Shown: piece after piece, positions 1 through 64,000 of the stretch
Numbering within the stretch: the stretch's first letter is position 1
How the letters are laid out: the number at the start of each line of letters is the position of its first letter
NCBI GenBank assembly: GCA_976551045.1
Contig: CDPCPM010000026.1
Span: forward strand, 2,232,001-2,296,000
Direction: 5' to 3'
Length of the DNA: 64,000 bases
Source: Glaucostegus cemiculus
Taxonomy: Eukaryota
The notes under the pieces: generated by a model
Databases searched by the model: none
The model's input: the letters and a program-made list of their open reading frames with translations, nothing else
Told to the model about the DNA's origin: nothing
Made by a program: the position numbers and the translations under genes

Positions 1-1460
1 TTGATTGGCACAGAAGAGCAGAGGGAATGGTCCTGTTGAAATGGAGGGGAATATGTACCTGTGGGAGGGTGGAACCTTGTTGGAGTTGGTGAAAATTGTG
101 AAGTTGTTGAAAATCGTTGAATGCAGATGCTGGTGGGGTAAAGGGTGAGGTCCAGGACAACTCTGCCCTTGCTCTGTTTAGGAGAAGGGGGGGGGGTGAG
201 AACAGAGGTGTGGAACATGGATGAGATCTGGTCACATGCTCTGACCACTTGGTAGAGGAGAAGCCCAAGTTCAGGAGGGAGGAAGAGATTTCAGAGACAC
301 CTGTGCAGAACATCTCATCATCAGAGCAAATAGAACGGAGCCAGAGGAACTGGGAAAATAGAATGGAATCCTTACAGGAGGCAGGGTGGGAGGAAGTACA
401 GTCAGGATAGCTGTGGGAATCTGATAGCTTGTAACGGCTAATTGCGACTTGCCTATCGTATGAGATGGAAACAGAGACCCAGAAAGGGAACAGAAGAGTA
501 GAGGTGGACCAGGTGATGGTGCAAGCAGGATAGAAATTGCCAGCAAAAGTGATAGAACATAGATACCTACAGCACAATTCAGGCCCTTCGGCCCACAATG
601 CTGTGCCGAACATGTCCCCACACTATTAGGCTTACCCATAGCCTTCTATCTTAATTACCTCCATGTACCTATCCAACAGTCTCTTGAAAGACCCTAACGT
701 ATCTGCCTCCACCGTCATCTCCAGCAGCCCATTCCACGCACTCACCACTCTCTGAGTAAAAAAACTTACCCCTAACATCTCCCCTATATCTTCCCCCCAG
801 CACCTTAAACCTATGTCCTCTTGTGGCCACCATTTCAGCCCTATGTGATGATATTTTCACATTCTGGGTGAGTGCAGGAAGCTGCACCAATGCAATACGA
901 GACAAGGAGTTGGGACACCTGGACCTGGGTAGGACTGAGTGTTCCTGTAACCCACAAAAAAGACAGGCATAGCTTGGGCCCATGTGACTGCCCATCACTA
1001 CACCTTTGGTCTGGAGGAAGTGAGTGGAGCTGAAAGAGAACTTGTTTGAAAATTGTGCAGACAAATTCAGCCAGGCCCTCAGACTCCGCTGATGCGGGAT
1101 GGAGGTGTGGAGCGATTGTATGCCCTTCTATACAAAGATGAACTGGTTGGGACCAGGGAATTGGAAACTGTCAAAGTGGTAGAGGGCATCCACAGTGTTA
1201 CAGATGTAAGCGGGGAGGGACTTGTTCAGCAGAGTAAGGATGGAATCAAGGTAGTAATGTTTGGTGGGGCATAAACAAACTGAAGTAATGGAGTCTGCCT
1301 GGACAGCCCTGTTTGTGATCTCAGGCAGAAGGTAGAAGTGGGCTGTGTAGGACTGGGCACTACAAGGTTGGAAACTGGAGGTTAAGGTCACCTGAGGAAA
1401 TAAGGTCTGTGACTATATGTGAGACAATGGCCTGATGTTCAGTGGTGGGGTCATGGTCCA
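1..1460 (-). mobile_element. Degenerate Penelope-like element (RT region), interrupted by a CR1 fragment
   Basis: The minus strand encodes FSFSSTHFLQTKGVVMGSHMGPSYACLF, a PLE RT motif (typically Q..GVAMG..MGPSYACLF). Many stops and frameshifts. Confidence 0.8.
554..843 (-). mobile_element. CR1 LINE 3' end, 5'-truncated
   Basis: Encodes TRGHRFKVLGGRYRGDVRGKFF (CR1 ORF2 C-terminus), followed by the 3' UTR gggccgaagggcctg...ctatgttcta on the minus strand. Confidence 0.85.
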
Positions 1461-1989
1461 TGGATGTGTCTGAGAGCTGATGTTCTTAGTGAGTAGAGTG
1501 CAGCAAGTTCAGTAGTTAGGTTAGAGTGGTAGAAAATTCAAGGTGGTCAATGTCTAATGAGAGAAAGCTTCCGAGCTTAGATGGAGCAAAGTAAAGAACA
1601 CTAGCGAATTCTTCCCTAATGGGCAACAACAACGGGTACTACATTCCATTAAGTTAGTTACAGAATGCAATTCTTAGAAAGGTGGGAGCAAATCACTTGC
1701 CTACCATTTTGACTGAATAAGCCTCAGTAACTTTAATGCACCTCAAAAAAAAAAAGCAGATTGGTTTCTGCTCTTTCCTTCTCTTATCTTCTCTCAAAGG
1801 CTTGACAGGTGTGTGGCATCCCATCAGTTAACTTCATCATATGTGTGCCTGGGCACTATGTGTTATTGAACTATTTTCGGTCATGGAAAACATCGTTAAA
1901 AAACTGAATCTGTTTCCAATTGATGTTCAGAGGTAGGATTTTCCTAACAACTGTCCTGAATGATTTGTTTGTTCCCCCCATAATAAATG

Positions 1990-2085
1990 AAAACAGCAAA
2001 TGCTGGAACTGCTCAACAGATCAGGCAGCATATGCGAAGAGAGAAACAGAGTTAATTTTTCAGGTTAAATACCTTTCATCAGAAC
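1990..2085 (-). mobile_element. Penelope-type terminal fragment with hammerhead-like core
   Basis: Minus strand reads gttCTGATGAaaggtatttaacctGAAAaattaactctgtttctc...gctgcctgatctgttgagcagttccagcatttgctgtttt. Related copies recur across the window. Confidence 0.6.
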
Positions 2086-2438
2086 TTTTATATTTTTCAT
2101 CTCCACAGCCCAAACCATAGTCACTATATTAATGAGACTTTCAAAAGCCCAGGTGAACACCGACCTAAAATCAAACATTACCTCTCAGGTCTATATAAAT
2201 CCAGTACACTTACTTTTCAACACCTCCATATTGTGAACAAATGGAAATGAATTTGCTTTTTTTCTGTAGATAAATGCATTGTCTTTTATAGGTCTGAGCC
2301 ATTCAAATTGCAAAGGTCATATAAGATTCAATCCTAATATTCTGAAGGTGCAAATTATTTCCTTATTTTCTTATTTTGAGAGCAAAGTAAATACATTTAC
2401 CAGCTTTTTGTTAAATGTAACTTTGTTTTTTTTCCAAG

Positions 2439-2524
2439 GGAGGTCACATGTCATCAGGAAAATTCTCATTTGCATCAATGCCAAGTAGAACATCATTCTC
2501 TGAAACATCTGTAACAAACCTCCT
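2439..2524 (+). CDS. SLC9A5: SLC9A5 (NHE5) coding exon, start of cytoplasmic tail (probably exon 11)
   Basis: Acceptor ttttttttccaag| and donor CT|gtgagt. Translates to GGHMSSGKFSFASMPSRTSFSETSVTNL(L), matching recalled human NHE5 GGHVLSSTGLTLPSMPSRNSVAETSVTNLL. Its phase-2 end fits the next exon. Confidence 0.93.
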
Positions 2525-3683
2525 GTGAGTACAAGTCATTGTGTTTGCATGAATTTCTTTCTGCAGTTCAGAGCTGGAAGTTTCACAGTTGTTCATTTTT
2601 CATATGGGAATACCTTAGGCATTCAGTCTTCAGGGCTACAGTCATTGCTTCATTTGGCTATGGCATGAGTGAAGATAGGATGCTATAAACTTCACTCAGT
2701 AACTTGAGAAGAGGCAGTCAAGTGCCAAGGATCTCCATCAACCATGATTCAGAGAATTTGTCATCAAAAAATCTGCTTGAATCTACAGCATTGTCTTTCC
2801 ACAACTTTGTGTAAACAGGTTTAATGAGGTACTGACCCTTCTAGTGATCAGCACCATCTGTGCACCATTTAACTTTAGTCACACATTCCAGATTTGTGGT
2901 TTCTGAAATGGAAACAGGAAATTAGCACCAATAGATATTGTGTTTAAATGGTGTTTTGTAATGTCTGGGTACTGATCTGAGCAGCTAATCATCAATAGAA
3001 GGGAGAAAGAAATAAATGTCACCATATTTTGCCCTATTTTCCGTTCAAGTGACTTTATTACACAGGGCTTCAGTGTGGTAATATTTCCCTCATTGTCGAC
3101 TGAAACAAAAAATAAAATTAAAAAAACTATTGCACAGAGGTCATATATGATCTTTGTGCCTTGTTGTTTCTTAAATGTTTTATTCCATTTCTAGCTTTCA
3201 GTATTCCTCTTCTCAGGCAGTCCCACAGGACCAAGGTTGATTTGCTTCTGATGGAATTCTGAGCATTGAAAGTTGCCTGTGCATGATTTATTTTAACATG
3301 AAGTGATCATTCACAGCCAGTATTACACTGATTTGAAGCAGCATGCCTACTTATGGAGTATGCCCAGATTATTTAAAATTACAATAGTAAATTACTTTGG
3401 ATCACAGAACTTATTGTTTAGTGTAATTTCCATTTTGTCCTTCTCCTGGTTTTTAAGCTCCTGCTTCCTCTGGGTGACAGGCAGAGCAGGTCTTGAACTC
3501 TGCTGTGTTTGCTGATGTCTGCAGCCTACAAATGATCTATGATTTTCAGTCATGAATTTGCTGGTGGAGTTAAGAATCCCTGGTCAACTTTGCCACACAA
3601 TATATTTACACAGTGTCAATAAATTTAAAAAAGAACATCGGGATTTTATTCTTGTGCATTAATTTTGTTCTAATATGTATCAG

Positions 3684-3810
3684 GAGGGAAAGCGGTAGTG
3701 CAGTGTGCCTAGACTTGCAAGTAATCGACACAGTGAGGAGTGGCAGAGATCGGGAAGACACAGTGATGCACCATGTCTTAAGGGAGAACCTGTACAAGCC
3801 AAGGAAAAGG
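3684..3810 (+). CDS. SLC9A5: SLC9A5 coding exon (probably exon 12)
   Basis: Acceptor atcag| and donor AGG|gtaagg. Encodes RESGSAVCLDLQVIDTVRSGRDREDTVMHHVLRENLYKPRKR, near-identical to recalled NHE5 RESGSGACLDLQVIDTVRSGRDREDAVMHH..LYKPRRR. Confidence 0.96.
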
Positions 3811-4374
3811 GTAAGGCATTTTTATAACTACACTAAGAGACATAGCGGTAACCACTCAACTCGAACAGAATGGGCCTGAACCATGGTCAGTTAGCCGATT
3901 GCACCACAGAATGACAGGGATGCACAATTGGCCTCAGTGTCCCAAAGTTAAGAGGAAAAACAAAATATTTAAAATTGGTTCTTGTGATTACTCTGTAATA
4001 GGCCATCCTGAGTATGTATTGAATACAATGTGCGACCATGTAAACGTGTCCAAACCTATTGACTCAATGTCATAATTTTTGAAATTTAGGGGTGAAATTC
4101 ATTAATCTGCCAATAGCATAACTCACATGAATACCAACATTTTTGACCACTTTTAAAAGTTTCCCCCTTTTATGTATAGCAAAAAAATTAAAGTAAATGT
4201 ATGTAATGATATGAACCCAGAGTGTAAGTGGAGAAGCAGCACATGCTGAATCAATTACTGCCTGTACAGTTAATGCAGTTTGACAGTTAATAACTTTTTA
4301 TGTTGTCGGCACTCTCTCTATGTGCTTCAGTTGTTGATTTTATTATGATTGATGTCTGCTCCATGCTACACCAG

Positions 4375-4551
4375 TACCAGGGAAATTACAGTCGGCACTT
4401 CATTGCTCAAGGCGAACAAGAAAGGCAAGAAAGGGAAGTTTTCCAACGAAACATGAGAAGTCGTCTCGAGTCATTCAAATCCACCAAACATAATGTCTAC
4501 CCTTCAAAGAACAAATGCAGACATAAAAAGGAGCACAAATGTCAGAAAAAG
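4375..4551 (+). CDS. SLC9A5: SLC9A5 coding exon (probably exon 13), ending at a GC donor
   Basis: Acceptor accag|. Encodes YQGNYSRHFIAQGEQERQEREVFQRNMRSRLESFKSTKHNVYPSKNKCRHKKEHKCQKK, and the RLESFKSTKHN motif is typical of NHE5. The 3' end is placed at AAG|gcaaga by phase with the next exon. Confidence 0.92.
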
Positions 4552-5855
4552 GCAAGATTCTTTTCAGTTGTATGAAGTTGGTTTTATATTTTAAGGCCAT
4601 GGAACATATTTGGGGGCAAAACATTTTCCACATCTGTTGTTACAGGAAAACATAATCTACATGAAAGGGGTTTGACTCTTCAATTTTCCTGCTCCACAGA
4701 CATATTTTCTTTCAGTGAGTGGTAAACTGAATCATGACTAACAGTGCTCCAGGCTAAAAAAAAATTGAAAGGCCCTTCTACATTGGATTCAGTTTTAGTT
4801 TAGTTTTGTTGAGGGCTGGATTTTCCATATATTAAAGTTATGATCAAATGACCTCATATGAGTACAGATTTATTCAAAGACATTCTCCTCCTCCATTAAT
4901 GTATTATCAACCATAAGATACAGCTACAGCTTATAAAGGTCTAATCTATTCTTGGCTGCATATACATTGTTATAGCAAAATTAATATTTCATAATCCCAA
5001 GATAGTCTCAACTAACAAGCTTCTGTTTCCGAGATCAAAGCAGACACCAAGTATCTTTTGCAAACCTAAGACTTTGTTTACCTTTTCATTCTGCTTATTT
5101 TTTGGTCAAAGTCTCTGAGCAGAATAAGACCAGAAACAAAATTCTGGAAAGGCATGATAGGTCAGACTAGACGTGAGAGAAAAGAACATGCTAACTTGTC
5201 ACCCTTTTAATTTTGTCAACTCTTTCAAGGCAGACTAATTCCTAATTTTAACAAATTTTGAGCCATCAGGGAGAAAATCTGAAGGGATAATTTTAATTTA
5301 ACTCACTGATGGAAAACTAATACGATCACATGGATTTACGTACTACCTGATACTTAATTTCAATGGAGAGTAAAATTGGATAGGACCTAAAAACCATTAT
5401 TTTTATAATTGTCAACTTGGGATAAAGTTACCCTGCAGTCTTATTTCTGGTGTTTTTTAAATACTTTGCTAATTGGCTATATTTATATTGCATTCAATCC
5501 GTCCTCTGAAATGTGCATGGTAAATCCAGCACCTTACTCTCTCTCTTCTTTATGTGTGGTTTGTGTCATTGAAAACTTTGACAACTTACCACTGAAATCT
5601 CTAATGGTTCTGGAATTTGGTGGAGATTTTCTCCTCTAACTCCTTTCACCACAGAAGCTACAGCACTTCACACAAATAAGACATCTATTTGAAGTTTGTT
5701 TCTTCTAACTTTAACGTATGCATATGGTACAAAAAAATGAATTGAATTATGCACCATATTTTCAAGTTAAGTAGTTGAGCTCAAAAACATCAGTGATCAG
5801 CCTACATCTGTTTTAATGATGAATTCATTCAGTGCTTTTATGTGGTTTCCAACAG

Positions 5856-5928
5856 AGGAATGCTGAAAGTGCAAATGGCCAAGTACCTAATGATAAGTTG
5901 CGTCGAAATGTCAGCTGGCATAATACAA
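5856..5928 (+). CDS. SLC9A5: SLC9A5 coding exon (probably exon 14)
   Basis: Acceptor tttccaacag| and donor A|gtaagt. Encodes RNAESANGQVPNDKLRRNVSWHNT, weakly like NHE5 ANAEATNGK. Phase 0 in and phase 1 out fit both neighbours. Confidence 0.85.
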
Positions 5929-6919
5929 GTAAGTCTGTAATTGATTAATTCACTTAAAGTTTAAAAATACATTCTTTCTCTGCACATGATCTTTCTCTGT
6001 AGTTTCTTGAACTCAAGATATTAGATTGAAGCATTTCCCTTAAATTTCCCATTGTGAGATTGGATGATCAACCATTCACTGTCAGTAAATGGCATCAATA
6101 AACTGGAAGATGACCTTTGTAATTCAACATATCCACGCATCTTGCTGCAGTTAGGGGTCAATGATAAGAACGTATCAGGATTTTTTAATGGAAATAGCTG
6201 CTTAACTCTAGAGCATTTATTCTAGGATCCCATTTAGGAAAAGGCTTATGAAGACAAACCCAGGACTATCTCTCCAGCAGCAGAAACATTACTGAAGACT
6301 TGAAGGATCCCTGACCTAGTCAAATCATTGGTGCCTGAAGAAAATATCAAAATCTGGAGAGCAGTTGAACTCAGCATTATCCAAATATCCTTAATCTCAT
6401 TTCTTTCAGGAGAGACTGAGCATAAACTTGAAATTTCAATATTGATGTTTCTTCAGACAACATTTATTACCGAATGAATTTAGCAAGGATTGTTTTCTCA
6501 CAAGGAGATGATGCCTTTTATGTTTATATCATAAATTAATGGACACAGAAAGTACTTAAGATTATGTGGTCAACAACTGAGAATGTAAGAAGACTTAGTT
6601 TCTATTTTGCAAACAATTTATGTTGGCAAATTAAATGGCTCTACTATTCCAGATCTTGGAGTGCAGACACCAGTTTGCAAATTAAACAATTTGAAACCCA
6701 ATTGGAGTAAAATTTCTTCCAAATGTAAGACAAATACTTTGAAAAGTATCAAGTTCTGTACAAATTCTATAACTATTGTTCCTACTTGGACACTGTAACA
6801 GAGTGAAGATCTTGGCCAAGTTATTATGGTCGAGTTGCTATTATTCTGGATTTTTTTCTGGGGTTAGGATACCTTTCATTATTTGCTGTGGATAGCTAAC
6901 ATTTTCCTATTATCCACAT

Positions 6920-7760
6920 AGCATGCAAGAAGATGAGAATCAGGTGTAGCCAATGGGCTCTTCAAGCCTGCTCCACCATTCAATAAAATCATGGCTGTTA
7001 CAATCTTGACCAAAGCACCACTTTCTTGCTGCCTCCTCATATCTTTTGACTCCCTTGTAGATCATATGTCTGTCAGTCTCCACCTTGAATAAAATCAATG
7101 TCCACATTCACAGCTCACCGTGGTGGAAAATTCCAAAGAGTCATGACCCTCTGAGATAAGAAATTCATCACCATCTTAAATGGACAATTCTTTATTCTGA
7201 AACTATTGTCAGAAAGTTCTAGATGCTGTTATGAGGGGAAACTTCCTCTCAGCATCCTTCCCTTCAGCACCTCAGAATGTTATATGTTTCAATATGATCA
7301 CCTTGTTCTTCTAAACTCTAGGACCAATCTGCTCAATCTTTCTTCAAATGTTAACCCATTCAACCCAACAATCAACCCAGTGAACTTCTCTGAACTGCCT
7401 CCAATGCAAGTATATCCTGCCTTAAATATGGAGACCAAAACAGTACGCAGTGTTCCAGATGTTCTCACCAGTGCCCTGCAAAGATGCATTAAAATTTACC
7501 TACTTATATACTTCATACCCTTTACAATAAAAGTCAACATTCCATTAGGCTTTACAATTACCTGCTGCACGTACATGCTAACCTACTGTGTTTCATATAC
7601 CAGTATACTCGGATCCCTCTGTATCACAACATTTTGTAGTTTCATTTCATTTAAATAATGATTTTCATTTCTTCATTCGTCCTTCCAAAGTGGATAACAT
7701 TAAACCACACCTTACCCACATTAAACTGTCTGCTAACTTCTTGCCCACTCACATAACCTG
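6920..7760 (-). mobile_element. Old CR1 LINE 3' fragment
   Basis: The pattern gcctgctccaccattcaataa-atcatggctg is a CR1 3' end. The minus strand reads ALVRT and GLTFEERLSRL. Confidence 0.75.
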
Positions 7761-10161
7761 TCTCTGAAAACCTTTGTGCCCCCCCGTTACCAAATTCTAT
7801 AAAAAAAGATGCTGTGGTAACTAAAAGGATATTGTCAAAAATATGATGGTGTCAGATCAAAATAGGGAGTTGGGGAACAGAAAAAAATGACCTTCCAATC
7901 AGTCCAAGGTATTCTTTTTTGTAACTAACAAGAGTTAATGTTGATATTCTATTCACCCGGTCTTTTGACAGCCAGACCTTTCTTCTGCTGTAAATAAAAT
8001 TTAAAATTTAACATTCTTGAAATCGGTTCTTCCAGTTAGCATTCCTCTATTTAGTGTCATTATCTCAAAGTGTGAAAAACAAATGGCTTTTGCAAGCTTC
8101 GTTTCATGAAGGTAGGAGTGACACAATGTGCTTCACCCACAGTCAGGTCTACCATCCAACACCAAAATGACAATAGAAGATAACCTTCTGCAGTTCAGGT
8201 TTCCCCAAGGTCGAAGGTGACTTCCTGAGTCACTGAATGCATTGTTATGACCTTCAAAAACTACAAGAACTTATGATCCAATAAGTAGAGGATCAGTGAT
8301 TATTGAAAAGCGATCATGCGCATGAACTCGGGCACCTTTATTTTAAGAAATTGTTCTGCGAAAAGCAAGGATACTGGAAAGATTCTGGGGAAACTTGAAT
8401 CTGGCTTTCAAGTTATGGATCTTAACACCATTGAGGCTGCCAGTAACCATAGCTGGTTGAAAATTTAGCAATGCCAATGGTGCCGTGATGATCAATACTA
8501 AGCCTACTTTCACCAAGAAATTAATTCTTGGCCAGCAGTATCAAATATGCAATATAGAAGCATCACATACTTGGAATACTGGAACCAGAGACCAAAGCTC
8601 ATATACAGTTATATTGCATAGTTAACATGAGCAACAGAGGATGAGTGCATTTCTCTGCCCACCCCCTCCGTCCATATCTTAAATAGGGCTTTAGATATTG
8701 AACAGATTGAACCCATCTTTCAACAGTCAAACTAGAATGGGTTACAGTAATTAGCAATACCATAAGTGGAAAAGACAAAGATTGGAAGCATACTCATTTT
8801 TGCTCACATGTGATTCCATTAATTATTTAATTGTCTATACAAAGATTCCCTCTTTTTTTTCAATGATGAACAAGTAAAATTGCACATTTAATGTCCATTA
8901 CACAATATTTCCATAATTTGTTTAAATTCATTCACAATATTCCTAATCAGATAGTAATCTAATTCTTTGAAAGGATTAATCAACATAGCAACACTTTCAA
9001 TATTTAGCAAAGGCACAAATTTATGTCAGCTGTCTCCAGTCATGCATATATTTAAGTTTGTTCTTGTATTTCATTCTGCTCTCATTGTGCAAGAGCATCA
9101 CACCTGGGTCATGAGTGTAAAGGAGAAGAGAACAAAATGGGAACACATAACATTTTAACTGTTGGGTTTCTGCAGCAGGGAGTGGAATACAGGGAAGAAA
9201 GGTTTTGTACCTGGAAGACATACCAGCACAAAACCTGGGAGGATTCACCTCCCCCACCATCCATCTCATCTTGCTCCTCAGTATTAAAGTTTTGAGGTTT
9301 ACCCTGGAGAAGGTGGCTTTTGTCTTTTGACCCCACTTCTCCCCAGTTGGAATATCAGAGAAAGACAGGCTGCAAAAGCCTCAGGTAATTCTATACATTG
9401 GAGCCTAAAATCCATCCACCATTTAATCATAACAATTCTAGGATTGTTTCTGCCACCAATTCTAAACATTGATTTCTATTTCTATAAAGAATGCCCTGAT
9501 AATCATCGTAAAGTTGCCTTTTCCCAGATTCAGCCCATCTTCCCTGCGTTGATATCTTCGACATGCTGGCATTTCAGTTTGGTTTTGGATAGGAGTTCAT
9601 AGTTCTGTTTGTTGCCCTGTTGCACACTGTATAATTGAGCTCTTCATCTTTCAGCAAAAGCCGTTGCTGGAGACAGGCACTGAAAGTATGCAACAGATCA
9701 GTCTTTCATAAAGAATGAGACTTAACATGTCGGATTTCCAGTGACTGTCAGCAAGTTGTTGGCTGAACTTGTTGAAGGAGACGCTGAGATGAATGTGAAT
9801 TATTTAAACCTATAATTTATGCATGTGCAGCAGCATTCTTCAGGAACAGACATGGTAAATATATACCAGGCAGAAAAGGGTTGAGTTCTGTGATAACAGG
9901 TTGCAGGTTCACATATCATGGTTAACCAGCCAAGATGCAGTATTCAACCTAACTATTACTTGAAGTAATGGCTAGTAAAACAAGGAAGAAACTCAGAAGT
10001 TTTGATGTCTTGGAAAGAATTCCTTTAAATTTTCCTAATCCATAGTAAAGTCTTCATGAAGCAGGAAACGCTGGAACTTGCTGGTTCCTGTCTGCTGCCC
10101 AGAATTGCAGTCTGCACTCACTTGGGTAAGATGCAGATGGCCAATTCCACTGGCCCTTAGC

Positions 10162-10304
10162 ACCTGAGAATGGTGCAGTGAGATCTCAGCGACCTGAGAA
10201 TGGTGCAGTGAGATCTCAGCGACCTGAGAATGGTGCAGTGAGATCTCAGCGACCTGAGAATGATGCAGTGAGATCTCAGCGACCTGAGAATGGTGCAGTG
10301 AGAT
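10162..10304. repeat. 30-bp minisatellite, about 4.8 copies
   Basis: Unit acctgagaatggtgcagtgagatctcagcg starts at 10162, 10192, 10222, 10252 and 10282, with one substitution in copy 4. Confidence 0.95.
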
Positions 10305-11363
10305 TTCATCTTCGAGCAGATGTCAGGAAGTATGGTCCTAGGAAACTGCACTGAAACTCTCCCAACAATGGCAAAGTCAAGGGTGGAACACTGTTTTGTG
10401 TCAAAGCTGTGAAGCTCTAATAATTGCAGATATTTAAATGCTATTAAAATTCAAGTCAGTAATTAAAAGAATTACTTTTCTTAATACAACAAAATAAAGT
10501 TCAACCAAGCACATGTCGTCTGAAGCATTAGCTTAACATAAAATATGTAGTAATGACTTACCCTATTCCAAAGGCTTAGAATCCCCATCGAAGTGAATGG
10601 CATCTCTAGTTCTATGCCATGCTTAGGAGTGGAGAGGTAATTCTCTAGTGTAAAGGTGGAGAACTGCAGCAAGACTGGACCCCACTGCTGGACTCCACAT
10701 GGAGCCCAGTGATTGAGCACAGTGACAGCAAATCTACCAAGTTCTATGTCGGCAAAACCTTCGGAATCACTGACAGCAATCAACAAAATTCAGCTCATTA
10801 ATATTGTGGTTTTCCCAACATTATTCCTCCTTCCTCAGGCACGTGAAAATATAAAGGTGCAGTTTCATGTTCCAATATCCCTTGGCGGTCACTTAAGTTG
10901 GTATTCTTTGTGTTTAAGTCAATACATTTGCAGCTACTTCACATAGTGGAAGATCATTGATGAGTTTGATGCTTATTTGTTATCGGTTTCAATATACCTT
11001 CCAGCATATATTTCTACATACCAGTCAGGAATATAAAGGTTGACGATTCCACTGCTCCTTAACCCATAGTTCTTACGATCAGTTCTTACACTCTATCACA
11101 CTCCCTAATGTCAGATAACCAAACACACCAAATTCAGCTCATTTCCATCTTCTGGAAGATACATTCCCCACATACAACAAACAGCATTGTCACTGATGTA
11201 ATATCTTATTGAAGCAGTTAAGGGCCACTAATTATTATGTTTGCAACGGTAAAAGTGATTTATTTTTCTACTTAACCAAGACCAGCTATGCGTGACTAAA
11301 TTATGATCGCCCCTTATGTGCAGAACACTGGAGTATTTAATGTTTTCTTTCTATTGGCCCTAG

Positions 11364-11501
11364 TTCCAGTTTTTGTAGAAGTTGACTCAGAAGATGAGGA
11401 AAAGGATAATCCTGCAAAGCTGAAAGAGCAGGAGGATGACGAGGGGATCACCTTCATGGCACGCACAGAGGATGAGAATTTACAAGAAAGAAAAATTTCA
11501 G
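11364..11501 (+). CDS. SLC9A5: SLC9A5 coding exon (probably exon 15), acidic cluster
   Basis: Acceptor ggccctag| and donor G|gtataa. Encodes (I)PVFVEVDSEDEEKDNPAKLKEQEDDEGITFMARTEDENLQERKIS, matching NHE5 EKEDDEGIIFVARATSEVLQEGKVS. Phase 1/1. Confidence 0.93.
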
Positions 11502-12089
11502 GTATAAAGTGGACTTGAAAACCAAATTAGACACAGGCCCTGATATTAAAAGCAGGATCTAAGGGAGACCAGGAATGGATGAAGAATCCGCCGAGGTCGG
11601 GTGTGGAGGACCTGGCAAATCATTTTAATTTTTTTGCTCTGTTTCTCCCCAGCTGGTAACCAAAATGACACCCCAGCTGGTGGCTGGTGGGGAGATTAGG
11701 GTGGCTGATTACCATCAGAAAGGGAATCAAAGCAGTGAAGAGAGGGATTGGCCTTTGGGGCTTTTGAATGTGAAGAGTGAGGCTGTAATCATCAGAGGGG
11801 CTCTACCTAGCCCACAGGAGGTGCTGGTTAAGAAACATATTTTGTGAAATTGGCATTTCCCACAAACCTTTCCCTGTCAGATCACCCAAGTCCTGGGGAA
11901 TCCATGTAGCAGCAATGAACTTTGAACCAAGTTTCCAATTGTATTGTGTGAGAGCCTGATTTAAATCAACCTCTCAATAACAAGACATTCAGACAGTATG
12001 TTATTCATTACCAAACAAAATGTAGCAAACACATCCATAATTAGTTAGAGGTACATTCTCCATAACTCCAATTGTTTTGTGCCTTTAAT

Positions 12090-14090
12090 AAGGGCATGTT
12101 ACTGTGCACAATTTCTGGTGGTGATAAAGAGGTAAAACTGCCACAAAGCAGGAAAATGAAAGTTTACATAACTTATCTGTTCTGAGAAGTTGTTCTTCAT
12201 GAAAATAGAGTAAGTAGGAGTGAAATTAAAAGGGAAATTAGGAAAGCAAAGAGAGAGCATTAAAAACTGCCAACAGATAAAATCAAAGAAACTTGGAGGA
12301 TATGTTACAAATATATAAAGGGCAAGAGGAGAACTAAGCACAGAGCAAGGATTCTTAAAGACCAAAAAGGTAACCTTCATGTGAAAAAAAAGATGATGTG
12401 TGTAAAATTCTAAATGAATAATTTGTGACTGTTTTTAAGGAGGACAATGATGATGTTGTATTTAAGGAGGAAGAGCATGAAATATTGGATGGGAGAAGCA
12501 AAGTAATAGAGGAAGTATTAAGGGAGGTAGCATCTTTGAAAAAAGATAGATTTCCAGGCCTGGATGAAATATACTTCAGGATGTTAAAAGAAGCAAAGGA
12601 TAAAATTGCTGAGGATCTCTGTCACTTTCAAATATATTTGTATAATGAAAGAGTGGACCATGCCTAATGTTGTACCATTGGGGGGATAAAGGGAGTAAGA
12701 GATAAACTGAGAATCCAGGCCAGGTTGTTTAACTTCTGTGGTATTAAATTTATTGGAATCAATTCTGGGGTACAATATCCACCTTAATCTGGAAAGGCAC
12801 AGGTTAATCAAAGACATACAGCATGGATTTGTTAAGTGATGGTTGTGTCTGAATAATTTGAATTTTTGAGGATTAACGAGAAGGGTTGATGAAGTTAATT
12901 TGTCCAATTTAATCTACCTGAATTTTAACCAAAGGTTTTGGCCATGTCCAAAATGGCAGGTTGGTCAAAAAAGGAAAGGCACATGGCACCCAAGGGAGAA
13001 TGGTAAATTGGATTCAGAATTGGCTTAATTGCAGGGAGCAAAGTGTGACAGATGGATGTGTGGTTTTGTGACAGGAAGGCTGTTACGACTGGGGCTCCAC
13101 AAGGCTGGTGCTTGGTCTCCTGTTATTTGTTGTTTATACGTTAGTGATTTACACTTAAATTTGAGGGGCATGATAAGGATGTTTGCAATGTTACAAAAAT
13201 GGCTGCACTTAACCGGATGGAGGAAAGCTTTAGATTATAGGAACATATAGACGGTCTGGTCATTTGGGAAGAAAATTAGCAAATGAACTATAATCCGGAT
13301 AAGGGTGAGATTATGCATTTATGGAGTTTCAACAAGGCAAGGGTAAATGCAATCAACTCCAGGGTATGAGAAGTGAGGAGGAATAGAGGGACCTTGGAGT
13401 GTAGGTCCACAGATCCTTAAAGATAGCAGAACAGGTAGATAAAGTCATTAAAAAGACACAAGTGGGATATTCTCCCATATTTATTAGCTAAAGTATTAAA
13501 ATTTAGGAGCAGGGATGATATGATGGAATAGAATGCAGAGCTGGTTAAGTCACTGTTTGAGTATTGTATGCAGTTTCAGTTTTTCCTTATCACAGCAAAG
13601 ATATGCTTGCGCTGGAGAAGGTACAAAGGAAATTTATGTTGCAAAGGCTGGAAAATTTTAGCTATGAGGAAAATTTGAAAAGACTGGGATTGTTTTCTTT
13701 GGAATAGAAGAGGTTTGTTTGTAGTGTATGAAATTAAAAGGAGTTTGGTTAGAGAAAGGAAGAGCAACTCATTTCCCTTAGCAAAGTGTTCAAAAATCAG
13801 AGGACATGGGTTTAAAGTCAATGGCAGAAAGGTCTGATGGGAGATAAGGTTATTTTATTTCACCTCGAGAGTGGTAGGGGTCTGATGCTCATTGCCTGAA
13901 AGGGTGATAGGAGCAGGAAACTCCATTGATTCAATGAGTGTCTGGACTTGTGCACTTGAAAAGCTCTGGCCTGTAGGGTTACAGATCAGGTGCTGCATGG
14001 GTGGGATTAAGCTGGCTAGCTGTTTCTCAATGAATACAGGCACAATAAGATGAATGGCATCCCTCTGTGTCATAAATTTTCTGTGATGCT
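12090..14090 (+). mobile_element. Old CR1 LINE ORF2 fragment through 3' end
   Basis: Frameshifted CR1 motifs: FPGLDEIY.RMLKE, cagcatggatttgttaag (QHGF), GHGFKV, and a 3' end gaatggcatccctctgtgtc. Confidence 0.8.
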
Positions 14091-14759
14091 ATGGGTACTA
14101 AGTTTCAAAAAAAAGATACCTCATTGTCTTCTGGGAATCAGAGGCAATCACGTTGACTGATTCAAATGGTATATTCGTTTATACATAAGAATTTTTCTTA
14201 TTCATTAACAAGGCTGTGTAATAAACTTTGTGTGGTGGGATTGGAGATCATTTTACTTGTGCCAGATGTTCCATTGTAAACCTTTTCTTTCCAAAAGCAG
14301 TTACAATTTCTGTTAAACTGAACAAACTGAAAATATTTTCACCAGGATCCCATTCAGAATGGATATGCCTGTTCCACTCCCAAATGTGAAAGCAGAGAAT
14401 TTTATTTATAACTTGTACCACACCATCTCCCATCATTCCTTCACTGTCTTTTGCCAGTCTTCATATGTGAGGTTGAACCACATGATGCATGTGCACAACT
14501 TGGAGTTCCTGCCATGTGGTAATTAAGTTTCCTCATTAAACACTGGAATTCAATTTTCCTACTGCTACAACTAAACACTTTGCTGTTGTCAACAGTAGTC
14601 AAATTTTCAAAATGGTGACAGTAGCACCAAATAACTGTCTCAAAACCTCCTGATTCACCATTTGTTAAAGTGTGCAAACAAGTCTGAAGCGTCGGCCATG
14701 AGGTGCATTCAAAACATTCCCAATTTAATTTTAACTTCCGTAGTTTTTAATGTTTAATG

Positions 14760-14915
14760 TTTTTTTAATATTTATTCTGTTAAGTGTGTCTGTGTGTCTC
14801 TGTTGGTTGTTATTTAATAGGACGAGCACCTGAGGAGGACGGTATCTCGCTCCTATGCATACTATGTATGTATATGGTTGTGACAATAAAACTGATTCTG
14901 ATTCTGATTCTGAAC
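14760..14915 (+). mobile_element. 3' tail of a Rex1/Babar-like LINE
   Basis: gtgacaataaaa followed by a (ctgatt)n microsatellite tail. Confidence 0.5.
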
Positions 14916-15831
14916 TTTGAATTTAAATTTTGCTTACGATTGCCTCTGGGAACAGATACTAAACAGTAACAGACTGTTGGATTTATTCAGGTGCTGTGGC
15001 TACAGAACTGGGCTCTGTGCTTCTATTGTTTCACCACTGTGTGTACTTCCAACTTTCTCTGCAGATCATGAGGATAAGTTCTTGGTGTAATTCTCACTGT
15101 GTTGTAAATCGGTTAGTCTGGTGGCACAAGTGTCATTTGCCAGGAGAGGGTGGGCAGATTATGACATCATTCCTCATGATCCACCTAGGGCCATTCGTCG
15201 ACCATTTGCAGAAAAGCAGCTATTCATAAGCAGGAAGACCCAGGCCCAACCCACCCTTCCCACAAAACGCCCCAATCTGAACCATTTAAAGGGATCATTG
15301 ATTTGTAGGTGGTTGATCTAATGAATAGTTGTTTGGAGAGAAGTGTGGAATTTGACTTTGCCAGAACTAGGGAAAGTTTCTAACATCTTCAGAGAATGTG
15401 GTGACTGGGTTTTGGACTCTATCATAAACTACTGCACCTTTGTCCTGCCTGAGAATATTGTTGGCCATTTCCCTGAGCATTTAACGCGATGGGGAGAAAG
15501 AGGACAAAGCCCCCAGGAAAGGGGAATCAGCTGGGAGAGTGAAGAGTAGGGCGAAAAGGACGTTGAGCAGAAGGTTCCGTCCTCAGTACCAGTTGTCCTA
15601 TTTGCAGCTCTGTGATGAATAATGCCTGTGAACACTCTGCTTAAGTAACTAGTTGCTGATCTTGACCTGCCCCAAGTTACAGCCACAGTGGTGCCCACAT
15701 AACTGTGCAAGGACTGCCCTGCCTGTGCTTATTATGGTGTCGGACATCAATTTCTTTAATCCTGGGTTGTTTCCAGATTAGTGCTGGGGACATTAGCAGT
15801 AATTCTTTATTTGTACCATACTGCCACATGC

Positions 15832-16640
15832 AGATTGGAATTAGAATTAGTTTATTACTGTCACTTGTACCGAGCTACAGCTACAGTATACAGTCTTGCA
15901 TACTGTTCATACAGATCAATTCATTACACAGTGCATTGAGGTAGTACAGGGTAGAGCAATACAGAATGCCGAATGAAGTTCAGCAGCAACAGGGAAAGTG
16001 CAGTGCCAGTAGACAATAAGGTGCAAGGTCATAACAAGGTAAATTGTGAGGTAAAGAGTCCATCTTATTGTACTAGGGAATCATTCAATAGTCATAACAG
16101 CAGGATAGAAGCTGTCCTTGAGCCTGGTGGTATGTGCTTTCAGACTTTTGTATCTTCTACTTGATGGGAGAGGAGAGAAGAGAGAATGTCTAGGGTGAGT
16201 GGGGTCTTTGATTCTGCTGGCTGCTTTACCAAGGCAGCGAGAGGTAAAGACAGAGTCCATGGACGGGAGGCTGGTTTCCATGATGTGCTGAGCTGTGTCC
16301 ACAACTCACTGCAGTTTCTTGTGGTCATGGGCAGAGCAGTTGCCATACCAAGCTGTGATACATCCAGATAGTATGCTTTCTACGGTGCATCGATAAAACT
16401 TTGTGAGTGTCAAAGGGGACATGCCAAATTTCTTTAGCTTCTTGAGAAAGTAGAGGTGCTAGTGAGCTTTCTTGGCTGTGGCGTCTATGTGGTTGGACCA
16501 GGACAGGCTATTGGTGATGTTCATTCCTCAGAACTTAAAGCTCTCAACCCTCACAATCTTAGCACCCTTGATGCAAACAGTAGCATGTACGCTGACCCCC
16601 TTCCTGAAGTCAATGACCAGCTCTTTTGTTTTGCTTTGCT
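15832..16640 (-). mobile_element. Rex1/Babar-clade LINE 3' fragment
   Basis: Encodes RCLGKAASRIKDPTHPRHSLFSPLPSSRRYKSLKAHTTRLKDSFYPAV, the C-terminus typical of this family. Closely related to the copy at 60753-61420. Confidence 0.85.
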
Positions 16641-16649
16641 AGGGAGGTT

Positions 16650-17020
16650 ATGGAGGCTGTCTACTTGAGATTGATGGGGGCACTGTACTCAAAGAAAGAA
16701 CATCCCATCTCCTTGAGCAGAGAGCAGTAGCCAACATGTGAGTGGAGTTTCCCAGAACGATGGGCTTCCTTGAGGCGCAGAATGGTACTGACAGCACCCA
16801 TGTCATCTTGAGGACTCCATGTGTACTTCATCCTTGAGTGGTCTCAGCCCTTCAGTATCCAGCTGCTCAGTGCTCAGATCACGTGTGATGATATGCTCAA
16901 TCTGGGGAGCTGTTTCATCTTGCTCTGGTCCACTGTGCCATCTATTATCCTGCCACGAAACCAGACCAGCGAATGTCTGCATGATGACAAGGGCTATCCT
17001 TTGTCCCAGTAGCTACGGGA
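16650..17020 (-). mobile_element. Degenerate LINE fragment (RTE-like)
   Basis: Resembles the RTE-type ORF C-terminal region; heavily decayed. Confidence 0.35.
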
Positions 17021-17059
17021 AATTTAAATTCAGGCAATTAAATAACTACCTGATTTTTT

Positions 17060-17260
17060 TTTAAAAGGCTGGTCTCAATAACAGTAGCAAAGAAACTACT
17101 GAATTGTTTAAGAACCCATCTCGAGAAGGAATTCTACCATCCTCATCCAGTATGGCCAGTCTGTGACTCCAGACTCAACCATGTGCAATTCAGGGCCAAT
17201 TAAGAAAAGACAGTAAATGCTGGCATTGTCAGTGATGTCCACCTCCTGTGAACAAATAAA
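17060..17260 (+). mobile_element. Elasmobranch SINE/LINE-tail fragment
   Basis: Motifs gaaactac..gaattg, gaaggaattct, tgtgactccagac and aaatgctggc. Part of the same pattern recurs at about 35750-35980. Confidence 0.5.
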
Positions 17261-18864
17261 CACACGAAAAAGCCATAACAACAAAAGTACAATGAAGGAG
17301 GCAGCTTCACACAAAAAGGCAGAATTCTCCATCAGTAAGCAAAGTCCTGCCATCCTCAACCCAGTCAAGCTAAAGAAGTGACCACCAGACACTGGGTGAT
17401 GTTTGGGTCTGCAAGTGTTGAAATGGAGCCAGCCACCACTTTCATGCTATTTTGAAGGACTCCCAAGCTTTTCGCAAAGCTACATGCATGGTTGGAGTTG
17501 GCACCAGCAAATTCCTTCACACTTAACGCAGGCCTGGTGGTCATTGTGCACTGAAAAGCCAAGAACTGCAGTTGTGGGGAACCTACAGTAAAACCAGAAA
17601 ATGCACACCATTTGTGGAGAGAGAAAAATGGGTGGTACTTGTGTCCTTTTGAGAACCGGCACCTCCTCCTTTGTAGTTTTCCTGCCTAGCATTTTTGTGT
17701 ATCTATTCATTCGCTGGAAGTGGGCATTGCTGTCCAGATTGGCCATGTGGTCACACACTGGCTGTTTATTTGAAGGACTGAGGCTCCTTGAGGGTGTAGT
17801 GCACCGTGGATTTTGATTGGAGTCCTCGAGGGGATTTACAGTAAATCATGTTTCAAGAATTCTGGATACTAGTTCTCTGTAGCTGTGACACTTTACTCTA
17901 CTGTTATTTTTCTTACCTGTACTACCTCAATGCACTCTTTACTAACTCAGTGTAGCTGCACTGTGTAATGAATTGACCTGTATGATTGGTTTGTAAAACC
18001 AGTTGGCTTCTCCAGTCTGTTGCAATTGAATAACTGGCAATGTGTAAAATCTGTGAGATGTGAACATGAAATTTGGAGTAGAAGTAAGCATGTGAAGTTG
18101 ACGAGGGGGTGGGGAAGGGGCATCTGAATGTTAGGTCCCAGCCTTGATGGAGAGAGATTGTCAGTAGGCAAGTGATGGAGGTGTATTGTATATCTGACTG
18201 ATTCTACAGTTTTTGAGAAATGGGAATTAGTAGTGTTTACACAATCCATGACTATACTTGTGAATGCAATGCATGCACATGCTTGGATCCTTGCTCTTGA
18301 TATTAACCTGACCGTCATCTCTTCCTCCTGTCACTTAACCATATCCTGGGGGAGCTTCCTAACCTTGTGTGGGAAGTGGACTTATTCTTCTCATCCCTAC
18401 CAAGGCCTTCAGAGCTATGTCTGAAGGTAAGGTTGCCCTGTCTCACCCATGATCTGCCATGGCTTCCAGCAAGCTCTGAAACTTATTGAAAGAGTTGCCC
18501 CGATTAGTTACAGCCACATGGTACTTCTCTTTTAGGAGTTGCAGGCTTTAATCAGCTCTTCCAAGCTTCATTTGCTGCTTGCCACCTGTGAAATTTGGCC
18601 ACTTGAATATGTGCCAAGGTAATAAATAGTGGAGTTAAACCTAAGTAACTCTTGAGTTTGGAGCACAACTTTTGTCCGATCTTATGCCATGTCAAAAGGA
18701 CACAGACTAATCATGCTTCCCTATTCCAGCACACGTTTTCCAGCACTTTCCAATTTAATAGCACGGCCATCAATTAACATTGCATTTTTTGTTTTCTATC
18801 AAGTAACAGGTCTTACATTTTATTTTCTGATGTTCTTCTGAGGATAACTCAAATCTTGTTTTAG

Positions 18865-19076
18865 TCACTAGCCAAATCAGTGATGACACTGGCACAGAAT
18901 CGGACATTTGCAAGAAGGATCCACCTTGGAAATTTCAAAATGACGAACCCATCCTTTCACAGAGTGCTCAGCTAGTGCGGCCCGGTTACATTCATCTCCA
19001 CGAGATCAGAACTAATTCAGCAGACTCGCAATTGTCCTCTGAAGCAAAAGAGCAACAACAAACAAATCAACAGTAA
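18865..19076 (+). CDS. Candidate alternative terminal exon of SLC9A5 (70 aa)
   Basis: Pyrimidine-rich acceptor tcttgttttag| in phase 1, matching the 11501 donor. Open for 70 codons (VTSQISDDTGTESDICKKDPPWKFQNDEPILSQSAQLVRPGYIHLHEIRTNSADSQLSSEAKEQQQTNQQ) to TAA. Confidence 0.45.
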
Positions 19077-22000
19077 ATAATGCAATTATCAATTACTTCC
19101 TTCTGCTGGTCCTCCATTATTTTCACCTTCTTTCTTTTCTTCAATCTGGAATACTTATGCTTTCTTTCTTCAACTCGAAGATATAAAGTGCAATAGTCTG
19201 AGCCATTATCAACTTTAAAAAGTAGAGCATGTTTGCATCTATATTTCTGTTTGCTGATTTCTAAGCAGGCTATTAAAGGAAAATGTAATTTAATTCACAA
19301 AGGCACTGAGTCTGATGTTATATGTACAGATTCCTCAGATATTCTGCTAGTGAAACAGAATTGCAAATGCAGCTCTTTTTACTAAAATGAAGACCTCTCT
19401 GGACTCACTAATGGTTTGTGTACTGGTCCAGTGAGAAAGCATGCATTCATCTTTTCATTACGTTATATTTTTAAAAATATTTTGAACATGCGAGTTCAAG
19501 CCACAGTTACATTGCCAGCTGGTGTGAGATCCTTTGCAAAAGGAAGCCCCAGATCCCTTGTTGAAATTGAAAATTGCTGCAATATAACTAAAGCCTAGTA
19601 TAAAAATGTAATTTAAAAGTGCAGAAGTGATCCTATGGAAATATCACAATATTTAATAAACCAGCCACGTAGGGTGCACAGATTTGCAAATACTTTTAAT
19701 TTGCTTGGTGTCTATGGCAGCCTCAAGGGAAAAAACCTACACTGACCAGAGATGTCAATAACAGTTTGTAAGATCAAGTTCAAGCAACAGCAGGTACCTG
19801 CCCTGAATTGCACAGCTGGGGCAGAAGGATGGTGCCAGATAGAAATAACAGGGGTGAGTAGTACTCACGAAGTGAATGCAAGTGCAAGCATGAGCTGTTG
19901 GACTGGAGAGCAAGTTACCCACAGAGCTCACACTGGGGGAGGGAATGAAAAATGGAACATGTCATCATGAATTGAGGTAAGGAAGGGGGATGGAGGAGGC
20001 GGTGAGGGGGATGGAATCATGACTGAAGGGGAAAGAGAAAGGTGAATGATGTGAACTGAGGGACGATGAGAGCCAGTGTGAACCGAGGGATGAAGTGCGA
20101 TAGTGGGGAGAGAGAGATGAAGCGAGAGAGTGCGAACTGAGACATGAAAGGTGAGGGGAGCCAGAGTGGACTAAGTATTGAAGGGTACTAGTTTGTGGAG
20201 GCAGAGGGAAAGGGCACCTGGAAATCACATAAAAAGGGAGAATAAAGTCTTTATCCCACTGCATGAACCAAATGTCGCCCTTTAAGAAAATTTAATGAGA
20301 TTCAATAAGTACTTGCAATGCATATCCCTAATAGCAGGTAATTGCTCTTCAAGGATAGCAGAAAAAACAAACAACTTTTGACTGTTATATAACTGATGGC
20401 ATATTTTGTAGCCTGTAGTTGAAGTTATGACATTTTTATGCACAAGTGCATTTCCATGTCATAAGTTTATACTCATACTGTTTGTATCAGCTTTTTGAAG
20501 TTGCTGATTTCTGTGTTCGTCCATGCAAGGGCATGGGCTGGATCACAGAAGCAGCTCAGGCCAACGCTGCTGATTCATTCTAATATTTCAGTCAGTAGTC
20601 AGAGTGGGAAATTGTGGTATTCAATCTGGAATGTTATCTGCGGTGCACAATCCAGTATACGAATGAAGCAGGGTCAGCTACAAGCAGTAAAAAGCTTTTT
20701 CTTAAACAAAAGTAGCTGGCGTAGTGAGTTATGAGAGTGGTTGAAGATTCCCTGGGGAATTTGGAATGATGAATACAATTTGGAATGAAGCAGCTTCTTA
20801 GCAGCATGGAGTGACTAGTCATTAAATTCTTGAAGTGATGGTCAGGTTGCAGATGAATGAGCGTCCTGATTATGAATAATTTTATTCATTATTAATCCAT
20901 TCATTGTGAGTAAAAATGCTTAAAATAACTCAGAATGATCTATTGATTTATGTAAGAATGCAACACTTTACAGGGAGCGACCTGTTGGTTTGATGAATGC
21001 AGCATTTAGAAAAAAAAGTGACTTGTGGTATGTAATTTACTCCTTTGAAATTAGGACAAAGTGGATGCTGAAGTTGTGTTGCCCTAACCTCAAAATGTTC
21101 CTGTTGGACAGCAGAATTGTGTGTATAATCTATGAGAAAGCTGATGACTGAATATTCCAACTGGGAGAGTGGCACCTAGGAGCAGGCAGAATTAGATCCT
21201 CATATGTCAGCTCAATTCTTTTGTGCTGCAGGTTGCAGAAAGTGCAAGTGGATAGCACACAACAGGGCTTCTCATTGGTGTGTGCTGGGTTTCAACCTAT
21301 TAAACAATGAGAAAGAAACAGAGGATTGGAAGAAAATGGAATAGGGTGAACGAATGCAGAGAGGATTAATAAAGACAAGATAAGGAAAATTGGATTAAGG
21401 GAGGGAGGGGGAAAAAGAGACGATAGTAAAAAAAAATTGCAAAAGCACTAACAATTACTACCTGCAGAAAAGAGTCAATAGTTCCACTGTCTCTTTGAAG
21501 GTGAAGTATGCATTGCAGGAACATTAATCTCAATATTAAAAAGGCCTGCAGGCAGTTAAATATTAGCCCTAATTTCTGCAGATAGTTTACTGGGTAATTA
21601 ATGTGTGAGTGCAGCAATTGTTTTACACCCATGAGAAGGTTGAGGGTAATCTGTTGCTTAAGTGAGGATAACTAACAGTGGACCAGTGCAAATAGTCCAG
21701 CAATTTCTGGTGATTTGCAACACATAAGGTAACTTGCCCTCATCATAAATTAATGGACGATTTATTCATTAAGATCACAGGACCATTAAACTTGTTCTTA
21801 TTTTGCTTTTGAAGCTTTGAACTGTATTCAAGTATATCTTGCGAGACTTCCAGGTATCAGTAATAACTTGAACTTTTTAATCTTGTTATCATGAAACATG
21901 GTGATGGTCTCTCCGTAAACCCTTGCTTGCTAAATTTTAATTTGCTCCAAGTTGACTTGAACTCTACAACTATTAATTTTCATCTTCCTAGCACCTTTAT

Positions 22001-22151
22001 AGCAAATCTTGTGCTGACTTTACTCTCACACTGTTGTGCATTTATTTAAAGTATTACAGTGAATGTATTTTGAAAATATATATTTTAGGATGCATATATG
22101 TACCTTTTTAAATGTTATTAAAATGTACTATTTTTAACTTGTATATCTCAG

Positions 22152-22693
22152 ATAATTCTGAATATCTTCAAAGCCCAAGCATTATCCCACTATCTCCTAC
22201 TTCTGCTGAGAAAGAGCTTCCCTGGAAAGGTGACACAAGTAACCTTTCAGCCTGTGTCTCTTTGGAAACTACCAAGATTGTGCCAGTCGACTTGCAATAT
22301 GCCTGGAATCGCAGCATGTCATCGCTCGAGAGCCTGGTCTCACCTACCATGTCTGATGTAGTGTTTCAGCCAAGGACCTTGAATTTCATGCTGGAGGAGC
22401 ACACAGCTTCAGCACGGCATCACGTCCATTTCCAGTTTCCTGATGTTTGTACAGCTGGCGAAAGGAGTGCTGATGAGGACACCGTTGAGTTTATTCAGCA
22501 GCAGGAGCTGCAGCCACTGATGTCTGCTGAAGATGATAGCAGACCAGTTCCGTCTGCTGGGTTTGTAAGTACCAGATGGTCTGCTTCATTCCACAGACCT
22601 TCCTATGTCTCAGCACTGAAATCTTTGGTTACCTCAACACAATACACCACTAAACAATCTGAGAAGTCTGGTAATAAACAGACAGAACTTTAA
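22152..22693 (+). CDS. SLC9A5: SLC9A5 terminal coding exon (probably exon 16) with stop
   Basis: Acceptor atatctcag| in phase 1. Motifs SPSIIPLSPTSAEKELPWK, SLETTKIVPVDLQYAWNRSMSSLESLVSP and QQQELQPLM all match NHE5 tail motifs. Ends QTEL-TAA. Confidence 0.95.
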
Positions 22694-23197
22694 TTTTATT
22701 TCATGCAAGAAAGATGAATATAAGTGGACCATAACATTTTAGTTTCATATACCACTGAATATGTACTTTGAAAGACCGGAGAATCTTAAGCCATTTTAAG
22801 GCTAATAATTATGTAAAAATGTTAGCAAACAAATATATATTGTATTATATTTATGTGATTTAAAGTTGTTAATACTGTTATGAAAATGAAAGCATTCAAT
22901 CTTCAGATTTGAATGCTGTGGAGAGATTTCCTTGACATGGTTACTCAGAGTGCAGAAAAGTTTACAGTTCTGTGTGACCCTTTTCTGGCCAGTGGTCGGG
23001 AGGGTGAGGAGGTTGCAAGGCAACTGCCTCAAGCAGATAGAATTATATAATGGGACAGTCAAAGAATGGGACAAACAAGAAAGAGCTGCTGACTAACCAT
23101 TCAGGGAGGTCAGAGATTACAGTCTTCCCCATCAAATCTAGCTATAGGGAGACTGATGTGATCTTTTTTTGGATGGGAACTTTTTGTATAAAATCAG

Positions 23198-23203
23198 AAT
23201 AAA
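23198..23203 (+). promoter_or_regulatory. Candidate polyadenylation signal for SLC9A5
   Basis: AATAAA about 500 nt downstream of the stop codon. Usage is unproven. Confidence 0.35.
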
Positions 23204-23439
23204 AGTGAGGACATTGCTCTAATGGAATATGTAATTATCCTTCTATTGATTTATTATATCACATTTTGGCAATGGGCAGTTTGGAAGTGAATAATGAATC
23301 TGCACCACAAGAAGGCATTGTCTCCTTTTAATGTTTTGAATACAATGGAGCTCCTTAGGTGAGAATCCACCCTCATAAACAGAGCATAGGTTAATCCCAG
23401 AGCTCTATCTATTTAAGGAGAAATTGTATTCGGTACTGA

Positions 23440-24830
23440 GGGAGAAAATTGTTGACAGTAGGAAAGCAACAATGGAGTGGTTTGGTGCCCAGAAATAGCA
23501 AATGGAATTCAATCCAAAGAAATGTGAGGTAATGTATTTTAAGAGGGCAACTAAGGCAAGAGTGTGCACCATAAATGGTAGAATCCATTGGAAATATTAT
23601 CATTCTTGAACACTTAACTTTCTTTTCACCATACAGATGCTGCATGACCTACTGAATATTTCTAGCACTTTTATTTTTTTTTCAATTTTTTATTTTTTTT
23701 AAGGATTTCCAGAATCAGCCGTATTTTGCTTTAGGGTACAGCCATTCTTTGATTTATAAAAGGCAAGTATTCCTGGAAAATATTGTTGTTTTTTCTGGAG
23801 CAAAGGAGACTGAGAAGAGATTTAGTAGAGGTATACAAAATTATGAGACTTGGGGCGATCTGAAAGGACATTAGCCACAACATCAATAATTAGGGTACAT
23901 AGTTTTAAGTTAACATAGAAACATGAAAATGGAGCTGGGGAATTATTTTTTCCACTGACCTTTTTGGTTGACAAGAATATGATCAAGGAACTATCTCTTC
24001 TGAATTGTGAATTTCTATAATTGAAATGTGTTTTATTATACCCTTTTCTATATTATGTTTCATTAATTCATCAGTTTTGCCTTTTAGTACAACCTTTATA
24101 CATTTTGGATCTATTTTCTATCTTTACTGTTCTACATTATTCCTGACTGCTCTTGGATTTGATGTTCCACCATGTAGGTTAGTATTACTTTGGGGTTCTG
24201 ACTGAGATGAGGAGGATGAATTAATGAGGGACCAACAAATGAGGTGCAACAGCCACCAACATATTAATGCCTGACCATCATCCACCCACTTACCCCAGTG
24301 ATTACCATTCAAGAAAAATATCTTCACACATCAGCAAGCCCTTGTATCGTCTCTGCTTCTGAAAAATTGTGACTTCTGCTCTGTTATTGGCATAGACCTA
24401 AAGACATTGGTAGAAGGATTAATGAGGAAAAATGTTTTACCCAGAGGGTGGTTGAAATCCAGAACTCTCTGGCTGAAAAGGTGGTGGAGTATATGAACAC
24501 CATTATCTAAATGGTGAGAGATTGAAGTGCTGTTTGAAGGCAAGAGATCTGGGTGTCCATGTCTGGTTCACAAAAGGCTAGTCTGTAGGTAGAGAAAATA
24601 ATTAGGAAAACTAACAGTGAACAATCATTTATTTCTAGTGGAATTGAATACAAAAGTAGTGAGGTTATGCTTTAGTTATGTAAGGTTTTGGTGAGACCAT
24701 GTTTAAGTACTGTACACAGTATTGGTCTTTTTATTTAAGGAAGGATGTAAATGCAATGGAAGCAATTCTGAAGTTTACCAGCCTGAAAGCTGGAATGGGT
24801 AGGATGTTTCACGAAGAGAAGTTGATCATT
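23440..24830 (+). mobile_element. Cluster of decayed CR1 LINE fragments downstream of SLC9A5
   Basis: CR1-like strings such as caaatggaattcaatccaaagaaatgtgagg, ttacccagagggtgg and ggtgagaccatgtttaagtactgt. Confidence 0.6.
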
Positions 24831-25089
24831 AATTATTAATAGCTCAGATTGCCATAGAAGCACAATCTGGATGCAGTTATGTGTGGATTTCCAAACTCTT
24901 CTAACATCTGGAGACCTTAATGCCCAGTTCCCAAACTCATTGCAGGCTGCCTAAACACCTTTTAAAGTTCACTGAGTGTGCTTAAATGAACAGGAAGTTT
25001 TTTTAGCATTTAGCTGTAGAATTATTCATGAGTGTTTCAGTGTTGGCATGACTGCCAATTATCCTGCTGATGCTGAAGACATCATTATA

Positions 25090-26100
25090 GCAATGACTGG
25101 CCACAAATGGTGAGTCAAGGATGTTGGGGTAGGAGGCAAAGGTGTGCCCATGTCAGGAGAGCCTGTTCCCACATTGTTTTCAGAGACAACATATCTAAAC
25201 TGATACACAATATTTTTGCAGGCTCAGATCTTCTCTTCCCTTCATGGAGTTTAAGTATTTTTACTCTCAACTCCCTTTCCAAGTAGCTGGAAAGCTTCAG
25301 CTACTTTCAGTCATGTCTCCTAATTTGCTGCTCGCTGCAGCTTCAAAGACCTCATTCAGGTACTGTGTTCATGTGAAGATCAGTTCATCAATTTCAATGG
25401 AGGAACAGCTGGAATATTGGGCAGTGGGATTTGGCACCACTGCTGTTTACCTCAACAAATGTGGACATATTCATATACACATTGTGGCTCACTTCAATAA
25501 ACTGCATCTTTTCCTCAACTGGAATGCTTTTCACTCCCAGAACGTTCAAGTCATTATGTATCATCAGAAGATTTTTTTATCGTCAATACAACATAGGCAG
25601 AAAATATATGTGATGCCTTTATACTGTGGGGATCAACCTGCCTGTTGTTTTCAACAGCCGACACTGCCCGAGCACTAGATCCTGCAGGGACAAAGCCCAC
25701 TCACTATTTCCCTTGCTTAAAATGCCTATTCAGAGCTGCAGCTGAATACCAGGCAAGAAACAGCATAATTGAGGAAAATGCAATAGGTCATTTGAAAATA
25801 CAATTGCTGTGCCTGCATCAGTCTGGGGGCACCCTCTGTTATATTCCCAGTAGATGTGGCGACTTTGTTGTCATGTGTTGTATGCTGCACAACCTTGCTA
25901 TCCAGAGACAGCGGCTGGTACCAGAGGAAGAGCAGCAAGTAGACCCATAGTCTGAAGGACATGAGGCACAGGCTGAAGAACAGCAGGAGCACGTGGTCCA
26001 GGAGGACGAGAACAGCAACCAGGCAGAAATGCCAGCAGAACACCACCAGCTTCGACTCCCAGCAGAGCAGAAAAATGAGCATTGACTGCCTGGGAAATAA
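25090..26100 (+). mobile_element. PIF/Harbinger transposase relic (HARBI1-like DDE)
   Basis: Fragments FLNWNAFHSQNVQVI (cf. NRKGFHSINVQ) and QARNSIIEENAIGHLKIQLLCLHQSGGTLCYIPSRCGDFVVMCCMLHNLA (cf. R..IE..IG.LK.RFRCL..SGG.L.Y.P....I..CC.LHN), followed by an acidic tail. Frameshifted. Confidence 0.85.
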
Positions 26101-26659
26101 GGGACCCCTCAAAAGAGATGCATTTCTCCTAAGTCGTTCGCAAATTGAGAGTGCACAATCCAGGCAAAGTGATCCTCTCTGCACTGGAATCATTAACACC
26201 AGCATATTTCCACACATCCTGTGACTTTGTGTGCCTCATGGTGCTATACTCTAAGGTGTTGCTGTGGGATGTCAGGTACAATGACTCACTCTTCATCATG
26301 ATCAACATTCTGCTCCTCCTCTCCCTTTAAAGTCCCTTTCTGTTCCTCCTGATGCATGTGATCTGTTGGGGTGGTTTCCCTCGTAAAGGCAAAACAGAAG
26401 GTAATTGCCTTTGTGAGCTGTGATCAATCCAACTTTCCAGTGATGCTGCAGTTTAGATGGAAGTGATGCTGTTTACTGTATATCCAGTTACAGTGGTTGT
26501 GGTAACCACAATGAAACATTGCAAGTAAGCATACCTGGAGGACGACAGAAAGCACTTGTTCCAGACAGGTGTCTGTGTGTGAGTGTGTCTGTGTGTTGCG
26601 GAGTGGGGAGAACAGCAAGTAACAGCAATCTTAATATTACTGAAGAGCTCATCTAGACA

Positions 26660-26871
26660 TACCTTGTTACATCATAAAATATTTCAACATTCTCACTCCC
26701 AGACAATGCCACTGCAGTCACTGTCTCCCAGACTGTAATTACAGTGGTTCTGGCAAGTCTCTTTGGCATCCCTTACTACTGTCTCCCCACACTCAGTGCC
26801 TCCCTCCTGGCATTTATTTCACTCATCAGAACTTCAATGCCTATTGTTGAAAATCTGGGAGCGTTCTTCAT
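26660..26871 (-). mobile_element. Harbinger Myb/SANT-like accessory gene relic
   Basis: From an ATG at 26871 the minus strand reads MKNAPRFSTIGIEVLMSEINARREAL..**..TVWETVT, matching the APRFS..LEVL..E...R...L...W signature of Harbinger ORF2. Confidence 0.7.
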
Positions 26872-27639
26872 CCTTCCTGCAACCAATCTCCCATCAATGT
26901 CAAACAAATTGTGTGTTGTTGCTATCTGGCTGCCATGGGGAGTGTGCACAACAAATTATTTACAGCTGTGTTAAATTGGTTGAGACATTCTATTAGAAAC
27001 CACAAGCTCCTGTTTTAGTACAAGATTCTGTGTACAAAATGTTACAATGCTTTTACGAATTTTTGCGGAGAAACTGAATGAGTGGTCACCCTGCATCCAG
27101 CACGTGTTCATGGCACCAAGAAAGAGTGAAAGTCCGATTTCTAGGCAGGGAAATGGCCTGCTCTCATCAGAAGAAAAATATGTTTTTCATTCATGGCTCT
27201 GGATTCCACTTAAAACTCCACAAATGATCAAGAAGTGTTGTAACCACCCTGGCATCTGTTGAATTTGCACTGATGCTACCTCCACTTATAAGCTTTAGAC
27301 ACTACAAAGTATGGGTTAAAAAACCTCATGTTTATACACAGAGCTTAATATTTTAAATTAAATGTTTATTCTGGTTGCTGACCATCCAACTCCATTCAAA
27401 ACAATATGTATGTAAAAATGAGGAGCACAATTTCACTTTGTTTCTGATACCCGCACACCTCTTATCTACAGCCAGGTGCAGTAATCTGTTTGGCTGCTGT
27501 GACTTGTTTGGCTATATACCTGGATTTAACAGCCCTCTTTCACGTTGCACGTTATGAAATGGGACTTCCAAATTTTAAGCCCTGAAGGAAATTTTGTTGC
27601 CCACATAACTCCATTTGTGCCATTGATAACAATTTCTGT

Positions 27640-28790
27640 TCACTTCGCTTGCACCCATACCTGCTGCCCTCCTTTGAACTATTCATTGTAAATTGCCAAA
27701 GGGACATTGATCACCTTGATTTCTCTACTTCCCTCACCCACTCAAACATACCCTTTTCTGATTGTGCAACACTCCACTCGCTGCAAACCAGTATAGATTT
27801 TGTTATCAAATCCACAGATAAGGGTGGTGATATGGTCTGGTGAACCGACCTTTCCCTTGCAGAGGCCAAACATCAGCTCCCAGACAGAGCCTCAGATCTC
27901 CCTCTGGACCATGAGCCCACCAACCAACTTCAGGCTATTGTCTGCCCTACTGATACAGATCTTCCCTCTAAATTGGCAGTGCCCTAATCCTGCACTGCCT
28001 GTTTCTACCTCCTGGCTGAGATCCACAAACAGGACTGTTGCAGTAGACCTGTTGTTTCAGTTTGCTCATTTCCTATCAAACTTATATCTTCCTCCCTTGA
28101 TTCAAACCTGTCCCCTCTGGTTCAGTCCCTTCTCACATCCATCCATGACACTTATGATGCCCTCTGCCAGTCTGAGAGTTTCCGATCCCCTGGTCCTAAC
28201 CAGCTTATCTTCATTATGGGCATTCAATCACTTAATACCTCCATCCCACATCAGGAAGGACTGATGACCCTCCATTTCTCTGTTGAATGGAGGCCCAAAC
28301 AGCTCCCCTCCACCAACACGCACACTTACTTGGCAGAACTTGTCCTTGTGCTCAGCAACATCTCCTCCAATTCCACTCTCTTTCTCCAGATTAAGGTTGT
28401 AGTTACGGGAACTTGTATGATTTTGTCTTTTTGTTCCAGGTTTATTTGGACCAACTCTTCGATACATTGATGACTGCATCCTAAACCCATACACATCTCA
28501 AATTTCATCACTTTCGCTGCTAGTTTCCACCTTTCTCTCACAACCACATGGTCCATCTCTGACATTTCCATTTATGGATCTCTTTATTTCCATTACAGAA
28601 CATAGACTAGCCACTAACATCTTTTAGAAGCCCATCGAATCCCACAGCTAACTTGACTTTACTTCCTCTTACCCAGCCTCCTGTAGGGACACCATTCCTT
28701 TTTCCTAGTTTCTTTGTCTCCAACATAATTGATGAGGCCTTGCACTCTGGTGCTTCTCAGATACCCTCCTTCATCCAATACCTTCCAGAC
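27640..28790 (+). mobile_element. Degenerate Penelope-like element (RT)
   Basis: PLE RT motifs VIKSTDKGG, MGIQSLNTSIPHQEGL, LAELVLVLSN...FLQIKVVVTGT and RYIDDC. Confidence 0.82.
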
Positions 28791-29729
28791 ACTGACAAAA
28801 CATTTGTGCAAGACCAGAGAATGGTGTCAATGAGTAGTGCTTAAAAGACAGAGATAAGTGTTCTGGAAGACAAGTAGATACAAGAAATGTTGCGTAAGAG
28901 GAGACTAATTAGGGTAGGCTGAGCTGGCTAGACTAATTTGCACTTCAGGATGCAGATAAATGTGTCACTGACCTCACCTCTCCTGATCTGTTAAGATAAA
29001 TAAGCTGTTTGTGCCGTTAATTCCAGGAATGGAGGACCATGCTCATTGCTCACTTCCGTAGCAAGTTCCAAGCATGACTTCCTTTAAGGTATGTTTTCCA
29101 GCAGGGATTATCATATCCTTGCAACTTTCAGCATTGCATCCAGTTAGAAGTTACTGAATCTAGAGATAGCCTTGGCTCCATATTCTCTATACCTTCAGTT
29201 GTGCAGCTAATTTCAGAATGGTGTGCTTATACATTTTAACTAGTGGGGAAAAAATTGCACATCATCATCATGAGTTATAATTGATTGACAAACCCAGAAA
29301 TAATTTGTAGTGAGTTAAAAAGCTACTAATAAGTCCACTGCTGAATCTTTCAGGTTCCCGTGCTACCAATCCCCTTGCTTCTAGTGAACTTGCAAATTAA
29401 AATTCAGGTCCATGGCTGAAAAAGAAGAATGTCCATCAACTTACATCCAGGTACACAAATACGACTAGGCTGCTCAAGTGTGCCACTAGGGATATTCTGT
29501 GTCTCCAAGCAGGTAGGCAGTAATTCTGCTCAGAAGTATGAAAACATCTGCTAGGGTGGACTGCTGCAGAATGAAGGCATTATGGGAATCTTGCATAGGT
29601 ATGCAGAAAAATCTTCTTGTGGTTGCAGACACAAAATCTGGAACTTAATTCAGTTTTGTCAAATTAACTTTCTTTATTTCTATGGATATGAAAATCCCTG
29701 TGCCTTCACTATGGAAGAAATTAGTCTAT

Positions 29730-30200
29730 TAGATATTGGAGCAGAATTAGGCCATTTGGCTGTCAAGTCTGCTCCACCATTCAATCATGGCTGATTTCTA
29801 TTTTCCACCCCACTCTCCCCGCCTTCTCCTCATAACCCCTAACCCCCTTACCAATTAAGTACCTAGCAATATCTGCCTTAAATATACCAAATGATTTAGC
29901 CTCCACAGCCCTCTGTGGCAACAAATTCCACAGATTCCCCACCCTCTGGCTGAAGAAATTCCTCCTCATCTCAGTTATAAAGAGACATCTCCTTATTCTG
30001 AGGCTGTGCCCTTGGATCCAAGACTCTCCAATTAATGGAAACATCCTTTTCACATTCACTCTATTTAGGCCTTTCAGTGTCTGGTATGTTTCAATGAGAT
30101 CCTCCCTTGTTCCTCCAAACTCCATTGAGTACAAGCCCAGAAATGTTAAACATTCCTCAAATGTTAAGCCTTTCATTCCTGGGATCATTCTTGTGAAATG
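29730..30200 (-). mobile_element. CR1 LINE 3' end
   Basis: ORF 29781-30188 reads MIPGMKGLTFEE..GL...GHSLRIR...MRRNFFSQRVGNLWN.LP, the CR1 ORF2 C-terminus. Confidence 0.88.
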
Positions 30201-30599
30201 TTACCTTTGATTTTGATAACAAAAGGTTATCTCATCAAATGTCACGTGCAATGTTACATGTCTAGTCTTGACACAGTATTTCAATTATCTGCAGTTTCTA
30301 GTTTCTCCAATTCTCTGTAATATTGTCCAAAACTAAATATGTTAAATAGTGACATTGGTGTTTATTGTATTTATGCATTATTTAATTAGCTTTATTGACA
30401 AATTTTCAAGTATTTGCCTGGCTTGGTTGTTGGTAACTTGTTTATTTATTCATTTACATAGTTAATATGGTTCTGTTTACTGATATGTTATTAATGTGAA
30501 ATATACTACCTTTGAACTTATTCTGTCTAAAGAAACAGAATACAGTAATTTAAAATAAATCAAACATTTATAATGGTCATTTTTGGAATTTCCTTTATT

Positions 30600-31745
30600 A
30601 CAAGAACATAAGAAGTAGGAGCAGAGGTAGGTTGGTTGATACCTTGATCCAGCTTCACCATTTGATACGTTCTTTCTTATCATCTTAATTGTGCAATCCC
30701 TTGTTCTTAAACTATGTCCCCTAATGGTAGATACTTAGAGAAACATCCTCTCAGAATGGTGTATGTTTCAATATGATAACTCCTGATTCTTCTGTACCCC
30801 AATGAATATAGGTCCAGCCCTTTGAACCTTTCTTCACAGATCAGCCACTTCATTCCAGGATTCAAACTTGTGAATCTTCTCTGTGCTGTTTCAGAGACCA
30901 GATTGTATACAGTATTCCAGGTGTGGTTTCATCATCATCAAATCTCCCCTACTTTTATACACCATACCCCTTGCAATAAAGACCGACATTCCATTATCAT
31001 TCTTGACTACCTGCTTACTACCTTTTTGTGTTTTGTGATACTCAATCTTACTGTGTACTAACATTTTGTAGTCTCACATTATTTAAATACACAGTAAAAC
31101 TCTGATGTTGGCATTTGATTGTTTGGAATGCTGATGGTTCAGCATGTGAGCTGGGGATCTAGAGTACAATTGAGGTGTGTGGCCAGAGCTGGGGTATGGA
31201 CTGCCTCTGGGGCCAGGATTGGGATCCAGAACACCAGGGAGTCAGGAACAGGAGTAGTTTGCAGCCAGATCTATGGTCTGTAGTGCTCCTTTACTTACTG
31301 GACACATTGGAGAATTTATTATAATACTGTGTATCATATGAAAAAGAGAAATAAAAGTGTGTTTGGATATTAATGGGAGTGATCTCTGATAAACCAAAAA
31401 ACCTGCTAGTTTGGCACAAAGTCCCAAGGATGATAGATTATTGGAATTTTACTGTGAAATGTTTTTATATTTCTCCTTTCCAAAGTAGATAACTCTCACA
31501 TTTTCCCACATTATACTCCATCCACCAACTACTTACCCACTGTCTGAACTCATCTATATCCTTCTGTGTCTTCAGGCTCTTTGTGTCATCCTCTCAACTT
31601 GCTAATCACCAATTTTTGTATCATCATCAAATTGTCTGCAGTATTTTCAGTCTCTTCCGCTTGATCATCAATATAGATTATAAGTAATTGAGGTGCTAGC
31701 ACTGAACCCTGTGGCATCGCAATTACTGATTGCCAATGTGACAAT
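30600..31745 (-). mobile_element. Old CR1 LINE fragments, interrupted
   Basis: aagaacataagaagtaggagcag 3' end and further CR1-like RT-region sequence at 31470-31745. Confidence 0.6.
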
Positions 31746-31754
31746 GATCCATTT

Positions 31755-32945
31755 ATCAAGATTCAAGACTCACTTTATTGTCATTTCTTTGAGTATTTAC
31801 ATGCACAGAAAAACGAAATACTGTTTCTCGCCAGTTCATGTCAGTGCACAAAAGTACAGTGGTAAATATCTAAAATAGTCTAAAAACATCTCTAAAAACA
31901 AAACTAACACATAACAACACCACATATTCATATCTGTTTAAAGTGTGTCTATGTATTAATAAGTGCTTATACAGTTCGAGATGAAGTTCAACTTATCATG
32001 TAACTAACTATCAAACTGTTTCTGTATTTATGTGAGTATATACATGTGTGGAGGGAGAGCTTGTCAGTGGAAGTGGAAGGGGACACATTCCATTTATGAT
32101 CCTGACCGCTTGTGGGAAAAAGCTGTTCAGCATCCTACTAGATCTAGAACAGATGCTCCTATACCTCTTCCCCAGTGGCAGAAGGGAAAACAGGTTGTGA
32201 GAAGGGTGATGAAAATCCTTAATGGCCATAGCTCTGCGAACACAGTGTTGTTGATAGATCTCTCTCAAAAAGGGGAGAGGGGCACCGATGATCCTGCTGG
32301 CTGTCTTCACCATCCTATTGAGCTGCTGTTGTTTGTAAGCCTTGCAGCTGCCAAACCAGGAGGTGAGACTGTAGGTCAGGATACTTTCAATGGTGCCCCT
32401 GTAAAAAGTGATGAGGTGTGGAGTAGGGAGGCCTGCCTTTCTGAGTCTCCGGAGGGGGTAAAGCCACTGCTGGGCTTTTTTAACAGTGGCTGCAGTGTTA
32501 ATAGTGGAGGTCAGATCATCCGCTAGGTGAACCCCCAGGAACTTAATGTTGCTGACCCTCTCCACAGCAACACCATCAATAGTCAGCAGTGTATGATCGT
32601 GCTTGCCAGCCCTCCTAAAGTCAATCACCATCTCCTTTGTTTTGTCCACATTGAGGGCGAGATTGTGAAATCTACACCACGCTGTTAGCTGTTCCACCTC
32701 CATCCTATATGCAGACTCATCATTGTCACTGACGAGACCCACCACTGTTGTGTCATCAGCGAACTTAATGATGTAGCTGGTACTGAATCTGGCAATGCAG
32801 TCATGTGTGAGCAGGCTAAATAGCAAAGGGCTCAGGACGCAGCCTTGCGGTGAGTCTGTGCTCACTGAGATGGTTCCTGATGTGTGATTACCAACTCTAA
32901 CTATCTGCTGCCACTGCATCAGGAAATTGAGGACCCAATTGCAAA
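31755..32945 (-). mobile_element. Rex1/Babar-clade non-LTR retrotransposon, 5'-truncated; 302-aa RT ORF at 32011-32919
   Basis: Motifs PQGCVLSPLLFSLLTHDC, KFADDTTVVGL, LNVDKTKEMVIDFR, KFLGV and FYRGTIESILT, plus a 3' tail caataaagtgagtcttgaatcttga. Confidence 0.92.
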
Positions 32946-35749
32946 TGTCAGTGACTCTATTTTCTGTTAGTTCACCACTCCTCCGCCTCTGCCAATATAT
33001 TACCCCTCAAACCTGCGCAATTTTATTTAGTGTGAAAACCTATTAAAGGCACCTTATTAAATGCTTTCTTGAAAGTATGTTTACTGGAAAGCACTGTTCA
33101 TGGTTTTTTATGTTGGAGGAGAAACAAGACAGAACTTCTACTCTGCTGTGACCTGATCTATATTCTTGGATTGGGAATGATTCATCTGGTATGCAAACAG
33201 GCTTCCAAGGGGATCATGATCATCACCCAAAGCCTATTACTGCTTTGCTACAATGGTTAGCATCAAAATCAGGAGATAATAGTCTAAAAACCTAGAAGTT
33301 ATCCAAATGATCTGGTCCTACAATTTTTATTTTAGGTCTTAATTAGGTCTGAGATCATAATTGGGTTAGTGGTGGTGCCTTAAAGACAAGATACTCTCCT
33401 GCAGCCCTGTAGTCTACTGACACCTTTCTGCTGGTTGTGGCTGAGTCAGTGGCAGTAATAGTGGAAAGCAGAGAAATTTGGTTGGTCTCTATAGATAGAA
33501 TGGAAAATCTAATCTTGTTTGTCTGAAGCTCTGACAAGGTTTGGCTAAAGCACTAATAACGATTCCTTCTCAAGGCTACCAAAAAGCCTGCAGTTTCTCA
33601 CTGTCCAGAAGCTCTGCAAATGATCCCAAGAATCTTAGCATGAGTTTATCCCTTCAGCAAAGAAGGGGGTGAAAATAGTGTTTGGAAAGGAAATTTAATG
33701 GAATTAAGATATTAAACAAAATAATAATATGAAATAATAAACCAGAATTCCATATACAAGTATTAAATCTACTCTTGAAGTACTTCCAAGTGAATTCAAT
33801 GGGCTCATTCTTAACAACTACCTCAGTTGCAGAACTCATTATTGCCAATTACTATAGGCTGTTGTTGGGGATCAAGTACATGAAGACACCATATTACAAA
33901 GTTCTTATTGAATTAGTTCCAGATATTGTTCTTCTATTTTTCTGATGAAACAATGTAACTGTGGACCATTTTATGGAATGTATTTCTTTTGGCTGTAATC
34001 ACAAAATTGTCTCTCATTCTGCGTCAGATTTTTCTCATTGGATTCTATTCAGGCTAATATTGGCTTATCTAATTGAACTGTATTTGAAGGGCATTGCAAA
34101 TTAATGTGGATGTGAACTGCTTTAATGGAAAACTAAATGTTAGCAATATATGATATTGTCGTGCAATAATTACTAAATAAATATGTATGATTAGTATTGT
34201 AAAACATTCATTGATAATAATAAATGAATTTAAACAATATTTTACTTCCGACAGAGATCAATATCTGAATATTATTAAACTGTTCAAGGCAATTTTAATC
34301 AATGCAAGCATATTTTAAAGAAGATAATCTCCAAAGAAGGAATATTGTCTCAGCAGATCTAATCTTAATGTGATATATATTATATTTCTAATTCATACAA
34401 ACAGAAATACACCCACAAAAGCACTAAGCATTATGCATTAATAAAATAAATATTTATATATCTGTAAATCAGCCCAAGTTATGAAACCTGTCCTTCTGGT
34501 TACCTTGATTATACAAACACCTTGCTTGAAAGGAAAATTTATAGTTACACGTATCTTTTAATTTGTGTGAGATTTCTCAGGAGTTAAACCAGCCCAGGCT
34601 ACTTAATGCTTAGTGGATAAATACTTGCTACTGATTTAACTATCTAGTAGTTTGTAGGTAGTAAGTTATATCTAACTTATCTGCCACAATATTTATCCTA
34701 AATATAAAAAATAGCTCCATTGTACCAGCCTTCCTTATGTATTTTTTTCCCCTCCACTGGTAACTTCATACCATTTTGTGAACAATTTTATAGGGCAACT
34801 CTGATGAGTCTCTGCTCCAGACTCCCTTTGCCTATTGATGGACTGAAGCCCACTAGTGCTTAGTGTGGCTTCCTTTGATATCCTTCCCACTTGCCTGATC
34901 TACTTAACCCCTGCAGTGTTAGACTGAGGTACAAACTGGAGGAGACTGAGTAACATTTTCATTGTTGTCACTGTGGAGTTCTTGACTTTAGGAAGGTGGC
35001 AGTTGAGTTAAAATATGCACACATCCCTACAATGTCCTTGGCACAATAATTGTGGAGCTCTCTCCCCTCTGCATCGTTTCTCTCATCCCTTGTGGTCATT
35101 ATTATGTGTTGTTACAGTCTGGCTTCCATGGAAAGACTGTTTTTAGAGTTGATGTCTTATGATTGGTGTGCAGCAAAATATTTCCAGCTGTGTTAAATTG
35201 GGTGAGGTTTCACTGGGAACTGCATCAATCCTGTTTAAACCTGTGCTAGGCACCCTAATGTTATTTCAAAAGTTTTTTTGGACAATTATACATTATTGTG
35301 GGCATACTGAATTGGCAGTTATGCCATACACAACATATGTTTAGTGCACTAAAAATATGAGAAATCCAATTTTTAAGTGTGGATCTTTTCATTTGTGAAA
35401 CAAAATGAGACTCCCATTCCAAGGTGAGAGTACATTTAAACCAGGATTCCCAGACAGAAGAGTTGTATGTTAAACCTCTGTTTTACCATTGTGTTTTCTG
35501 GAAATGCTGGATCCAATAAATAGAGTATATTAATGGGAAAATGTGTAACCATTCAAGCTAATTGCCACAAACTGCAAAATGGGGCTAAAATGTTTTCTGT
35601 AATGATGTTGAAATAGATGGAATTGACTGACCCTAAGAGTCATAGTTGACTTGTATCTCAACGATACAATCATTAAAGCTAAAAGAATATTGCTCTAAAT
35701 AATTCAAACAATGGTTCAGTGGTCAGAGGAACATACAAACTGTACTGTA

Positions 35750-35980
35750 GGCATGGTATGGTAGCATTGTGCTTATGTCATTTGACCAGTAGTACAGAAA
35801 TTTTGACTTATCTATTGACGTGTACTCCCTCATGGTAGCTGAGAATGTGAAGTACAATTAATTAAATAAATCTGGTCTTAAGTTAGTAATCACAATGGTG
35901 ACTGTGAAACTACCAGATTGCTGCAAAAACTTAACTAGTTCACTAATATCCTTTAGAAAATGAAATCTGCTGCCCTCAGT
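35750..35980 (+). mobile_element. Elasmobranch SINE fragment
   Basis: aatggtgactgtgaaactaccagattg...gttcactaatatcctttag..gaaatctgc; same family as 17060-17260. Confidence 0.5.
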
Positions 35981-38179
35981 GGACAGTACTATTGTCATCT
36001 CGAACTCTCAACTGACTGACCTTGAAATTCTTTCACACAATTTCAAAGAAAAAATTGGTACTACACTGTTGAAAATTGGCACAATACAAGTGGAGCAACT
36101 TTGCACACATTCTGGGTTGCTTGCTTTCTGGGAAATTCAACTACTGACTTTTTGGTGGATTTGTTGTTGCCTTTGCACCTCATGGTGTAAAACTTACTCA
36201 GTTAATGTCAACAGTAGTTCAACCTACAAAATTCATCTGTAGTTAAATTTTCAGACTCACTGGTCCGGGAAACAATAGTTCTTGTTTATTCAAAGAATTG
36301 CTGGGTTTTGCTAATCACACTTCTACTGAAAACAAAGTTACGTAAAGAGTCAACAGGTCAGCTGTATTTTTTGTCTTCACTACAGTCTGTAACCTACTGC
36401 AACCTCAGTACAGCTTCATATGTTTGCCCTTACTACTTAGCCTGCGGGGAATCAGGATCCATGGTCACCCTCGGCTTACTAACCTCAGGATCATTCCAAC
36501 CTGCTGCTGATTTCTGCTACATCTCAATTTGTTGCTCACTGCTGTATTATGGAAGTACCCAATCTCCATATTTACGGAGGAGAGACTTAATCTACTTATC
36601 CTTCGATCCACAGGAGCAGGTACTGGTAATTTGCCTGTACTGCAGACTGCTCCAAAATGCAGGCATTCATTGACTGCACTCATGTCCCTCTGTAGACTGT
36701 CTCCATCCCCAGCAACCTGCTGTCTGGAGAACATACTTATGGCCCTGCTGGCTCTCCAAGACTCCCCTAAAGCATGCCCATGTACCCCTGAATGCTTAGG
36801 AGCACTCTCTCTTCCTTTCTTTCATCAATGCAGCATCCAGTCATTAAGGAGCAACTCTCACCAGTGGCCAGTAGAGTGCAGCTTGTATTCTGACATACCC
36901 CTTTATGAGCTGGTTGCAAAGATCACACCCACTGAGCCATTTACGGAGAGCTATGGAAACTTGCATTGCATCAATAGGTAATGCTGTGCTGAAACCAACA
37001 ATATCAGTTCCAGCTTGGTGTTACACAGGGAAACTTGACAACACTGTTTGGTGAACTCTATTATCAAAGTTCTTGTTGCTTCTGCATTTTTTGCAAACAA
37101 CTTGAGGGTGACCCTCAGCACTGTGTTAACATAATTAAAAGATGGCAATGCAATTTCTAGCTCCCTGACTCTTGTATTGGAGGAGGTGTTTAGAAATAAA
37201 GGTGTGAGATATGAGGAAAGACCATAGAATTCTGGGATTTTCAGTCTTGAAATAAATATCTGGGAAGAGATGCCATTGCGCATATAAGCACTGCACAGAG
37301 TGAGAACAGAAAATTTCTCAAATTGAGGAATTATGACTGAATTCAAAGGAGATAGTTGGGGACTAGAAGGTTCAAAAATCAAAAGACAGATTTATTGAAT
37401 AATATCAGGAAGATTTTATTAATGCACAAAGTAATTAAACATCTGTAATGAGAAAACCGAGCCACCTTTTTAAAACCTGGAATCACTCCAGGTTTTACTT
37501 TACAATAATTCTAGATGGATGAACTGAGAAAACAATTTCTTTTTGATCCTGCAGTATATTGGAAGTAGTGGATTACTGGAGTCACTGTGTGGTAGTTATC
37601 TAGTGGTACACTCCATATAACAGTTAGATGGACCAAGGCCATAGGTCAAATTGTTAATAATTATTGTCTGCAACTTGAGTTTAGATTACTGTTTTCATGT
37701 CACTTTGGGTCATGCAAATTTTAATGTATTATCATAGTATGGATTGATTTTATTTAATGTTACCTGTTTTAGAACATGATTGCAGTTATCAGATTACTAA
37801 GTATCATTGATGGACAATCATATTCATCTCATGGATTTAATAATGATTTCACAATCAATGTAAGTTTATATAAAAAGTAAAATATATGAAATAAAACAGA
37901 AAATGCTAGATGAGGCAGTATCTGTGGAAAGGGAAAGAGAGTTTGTTATTGGAGAGTTTTGCTGCCATTATATAGTGTTCAACAAATAATGGAAGTCTAG
38001 AGGAATTTCCAGCCAATAATCTCACCAAGGCATTCTGGCAGCAATTTTAACCACAATGTTTCAAATAGGTGGCTTACCTCTTCTTTCTCAAAGCAATTAA
38101 GATTTTGGCAGTAAATGAACAAAAAAAAAGTAACCTGGATTAGTGAAGCGTGAATACTTGTGAAGCCTGAGATAAGATG

Positions 38180-38520
38180 GACAGCACAGTAACACAACAG
38201 GTAGGACCACTGCTTAACAGCTCCAACAACCCAGGTTCAAACCTGCTTTTGTCTATGTGAACGTTGTATATTCTCTCTATGACCATGTGGTTTTTCCACA
38301 GGGGCTCGAGTTTCCTCTCACAACACAAAGACATGCTAGTTGGTAGGTTAACTGGTTAGTGTATGTTACCCCCAGTGTACCTTGGTGAAAAAAAATATCA
38401 AGGTGGAGTTGATGGACACGTAAAGGAGAATGGATTGCAAGGAAATAAGCGGGCAAATAGGATTATTGAGATTGCTCTAGAGCTGGCACAACCTCAGAGG
38501 GCTGAGTGGCCTCCTACACT
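38180..38520 (+). mobile_element. V-SINE (HE1-like tRNA-derived SINE)
   Basis: tRNA-like head with B-box ggttcaaac, V-domain-like tgtctatgtgaacgttgtatattctctctatgaccatgtggtttttcc..gtttcctctcac..caaagac, and a CR1-like tail gggctgagtggcctcct. Confidence 0.75.
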
Positions 38521-40619
38521 ATGAGAAAATATGAAATATGAGAAATAAGACTTTGACTCTCTCATTAGCCTGATATACACAGATACAAACCCTGTGGAGT
38601 TAGTGGGGTCAGAATTCCATTGCTTAAATCCTTCATTTAAAAAAAAATGGTAACAGGCCCTTTCAGCCCAACGAGTCCGCGCCGCCCATTCTAAACCCCC
38701 AAATTAACCTACCCGTACGTCTTTGCTGGCAATACTACTATATAAATCATCAGACCTTGTTCTATGAAGCTAACAAATTATTATTCGAAACAATACAAAT
38801 GGTTACTTAAGAATTAAAACACTGTGGCCCATAAATCAGTGATGTGAAATGCAGTGAAACACTTACACTGTACCTTGAAATGAACAGTGTACCTTGAAAT
38901 GATCCTGGAAAATAACTTACAACTACATCCTTCCTTCCAGGATATGCCACCTCATCACTATCACTGCCAAATTCATACAACACTGCCAAAAGGTAAGTTA
39001 ATTATGCTGTGAATGCTACCTTAGAAAATAATACCTGGGACTGAATTAAGCACTAGAATTAAATCTGATTCATATACTTGCTTATGTTTTATAGGATCTG
39101 AAGAACTTTTAAATACATCCTGTGAATTGCTCTCAGGTACCTTGTACTTCATTTAATTGCATAAGGGGTATTAAATTTCTACTTGATTTCATGATTACTT
39201 AAAAGAATTACCCCTATCTCTTTCAATAGTTACAGACAGTTGGCATTCATATTTTGCATTATTAATTAATATAAACATATTGCTTAAGTCATTTGACACA
39301 TTGAATCAATATATAGACAAGACATATAAAAATCATTGCAACCCATATTCGATAATACTGCAGTTGTCATTTATCATATTTTATTCAGGCATTTATCCAA
39401 TTCTCTTGAATTTGTAATTTATAACAAGTTATCTATTTGCACTTGAAATTATATACACTTTCCTGTTTTAGCAATAATGCAGCAGAATATTAAAGTAGAA
39501 AATATACCACTCAGTCAATTTACACTGTCCCAATCCTGTGGATCTCCCAGATAAGTCCATTCATGCATTCATGACAAGCCTCTGGCCTGGACTGTGTGAC
39601 ACATGAAACTTGGTGAATGACACATGCAGCTTAGTCCTTAAAAATTTGCAGTGAATTCTTAATAAGACTGTTATTTTTTGGTGGTGTAGCAATACGAGAA
39701 AATGCTGCACCAATGAATAAGTCATCACAAGTTTCTGCGGTAGAAATTTGGATTTATACTAGTGGCAACAGAAGAAGACAGCTTGCATTGTGGATATAAT
39801 ACATCCTCAATGGCAGAGATAATGGCAGAACAGTGTGAATTTTACCTCAACACATGGAACAACTGAGAGCAAATGCAGAAAAAAGTCTGAGAAAGACTTC
39901 CAAAGTAAGTCCAGTCATTAGGTATCAAGTAGATGACAAGTAATACAGGGCATTAGTGGCTATCTTCCACCCAGTTGCAGTCTGAAACTGCAGGTTAAAC
40001 ACACATTAAACAATTCTTTGCAAGCATCAGAAGCTTCCCTGCAGTGTACAAATATATTGTTATTTCTGCAATTTAAAACAGAACCATTCTCTGTGACGGT
40101 GACCTAAAAGGTAAATGTACTGCTTAACCAATCCAATTGATATATCTTCTTTGATCACATAAAACAGGGAGAGTTGTTAGCTTTTCAACTCTTTCAGTAT
40201 TATATCCCTGTAAAACAATACTGCATACAAGAACAGCAGGTACATAAGAGTCTGAGGAAAACCCTGCAATTTTAGGGCCTTAACACTAAATGAATGGACA
40301 GGCTATACTTAATCCTGGCAATGTGAGAAAACATGGTGGGAGTACAAAAGTGATACCAGTAAATTCCTTTTTTTATTTATTCACACTCAGTTATGTACTC
40401 CTACATTGCAGAAAAGCATTGCATCATAAACTATTAGCTTTGAAAGCTTTATTAATCTTTGACTTATTCAACAGCTTCAAGGAACGCCCTTTGTTTTTAT
40501 GTAGCATTGAGTGTGCTTTGTGCTGTAGAGCAGAGTAGGCCACCAGCCAAAGTTAAACGTTGAATCAAATGACAGCTTAGCAGTATTTGATCTCTATTTG
40601 CACACTCAGTGGCTCTCCA

Positions 40620-41570
40620 ATGACCTGTTTAGAAAAAAAAGTGCCCTAGTTTTTATAGTGGCTTTCATGTTCTTGGGATATTCTCACAGCCGATGAATTG
40701 CTTAGGAATGCTGTGTTGACGAACTTGACGGGTAGTTTGTGTACAGGAGGCCCTTGCAACTGCAATGAAATAAATAACTAGCTTTGCTATTTTTTGGGGG
40801 TAATATATGTCCAATTCACTGGAGGACTCTCCCACTTCTTAGCCATTCCCTTGTGTTTGAAGATGATTTGGTTCCAAGCAAGTTCTGTGGGTTATAAATT
40901 GACTGATAAGGTAATTGTGGAAACTATTAATGGAGCAGGAGATGCTTGACAGGATGAGTCAGTACCATGGGAGATGGCAGGTTCATTCCATTATTATCAC
41001 ATTTGCTCAAGGTGACCTTGAGAACATCCTTGAAGCATTTTCTCCACCTTAAAAGCTCTTGCCTTGACAGAATTCAGAGTAGGGTGCCTGTTTTGAAAGT
41101 CTGGTGTACAAAAATGACGTGATCCACCTACTGCAATTAACCGTGTAATTAGATTGTTGATGGTGGGGTGTTGGCCTCAGAGATGATGCTTATGTTGGTT
41201 TGCTTGTCTTTCCAATGGATTTACAGAATTTTGCATAGACAGCATGGGTAACACTCCTCCAGCGCTCTGAGGTGCCTTGTGTAGCTAGTATGTCTCTGAA
41301 GTGGGGGTTATGCTGCTGGGCATTCCACAAGTTTAGTGCTGAGGTTGAGTCTTGATCTCTGAACACTGTTCCTCAAATGACCAAAGCCGCATCCCTATGG
41401 GAAGGCAAATGCAACTTTGATTTAATGTTCTAACTGAAATGTGATGCTCCAACAATTCATTGCTCCTCGATTATGCACTAAATTGACAGTTTAAATTATG
41501 TGTTCTGGTCCTACAGTGGGGCTTGAATTTATAATCTATTGACTAAGTAGTGAGATTATTATCACTGAAT
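40620..41570 (-). mobile_element. DeuSINE-like SINE split by an RTE fragment (40850-41400)
   Basis: The flanks resemble the Deu domain and tRNA-like head. The interior encodes RHLRALEE.YPCCLCKIL.IHWKDKQTN, typical of RTE. Confidence 0.55.
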
Positions 41571-42779
41571 TAAGAGTTATTTGTTTAGTGTTATAAGTTA
41601 TCTAGCTTCTGTGGTAAACACTGGTACCTCATGGAGGCTTTAGGTTCTTTTCCACAATGGTGCCAAGGTTTGGAGTGCACCACAGCCACAGGCTGTGTTA
41701 TCTCAGAGACCCCATTGCCATTGGTTAACTCTATAGAGACCTTGTCCAGTTTGAAAACACAGCCCACAGCTGATGTAGCAGATCAAAACCATGCAAGAAG
41801 CACTAGGATAATTAACTATTTGACCATTCAGGTAGAGAGAGACTTGGGTAAGTCATGGATAAATGTAAAATATCAACTTGGGAATAGTTTTGGAATAGTT
41901 ATAGTTAATGTTGGCTAGGCCTGAGATAACTGCTGAGTAGCTTGTGTATGCATTACTGAAGTTGACAATGGATTTGATTAATGTTTCTGTGAATGTGAGA
42001 AGAGTTATGGATGGAAGGAGACCATATTACAGAAATAAGCAGGAACTATTACAGTATGCCTAGGAGGTGGGATTTTAGAATCTGGATCACTCAACGCGAA
42101 ATTACTGTTCAGAAAAAAAGTCAAAGCACTACTCGCATGTTAAAATATAAAGACTTTCCATTTAAATATTCCCAGGAATGCATAACAAAACTGTCTAGGG
42201 TTCTTGGCTGAATGTTGCTTTACCTTGAGGGCAGCTTCCCTCATCTTTCGGGTATTTAGATCTTGAATCTAGGCTGTAGTGAGGTCTTGATTTGAATGTT
42301 TCTGACAGCACTTGAAATGAGAATCACTGAATAGTTCATCAACAAGCAGGTGTTGCTTGTTTGTACTATTGATGAGTCCTTTCATTATGTTGTTAACTAT
42401 TACAACATAAACTAGATTAAACTTATCCCATATTTGGTAGTGAGGACATATTTCTAAATTCTCTGAATTGTCAATTGTTATTATTTTCCTTTTCTGAAGA
42501 TCTGACCTTGTGTCCTGCTTGGTGGTATTATATAACATTGGAAAAGATTAAATCAGAACATGTAATATAAAACTTATATGTCAGCAATTCATAGTCTATC
42601 TGGAGGTATGTTCTTAAAGCCTATCCTGTAAATAAAGTAGAACAATGCTCATCATTTTACTGATTTTCTTTGGTATTACCTGAGAGTATTCATTCCATAC
42701 TTGAAAAAAATGGTAACTTTTGGTGATCATTTCATTCTACCCACTTAAAATTACTGCTGCATTTTTTTAAAGAACATTA

Positions 42780-43720
42780 AAACAAGAATATAAGAAGCAG
42801 GAGTAGGCTATTTGATCTCTTGAGCTACCATTGAGATCATGGGTATTCCAGTTTTGGCCTCAACGTCACTTTGCCATGCTTTCCCAATAACACTTAATCC
42901 CCTAGATGTAAGACATCTGTCAGCCTCTGCGTTGTTGATAATCAATCACCCCTCCTGCCTACCTCTCTGTGGTTGAGGACTCCAAACAGTCACAACCTCC
43001 CAAGAGAAGAAATTCATTGTCATCTACATCTTACCTGGGCAATCCCTTATTCTGACACTATGTCCACTAGTTCTAGATACCCCAATAAAGGAAACATCCA
43101 CCCTGTCAATCCCTCTGAGAATCTTATTTGCTCAATAAGGTCACCTGTCATTCTTCTAAAATCTTATGAAGCCCAATGAGTAAAGACACAAGGTCCTCAA
43201 CCCCTCTTCATATATCATTCAGTGAACCTTCTCCACACTGCCTCCTTAAATATGAAGACTGAAACTGTCCACAAAGCTCCAGGTGCGATCTCACCAGCAC
43301 CCTGTAAAATTGCATCAAAATTTCCCTAATCTTATATTACACACCTCCTGCAATAAAGGCCAACACTTAATGATCATTCCCAATCACTTGTGGTACCCGC
43401 ATGCCATGGCACCTGCAGATTCTTTTGTCATACAACATTTTGTAGTTTTACTTCATTTAAACAGAAACTTGCTTTTTTCTTAATCCTTCCTTCCCAAAGT
43501 GGATAATTTTACAATTTCGCAAATCATATTCCATCTGCCAACATTTTCCTATCTGTATTCCTTTGCAGGCACTTTGGTTTTCCAATCATCTGGGACTTTT
43601 CCAGAATCTAGGGAATATTGGTGGATTACACCCAACACATCTACTATCTCTGCAGCAATTTCTTTTAAGACCCAAGAATTCAGACTAACAGGTTTACCAT
43701 TATTATTTCCCCTCTAAAGT
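42780..43720 (-). mobile_element. Old CR1 LINE fragments
   Basis: aagaatataagaagcaggagtaggc 3' end, and ctgtccacaaagctccaggtgcgatctcaccag (LVR.HLE motif on the minus strand). Confidence 0.7.
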
Positions 43721-43924
43721 AATTCTTCCAGTGCCCTGAGGAAGTGAAGAGTACATTATAGTGCAAATTTACATCATACTTTATATTACAATGGTGAATA
43801 CTTTAAGAAGAGTACTTTATTGGCTATAACGTGCTTTTGGAACAAATAGACTTTCAGGATACAGAGGCGTGAATGCAAGTTCTTTCAGTTCCATAAACTT
43901 TGTTTAAGCTCTTTTGACTGACAG

Positions 43925-44160
43925 CATTGGTATCCTGTGTGCTCTCATTTCCCCCTAATTCCCAAAGAAGTGCTGGTTGGTTAATTACTGTAAATTACTC
44001 TAGCGAAGGTGTTTGGCAGGAGAATCAGGTGGGGGTTAAAGAGCACATGAAAGAGAATTGGTTACAACGAAAGTGGAGAAATGGGACGATTGGGAATGCT
44101 CTAAAAGCCAACATAGATTCAGTGGGACAAATGGCCTCCTTCTATGTTGTAAGACAGTAT
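43925..44160 (+). mobile_element. V-SINE 3' half
   Basis: Similar to 38300-38520: cccaaaga..gctggttggttaatt..gtaaatt... aatggcctccttct. Confidence 0.5.
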
Positions 44161-45169
44161 AAAATATATTAAAAATATAAGTCAACTCAATTTTTTTAAC
44201 CTTGTGTATAATTTGATAAATGATCTGTCAACAAAATGGAAATGAAAGCGAGGTTTCTATTTGGTAAACAGTCAATTTTACAATGGTCTCAAAATTCTAT
44301 TGTGTAACACAATATTTTAGTTGCAATTTTCCTTATGGATCCTCCCTGCATATTACATGTTCAGGCAACCAATGGTGTGCATGGTTGGAAGCCACATCCA
44401 CAATTTTCATTGATGCATGCATGCATTCACGCAGAAGAACTTAACAAGACATGCGAGGCCTGCCATGGCAGAATTAAAAGGGGAGCTGCCCGAACTGGCC
44501 ACAGCCCAAGGGGTCAAGCATTGGGAAATGGCTTCAGGTAGCTGCATTTTAAGTAAAAAGCTCACCACATGTCCCCAGAGTCCCACAACTCCTTCTCCTG
44601 CTCACAATCCCCCAACTCCCCACTCCCAACCCCCAACAGCAACTGTTGCAACTGTGAATTTCCCCTGGAGCTGATTCCACTTCCTAAAACCCTTTGTCCT
44701 TGAGATCCCAATCACCTCCAACCTGCGCTGCTATCCCTATTTGATAGACAGAAATGAGCCTTTCTTCCTTATGGCCCTGTGACTTCGGACTTCCACCCAC
44801 CTACTTTCCTGACTTTGCAACGGCAGACATTTCAACATGCTAAAATTGCAAGCTCTGCTCTTTTAGGCACAATACCTTGGGCCTCATGTGAAATAGCATT
44901 TTGCAGTGGCAGGCTGTTGACAGAATCATCTTCTCGACCACTGCCAAGTAAGACGCCAAATAACTTCTGGGCCCACATCCTTTCAGGAAAAAATAGTAAA
45001 ACGAATTGGTGACTAACAACTACTATTAATTTGCATGTTTGGAATATACTAAATGGTGAAAATGAATTTTCCCATTACTGCACCAAACAGGATTCTAACG
45101 AGGTTTGAAAGTGGGCATACTAAGTCATGACAAGATAAAGTTGCTCCTGCTGGAAACCTGAAACAAAAA

Positions 45170-46435
45170 TAGAAATTGCTTGGGGTAATGAGCCTAATAG
45201 ACTTTTCTGAGGAAGTGACAAGGCAAATTGATGAAGGTAGTGCGGCGGACTTGGTATATATAAATTTTAGCAAGGCGTTTGACAAGGTTCCCCATTGTAG
45301 GTTCATCCAGAAAGTCTTGAGGTATGGGATCCATGGAAAATTGGCTGTGTGGATTTGAAACTGCCTTGTCCACAGAAGGCAGAGGGTGGTTGTAGAGGGA
45401 GAGTATTCGACCTTGAGGTCAGTGACTTGTGGTGTTCTGCAGTGATCTGTTCTGGGACCCCTGCTCTTTGTGATTTTTATAAATGACTTGAATGAAGAAG
45501 TGGAAGAATGGGTTGGTAAGTCTGCAGATGACACAAAGGTTTGTGGTGTAGTAGATAGTGAAAAAGGTTGTCGTAGGTTGCAATGGGATTTAGACAGGAT
45601 GCAGAACTGGGGTGGAGAAGTCGCAATCTGGAGAATTGTGAAATGATACACTTTGGAAGAATGAACTTGAAGGCAGAGTACATGGTTAATGACAGGATTC
45701 TTAGCAGTGTGGAGGAACAGAGAGATCTTGGGATCCAAGTACATAGATCCCTCAAAGTTGCTGCACAAGTGGATAGGGCAGTTAAGAAGGCATATGGTGT
45801 GCTGGCCTTCATTAGCCAGGGGATTGAGTTCAAGGGCTGAGAGGTAATGTCGCATCTCTGTAAGACTCTGATTAGACCACACTTGGAATATTGTGTTCAA
45901 TTCTGGTTGCCGCATTAGAGGAAGGATGTGGAAGCTTTGGAGATGGTACAGAGGAGATTTACAAGGATGCTTCCTGGATTGGAGAGCACGTCTTATGAGG
46001 AGAGGTTGAGTGAGTTAGGGCTTTTCTCTTTGGAGCAACAGAGGATGAGAGGCGATTTGATAGCGGTATATAAGATATGAGAGGCATAGATGGAGTGGAC
46101 AGCCAGCATCTTTTCCCTAGGGTGGTAATGGCCAATACTAAAGGTCACCTGTTTAAGGTGCATGGAGGAAAGTTCAGGGGCGATGTCAGAGGTAGGGTTT
46201 TTTTACGCAGAGAGTGGTGGGTGCCTGGAATGCACTGCAAGGGGCGGTGGTAGGGGCTGATATGATAGGGTCATTTAAGAGGCTATAAGATAGGCACATG
46301 GATGAAAGAAAAATAGAGAGTTATGGGAGGTGAAGTAGAGAGGAGAATAGATTGAATTTGGATAAGATTTATATGGGTTGGCACAACACTGTGGGCTGAA
46401 GGGCCTGTACTGTGATGTACTCTTCTATGTTCCAC
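45170..46435 (+). mobile_element. CR1 LINE, RT domain to 3' end
   Basis: DFSEEVT..IDEG.A.DLVY.NFSKAFDKVPH, SVLGPLLFVIFINDL, KSADDTK, QRDLGIQVHRSLKV and a ctatgttc 3' end. In-frame stops are present. Confidence 0.93.
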
Positions 46436-48144
46436 TGTTCTGATTATGTCAGGCTGCATCAAATGAAGGATCATTGATCTGAAACATTTACTCTGTTTCA
46501 GACATTCTGCCTGACCTGATGACTTCCAACACTTCCTATTTTTATCTTATTAATGGCAGTTATCATATCCATTAGGTGTTTTATGTTCCCTCTGTAACTT
46601 TGGTTTGGATTTTCAATAAGTTTGTCAATTGATTTCTCACATTATCATCACTGTTGTCAAATCCTATGAACATACAACTGTGTATCAATCTTGAATCAGA
46701 ATCAAACAATGAAGTATGGTTTGTCTCATTAAATAAATCGTTCTTGCAATCATCGCCTATTAAGTAATGTTATTTACTTTTCTGAAATAGAAACACTATA
46801 AATTAACAAATCTAAATATTAATTATCAACTTTATGTGAAAATAACATTTAGACAGTAGTCAGTATGACAAAAGAGAACCACCTCCATAGTTCCCTGTCT
46901 CCTGGTGAAAATGACAATATTCCCAAGTTTTACCAAGTCAATCTTGAGCTGGCAACCAGATGATTAGTTCTCCTCTTGATTCCTGCTCTTTGCCTATGGA
47001 ATAATACCTTAACTTGACGGCATTACTGACACAGAACAGTTTCCATAAGGGGCAACTGGAGTTGAGTGCCTTCATCTTGTAACTAAATAACAATGTCCTG
47101 GAACATTATAATAATGTTTCTTAAATGCAATTATATACTTACATGGTGATATATACAGCTACTTTTGTAGATGAATGTTTTTGCTTGTCCTGGCACCACG
47201 CTCCAAAGGTAGCAAACATCAACCAAACAAAATAGTTTAAGTAGAGAGAAATATCCCATAACATGATTAAAACTTTATTCAAGCCAAGAGAACACGGCAA
47301 CATATGTGTGCTTAAAAATGGAGCAAGAAACATAAAACATAAATGCATAAAAGTTTCCTGGGGTAAGTATGCAAGTGAGCTGTTCCTCTTCAAGCTCCAC
47401 CCATCACAAAATTTGACAGGGCACTTCCAGTTGCAATCCACACTAACATAACTGACATTTTCTGGCATCAGAGGTTCAGCTGCTAACATCTTTTGTACAG
47501 TGCCCAGTTCTGGACAGAAACTGAAATTTAAGCATGTGAGCCATGGCCCATTTTTCTCACTCACAATAAAATAAGGAACAAGCAGAACTGAAGTCAGCAA
47601 AGAAATACAAATTAAAGGCAATCAATATATGACCACTGTTCTGCCAGATTCAGTTTTCTGTGCTGTATTTTGTCCACAGGCATCACAGAAAATATTTGCA
47701 ACATTCTTATATAGATTACACCAGTGCACGATATGTGATCATCTTGATGAGCTTGTACCTCATAATATATTGAGGGTTGCTCAGCCCAGGCCATCATGGG
47801 AGAGCACCCTGTTTCTCTCCCCACCACTGCATCCTTTTATGTCAGTGCACCATGAAAGCCATGGAAACTTCTTTCTTTGACTTGCTGCCATGAAATAAAC
47901 ACAGTCATGCTACTGCAGCTATGAACCTGGCAGTCAAGAATAATGTAGGTGAAGTTTTTGTACATGGTTCAGGAGAAAATCCAGCCTACCAATTTCTGAA
48001 TTTGCTTTATTCCCACTAATTTTCTGATTTTTTTTTTGTGGGTTATCTGATCAGATGCCACTGGCGTACTTGGATTAATACAACAAAAAATATAAACTTC
48101 AACATTCAGACATATGTCCTGTCAATAATGAGTAATCCAAGGCT

Positions 48145-48280
48145 ATAATATTTAAGAGACTCTTAGACACAAGATAGAGACATGGGGAACTATGTGGGAG
48201 GGGAGGGTTATAGATCTTTGAGCAGCATAAAATGTCGGCACAACATTGTGGGCTTAAGGGCTGTGCTGTAATGTTCTATA
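48145..48280 (+). mobile_element. CR1 3' terminal fragment
   Basis: tttaagagactcttagac...ggcacaacattgtgggcttaagggctgtgctgtaatgttcta, matching the 46270-46430 tail. Confidence 0.75.
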
Positions 48281-48399
48281 ATAGTTTGCCAACGTGGAGG
48301 AAATGTTTGGAATATCACCATCAAACAGATGTAAACCAACTTAAGTACGCAACTACTTAAGTAAGGCATCAGAGTCTTTATTTGTTTGGGATGTAAAAT

Positions 48400-49020
48400 A
48401 ACCAAGGGCCGAAGGGCAGTATTTCTAACAAGCCGGTGCTGCGCCCCGATAGCACCACCGGGAAGCACCAGACTCAGGTCCCCCTTTCCCGCCTCTTCAC
48501 CACGTGCTGGGTTATCGGCGGAAGTGACGCTGGGGCGGGTGGCAGTTGGGCGGTTGGTGTCGTGGTGATGGCCGTGGAGCCTCGGTAGGTGCTTTCTTTT
48601 TCTCCAAAGTAAAGCCGATTAAGGTCGCCCTTGGGTTTGAGCTGGGGGATGTTGCGACGGCCGAGTCCCGCCCGGCTCGACGCCTGTTAGGCGGCGGAGC
48701 CACCCGGCCTGGCGCCCGTTGGGGGGAAATGGGTGGTTTTCCATCCTGGATGGGAAGCTGATGGAAGACGGGCTGCAGGACGAGGCCTCGTTAATGCACG
48801 TTGGCACAGTCTTCATCAGCATTACGTCTTACCTGCAACGCCTTTTGAATTGGAAGTGGTGTAGCTTCCCTGAACCCACCCCACCCCACCATGTTGGAGT
48901 CACCTTTCTCAAAACCCACCGTCCCGCAAGTTGAGCCCCACGTTGAGGAGAACGGTGCCCGAGGCCGGTGCAACAGCATCGTGCACGGTTCTACCAATCC
49001 TGGGAACTCCCAATGTTTGC
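48400..49020. promoter_or_regulatory. CpG-island-like, TATA-less promoter
   Basis: The only strongly CpG-rich segment in the window. Contains TTTCCCGC (E2F-like, 48485-48492), CACGTG (E-box, 48501-48506), CGGAAGTGACG (ETS-CRE composite, 48519-48529) and GC boxes at 48532-48539 and 48548-48553. Confidence 0.85.
48530..48584 (+). other. Putative first exon of an unidentified + strand gene (start coordinate approximate)
   Basis: Lies just downstream of the ETS-CRE and GC boxes and ends at the donor TCG|gtaggt. Contains an ATG at 48568 (MAVEP). Confidence 0.5.
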
Positions 49021-49542
49021 AGGGCCTGCGTGCACTGCACTTCAGTTTAAGTTCAGTTTTACGTCAGAATGTAAATCTAGGCATTTGGTCTGAAATTGGT
49101 GCAGTGCTCAGACTCAGAACGTATTTTATAATTGATAGAAACAAAGAGGAGAGATAATACTTAAAATTCTGAGTATAGCAATTTTCCTGTCGTGGTTGGT
49201 GTTACTTCCAAGATTCCTAGCATACCAACAAAGTTCCGAAACACTTCCTGACAGCTCTACCTAAAGTATTTGGAAAGGTCTGGGGACAGACCACTAATTG
49301 GCTTTCTCTTAAATAAAGGAACGTGCAAAAGGGGAAAATATAAAAAATAGTGGTGAATAGGCTGTCATGGGTGGGAGATGGCAGAGTGTTGAATTTTGGC
49401 ATTGGCTATTAATGGAATGTAGATATTGGGAACTTGCACTGCAACCAACGTTATGATGTGTAGAAAATTTAATTAGGTGTTTACTGACTTTAGACCAGGT
49501 TACGAAGGAAGCATTACAATTACGTGATCTTTAATTACTTAG

Positions 49543-49597
49543 AATTCTGCATACATTGAAATGGAAAATGTTGCTCAAGTGTAAAATAGATATCAAG
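49543..49597 (+). other. Putative second exon of the downstream + strand gene
   Basis: Acceptor ttacttag| and strong donor AAG|gtgagt. In frame with the 48568 ATG (MAVEPRILHTLKWKMLLKCKIDIK), but no protein is recognised, so it may be UTR. Confidence 0.35.
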
Positions 49598-51884
49598 GTG
49601 AGTTTGTAAAATGAAACATTATACAGACATCAAGTACAGTAAAAGTAGTGTATGTGGGTCCAGCATTGGGATTCAAAGGTTGTTAACTGGATATTGCTGA
49701 CATAATCCCCAACTCATGCAGAATATTAGTTGATCCAAATTCCGGTGTATTGTATTCTAGTTTAGAATACAAGCACATAATGTAGTTTTTCAAGTGATGT
49801 CACATGGCTATAGTAGGCTGTATTTCCATTGATTTAACAAGATTTTGAGGGGATTTAAAATGGTCTGTTTTTACCTATTCATTATGCTGACATGTTGTGA
49901 GAAACATTTCAAAATACAGTATTATAAAAGTTTGCTTTCACATTTCCAGTATGGTTTTCATCTTAACTAAATTGAAATTTGGTTACTAAATAAATAAAAT
50001 ATTGAATGGACACAATCAGTATTGAATAAACAAAATATTGAATGGATGCTATCTCTATTCTTGTATGTAACAAAGGAGGTGTAAAGAAATTTAAGGGAGA
50101 TGAAGCATTATTGCATACCCAATGAATCACCAATCTAAGGCAAAACCAGGTGATCTTTGAAGTAATTTACATGTGAATACCCTGTAATTTTAATCATATT
50201 CTGTAAGTACTTTTCCCCTTCTGTTGTAATTTATTCAGCACCAAGTGAACATTGAAATGTATAGATATTGTTTAACAAAATGTAGGGTTTCTGTAATTAA
50301 AAGCTTGGACAATGAAAATTAATCACAACTATAGTGCCCAAACCTATCCAAAGTGAGCTGGGTTTTAATTCTGTAAAACATCTCAGAACCCCATTTTGTT
50401 TGGTAACCAGTTGATGTATTTACAGCAAAATTTAAAATAGGATGAAACATAGAAGGTTGTTTCCTTTGTAGTTCTGAAAAGGGGCAACGTAGGAAGAGGA
50501 ATGTGATGAGGTTCTGAACTGTTTTGTGTTGCTAACCTGATATTCTGAGAATAGCTCACAACGGCAAAGATGCATTGAATGTATTACAAGGGTTTGAAAG
50601 GAATAAATACTTTAGCTGACTGCTTTATGACATCATCTGAACATCCTGCATAATACAATGGTTTGTAATTCAGATCTTATCCTGTATCCAATGTCATGGA
50701 TCATCTTGTATATAAGATTACAAGATAATTGCTGATCAGGAGGTAATTCAGCCAAAATTAATATATCCATCTAGCAGCAAACCACAGTCCCTTCATTGCA
50801 GAATCCAATTGTTGTTGAAAGTATTCCATGATTTTGTCACTGTTACTCTATGTGGAATTTTATTTGATCATTGTTCAAATGAAGAATCTTTTTCAGTTTA
50901 TCACACATGTGTTTTGACACATGGCAGCTGAAGAGTTGATAGAAAAAAATTGACAGTGGGAACTAAGGAGTTGTTGGATACCAAATCCAAGATGCATCTT
51001 GTTTGCCTCTTACCTTCCTGGTGCTTTCACGATAGTGATATTGATCAGTTTTTGTTATCTAGCTTCACCCAGACTCAGAAATAACACACAAAAATCTGGT
51101 GGTGAATTGGAAGAAGAAACATAAACATCACCTGCTTCCAACCATGCATAAGGTATCTCAGTGAATCAATTTTCTATCTCCATATGCCCAAGAGAATCTG
51201 TTTTATTGATTAACTCCTTGTAAATTGAAATAGTCTTCCACTTTGAATTTACTCTGCCAGTGTTCTGTGTCTGTCAAAGTCCATAGCAGAGTGCATGTGA
51301 GATCAATAAATGGCAGAGTGGACAAGTTTGTTAGCCATTTATTGATCTCACATGTTGGTTGAAGGATGTCTTCTGTGATGGTGTGAACTTCAGGTAGCCA
51401 AGAAGGATCCTCTGCAGCTATTGAAACATAATTTATTATTTTTGTGCTACAGATTTTAAATAAAAACAATTGCTGTAACTTCATTAACAATTTTCCAATA
51501 CATATGATTAACCTAATCATATGATCTAAAGATTTACCACCTTGCATGTGTAATTTCTTATCTTAGCCCTAAGTAGCCTAGCCCTTCCTTCGAGATACTA
51601 ATCCCTTGTTCTAGGTATTAGTTTCCTGCTCTTTATGTTCATTTTCTAAGAACTGGTTTTCTATCTCTGTTTCCACTGCACCCCCCCCCCCCATCTCATT
51701 GCCACTGCCACTCCCAGTCTGCATGAAATAAAGAATTATGTCCTTTCATTCACTACAGCTGGGTGTATGCTTCTTTGAACCATTATTGAACTTGTAAAAA
51801 GTCAACCATAACCACCCCACTAAAAATGACCTCAGAAGCTTTAACACTCCTCTACCTCAGGTTTGAGAAACAGTCTCTATTATC

Positions 51885-52205
51885 TCCTCTGCCTTTTTCC
51901 TCTCACATTCACGTGCGCTAGTGGCTTTTTCATTTTTGTCTTTCTTGTGTCTGTTTCATCTTTGTTTCTTTAAGTGCAGTTTGTCTGTATTCTCTTTTCT
52001 CTCTTTCCTTTCTCAGTACTCTTGTTTGTCTTTGTTTCGCTCCCCTCCCTTTCTCTTCAGTTCTTACGTTGACTTTCCTTTTTCCTCCTGGACTCTGTTA
52101 TCCTTTTTTTCTTTTTTTTATTTCCTCCCTCCTTCTGTCAATTTACTTCTCTCAGATTTGGGTCAGTTTCTGTTTTCCAAACATTTCTTCAATATTTTCT
52201 CTAAG
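51885..52205. repeat. CT-rich low-complexity tract
   Basis: Strong pyrimidine bias on the + strand. Confidence 0.7.
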
Positions 52206-52739
52206 TCTGACCTGTATCCCCACAGCAAATCAAACACTGTGCAATCAAACCCAATCCAATAAGGACTGTTATCACATGGTGCCTACAGTCCAGTTTAAAA
52301 TACAACTGGAAGAGATTCCCAGTGAAAGGGGCATGAGGCTGTTTGTGCTTATAGTCCATCCTGTCTTTTGGCTCCAGCCATTTTAAATGCCATCTCCAGG
52401 GGCAGTTCTGACTACTCCCAGTCTTGGCTCTCATCCCACATTAAGGAGATGTAGTCATATTCCATTCAATGTTGACAAGGTGCCCTTTCACTAATTCTTC
52501 CGAGTTTAGCCCTTTGCATGAAGCTTGATCATAGGATGATTAATGGTAATTAAGTGGGGGCTAAATCACAACTATCCCTTTGAGGCAAATTGAATTTAGC
52601 ATACACCCAGCTAGATTTTCCTAAATATGCAAAAGTTTATCATGTGAACCTGATTATGTTTGAAAAATGGCAATCTGCCAATTTTTATATAAACTCCTAT
52701 TTCTTTCTTGTTGTCAGTGTGTTTGATATTTCTTTGGAA

Positions 52740-53760
52740 AACATGGGAAAATGGCAGTGTTCAGTAATACAGATCAGGTGTTTTGTGTGTCATGAAAGGG
52801 CTGTAAGGAAGCTTCAAAAGAATATAGAAGCTAAGTGAATGGGCATGGACAAGGTAGATGGAACATAATATGGAAGAAACAAGAGGTCATCCACTTTGGT
52901 GCATAAAACAGAAAAGAAATATATTTAAATATCAATAAATTGTGAAATGTTGATGTTTGGAGGAACCTGGGTACCCCAGTACACAAGTCATCGAGAGCTA
53001 ATGTCTATGTATAGCAGCGGTTAGGTGGGCAAATGCTGTGTTCACTTTTATTGTGAGAGGCTGTGGGCACAGGAGTGAAGAGGTCCTACTGAAATTGTGT
53101 GGGGCCTAGACAAGATCACAGCTGCATTATTGTACAGTGTTAATCTCCTTAACTAAAATAATATATTTGCCATATAGGGAATGCACAGAGATTCAGATAA
53201 GATCTTTATTGTCTTTGGAATGTGGGAGGAAACCAGAGCACCCAGAGGAAACCCGCACAGACACTGGGAGAATGTACAAACTCCTTACAGACAGTGGCCG
53301 GATTTGAACCCAAGTCACTGGACTCGTTTCTGGAATGGTAGGTTTGCTGTTTGAGGATGGATTGTGTGGATTGCATTCTCAACCGTTTAGAAGAATGACG
53401 GGTGTTCTCACTTAAACTTACAAAATTCTTAAAAGGTTTGACAGGATGGATGCAGAGAGAATGTTTCCTCTAGCTGACTAGTCCAGAACTACAACTCTCA
53501 GTTTCAGAATAAGGACCATCAGGGATTGACATGAGAAGAAATTTCTTCACTCCAAGGGTAAAGAATCTTTGGAATTCTCTATCTTAGAAGGAGTGTTAGC
53601 CATTGGGTTCATTCAAAGTAGAAATTGATAAATATCTGGGAATCAGTGGAATGGGGAATAGTGCAGGAAAACAGTGGTGAGATAGAAGATCAGGAATGAT
53701 CTTGATGAATTGGGGAGCAAATGAAGGACGAAATGGCCTTCTGCTATTCCTAATTCTCAC
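52740..53760 (+). mobile_element. Old CR1 LINE fragment
   Basis: gaggtcatccactttgg (HFG), atgagaagaaatttcttcactc (MRRNFF), and a 3' end aaatggccttctgctattcct. Confidence 0.75.
53205..53322 (-). mobile_element. V-SINE fragment inserted in CR1
   Basis: Minus strand: gggttcaaatccggccactgtctgtaaggagtttgtacattctcccagtgtctgtgcgggtttcctctgggtgctctggtttcctcccacattccaaagac, i.e. a B-box plus V domain. Confidence 0.85.
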
Positions 53761-55079
53761 CTCCTTACTTGCATCTTCTTCAGACGTAGCTTTTATTATT
53801 AATTAGCCTTCATCATCCTCTTTTACTCAGCATCACCACCACTTGTATCATTCAATCTCTCTTGGTCTCGACCCTATTACAGACCATTTTATTTGCTCCA
53901 TACAAAAATTTGTTTTATACCTAACTTTTCCCAAGGTTATCAACCTGAAACAGTAATTCTCTCTCATACTGTCTAACTTGGTGAATATTTACAACATTTT
54001 ATTTTGAAAGCTCCAGGTGTTACCAGAAATCTATTTTGTAATTTTAATGTGTTTATAGTGAGAAAATTCATCAGTTACTTCATATTGAAATTTAGTGTTA
54101 ATTAAGAAAAATGGATGAACCCTCAAATTCAAACAACATATGAAAATTAAGATCCTTAATGTTTTATCTTCTATCTACGAGATGGACAATAATAAATGAT
54201 ACAAAACCACTTGTAACTTTGTAAACTGAGTCAGGATTTTCCTCATTTGCTTTTTTAAAATTATGTCTCTTATGCAAACCAGGAATGATTTGAAACTCAT
54301 AAGTTTACAGATTTAATAATAGTAATGACAAATTATATACAACTTAAAAGCATGCATTTGTTGTTGCAAAAGGATTGTTCCCTTGCTAATTTTGTGGATT
54401 GACATAGATATTTCCCTGAAGGAACAAAACAGTACTTTATGCAGGTTTCTTATATGTTCAGATATTTAAATGTACAGATGACTTTAATTTGAAGTGTTGC
54501 AGGAACCTAGGCTTTAAGTGAAGGGGAAATTTTGTACTCGTGCCAGTATTTGGAAACAGCATGGTAACTTTCCTGAAAAATAGCAGGATCGCTGTCTGCC
54601 CATGACTGATCTGGATTTATAAGATTTCCAGGTTGCAAAGAGAAAGGATTAGTATCAATCAGTTTTAAGTAAGCTTTTTAGCTAAACTTTATTCCACCTT
54701 GCAATACTATTATTTAAAATAGTCATTTAAAATTAGGAAATTGATTCTTATTCTTCTGACAAAGTAAGGAATATGATGAATATTAAAGAAGAAAAGATTA
54801 CAACTAAACTTTTTTTTTCCAAAAATCTGATGACTTTATGCAGCCTGCCATGTAAAAAATTTTGTCCCTGTATGTTAAAAGCCCAAAGTTAATACTTAAA
54901 ATATTACCATTGGCAATACTGATAATTTAAACAAAAACATAAGGTGAGGGACATACCAGATGTAACTTTTTTAGTTTTGTAGATGATTGCAAGATGTTAA
55001 GAATGGTATAGTTAACACTATGGAAGAGGCTTTTTGATAATTTAAACCAATAAAAGGTCAATGGTGGAAATTTGACACA

Positions 55080-56310
55080 AAAACTAAAAATGCCACAAAC
55101 AGTCAGCAGGTCAGGCAGCATCTGTACAAAAAGAATGTTCATGCTTTGGGTTGAAGGCCCTTTATCAGAATAGGAAAGAGGAAAAAAGGTAAGTTGGGAG
55201 GAATGGGGAGACATAGAGAAAATCTGTGATAGGGTTAGACCAGATCAAATGGAGATTTAGATGGTGATCATTGTTTCTGAGTGTTCTGTGTTGTTAATAG
55301 CAAGGCTGTGTGATGTGACGAGCAGGTCCCACTGTACTAAAGGAGGGAGAAAACCAGCCATTATCTTAGATGAATAACTTAAAGCAGAAATGGCCAGCTC
55401 TCACACAGAGAGAGCAAGTAAATTGAAATTAATTCAATAATGAGATTGGAAGGCTGCATCAGATGATAAATCAGATATTGTTCTTCAAACTTTCATTGAG
55501 CCTAATTTCACAGAGCATATGTCACAGAATAGATAGATCAGAGTGGAAATTGGATGAATAATTAAAATGGCAGACAGCAAAGCTCAAGTCACTCCTGTTG
55601 ACTGAACATGAATGTTCCACAAAACAATCACTGATCTGTGTTTAGTTTCTCTGTTGTATCTGAGACCACATTGTGAACACTGAATTCAAAATACTAGATT
55701 AGAAGGAGTGCAACTGAATTGCAGCTTTACTGGAAGGAAGTTTGAGTTCTTGGATGTAGGAAAGGAAGGGGTGAAAGGACAAGCGTTGTATTTCCTTCCG
55801 TTGTGTGGGAAAATGCCATAAGACTTGGAGTGGATGGTGGGAAAATGAAAGGAAAACCAGTGAATCATAAAGCAGCTGTCCCTTTGAAATACAGAAAAGA
55901 GACAGGAATCTTGTTGGAGCTGACAGGAATTGCAAATAATGATCTATTAAATACGGAGGCTGGTGGGGTGGAACATGAAGATTAGGGGAACTCTGTCCTT
56001 GCTGTTTCTAGGAGGAGTGGGATTGAGAGTAGAGGTGTGGGAAATAGACAAAATGCTGTGATAGTTAAGGGCTTCATCCATTACAGTAGAGGGTAAGCTG
56101 TTTCAGAGGCACTTGTGTGGAAAATCTTAATTGGAGCAAGTACAGTGGAGACAAAGGAACTGGGAGAAGGAAATGAAACCCTTACAGGGTGGGAAGAATT
56201 ATGGTGAAGATGACTGTGAGAATTTGATGGCTTGAAATGGATGTTTGTGGCTAGCCTATCTCCTGAGATGGAGACAGAGAGATCCATGTATCCCACAAAA
56301 ATACAGGTGT
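55080..56310 (-). mobile_element. Degenerate Penelope-like element with terminal fragment
   Basis: MDLSVSISGDRLATNIHFKPSNSHSHLHHNSSHP (cf. PLE T..Y.KPT.S..YL...S.HP), decayed sequence towards the GIY-YIG region, and a terminal repeat at 55080-55170. Confidence 0.7.
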
Positions 56311-59300
56311 GATTTGGACACCTGCCCACCAATGAACTAATCACTGATGCACAGTTTTGTTCCTGCAAGGACCATTTGGCTCCAGATCTCATCTGGCCAA
56401 ACAGAGTAAAGGAGCTAATCTTCAAAAGTGAGGTGAGACTGACTAACTGACTGATTTCAAGGCAAGATTTAACTAAGAGTGATATGAAAGAGCTCTGATA
56501 AAAGTGAAGTCAATGAGAATGAAAGAGAAAACTCACCATTAGTTGGAGAGGTACAAAGCACAAAGGAACATGATTGTGGCTCTTGGAAGCCAATGATCTT
56601 GACGTTGGAACAGTTGCAGAAATTCCTCAGGGCAGTGTTGTTGACCCTTCAACTGTTTCATTAGTATCATCCAGTGCATTATAAAGTTCATTGAGCGTCC
56701 AGTGTTCGATTTTATTCTCAATTCATCAGGTAATAAAATGGCTTATTCTTCCAGGCAGACAGGTATGGCCGATAAGTGATGGTAACTTTGTCGGGCAGTG
56801 ACCTACTTCGACAAGAGAAAGTTTAATTGCTCCCCTTGGTATTCAATGGCATTACCATTGTCAAATGCCTTGATATAAATATTCCAAAGTTAAACAGAAG
56901 CTTAACTGGATCAGCTACATAAATACTCTGGCTTCAAGAGCATTTCAGAATTTTGTTGGGCTGGAGGGAGTGGGGTATTGTTTATTGGGGAAGGGTAGAT
57001 AGTTATTCTTTGTCAATGGAACCAAGTTTTGGAAATGGAGTACAATGTGCAAATGCTGTCGTACATGTAACTAGAAAGATTTCTTACCCTTGCGGCAAGG
57101 AGTTCCTGAATCCCCAGAGATTATGATGATATCTCCAACAACACTGAAGTATCTCAAAAATATCCAGGACCCAAAATGTTCATTTTCTCATCCATCAGTT
57201 CACTGTGAGAGCATTTTGTACAATATACTAGGTGTCCTGCAGCAACATATCAAGTCTTCTTCAGCAGCTTCTCCCAGTCCTGTGATCTCTACCACCTAAA
57301 TGAGAGACAAATGAAAATGTCACCTGTATGTTCTTCTCCAAGTCATTCGCCATAACGTTCAGTCAGAATCCTGGAATTCCAAATTTACAAGTAATGTGGA
57401 AGCACCTTCATTGCAAGGACTTCATCATTCAGAAAAATGATCCAGAGCCATCTTTAAATGCTAGACTTAGTGAAAATGCTTGTATCCTGCATCAAGTCCA
57501 GGTTCTGCTAAAGGATATTTCTCCTGAAATGTTAATTGTTTTCCTCTTAGATGCAGCCTGACCTGCTGAGTGTTTCCAGCATTTTCTGGGTTTTGTTTCA
57601 TATTTCTGACAGATAGTCTTTTGATTTTCTTTTCAGTACTTTTGAGAGGATGCATACAGTGCTTCTTGTGGAGGAAGCTTAAGGCACTCTCAGTAAATAT
57701 GGGGTCTTTGTTAAATCACACCTGAGCAGGAATCCCATGCTGATGTCACTTTCATGGTGTACAGATAACCAGTGTCAGTAGTCATTACTCTCAGAGAATC
57801 CAGATCTTAACTTTACTCCATTAGCTTGAATGTTGAACTGCCTCGACAGAATAATTCTTTAAAGAATTAGTAATTGAAGGATTTCTGCAACCAACAGGCT
57901 ATTTCCACATCCCACTTCTTTTGACAGTGGTATGTAAATCAGTATTAACAGGCCAAGACTGATGAGTAAATTTGATCTCGGAGCTCTGTTTGTAATTTTC
58001 CTTTCTTATGTTCTTTCATTGTGGTCCCAAAGAAGCCCAGAACAAAGTGCATTTAAGAGCTGCAGCAGTACTTTTTTATTACTGTGCTTCTGATTCAATT
58101 AATTGAACGTTGTTGCCAGGAAGTTGAACTGTCATTTTTGTAAGTGTGGCTCTACCTGTTATACTTTTTGTGCTATTTTGCTGTTGTTATTAACTGAGCT
58201 ACTTCGTTATTTTTGGGTATTATGAGTTTCCGACAACTGTTGTTAGTATACTTTGCTGTCGTACAGCATTTCTGTTCTTATTGTTTTCTTTCTGCACCAT
58301 GATGTGCTGCTTAATGAAAAGGGGCTTAGTTTTAAACAAATATTTTTAAACTGATGAAAATAATGAAATTCACTTTATAAGAAAACTTTGAATCTTTGGA
58401 TTGCATGTTTGAGAATATTCTCTATAGCATGCAAACTGTATCTTTCACCCTGCAATTTGATCTGCACTATTAATTATGCTAGTGTTGTTAAAAGGTTTGT
58501 TATTCTGAGTACCTTTTCATGTGACAATCTTTTCATGGTTAAAGCATTTTCTTTAGTGGAGTGAGAAGTTCTTGGAATAAAAGCTAGTTTGCATTTGTTG
58601 GTATTTGTGAATTGGTTAACGTATGTATTAAACAAAAATGCTTGTGTTTTAACTTTTCATTACCGAAGATCATTCACAGAATGGTTATAAAATAATTATC
58701 AGTGTTTCTAGTCATTTATTGAACCTTTTCTTTATTATATGCCATGGTTATGAATTACTCATTGCTTAGAACATCTGGAAATTTGTTGAACTTTTAGTAA
58801 TTAAGTTTGTTAGCATCACATTAAATGGAATTTTCAACTTCAACAGTTTGATATTCAATCTTTTTAGGTGGAGGGGTGGGGAGAGGGTAAAGATTATTTG
58901 CAGACAACAAAACACCCAAGAGGAAAAGGCATGGATTAAACAACGGCAAGCAAGTTTATGCATTTTATGCAAAGTGTGTTGAACATTTCCATACTACCTA
59001 ATTTTTTGTTTAGCTTTTAAATGTAGAATAGCAAAGAGTACATAAAATAATTTCTTCTCCTCACAACTACTTTTGAGCTATCTTTTGTTTTTGAATTACA
59101 TTTTCAATTAGTTGATGAACGAATCTACTCAAAATAAGACTAAACAGTTGCCCTGTTTGAATAAAAATCTGTGCCCATAATTTGAGTAATAATGGTATAA
59201 AAGTGAAATAATGTTTAGTGATATTCCCAGAGGGAATTGTGGGGGTTGGATTCTTTCGCTGTGTAGTTTTAAGGGAGAAAGCTCATTAAACAATGATTAA

Positions 59301-60199
59301 GTATGGCTCATGGCAAAGTTGAAACTAAATTAAAATAACACCAGATAGTCTTGAGAAATTATGTACTAATTTAGTTAAAATGCATATGTTTGTTTCTCTG
59401 TTGTAAAGTCATTTGTTGAACAGGTCATTTCAAGGCCTTGATGAGATCAGTCTTGTATGTTTGTAAAAATTGTTACAAACTTGTATTAATATTCATTGCA
59501 TGAGATATTTCCACACTGGTTCCTCTTTGGGCATATCATATTGTACTATGATTTTGGAAACTAAAGCCTGAACTGATTTAGGCTTCTAATATTTTATAAC
59601 ATCATGTGTAACTGTATTGTAAATATTTCCATTAATGATAACAGAGTAAAACCATGGCAGTTTTTATGTCTTCATTATTTTCACAAAGTCACCAAAAACT
59701 AGTAGAAACACAGAATGGAGCCACTGCATTGAATCAGTACAAATTCATTTACACTTTGATTGGAGATGAGCAAAGTATCTTTCCATTTTTATTTTGATCA
59801 GTTTTATCTTTAGCCTCCACTGCCATTGCTGGCCACTTAGCCACCACCACCACTGCAGGCCATCTACCAATCACCACCATTATCAGCCACACTATAATGC
59901 ATGCTTTACAATGGGCATATGAGTCTTAGTTTTTCTTCATTTGTGGAAATGTTATTTTGATTATGTTGGAGTTTGTACTCATGAAAGCAAGGGATATTTG
60001 CATTGTTAACTGAAATGCCTTCAGTTAGTAATATCCAGCACTTTTTGATGGGATAACATAGTTAAAGTAAACCTTGCAATATTCTGCACAAATGCATTTT
60101 TGTTCCATCTCAAAAGAGCCCCTGAACTAAAAATTCTAGCTACCTAGGTGAAACTGCCAAATCTTGGGCAGTTTGTGCAGTCTCTTTTCCTTCTCGTGC

Positions 60200-61545
60200 A
60201 GGCCCTAGTCATTGAGGATGATTTGCTTCTAATCTGGTGTTGTGGGTTCTGATGTTACTGATGAGGTCAATGTGGGAAACACAAAATGTTCCACGAATTT
60301 GATAGAAGAGTCAGTAGCCCCCTCAATGGCTTCTTCGGTTGTCTGAAGGGAAAGGCAAATGTGTAACTTATGAGGTCTGCACTTCCACCATTTAAACTGC
60401 ATTTTTCTGTGCTCCCAGTGCATGGACTCAAGGTTCTCAATATCTTCCTGAATGCCCCTTCATTTTGAGTGGTCCTGGGCCAGGGTTCCCAGAAATCATT
60501 GGGGATGTGTGTTACAAGACACAATTGAAAACATATTTGAGTTTTTCCTTTATCCACCTGGTATTCTCTTTGTTTGGTAGAGTTCATAATAGAAGTCTTT
60601 TTCTGCAGAGGGTTGTTGGATGTGTGAATGGTGTGGCCTGCCCAATAGAGTTGACTGAGTGTAATTAAGACCTTAATACTAGGGTGGTGGCCTGGAAGAG
60701 GGCACCGATGTTGATTTGATTATTGCAATAGATTTAATGGATTTTGTGGTGATGTCCTGGTCAAATCACATTGATGCCACGGCTACGAAAGCTCATCAGT
60801 GCTTCTGCTTCTTCAGGAGGCTAAAGAAATTTGGTATGTCCCCTCTGACACTCACCAACTTCTATCGATGCACCATAGAAAGCATCCTATCTGGATGCAT
60901 TGTGGCTTGGTTTGGCAACTGCTCTTCTCAGGACTGCAAGAAACTGCAGAGAGTTGTGGACACAGCCCAGTGCATTGGAGAAACCAGCCTCCCCTCCTTG
61001 GATTCTTTATCTCTTGCTGCCTGGACGAAGCAGCCAGCATAATCAAAGACCCCATCCACCCGGGTCATTCTCTCTTCTCTTCCATCAGGTAGAAGATACA
61101 GGAGCCTGAGGGCACATACCACCAGGCTTAAGGACAGCTTCTATCCCACTGTGATAAGACTATTCAACAGTTCCCTTATACGATGAGATGGACTCTGACC
61201 TGACGATCTACCTTGTGACCTTGCACCTTATTGTTTACCTGCACTGTACTTTCTCTGTAGCTGTGACGCTTTACTCCATACTGTTATTGTTTTTACCTGT
61301 ACTACCTCAATTCACTCTGTACTAACTTCATGTAACTGCACAGTGTAATGAATTGACCTGTACGATCAGTATGCAAGACAAGTTTTTCACTCTACCTTGG
61401 TACAAGTGACAATAAACAATCTTTCCAACACACTGAGGTGCCTATGTTTCACAGGGATCATTGATGCCTGGTAAACTGTGAATCTTGTACTAGAATTGAG
61501 ATTTTGATCTTCAAACATCTTTTTCCTCAATTAACCAAAAGCACT
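60200..61545 (-). mobile_element. RTE LINE fragment split by a Rex1/Babar insertion
   Basis: 60200-60750 and 61420-61545 resemble consecutive parts of the RTE copy at 40850-41400. Confidence 0.6.
60753..61420 (+). mobile_element. Rex1/Babar-clade LINE 3' fragment
   Basis: SWSNHIDATATKAHQ..FFRRLKKFGMSP.TLTNFYRCTIESILSGCI.AWFGNC, with a 3' UTR ending gtgacaataaac. Confidence 0.88.
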
Positions 61546-64000
61546 TTCTGCAAGCTCCCAATTCTAAAACCTCTGAAAACTCTCATCGCTCTGAACTCAG
61601 ACACCTATCATTTCCTTCACCCCAGCCATTTATATTCTAAATCCCCATTACTCCAACTCTTCTGTAAGACTTTAATTAAATCTGTCTCTGTCATCTATAT
61701 TTAGCTGTCTATTCTGGTTAAGTTTGAATGATACTGTCCCTTTAAACACTTCAGTACATTTTTTTGACATCATTGATGCCCTATAAATGCAGAGTTGTTG
61801 TGTTCCAACTTCTGACTCAATGTCTAAATTTAACTACACCTTAATAGAAGGTATTTAGTTAGAGTCCTTGGTGGAAAAATTGGCTGTAGTGCAAAGTTCC
61901 ATTTTCCAGAGGTGAAAGAAAATATGGGAACTGGCCTCCACCTCAGTGAGCCACACTAGATGACTTCAGGATTCTGCTATACTTAATTTCTGCCTTAATA
62001 GGAAACTTCAGTTAAAGAGCAAATTAGTCTACTTGTTAAAAAACAGAAGGAAAAATTACACATATAAACATTTAAATCTGTTTGATAGTTAAATAGTTCT
62101 TTGCAGTTGATGAATTTAAGGGTGTATGTAGCTAATCCAAACAAGGTTTGTGTTAACAGTAGTTCTATTATACAGTGGCTTACAGTAGCAGAGGCCACAT
62201 TCAGAGAAGCTGCTGGATTCATTTCTGTCGGTTTGTTCACAAGTTTCATGCAGAGTTGTAAAAACCCATAAAAAATTGATAATATCCTAATTGCTTATTA
62301 GTACAATGGTCTAACTAGTTACTTCCAATTTTTTAAGCAAGTATTTGAAACATCTTGTATATTCTGAAATTATTTTGTAAGCCGTTTATATAGTCCAAAG
62401 ATTATTTCTTAATAAGAAAGACAAATTGATTACATGCAGTAATTTGTGTAATTTTATTCTCTCTATTTTTACAAGGGTACAAAAACATTGAAGGTAATGC
62501 AAAAAATATTTACTGGTGTGATACCAGAAATGAGAATGTGTATGTATGTGTGTATATATAGGGATATTGAAACAGCTGCTCTGAGCCATAACCAAGATGG
62601 CCTGCTTCAGTGCTATAGAGTCTGTCCATTCCCATGATGTTCTGCCTTTTCATGCCAAACAAGAAATGAACAGACTCTACAGTATCTGGATAGATAATAC
62701 TTTGTCAAATAGTCTTTATTTGCCATTCTCAATAGATTCAGAATTGAAACTAAAGCATTGAAAGAAAATTGAAAATAAACACAGATTTTTTGTTAATGCT
62801 CCAATTATCTTTTTCTGTGGTTGCTCATAGCAGTGTTCTGTACAATAATTGTAAATTTCTGGAGACTGGATTAATTCTGGAGGTTTGCAATCCTATTTCA
62901 GATTTATGAATGTTGGGAGATGGCAGGCCATTGGGAATCTGAAGGTTACAAAATCTTGGCTGAGTCTCAGTGCAGCAGATGGGTTACTACAAACATTACT
63001 TCCCTTGGTTAAGATTGACTAATCTCTCTCTATGTTCAGAGTCATCGACTCTAATGTTTGCTTGTAGGTGTAGTATTTGATTTTGTGACACAGCTGATTT
63101 GATGCTTAATCATTTGACATAGAAGTAAGAAGAAAATGTACAGTTAGTATAGATTGTTAAATTAGTCATAGGAGCACCAAAGTTGGTTTCACTTGACAGT
63201 TCACATTGAGGAAAATTCTCCATTTTTACTAACTAGCAACTGATGAAAAATCAATTTAAAGCATTTGAGCTCTTTGAACCTTTGAATATGAATCTGAATA
63301 GGTTACAAATGTTCTTCTGTCAGATACTAAACTGCAAAACAATAATTCTGATATCTAAATTATTTTGACAACTATTTTTCATGTGGAGTTTGATGTAATT
63401 TTTTGCAATTTAATAGACTTCATGGAAATCTCAGGGCAGAAACTGTTAAAGTACAAATGTGGAAGTTTGGAGTTTCTGCTCAGTTTATGTACAGTAGCCT
63501 GCTGATTTTTTTTCAGGATGGATGTTCCAGCAAATAACAAGTCATGTTGTAAAAGAAATTCTGCAATGTTGGCAGATATTTGCACATACTGCATTATTCA
63601 GTCTTGGTTTTCTGTGTTTTAAATGGATGGTAATGGAACATGATATTGTTTGTAAGTTAGTTAACTTTATATTGTGTTGTTAATGTGGTACATTAATACT
63701 TGATGTTAAAGTATAAATATTCAAAAGCCAAAAATTAATTTCATCGTGACAACCATATGGGAAGCGTAATAATTCATTTTACACTAAATTATGTATTTGC
63801 CTTATCTTTAATCTACTGTTTATATGGGAAAAAGATTTGTGACTATATTTTAACTTGTAGAGGATATGAACACCATAAAGTTAATTACTTTGCATGGTCT
63901 GTAGGTCTCTCAAGGATTTAGGGCAGAGAGAAGGAAGGAGTGACAGACAGATTCAATAATGCACTGGCGATTGGTTCTTCAGGCTTGTATTGTTCTGGAG

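Follow-up and report, generated by a model that had tools for sequence, protein, structure and literature searches.

Does the last intron of the NHE5 gene SLC9A5 harbour a further exon that exchanges the C-terminus of the protein? The question is raised by the stretch of Glaucostegus cemiculus DNA analysed here (64,000 nucleotides, hereafter the window), which contains the 3′ part of the batoid SLC9A5/NHE5 gene. The identity of the gene is given by its canonical last exon (exon B), 97% identical to Pristis NHE5 (P0127), and by its top database matches, which are named NHE5. The NHE3-like paralog sits on another contig, and a 19-row tree separates the NHE5 clade from the NHE3-like group with support 100/99. 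The constant exon upstream of the last intron (borders AG/TT at 11363/11364 and G/GT at 11501/11502) encodes an acidic, DEDDEGITF-like segment and ends with the residues ERKIS; one contig of run X1 covers exactly 11364-11501.

A preliminary description, made from the letters of the window, proposed an alternative last exon inside this intron. Its elements are all found in the sequence: a donor TCAG/GTATAA after 11501 that leaves phase 1; an acceptor, TCTTGTTTTAG, in front of 18865, followed by 70 open codons (one split and 69 whole) and a TAA at 19074-19076; the hexamers ATTAAA at 19272 and AATAAA at 19655; a possible internal donor CCG/GTTACA at 18984/18985, in phase 1; and the start of the canonical last exon at 22152. 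On their own, such features do not beat chance. In the last intron (11502-22151), 13 AG sites each open at least 69 codons in the same phase, and the 3079 nt downstream of 18865-19072 contain nine copies of AATAAA or ATTAAA. The exon rises above chance because its protein tail is conserved and because splice junctions are seen at both of its ends. Coordinates are collected in Table 1.

Table 1 Features of the NHE5 locus, in window positions, and of its NHE3 paralog, in contig positions.
Feature	Position	Strand	Remarks
SLC9A5/NHE5 coding exons	near 2421-2525, 3685-3828, 4375-4551, about 5850-5930, 11364-11501, 22152-22693	+	
SLC9A5/NHE5 upstream constant exon	11364-11501	+	138 nt, phase 1 to phase 1
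Acceptor region of cassette exon A (…CAAATCTTGTTTTAG)	18835-18864	+	X1 junction from 11501; upstream-exon letters in X2, X3
Cassette exon A	18865-19072	+	208 nt, not a multiple of 3; 70-aa tail VTSQ…KKDPPWKFQNDEPILSQSAQLVRP…QQTNQQ
Weak internal donor GTTACA of the preliminary description	18985-18990	+	no evidence of use
Exon A donor GTAAAT	19073-19078	+	overlaps read-through stop TAA 19074-19076
Canonical last exon B	22152-22693	+	skip: 180-aa tail ending QTEL; inclusion: 3′UTR, stop TAA 22153-22155
ELQPLM segment of tail B	22507-22524	+	absent from tail A
NHE3 exon A	G000:C180 18936598-18936358	minus	241 nt, after a phase-1 donor; ends AT/GTAATT, donor overlaps stop
NHE3 exon B	G000:C180 18932872-18932280	minus	starts ag/GTAACA; skip frame open 197 codons, ends ETQF

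Elsewhere in the window, two repeats of the last intron (15754-16995 and 17824-18237) collect divergent RNA reads by the thousand, from both strands, and an upstream intron holds a short tandem array (10150-10320) whose translation consists of repeated RPENGAVRSQ units. Long stop-free frames lie on the minus strand at 32014-33006 and 45052-46014; the former carries a KFADDTT motif, and we take it to resemble a LINE reverse-transcriptase fragment. We identified no gene next to SLC9A5 on its downstream side.

The SLC9A5 exon is real, and it is a 208-nt cassette (exon A), not mainly a last exon. A contig from run X1 of a relative reads through 11364-11501 and passes straight into exon A, up to 19076, making the very join from 11501 to 18865 that had been proposed. 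The letters of the upstream exon also precede exon A in contigs of X2 and X3. All three runs consist of assembled contigs of relatives whose RNA status is guessed, X3 being marked ‘probably DNA’ though it carries the downstream joint. On that side, the donor in use is CA/GTAAAT at 19072/19073, overlooked in the preliminary description. It was first predicted from the end of the X1 contig, the fall of X8 depth after about 19072 and the endings of Scyliorhinus proteins; the joint itself was then seen. Exon A is joined to exon B, with 3079 nt skipped, in 3 of the 6 aligned X8 raw RNA reads (at least 99% alike, with 2 start places), a sample from about 18% of one run that comes from relatives and not from the window's species. 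One X2 contig and one X3 contig, from two further organisms, carry the same joint. It is reported at 19073/22153, with intron ends TA..GA; a shift by one base, which assumes a G in the relatives where the window has A at 22152, gives GT..AG ends and an intron of 3079 nt at 19073-22151. Exon A is therefore equipped as a cassette, with an AG acceptor, a GT donor whose position depends on that shift, and inclusion junctions on both sides.

The proposal that exon A is a last exon, mutually exclusive with exon B and polyadenylated at its own site, does not hold, since exon A is spliced onward in X8, X2 and X3. At the hexamers 19272 and 19655 no RNA was aligned and no molecule ends were listed, depth there being very low. 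The internal donor fared no better: no joint was listed at 18985, and none of the 68 printed proteins uses it. Tandem-duplicated, mutually exclusive exons were rejected as well, as exons A and B show no significant likeness (p=0.09) and are joined to each other. No read of X8 enters the intron, and X8 has no depth between 19110 and 22025; runs X9 and X10 have none on exon A, and X6 contigs cross the last intron without a joint.

Inclusion is the sole junction into exon B seen in the aligned runs; among the joints listed there, none skips from 11501 to 22152. The skip form appears in database models, which in 21 of 23 chondrichthyan species run from the upstream exon directly into exon B, and we infer it for the window's species from these models of relatives. 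The preliminary description was right that the exon is alternative, is entered in phase 1 and gives a shorter NHE5 lacking the T-E-L end.

What does inclusion do to the protein? The A-B join reads CA/A TAA in the window and CA/G TAA in relatives, so that the protein ends in QQ. Because the join creates a TAA at once, the 180-aa tail becomes 3′UTR and is replaced by the 70-aa tail. Reading through the donor gives CAG TAA, and the end of the protein is identical to that of the spliced route. The first base of the last exon, 22152, is A in the window (D-N) and G in relatives (G-N), the inclusion stop being kept either way; X8 and X6 further differ from the window by C>G at 22203. As a rule, nonsense-mediated decay (NMD) is triggered when over some 50 nt separate a stop codon from the last junction further downstream. 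Here the inclusion stop lies 2-4 nt past the last known junction, inside the last exon, and NMD is therefore not expected, provided that the 3′UTR holds no further intron; with the stop at 22153-22155, the reading as a poison exon is rejected. Ten QQ endings in the database are compatible with the immediate stop. The two Scyliorhinus tails end in QQKF, which is among the endings allowed by the shifted frame of their last exon (G-N-F-E). The shifted frame does not account for the tail-A endings of Hemitrygon and two polypterids.

Tail A ends 15 of the 68 printed proteins, from 13 elasmobranch species (sharks, skates and rays), Polypterus and Erpetoichthys. Among the 23 listed species of chondrichthyans, 14 have a record of tail-A type; for the remaining nine, one of them Callorhinchus, it is missing from annotation only. 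Between the window and six elasmobranchs, tail A is 72-97% identical, and 37% identical to that of bichir; the canonical tail is similarly conserved in the same species (71-89%, bichir 48%). Against the relatives in the aligned runs, the indels of exon A measure 6 and 9 nt and keep the frame, and its 6 substitutions among the rows listed comprise 2 synonymous ones and 4 in 3 changed codons. A 6-nt in-frame insertion of two residues at 18884-18889 is present in the window and in X6; X2, X3 and all 15 database tails lack it.

Tail A was found in 0 of 173 NHE5 records of lobe-finned fishes and tetrapods, a set of mostly birds and turtles that was partly selected by tail B; 169 of these have the long tail, 4 have neither, and no mammals were identified among them. 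The homologue sample covers 120 of 499 matches, with one salmon record (tail B) and hardly any teleosts or mammals. Searches with the tail alone gave nothing further. The window's peptide yielded 15 candidates against longer proteins of the database, none at E≤10, and the bichir tail region 18 candidates, none of them a match; these blanks are misleading, as tail-A isoforms are non-representative cluster members. In the PDB there was no match for the window's tail and 7 chance-level matches for the NHE3 exon, and in its own genome the tail-A peptide finds only its own locus.

Two groups of records stand apart. The Narcine NHE5 records (P0121, P0122 and P0125) have tail A or very short ends, none having tail B, and tail A may be dominant in this electric ray. 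In the Stegostoma X1 and Pristiophorus models, the first three-quarters of tail A are in frame with the long tail: they leave exon A early at ‘IRS’ (window 19011-19013) and enter exon B in frame. A Ser codon at this place could supply A/GT; the window has ACT (Thr), which closes the early-exit route here.

The two tails differ in their short motifs. The acidic dileucine consensus is [DE]xxxL[LIM], and the ELQPLM of tail B fits it. E..PL[LIM] occurs in 207 of the 212 NHE5 B tails, and [DE]xxxL[LIM] in none of the 16 A tails. Related motifs are EQKPLI in the NHE3 exon B of the window's genome and ERQPLM in lamprey; the cat NHE3 B tail has no dileucine-type motif, and the bichir variant falls outside the pattern. 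Tail B ends in T-x-L in 27 of the 29 printed fish records (coelacanth and lungfish being the exceptions), the shape of a class I PDZ ligand, and tail A ends in QQ. Inclusion of exon A thus likely removes a candidate acidic dileucine-type motif and a predicted PDZ-type end; the acidic segment upstream is retained in both forms. Published work describes NHE5 in recycling vesicles that shuttle to the cell surface (PMC9081726), the regulation of NHEs as mediated by the C-terminal domain (PMC9062697), and the C-terminal tail as determining both regulation and trafficking (PMC9062697, PMC9081726). From the motifs, the inclusion form is predicted to undergo less endosomal sorting and to be anchored differently.

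The NHE3 gene of the same genome has a matching layout. This paralog, on the minus strand of contig C180 of genome G000, clusters with NHE3-like proteins of cat, sea krait and catfish at 100/99. Its exon A shares with that of NHE5 the position, the phase, the length class (208 nt in NHE5 against 241 nt in NHE3, each leaving a remainder of 1 when divided by 3) and a donor placed at the stop; position, phase and donor-at-stop are what would be expected of counterparts. Joining NHE3 exon A to exon B is predicted to produce M-stop, and skipping to give a 197-aa tail.

The tail sequences were compared in 55 scored pairs. Tail A matches NHE3 exon A with a score of 46 (z 4.9, p about 0.001), with PPW at an equal offset from the acceptor and a collinear core, PPW-x9-SQ-x-A-x4-P, in both. 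A profile of 16 NHE5 A tails (A5) ranks NHE3 exon A first of 149 tails (E 5e-4); NHE5 tail B comes second, at E 0.035, no better than background. Run in the other direction, the search places five NHE5 A tails among the first seven of 150; a background protein (rank 2) and amphioxus stand between them. Other A-tail pairs are weaker: bichir A against NHE3 A gives p=0.07, window A against P0219 p=0.39, and the hhalign probability is 14.5%. The preliminary description had also heard an echo of KKDPPWK, in exon A, in KELPWK of NHE5's own last exon. This likeness is not significant (shuffle p=0.09), and homology of exon A to that exon is rejected on the same figure. Its other suggestion, an ancestral NHE3-type tail, is probably right: the match to the NHE3 exon has moderate support and the layout is common to both genes. 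We consider it likely that the exons A of NHE5 and NHE3 share a common ancestry. The switch itself probably predates the NHE3/NHE5 duplication, as the layout is shared and the cassette resembles NHE3 exon A.

The B tails are related too, with z 9.3 between NHE5 tail B and NHE3 exon B and z 27.7 between the NHE3 B of shark and cat. NHE3 thus likely has a second, hidden tail that has persisted from sharks to mammals. The idea that mammals simply kept reciprocal exons is rejected, since the cat NHE3-like model retains the B tail. Of two cyclostome proteins on an unresolved fork of the NHE tree, the one from hagfish carries a tail of type A (z 12.6 against NHE3 A), the one from lamprey a tail of type B (z 8.8 against NHE5 B). 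In the tail of an amphioxus NHE (P0181), LPWK is followed by a PPW segment, the latter with z 6.6 against NHE3 exon A; an ancestor among the invertebrates may have had the two motifs one after the other.

We now propose an explanation for the locus. Very probably, exon A is a conserved 208-nt cassette whose inclusion brings an immediate stop, exchanges the 180-aa tail for one of 70 aa and is likely to redirect the exchanger. Splicing in of exon A would put the stop right where the last exon begins, and the short tail would replace the long one; tail B would promote recycling through endosomes and binding to scaffolds, and with tail A the exchanger would be more surface-resident or differently anchored. 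Exon A of NHE5 would be the counterpart of NHE3's usual tail exon, and the switch would be older than the gene duplication. Its resemblance to the NHE3 exon could instead be convergent, whether exon A arose in NHE5 on its own or by tandem copying of the NHE5 last exon. The weak profile-profile score, the pairs that are not significant and the second rank of NHE5 tail B under the A5 profile, albeit at background level, are compatible with this. However, convergence would have to account for the shared position, phase, length class, donor-at-stop and collinear PPW core, and a tandem copy for the p=0.09 between tails A and B, and we regard this origin as unlikely.

The cassette reading has a more serious competitor in the possibility that exon A is also, or in some tissues mainly, a true last exon, with the weak donor at 19073 read through and polyadenylation in the intron. 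The protein would be the same, as the read-through frame likewise stops at 19074-19076. Contigs of X1 and X2 end exactly at 19076, after the GTAA common to the intron and the last exon, and depth on the contig that continues into exon B falls from 188 to 35 in X1 and from 15.5 to 7 in X2, suggesting a second continuation, although these depths are whole-contig means and a poor measure of expression. Splicing to exon B also leaves the Hemitrygon and polypterid endings unexplained. Against such a route, the intron is empty of X8 depth over 19110-22025 and has no X1-X3 match (a diverged UTR might not align), and poly(A) hexamers are common in it anyway. It is the less probable account, with perhaps one chance in three. 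Far more doubtful is that exon A serves as a regulatory off-switch, making a truncated, unstable or inactive exchanger in which the sequence of the tail is irrelevant. Inclusion does cost 180 residues, among them motifs kept in nearly all NHE5 B tails, and leaves a QQ end without a recognisable ligand. Yet in elasmobranchs tails A and B are similarly conserved, the frame of tail A survives indels, the stop in the last exon does not make a poison exon, and inclusion accounts for every junction into exon B in the aligned runs; we find an off-switch highly improbable.

The isoform is in part already known. RefSeq short NHE5 models of Amblyraja (X2, XP_032892110.1), Leucoraja (X2, XP_055504496.1), Chiloscyllium (X2, XP_043563060.1) and Polypterus (X2, XP_039618892.1) have the same exon, tail and upstream join as the window; they are automatic and named only ‘isoform Xn’, and the window differs from them by its two-residue (6-nt) insertion. 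The dual-frame last exon of NHE3/SLC9A3, in this genome and in cat (UniRef A0ABI7VPM8, P0179), agrees with that of NHE5 in both exons, their phases and the junction-made stop. The familiar NHE3 is the inclusion (A) form, with a PDZ-type end (ESSM here), whereas the familiar NHE5 is the skip (B) form, and tail A of NHE5 is shorter than that of NHE3 and ends in QQ. Houndshark NHE3g and NHE3k/i, reportedly described by Li et al. in 2013 as N-terminal variants from alternative promoters, are also isoforms of an elasmobranch NHE3-subfamily gene, but the event is a different one.

Among PMCA (ATP2B) variants, the b forms retain a PDZ ligand and the a forms lose it. According to PMC13464777, the a/b variants at site C likewise arise from the optional use of an exon: the reading frame shifts, and a membrane ion transporter receives a different C-terminal regulatory tail. 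PMCA is an unrelated family; in NHE5, the initial bases of the last exon supply the stop, which repeats one already present in the donor, and each of the two tails corresponds to the usual tail of one of two paralogs. The annotation of the isoform in RefSeq and the frame-shifting tail swap as a kind of event (PMCA site C) are thus known already; what is new is that NHE5 has a donor-at-stop cassette, that this cassette is conserved from rays to bichir and that NHE3 shares it. The literature searched, with most subscription journals outside it, yielded no paper on a short-tail NHE5 isoform.

For work on fishes, antibodies to the long tail and studies of NHE5 may overlook a common isoform. Natural tail swaps of this kind are useful for mapping sorting signals, and the conserved ELQPLM is a candidate NHE5 sorting signal. 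A wider account, whose chances we put at about even, is that the tails of NHE3 (epithelial, apical) and NHE5 (neuronal, endosomal) began as alternative splice forms of a single gene in ancestral vertebrates. Both options would persist in both genes of cartilaginous fishes, and later lineages would have adopted opposite defaults, the tetrapod NHE5 losing exon A and NHE3 holding a hidden B tail in its 3′UTR; the choice of exon would switch the exchanger between residence at the surface and recycling through endosomes, and some fish tissues may have the short form as their main NHE5. A splice switch common to NHE3 and NHE5 would offer a testable account of how these two paralogs diverged, by dividing ancestral splice options between them.
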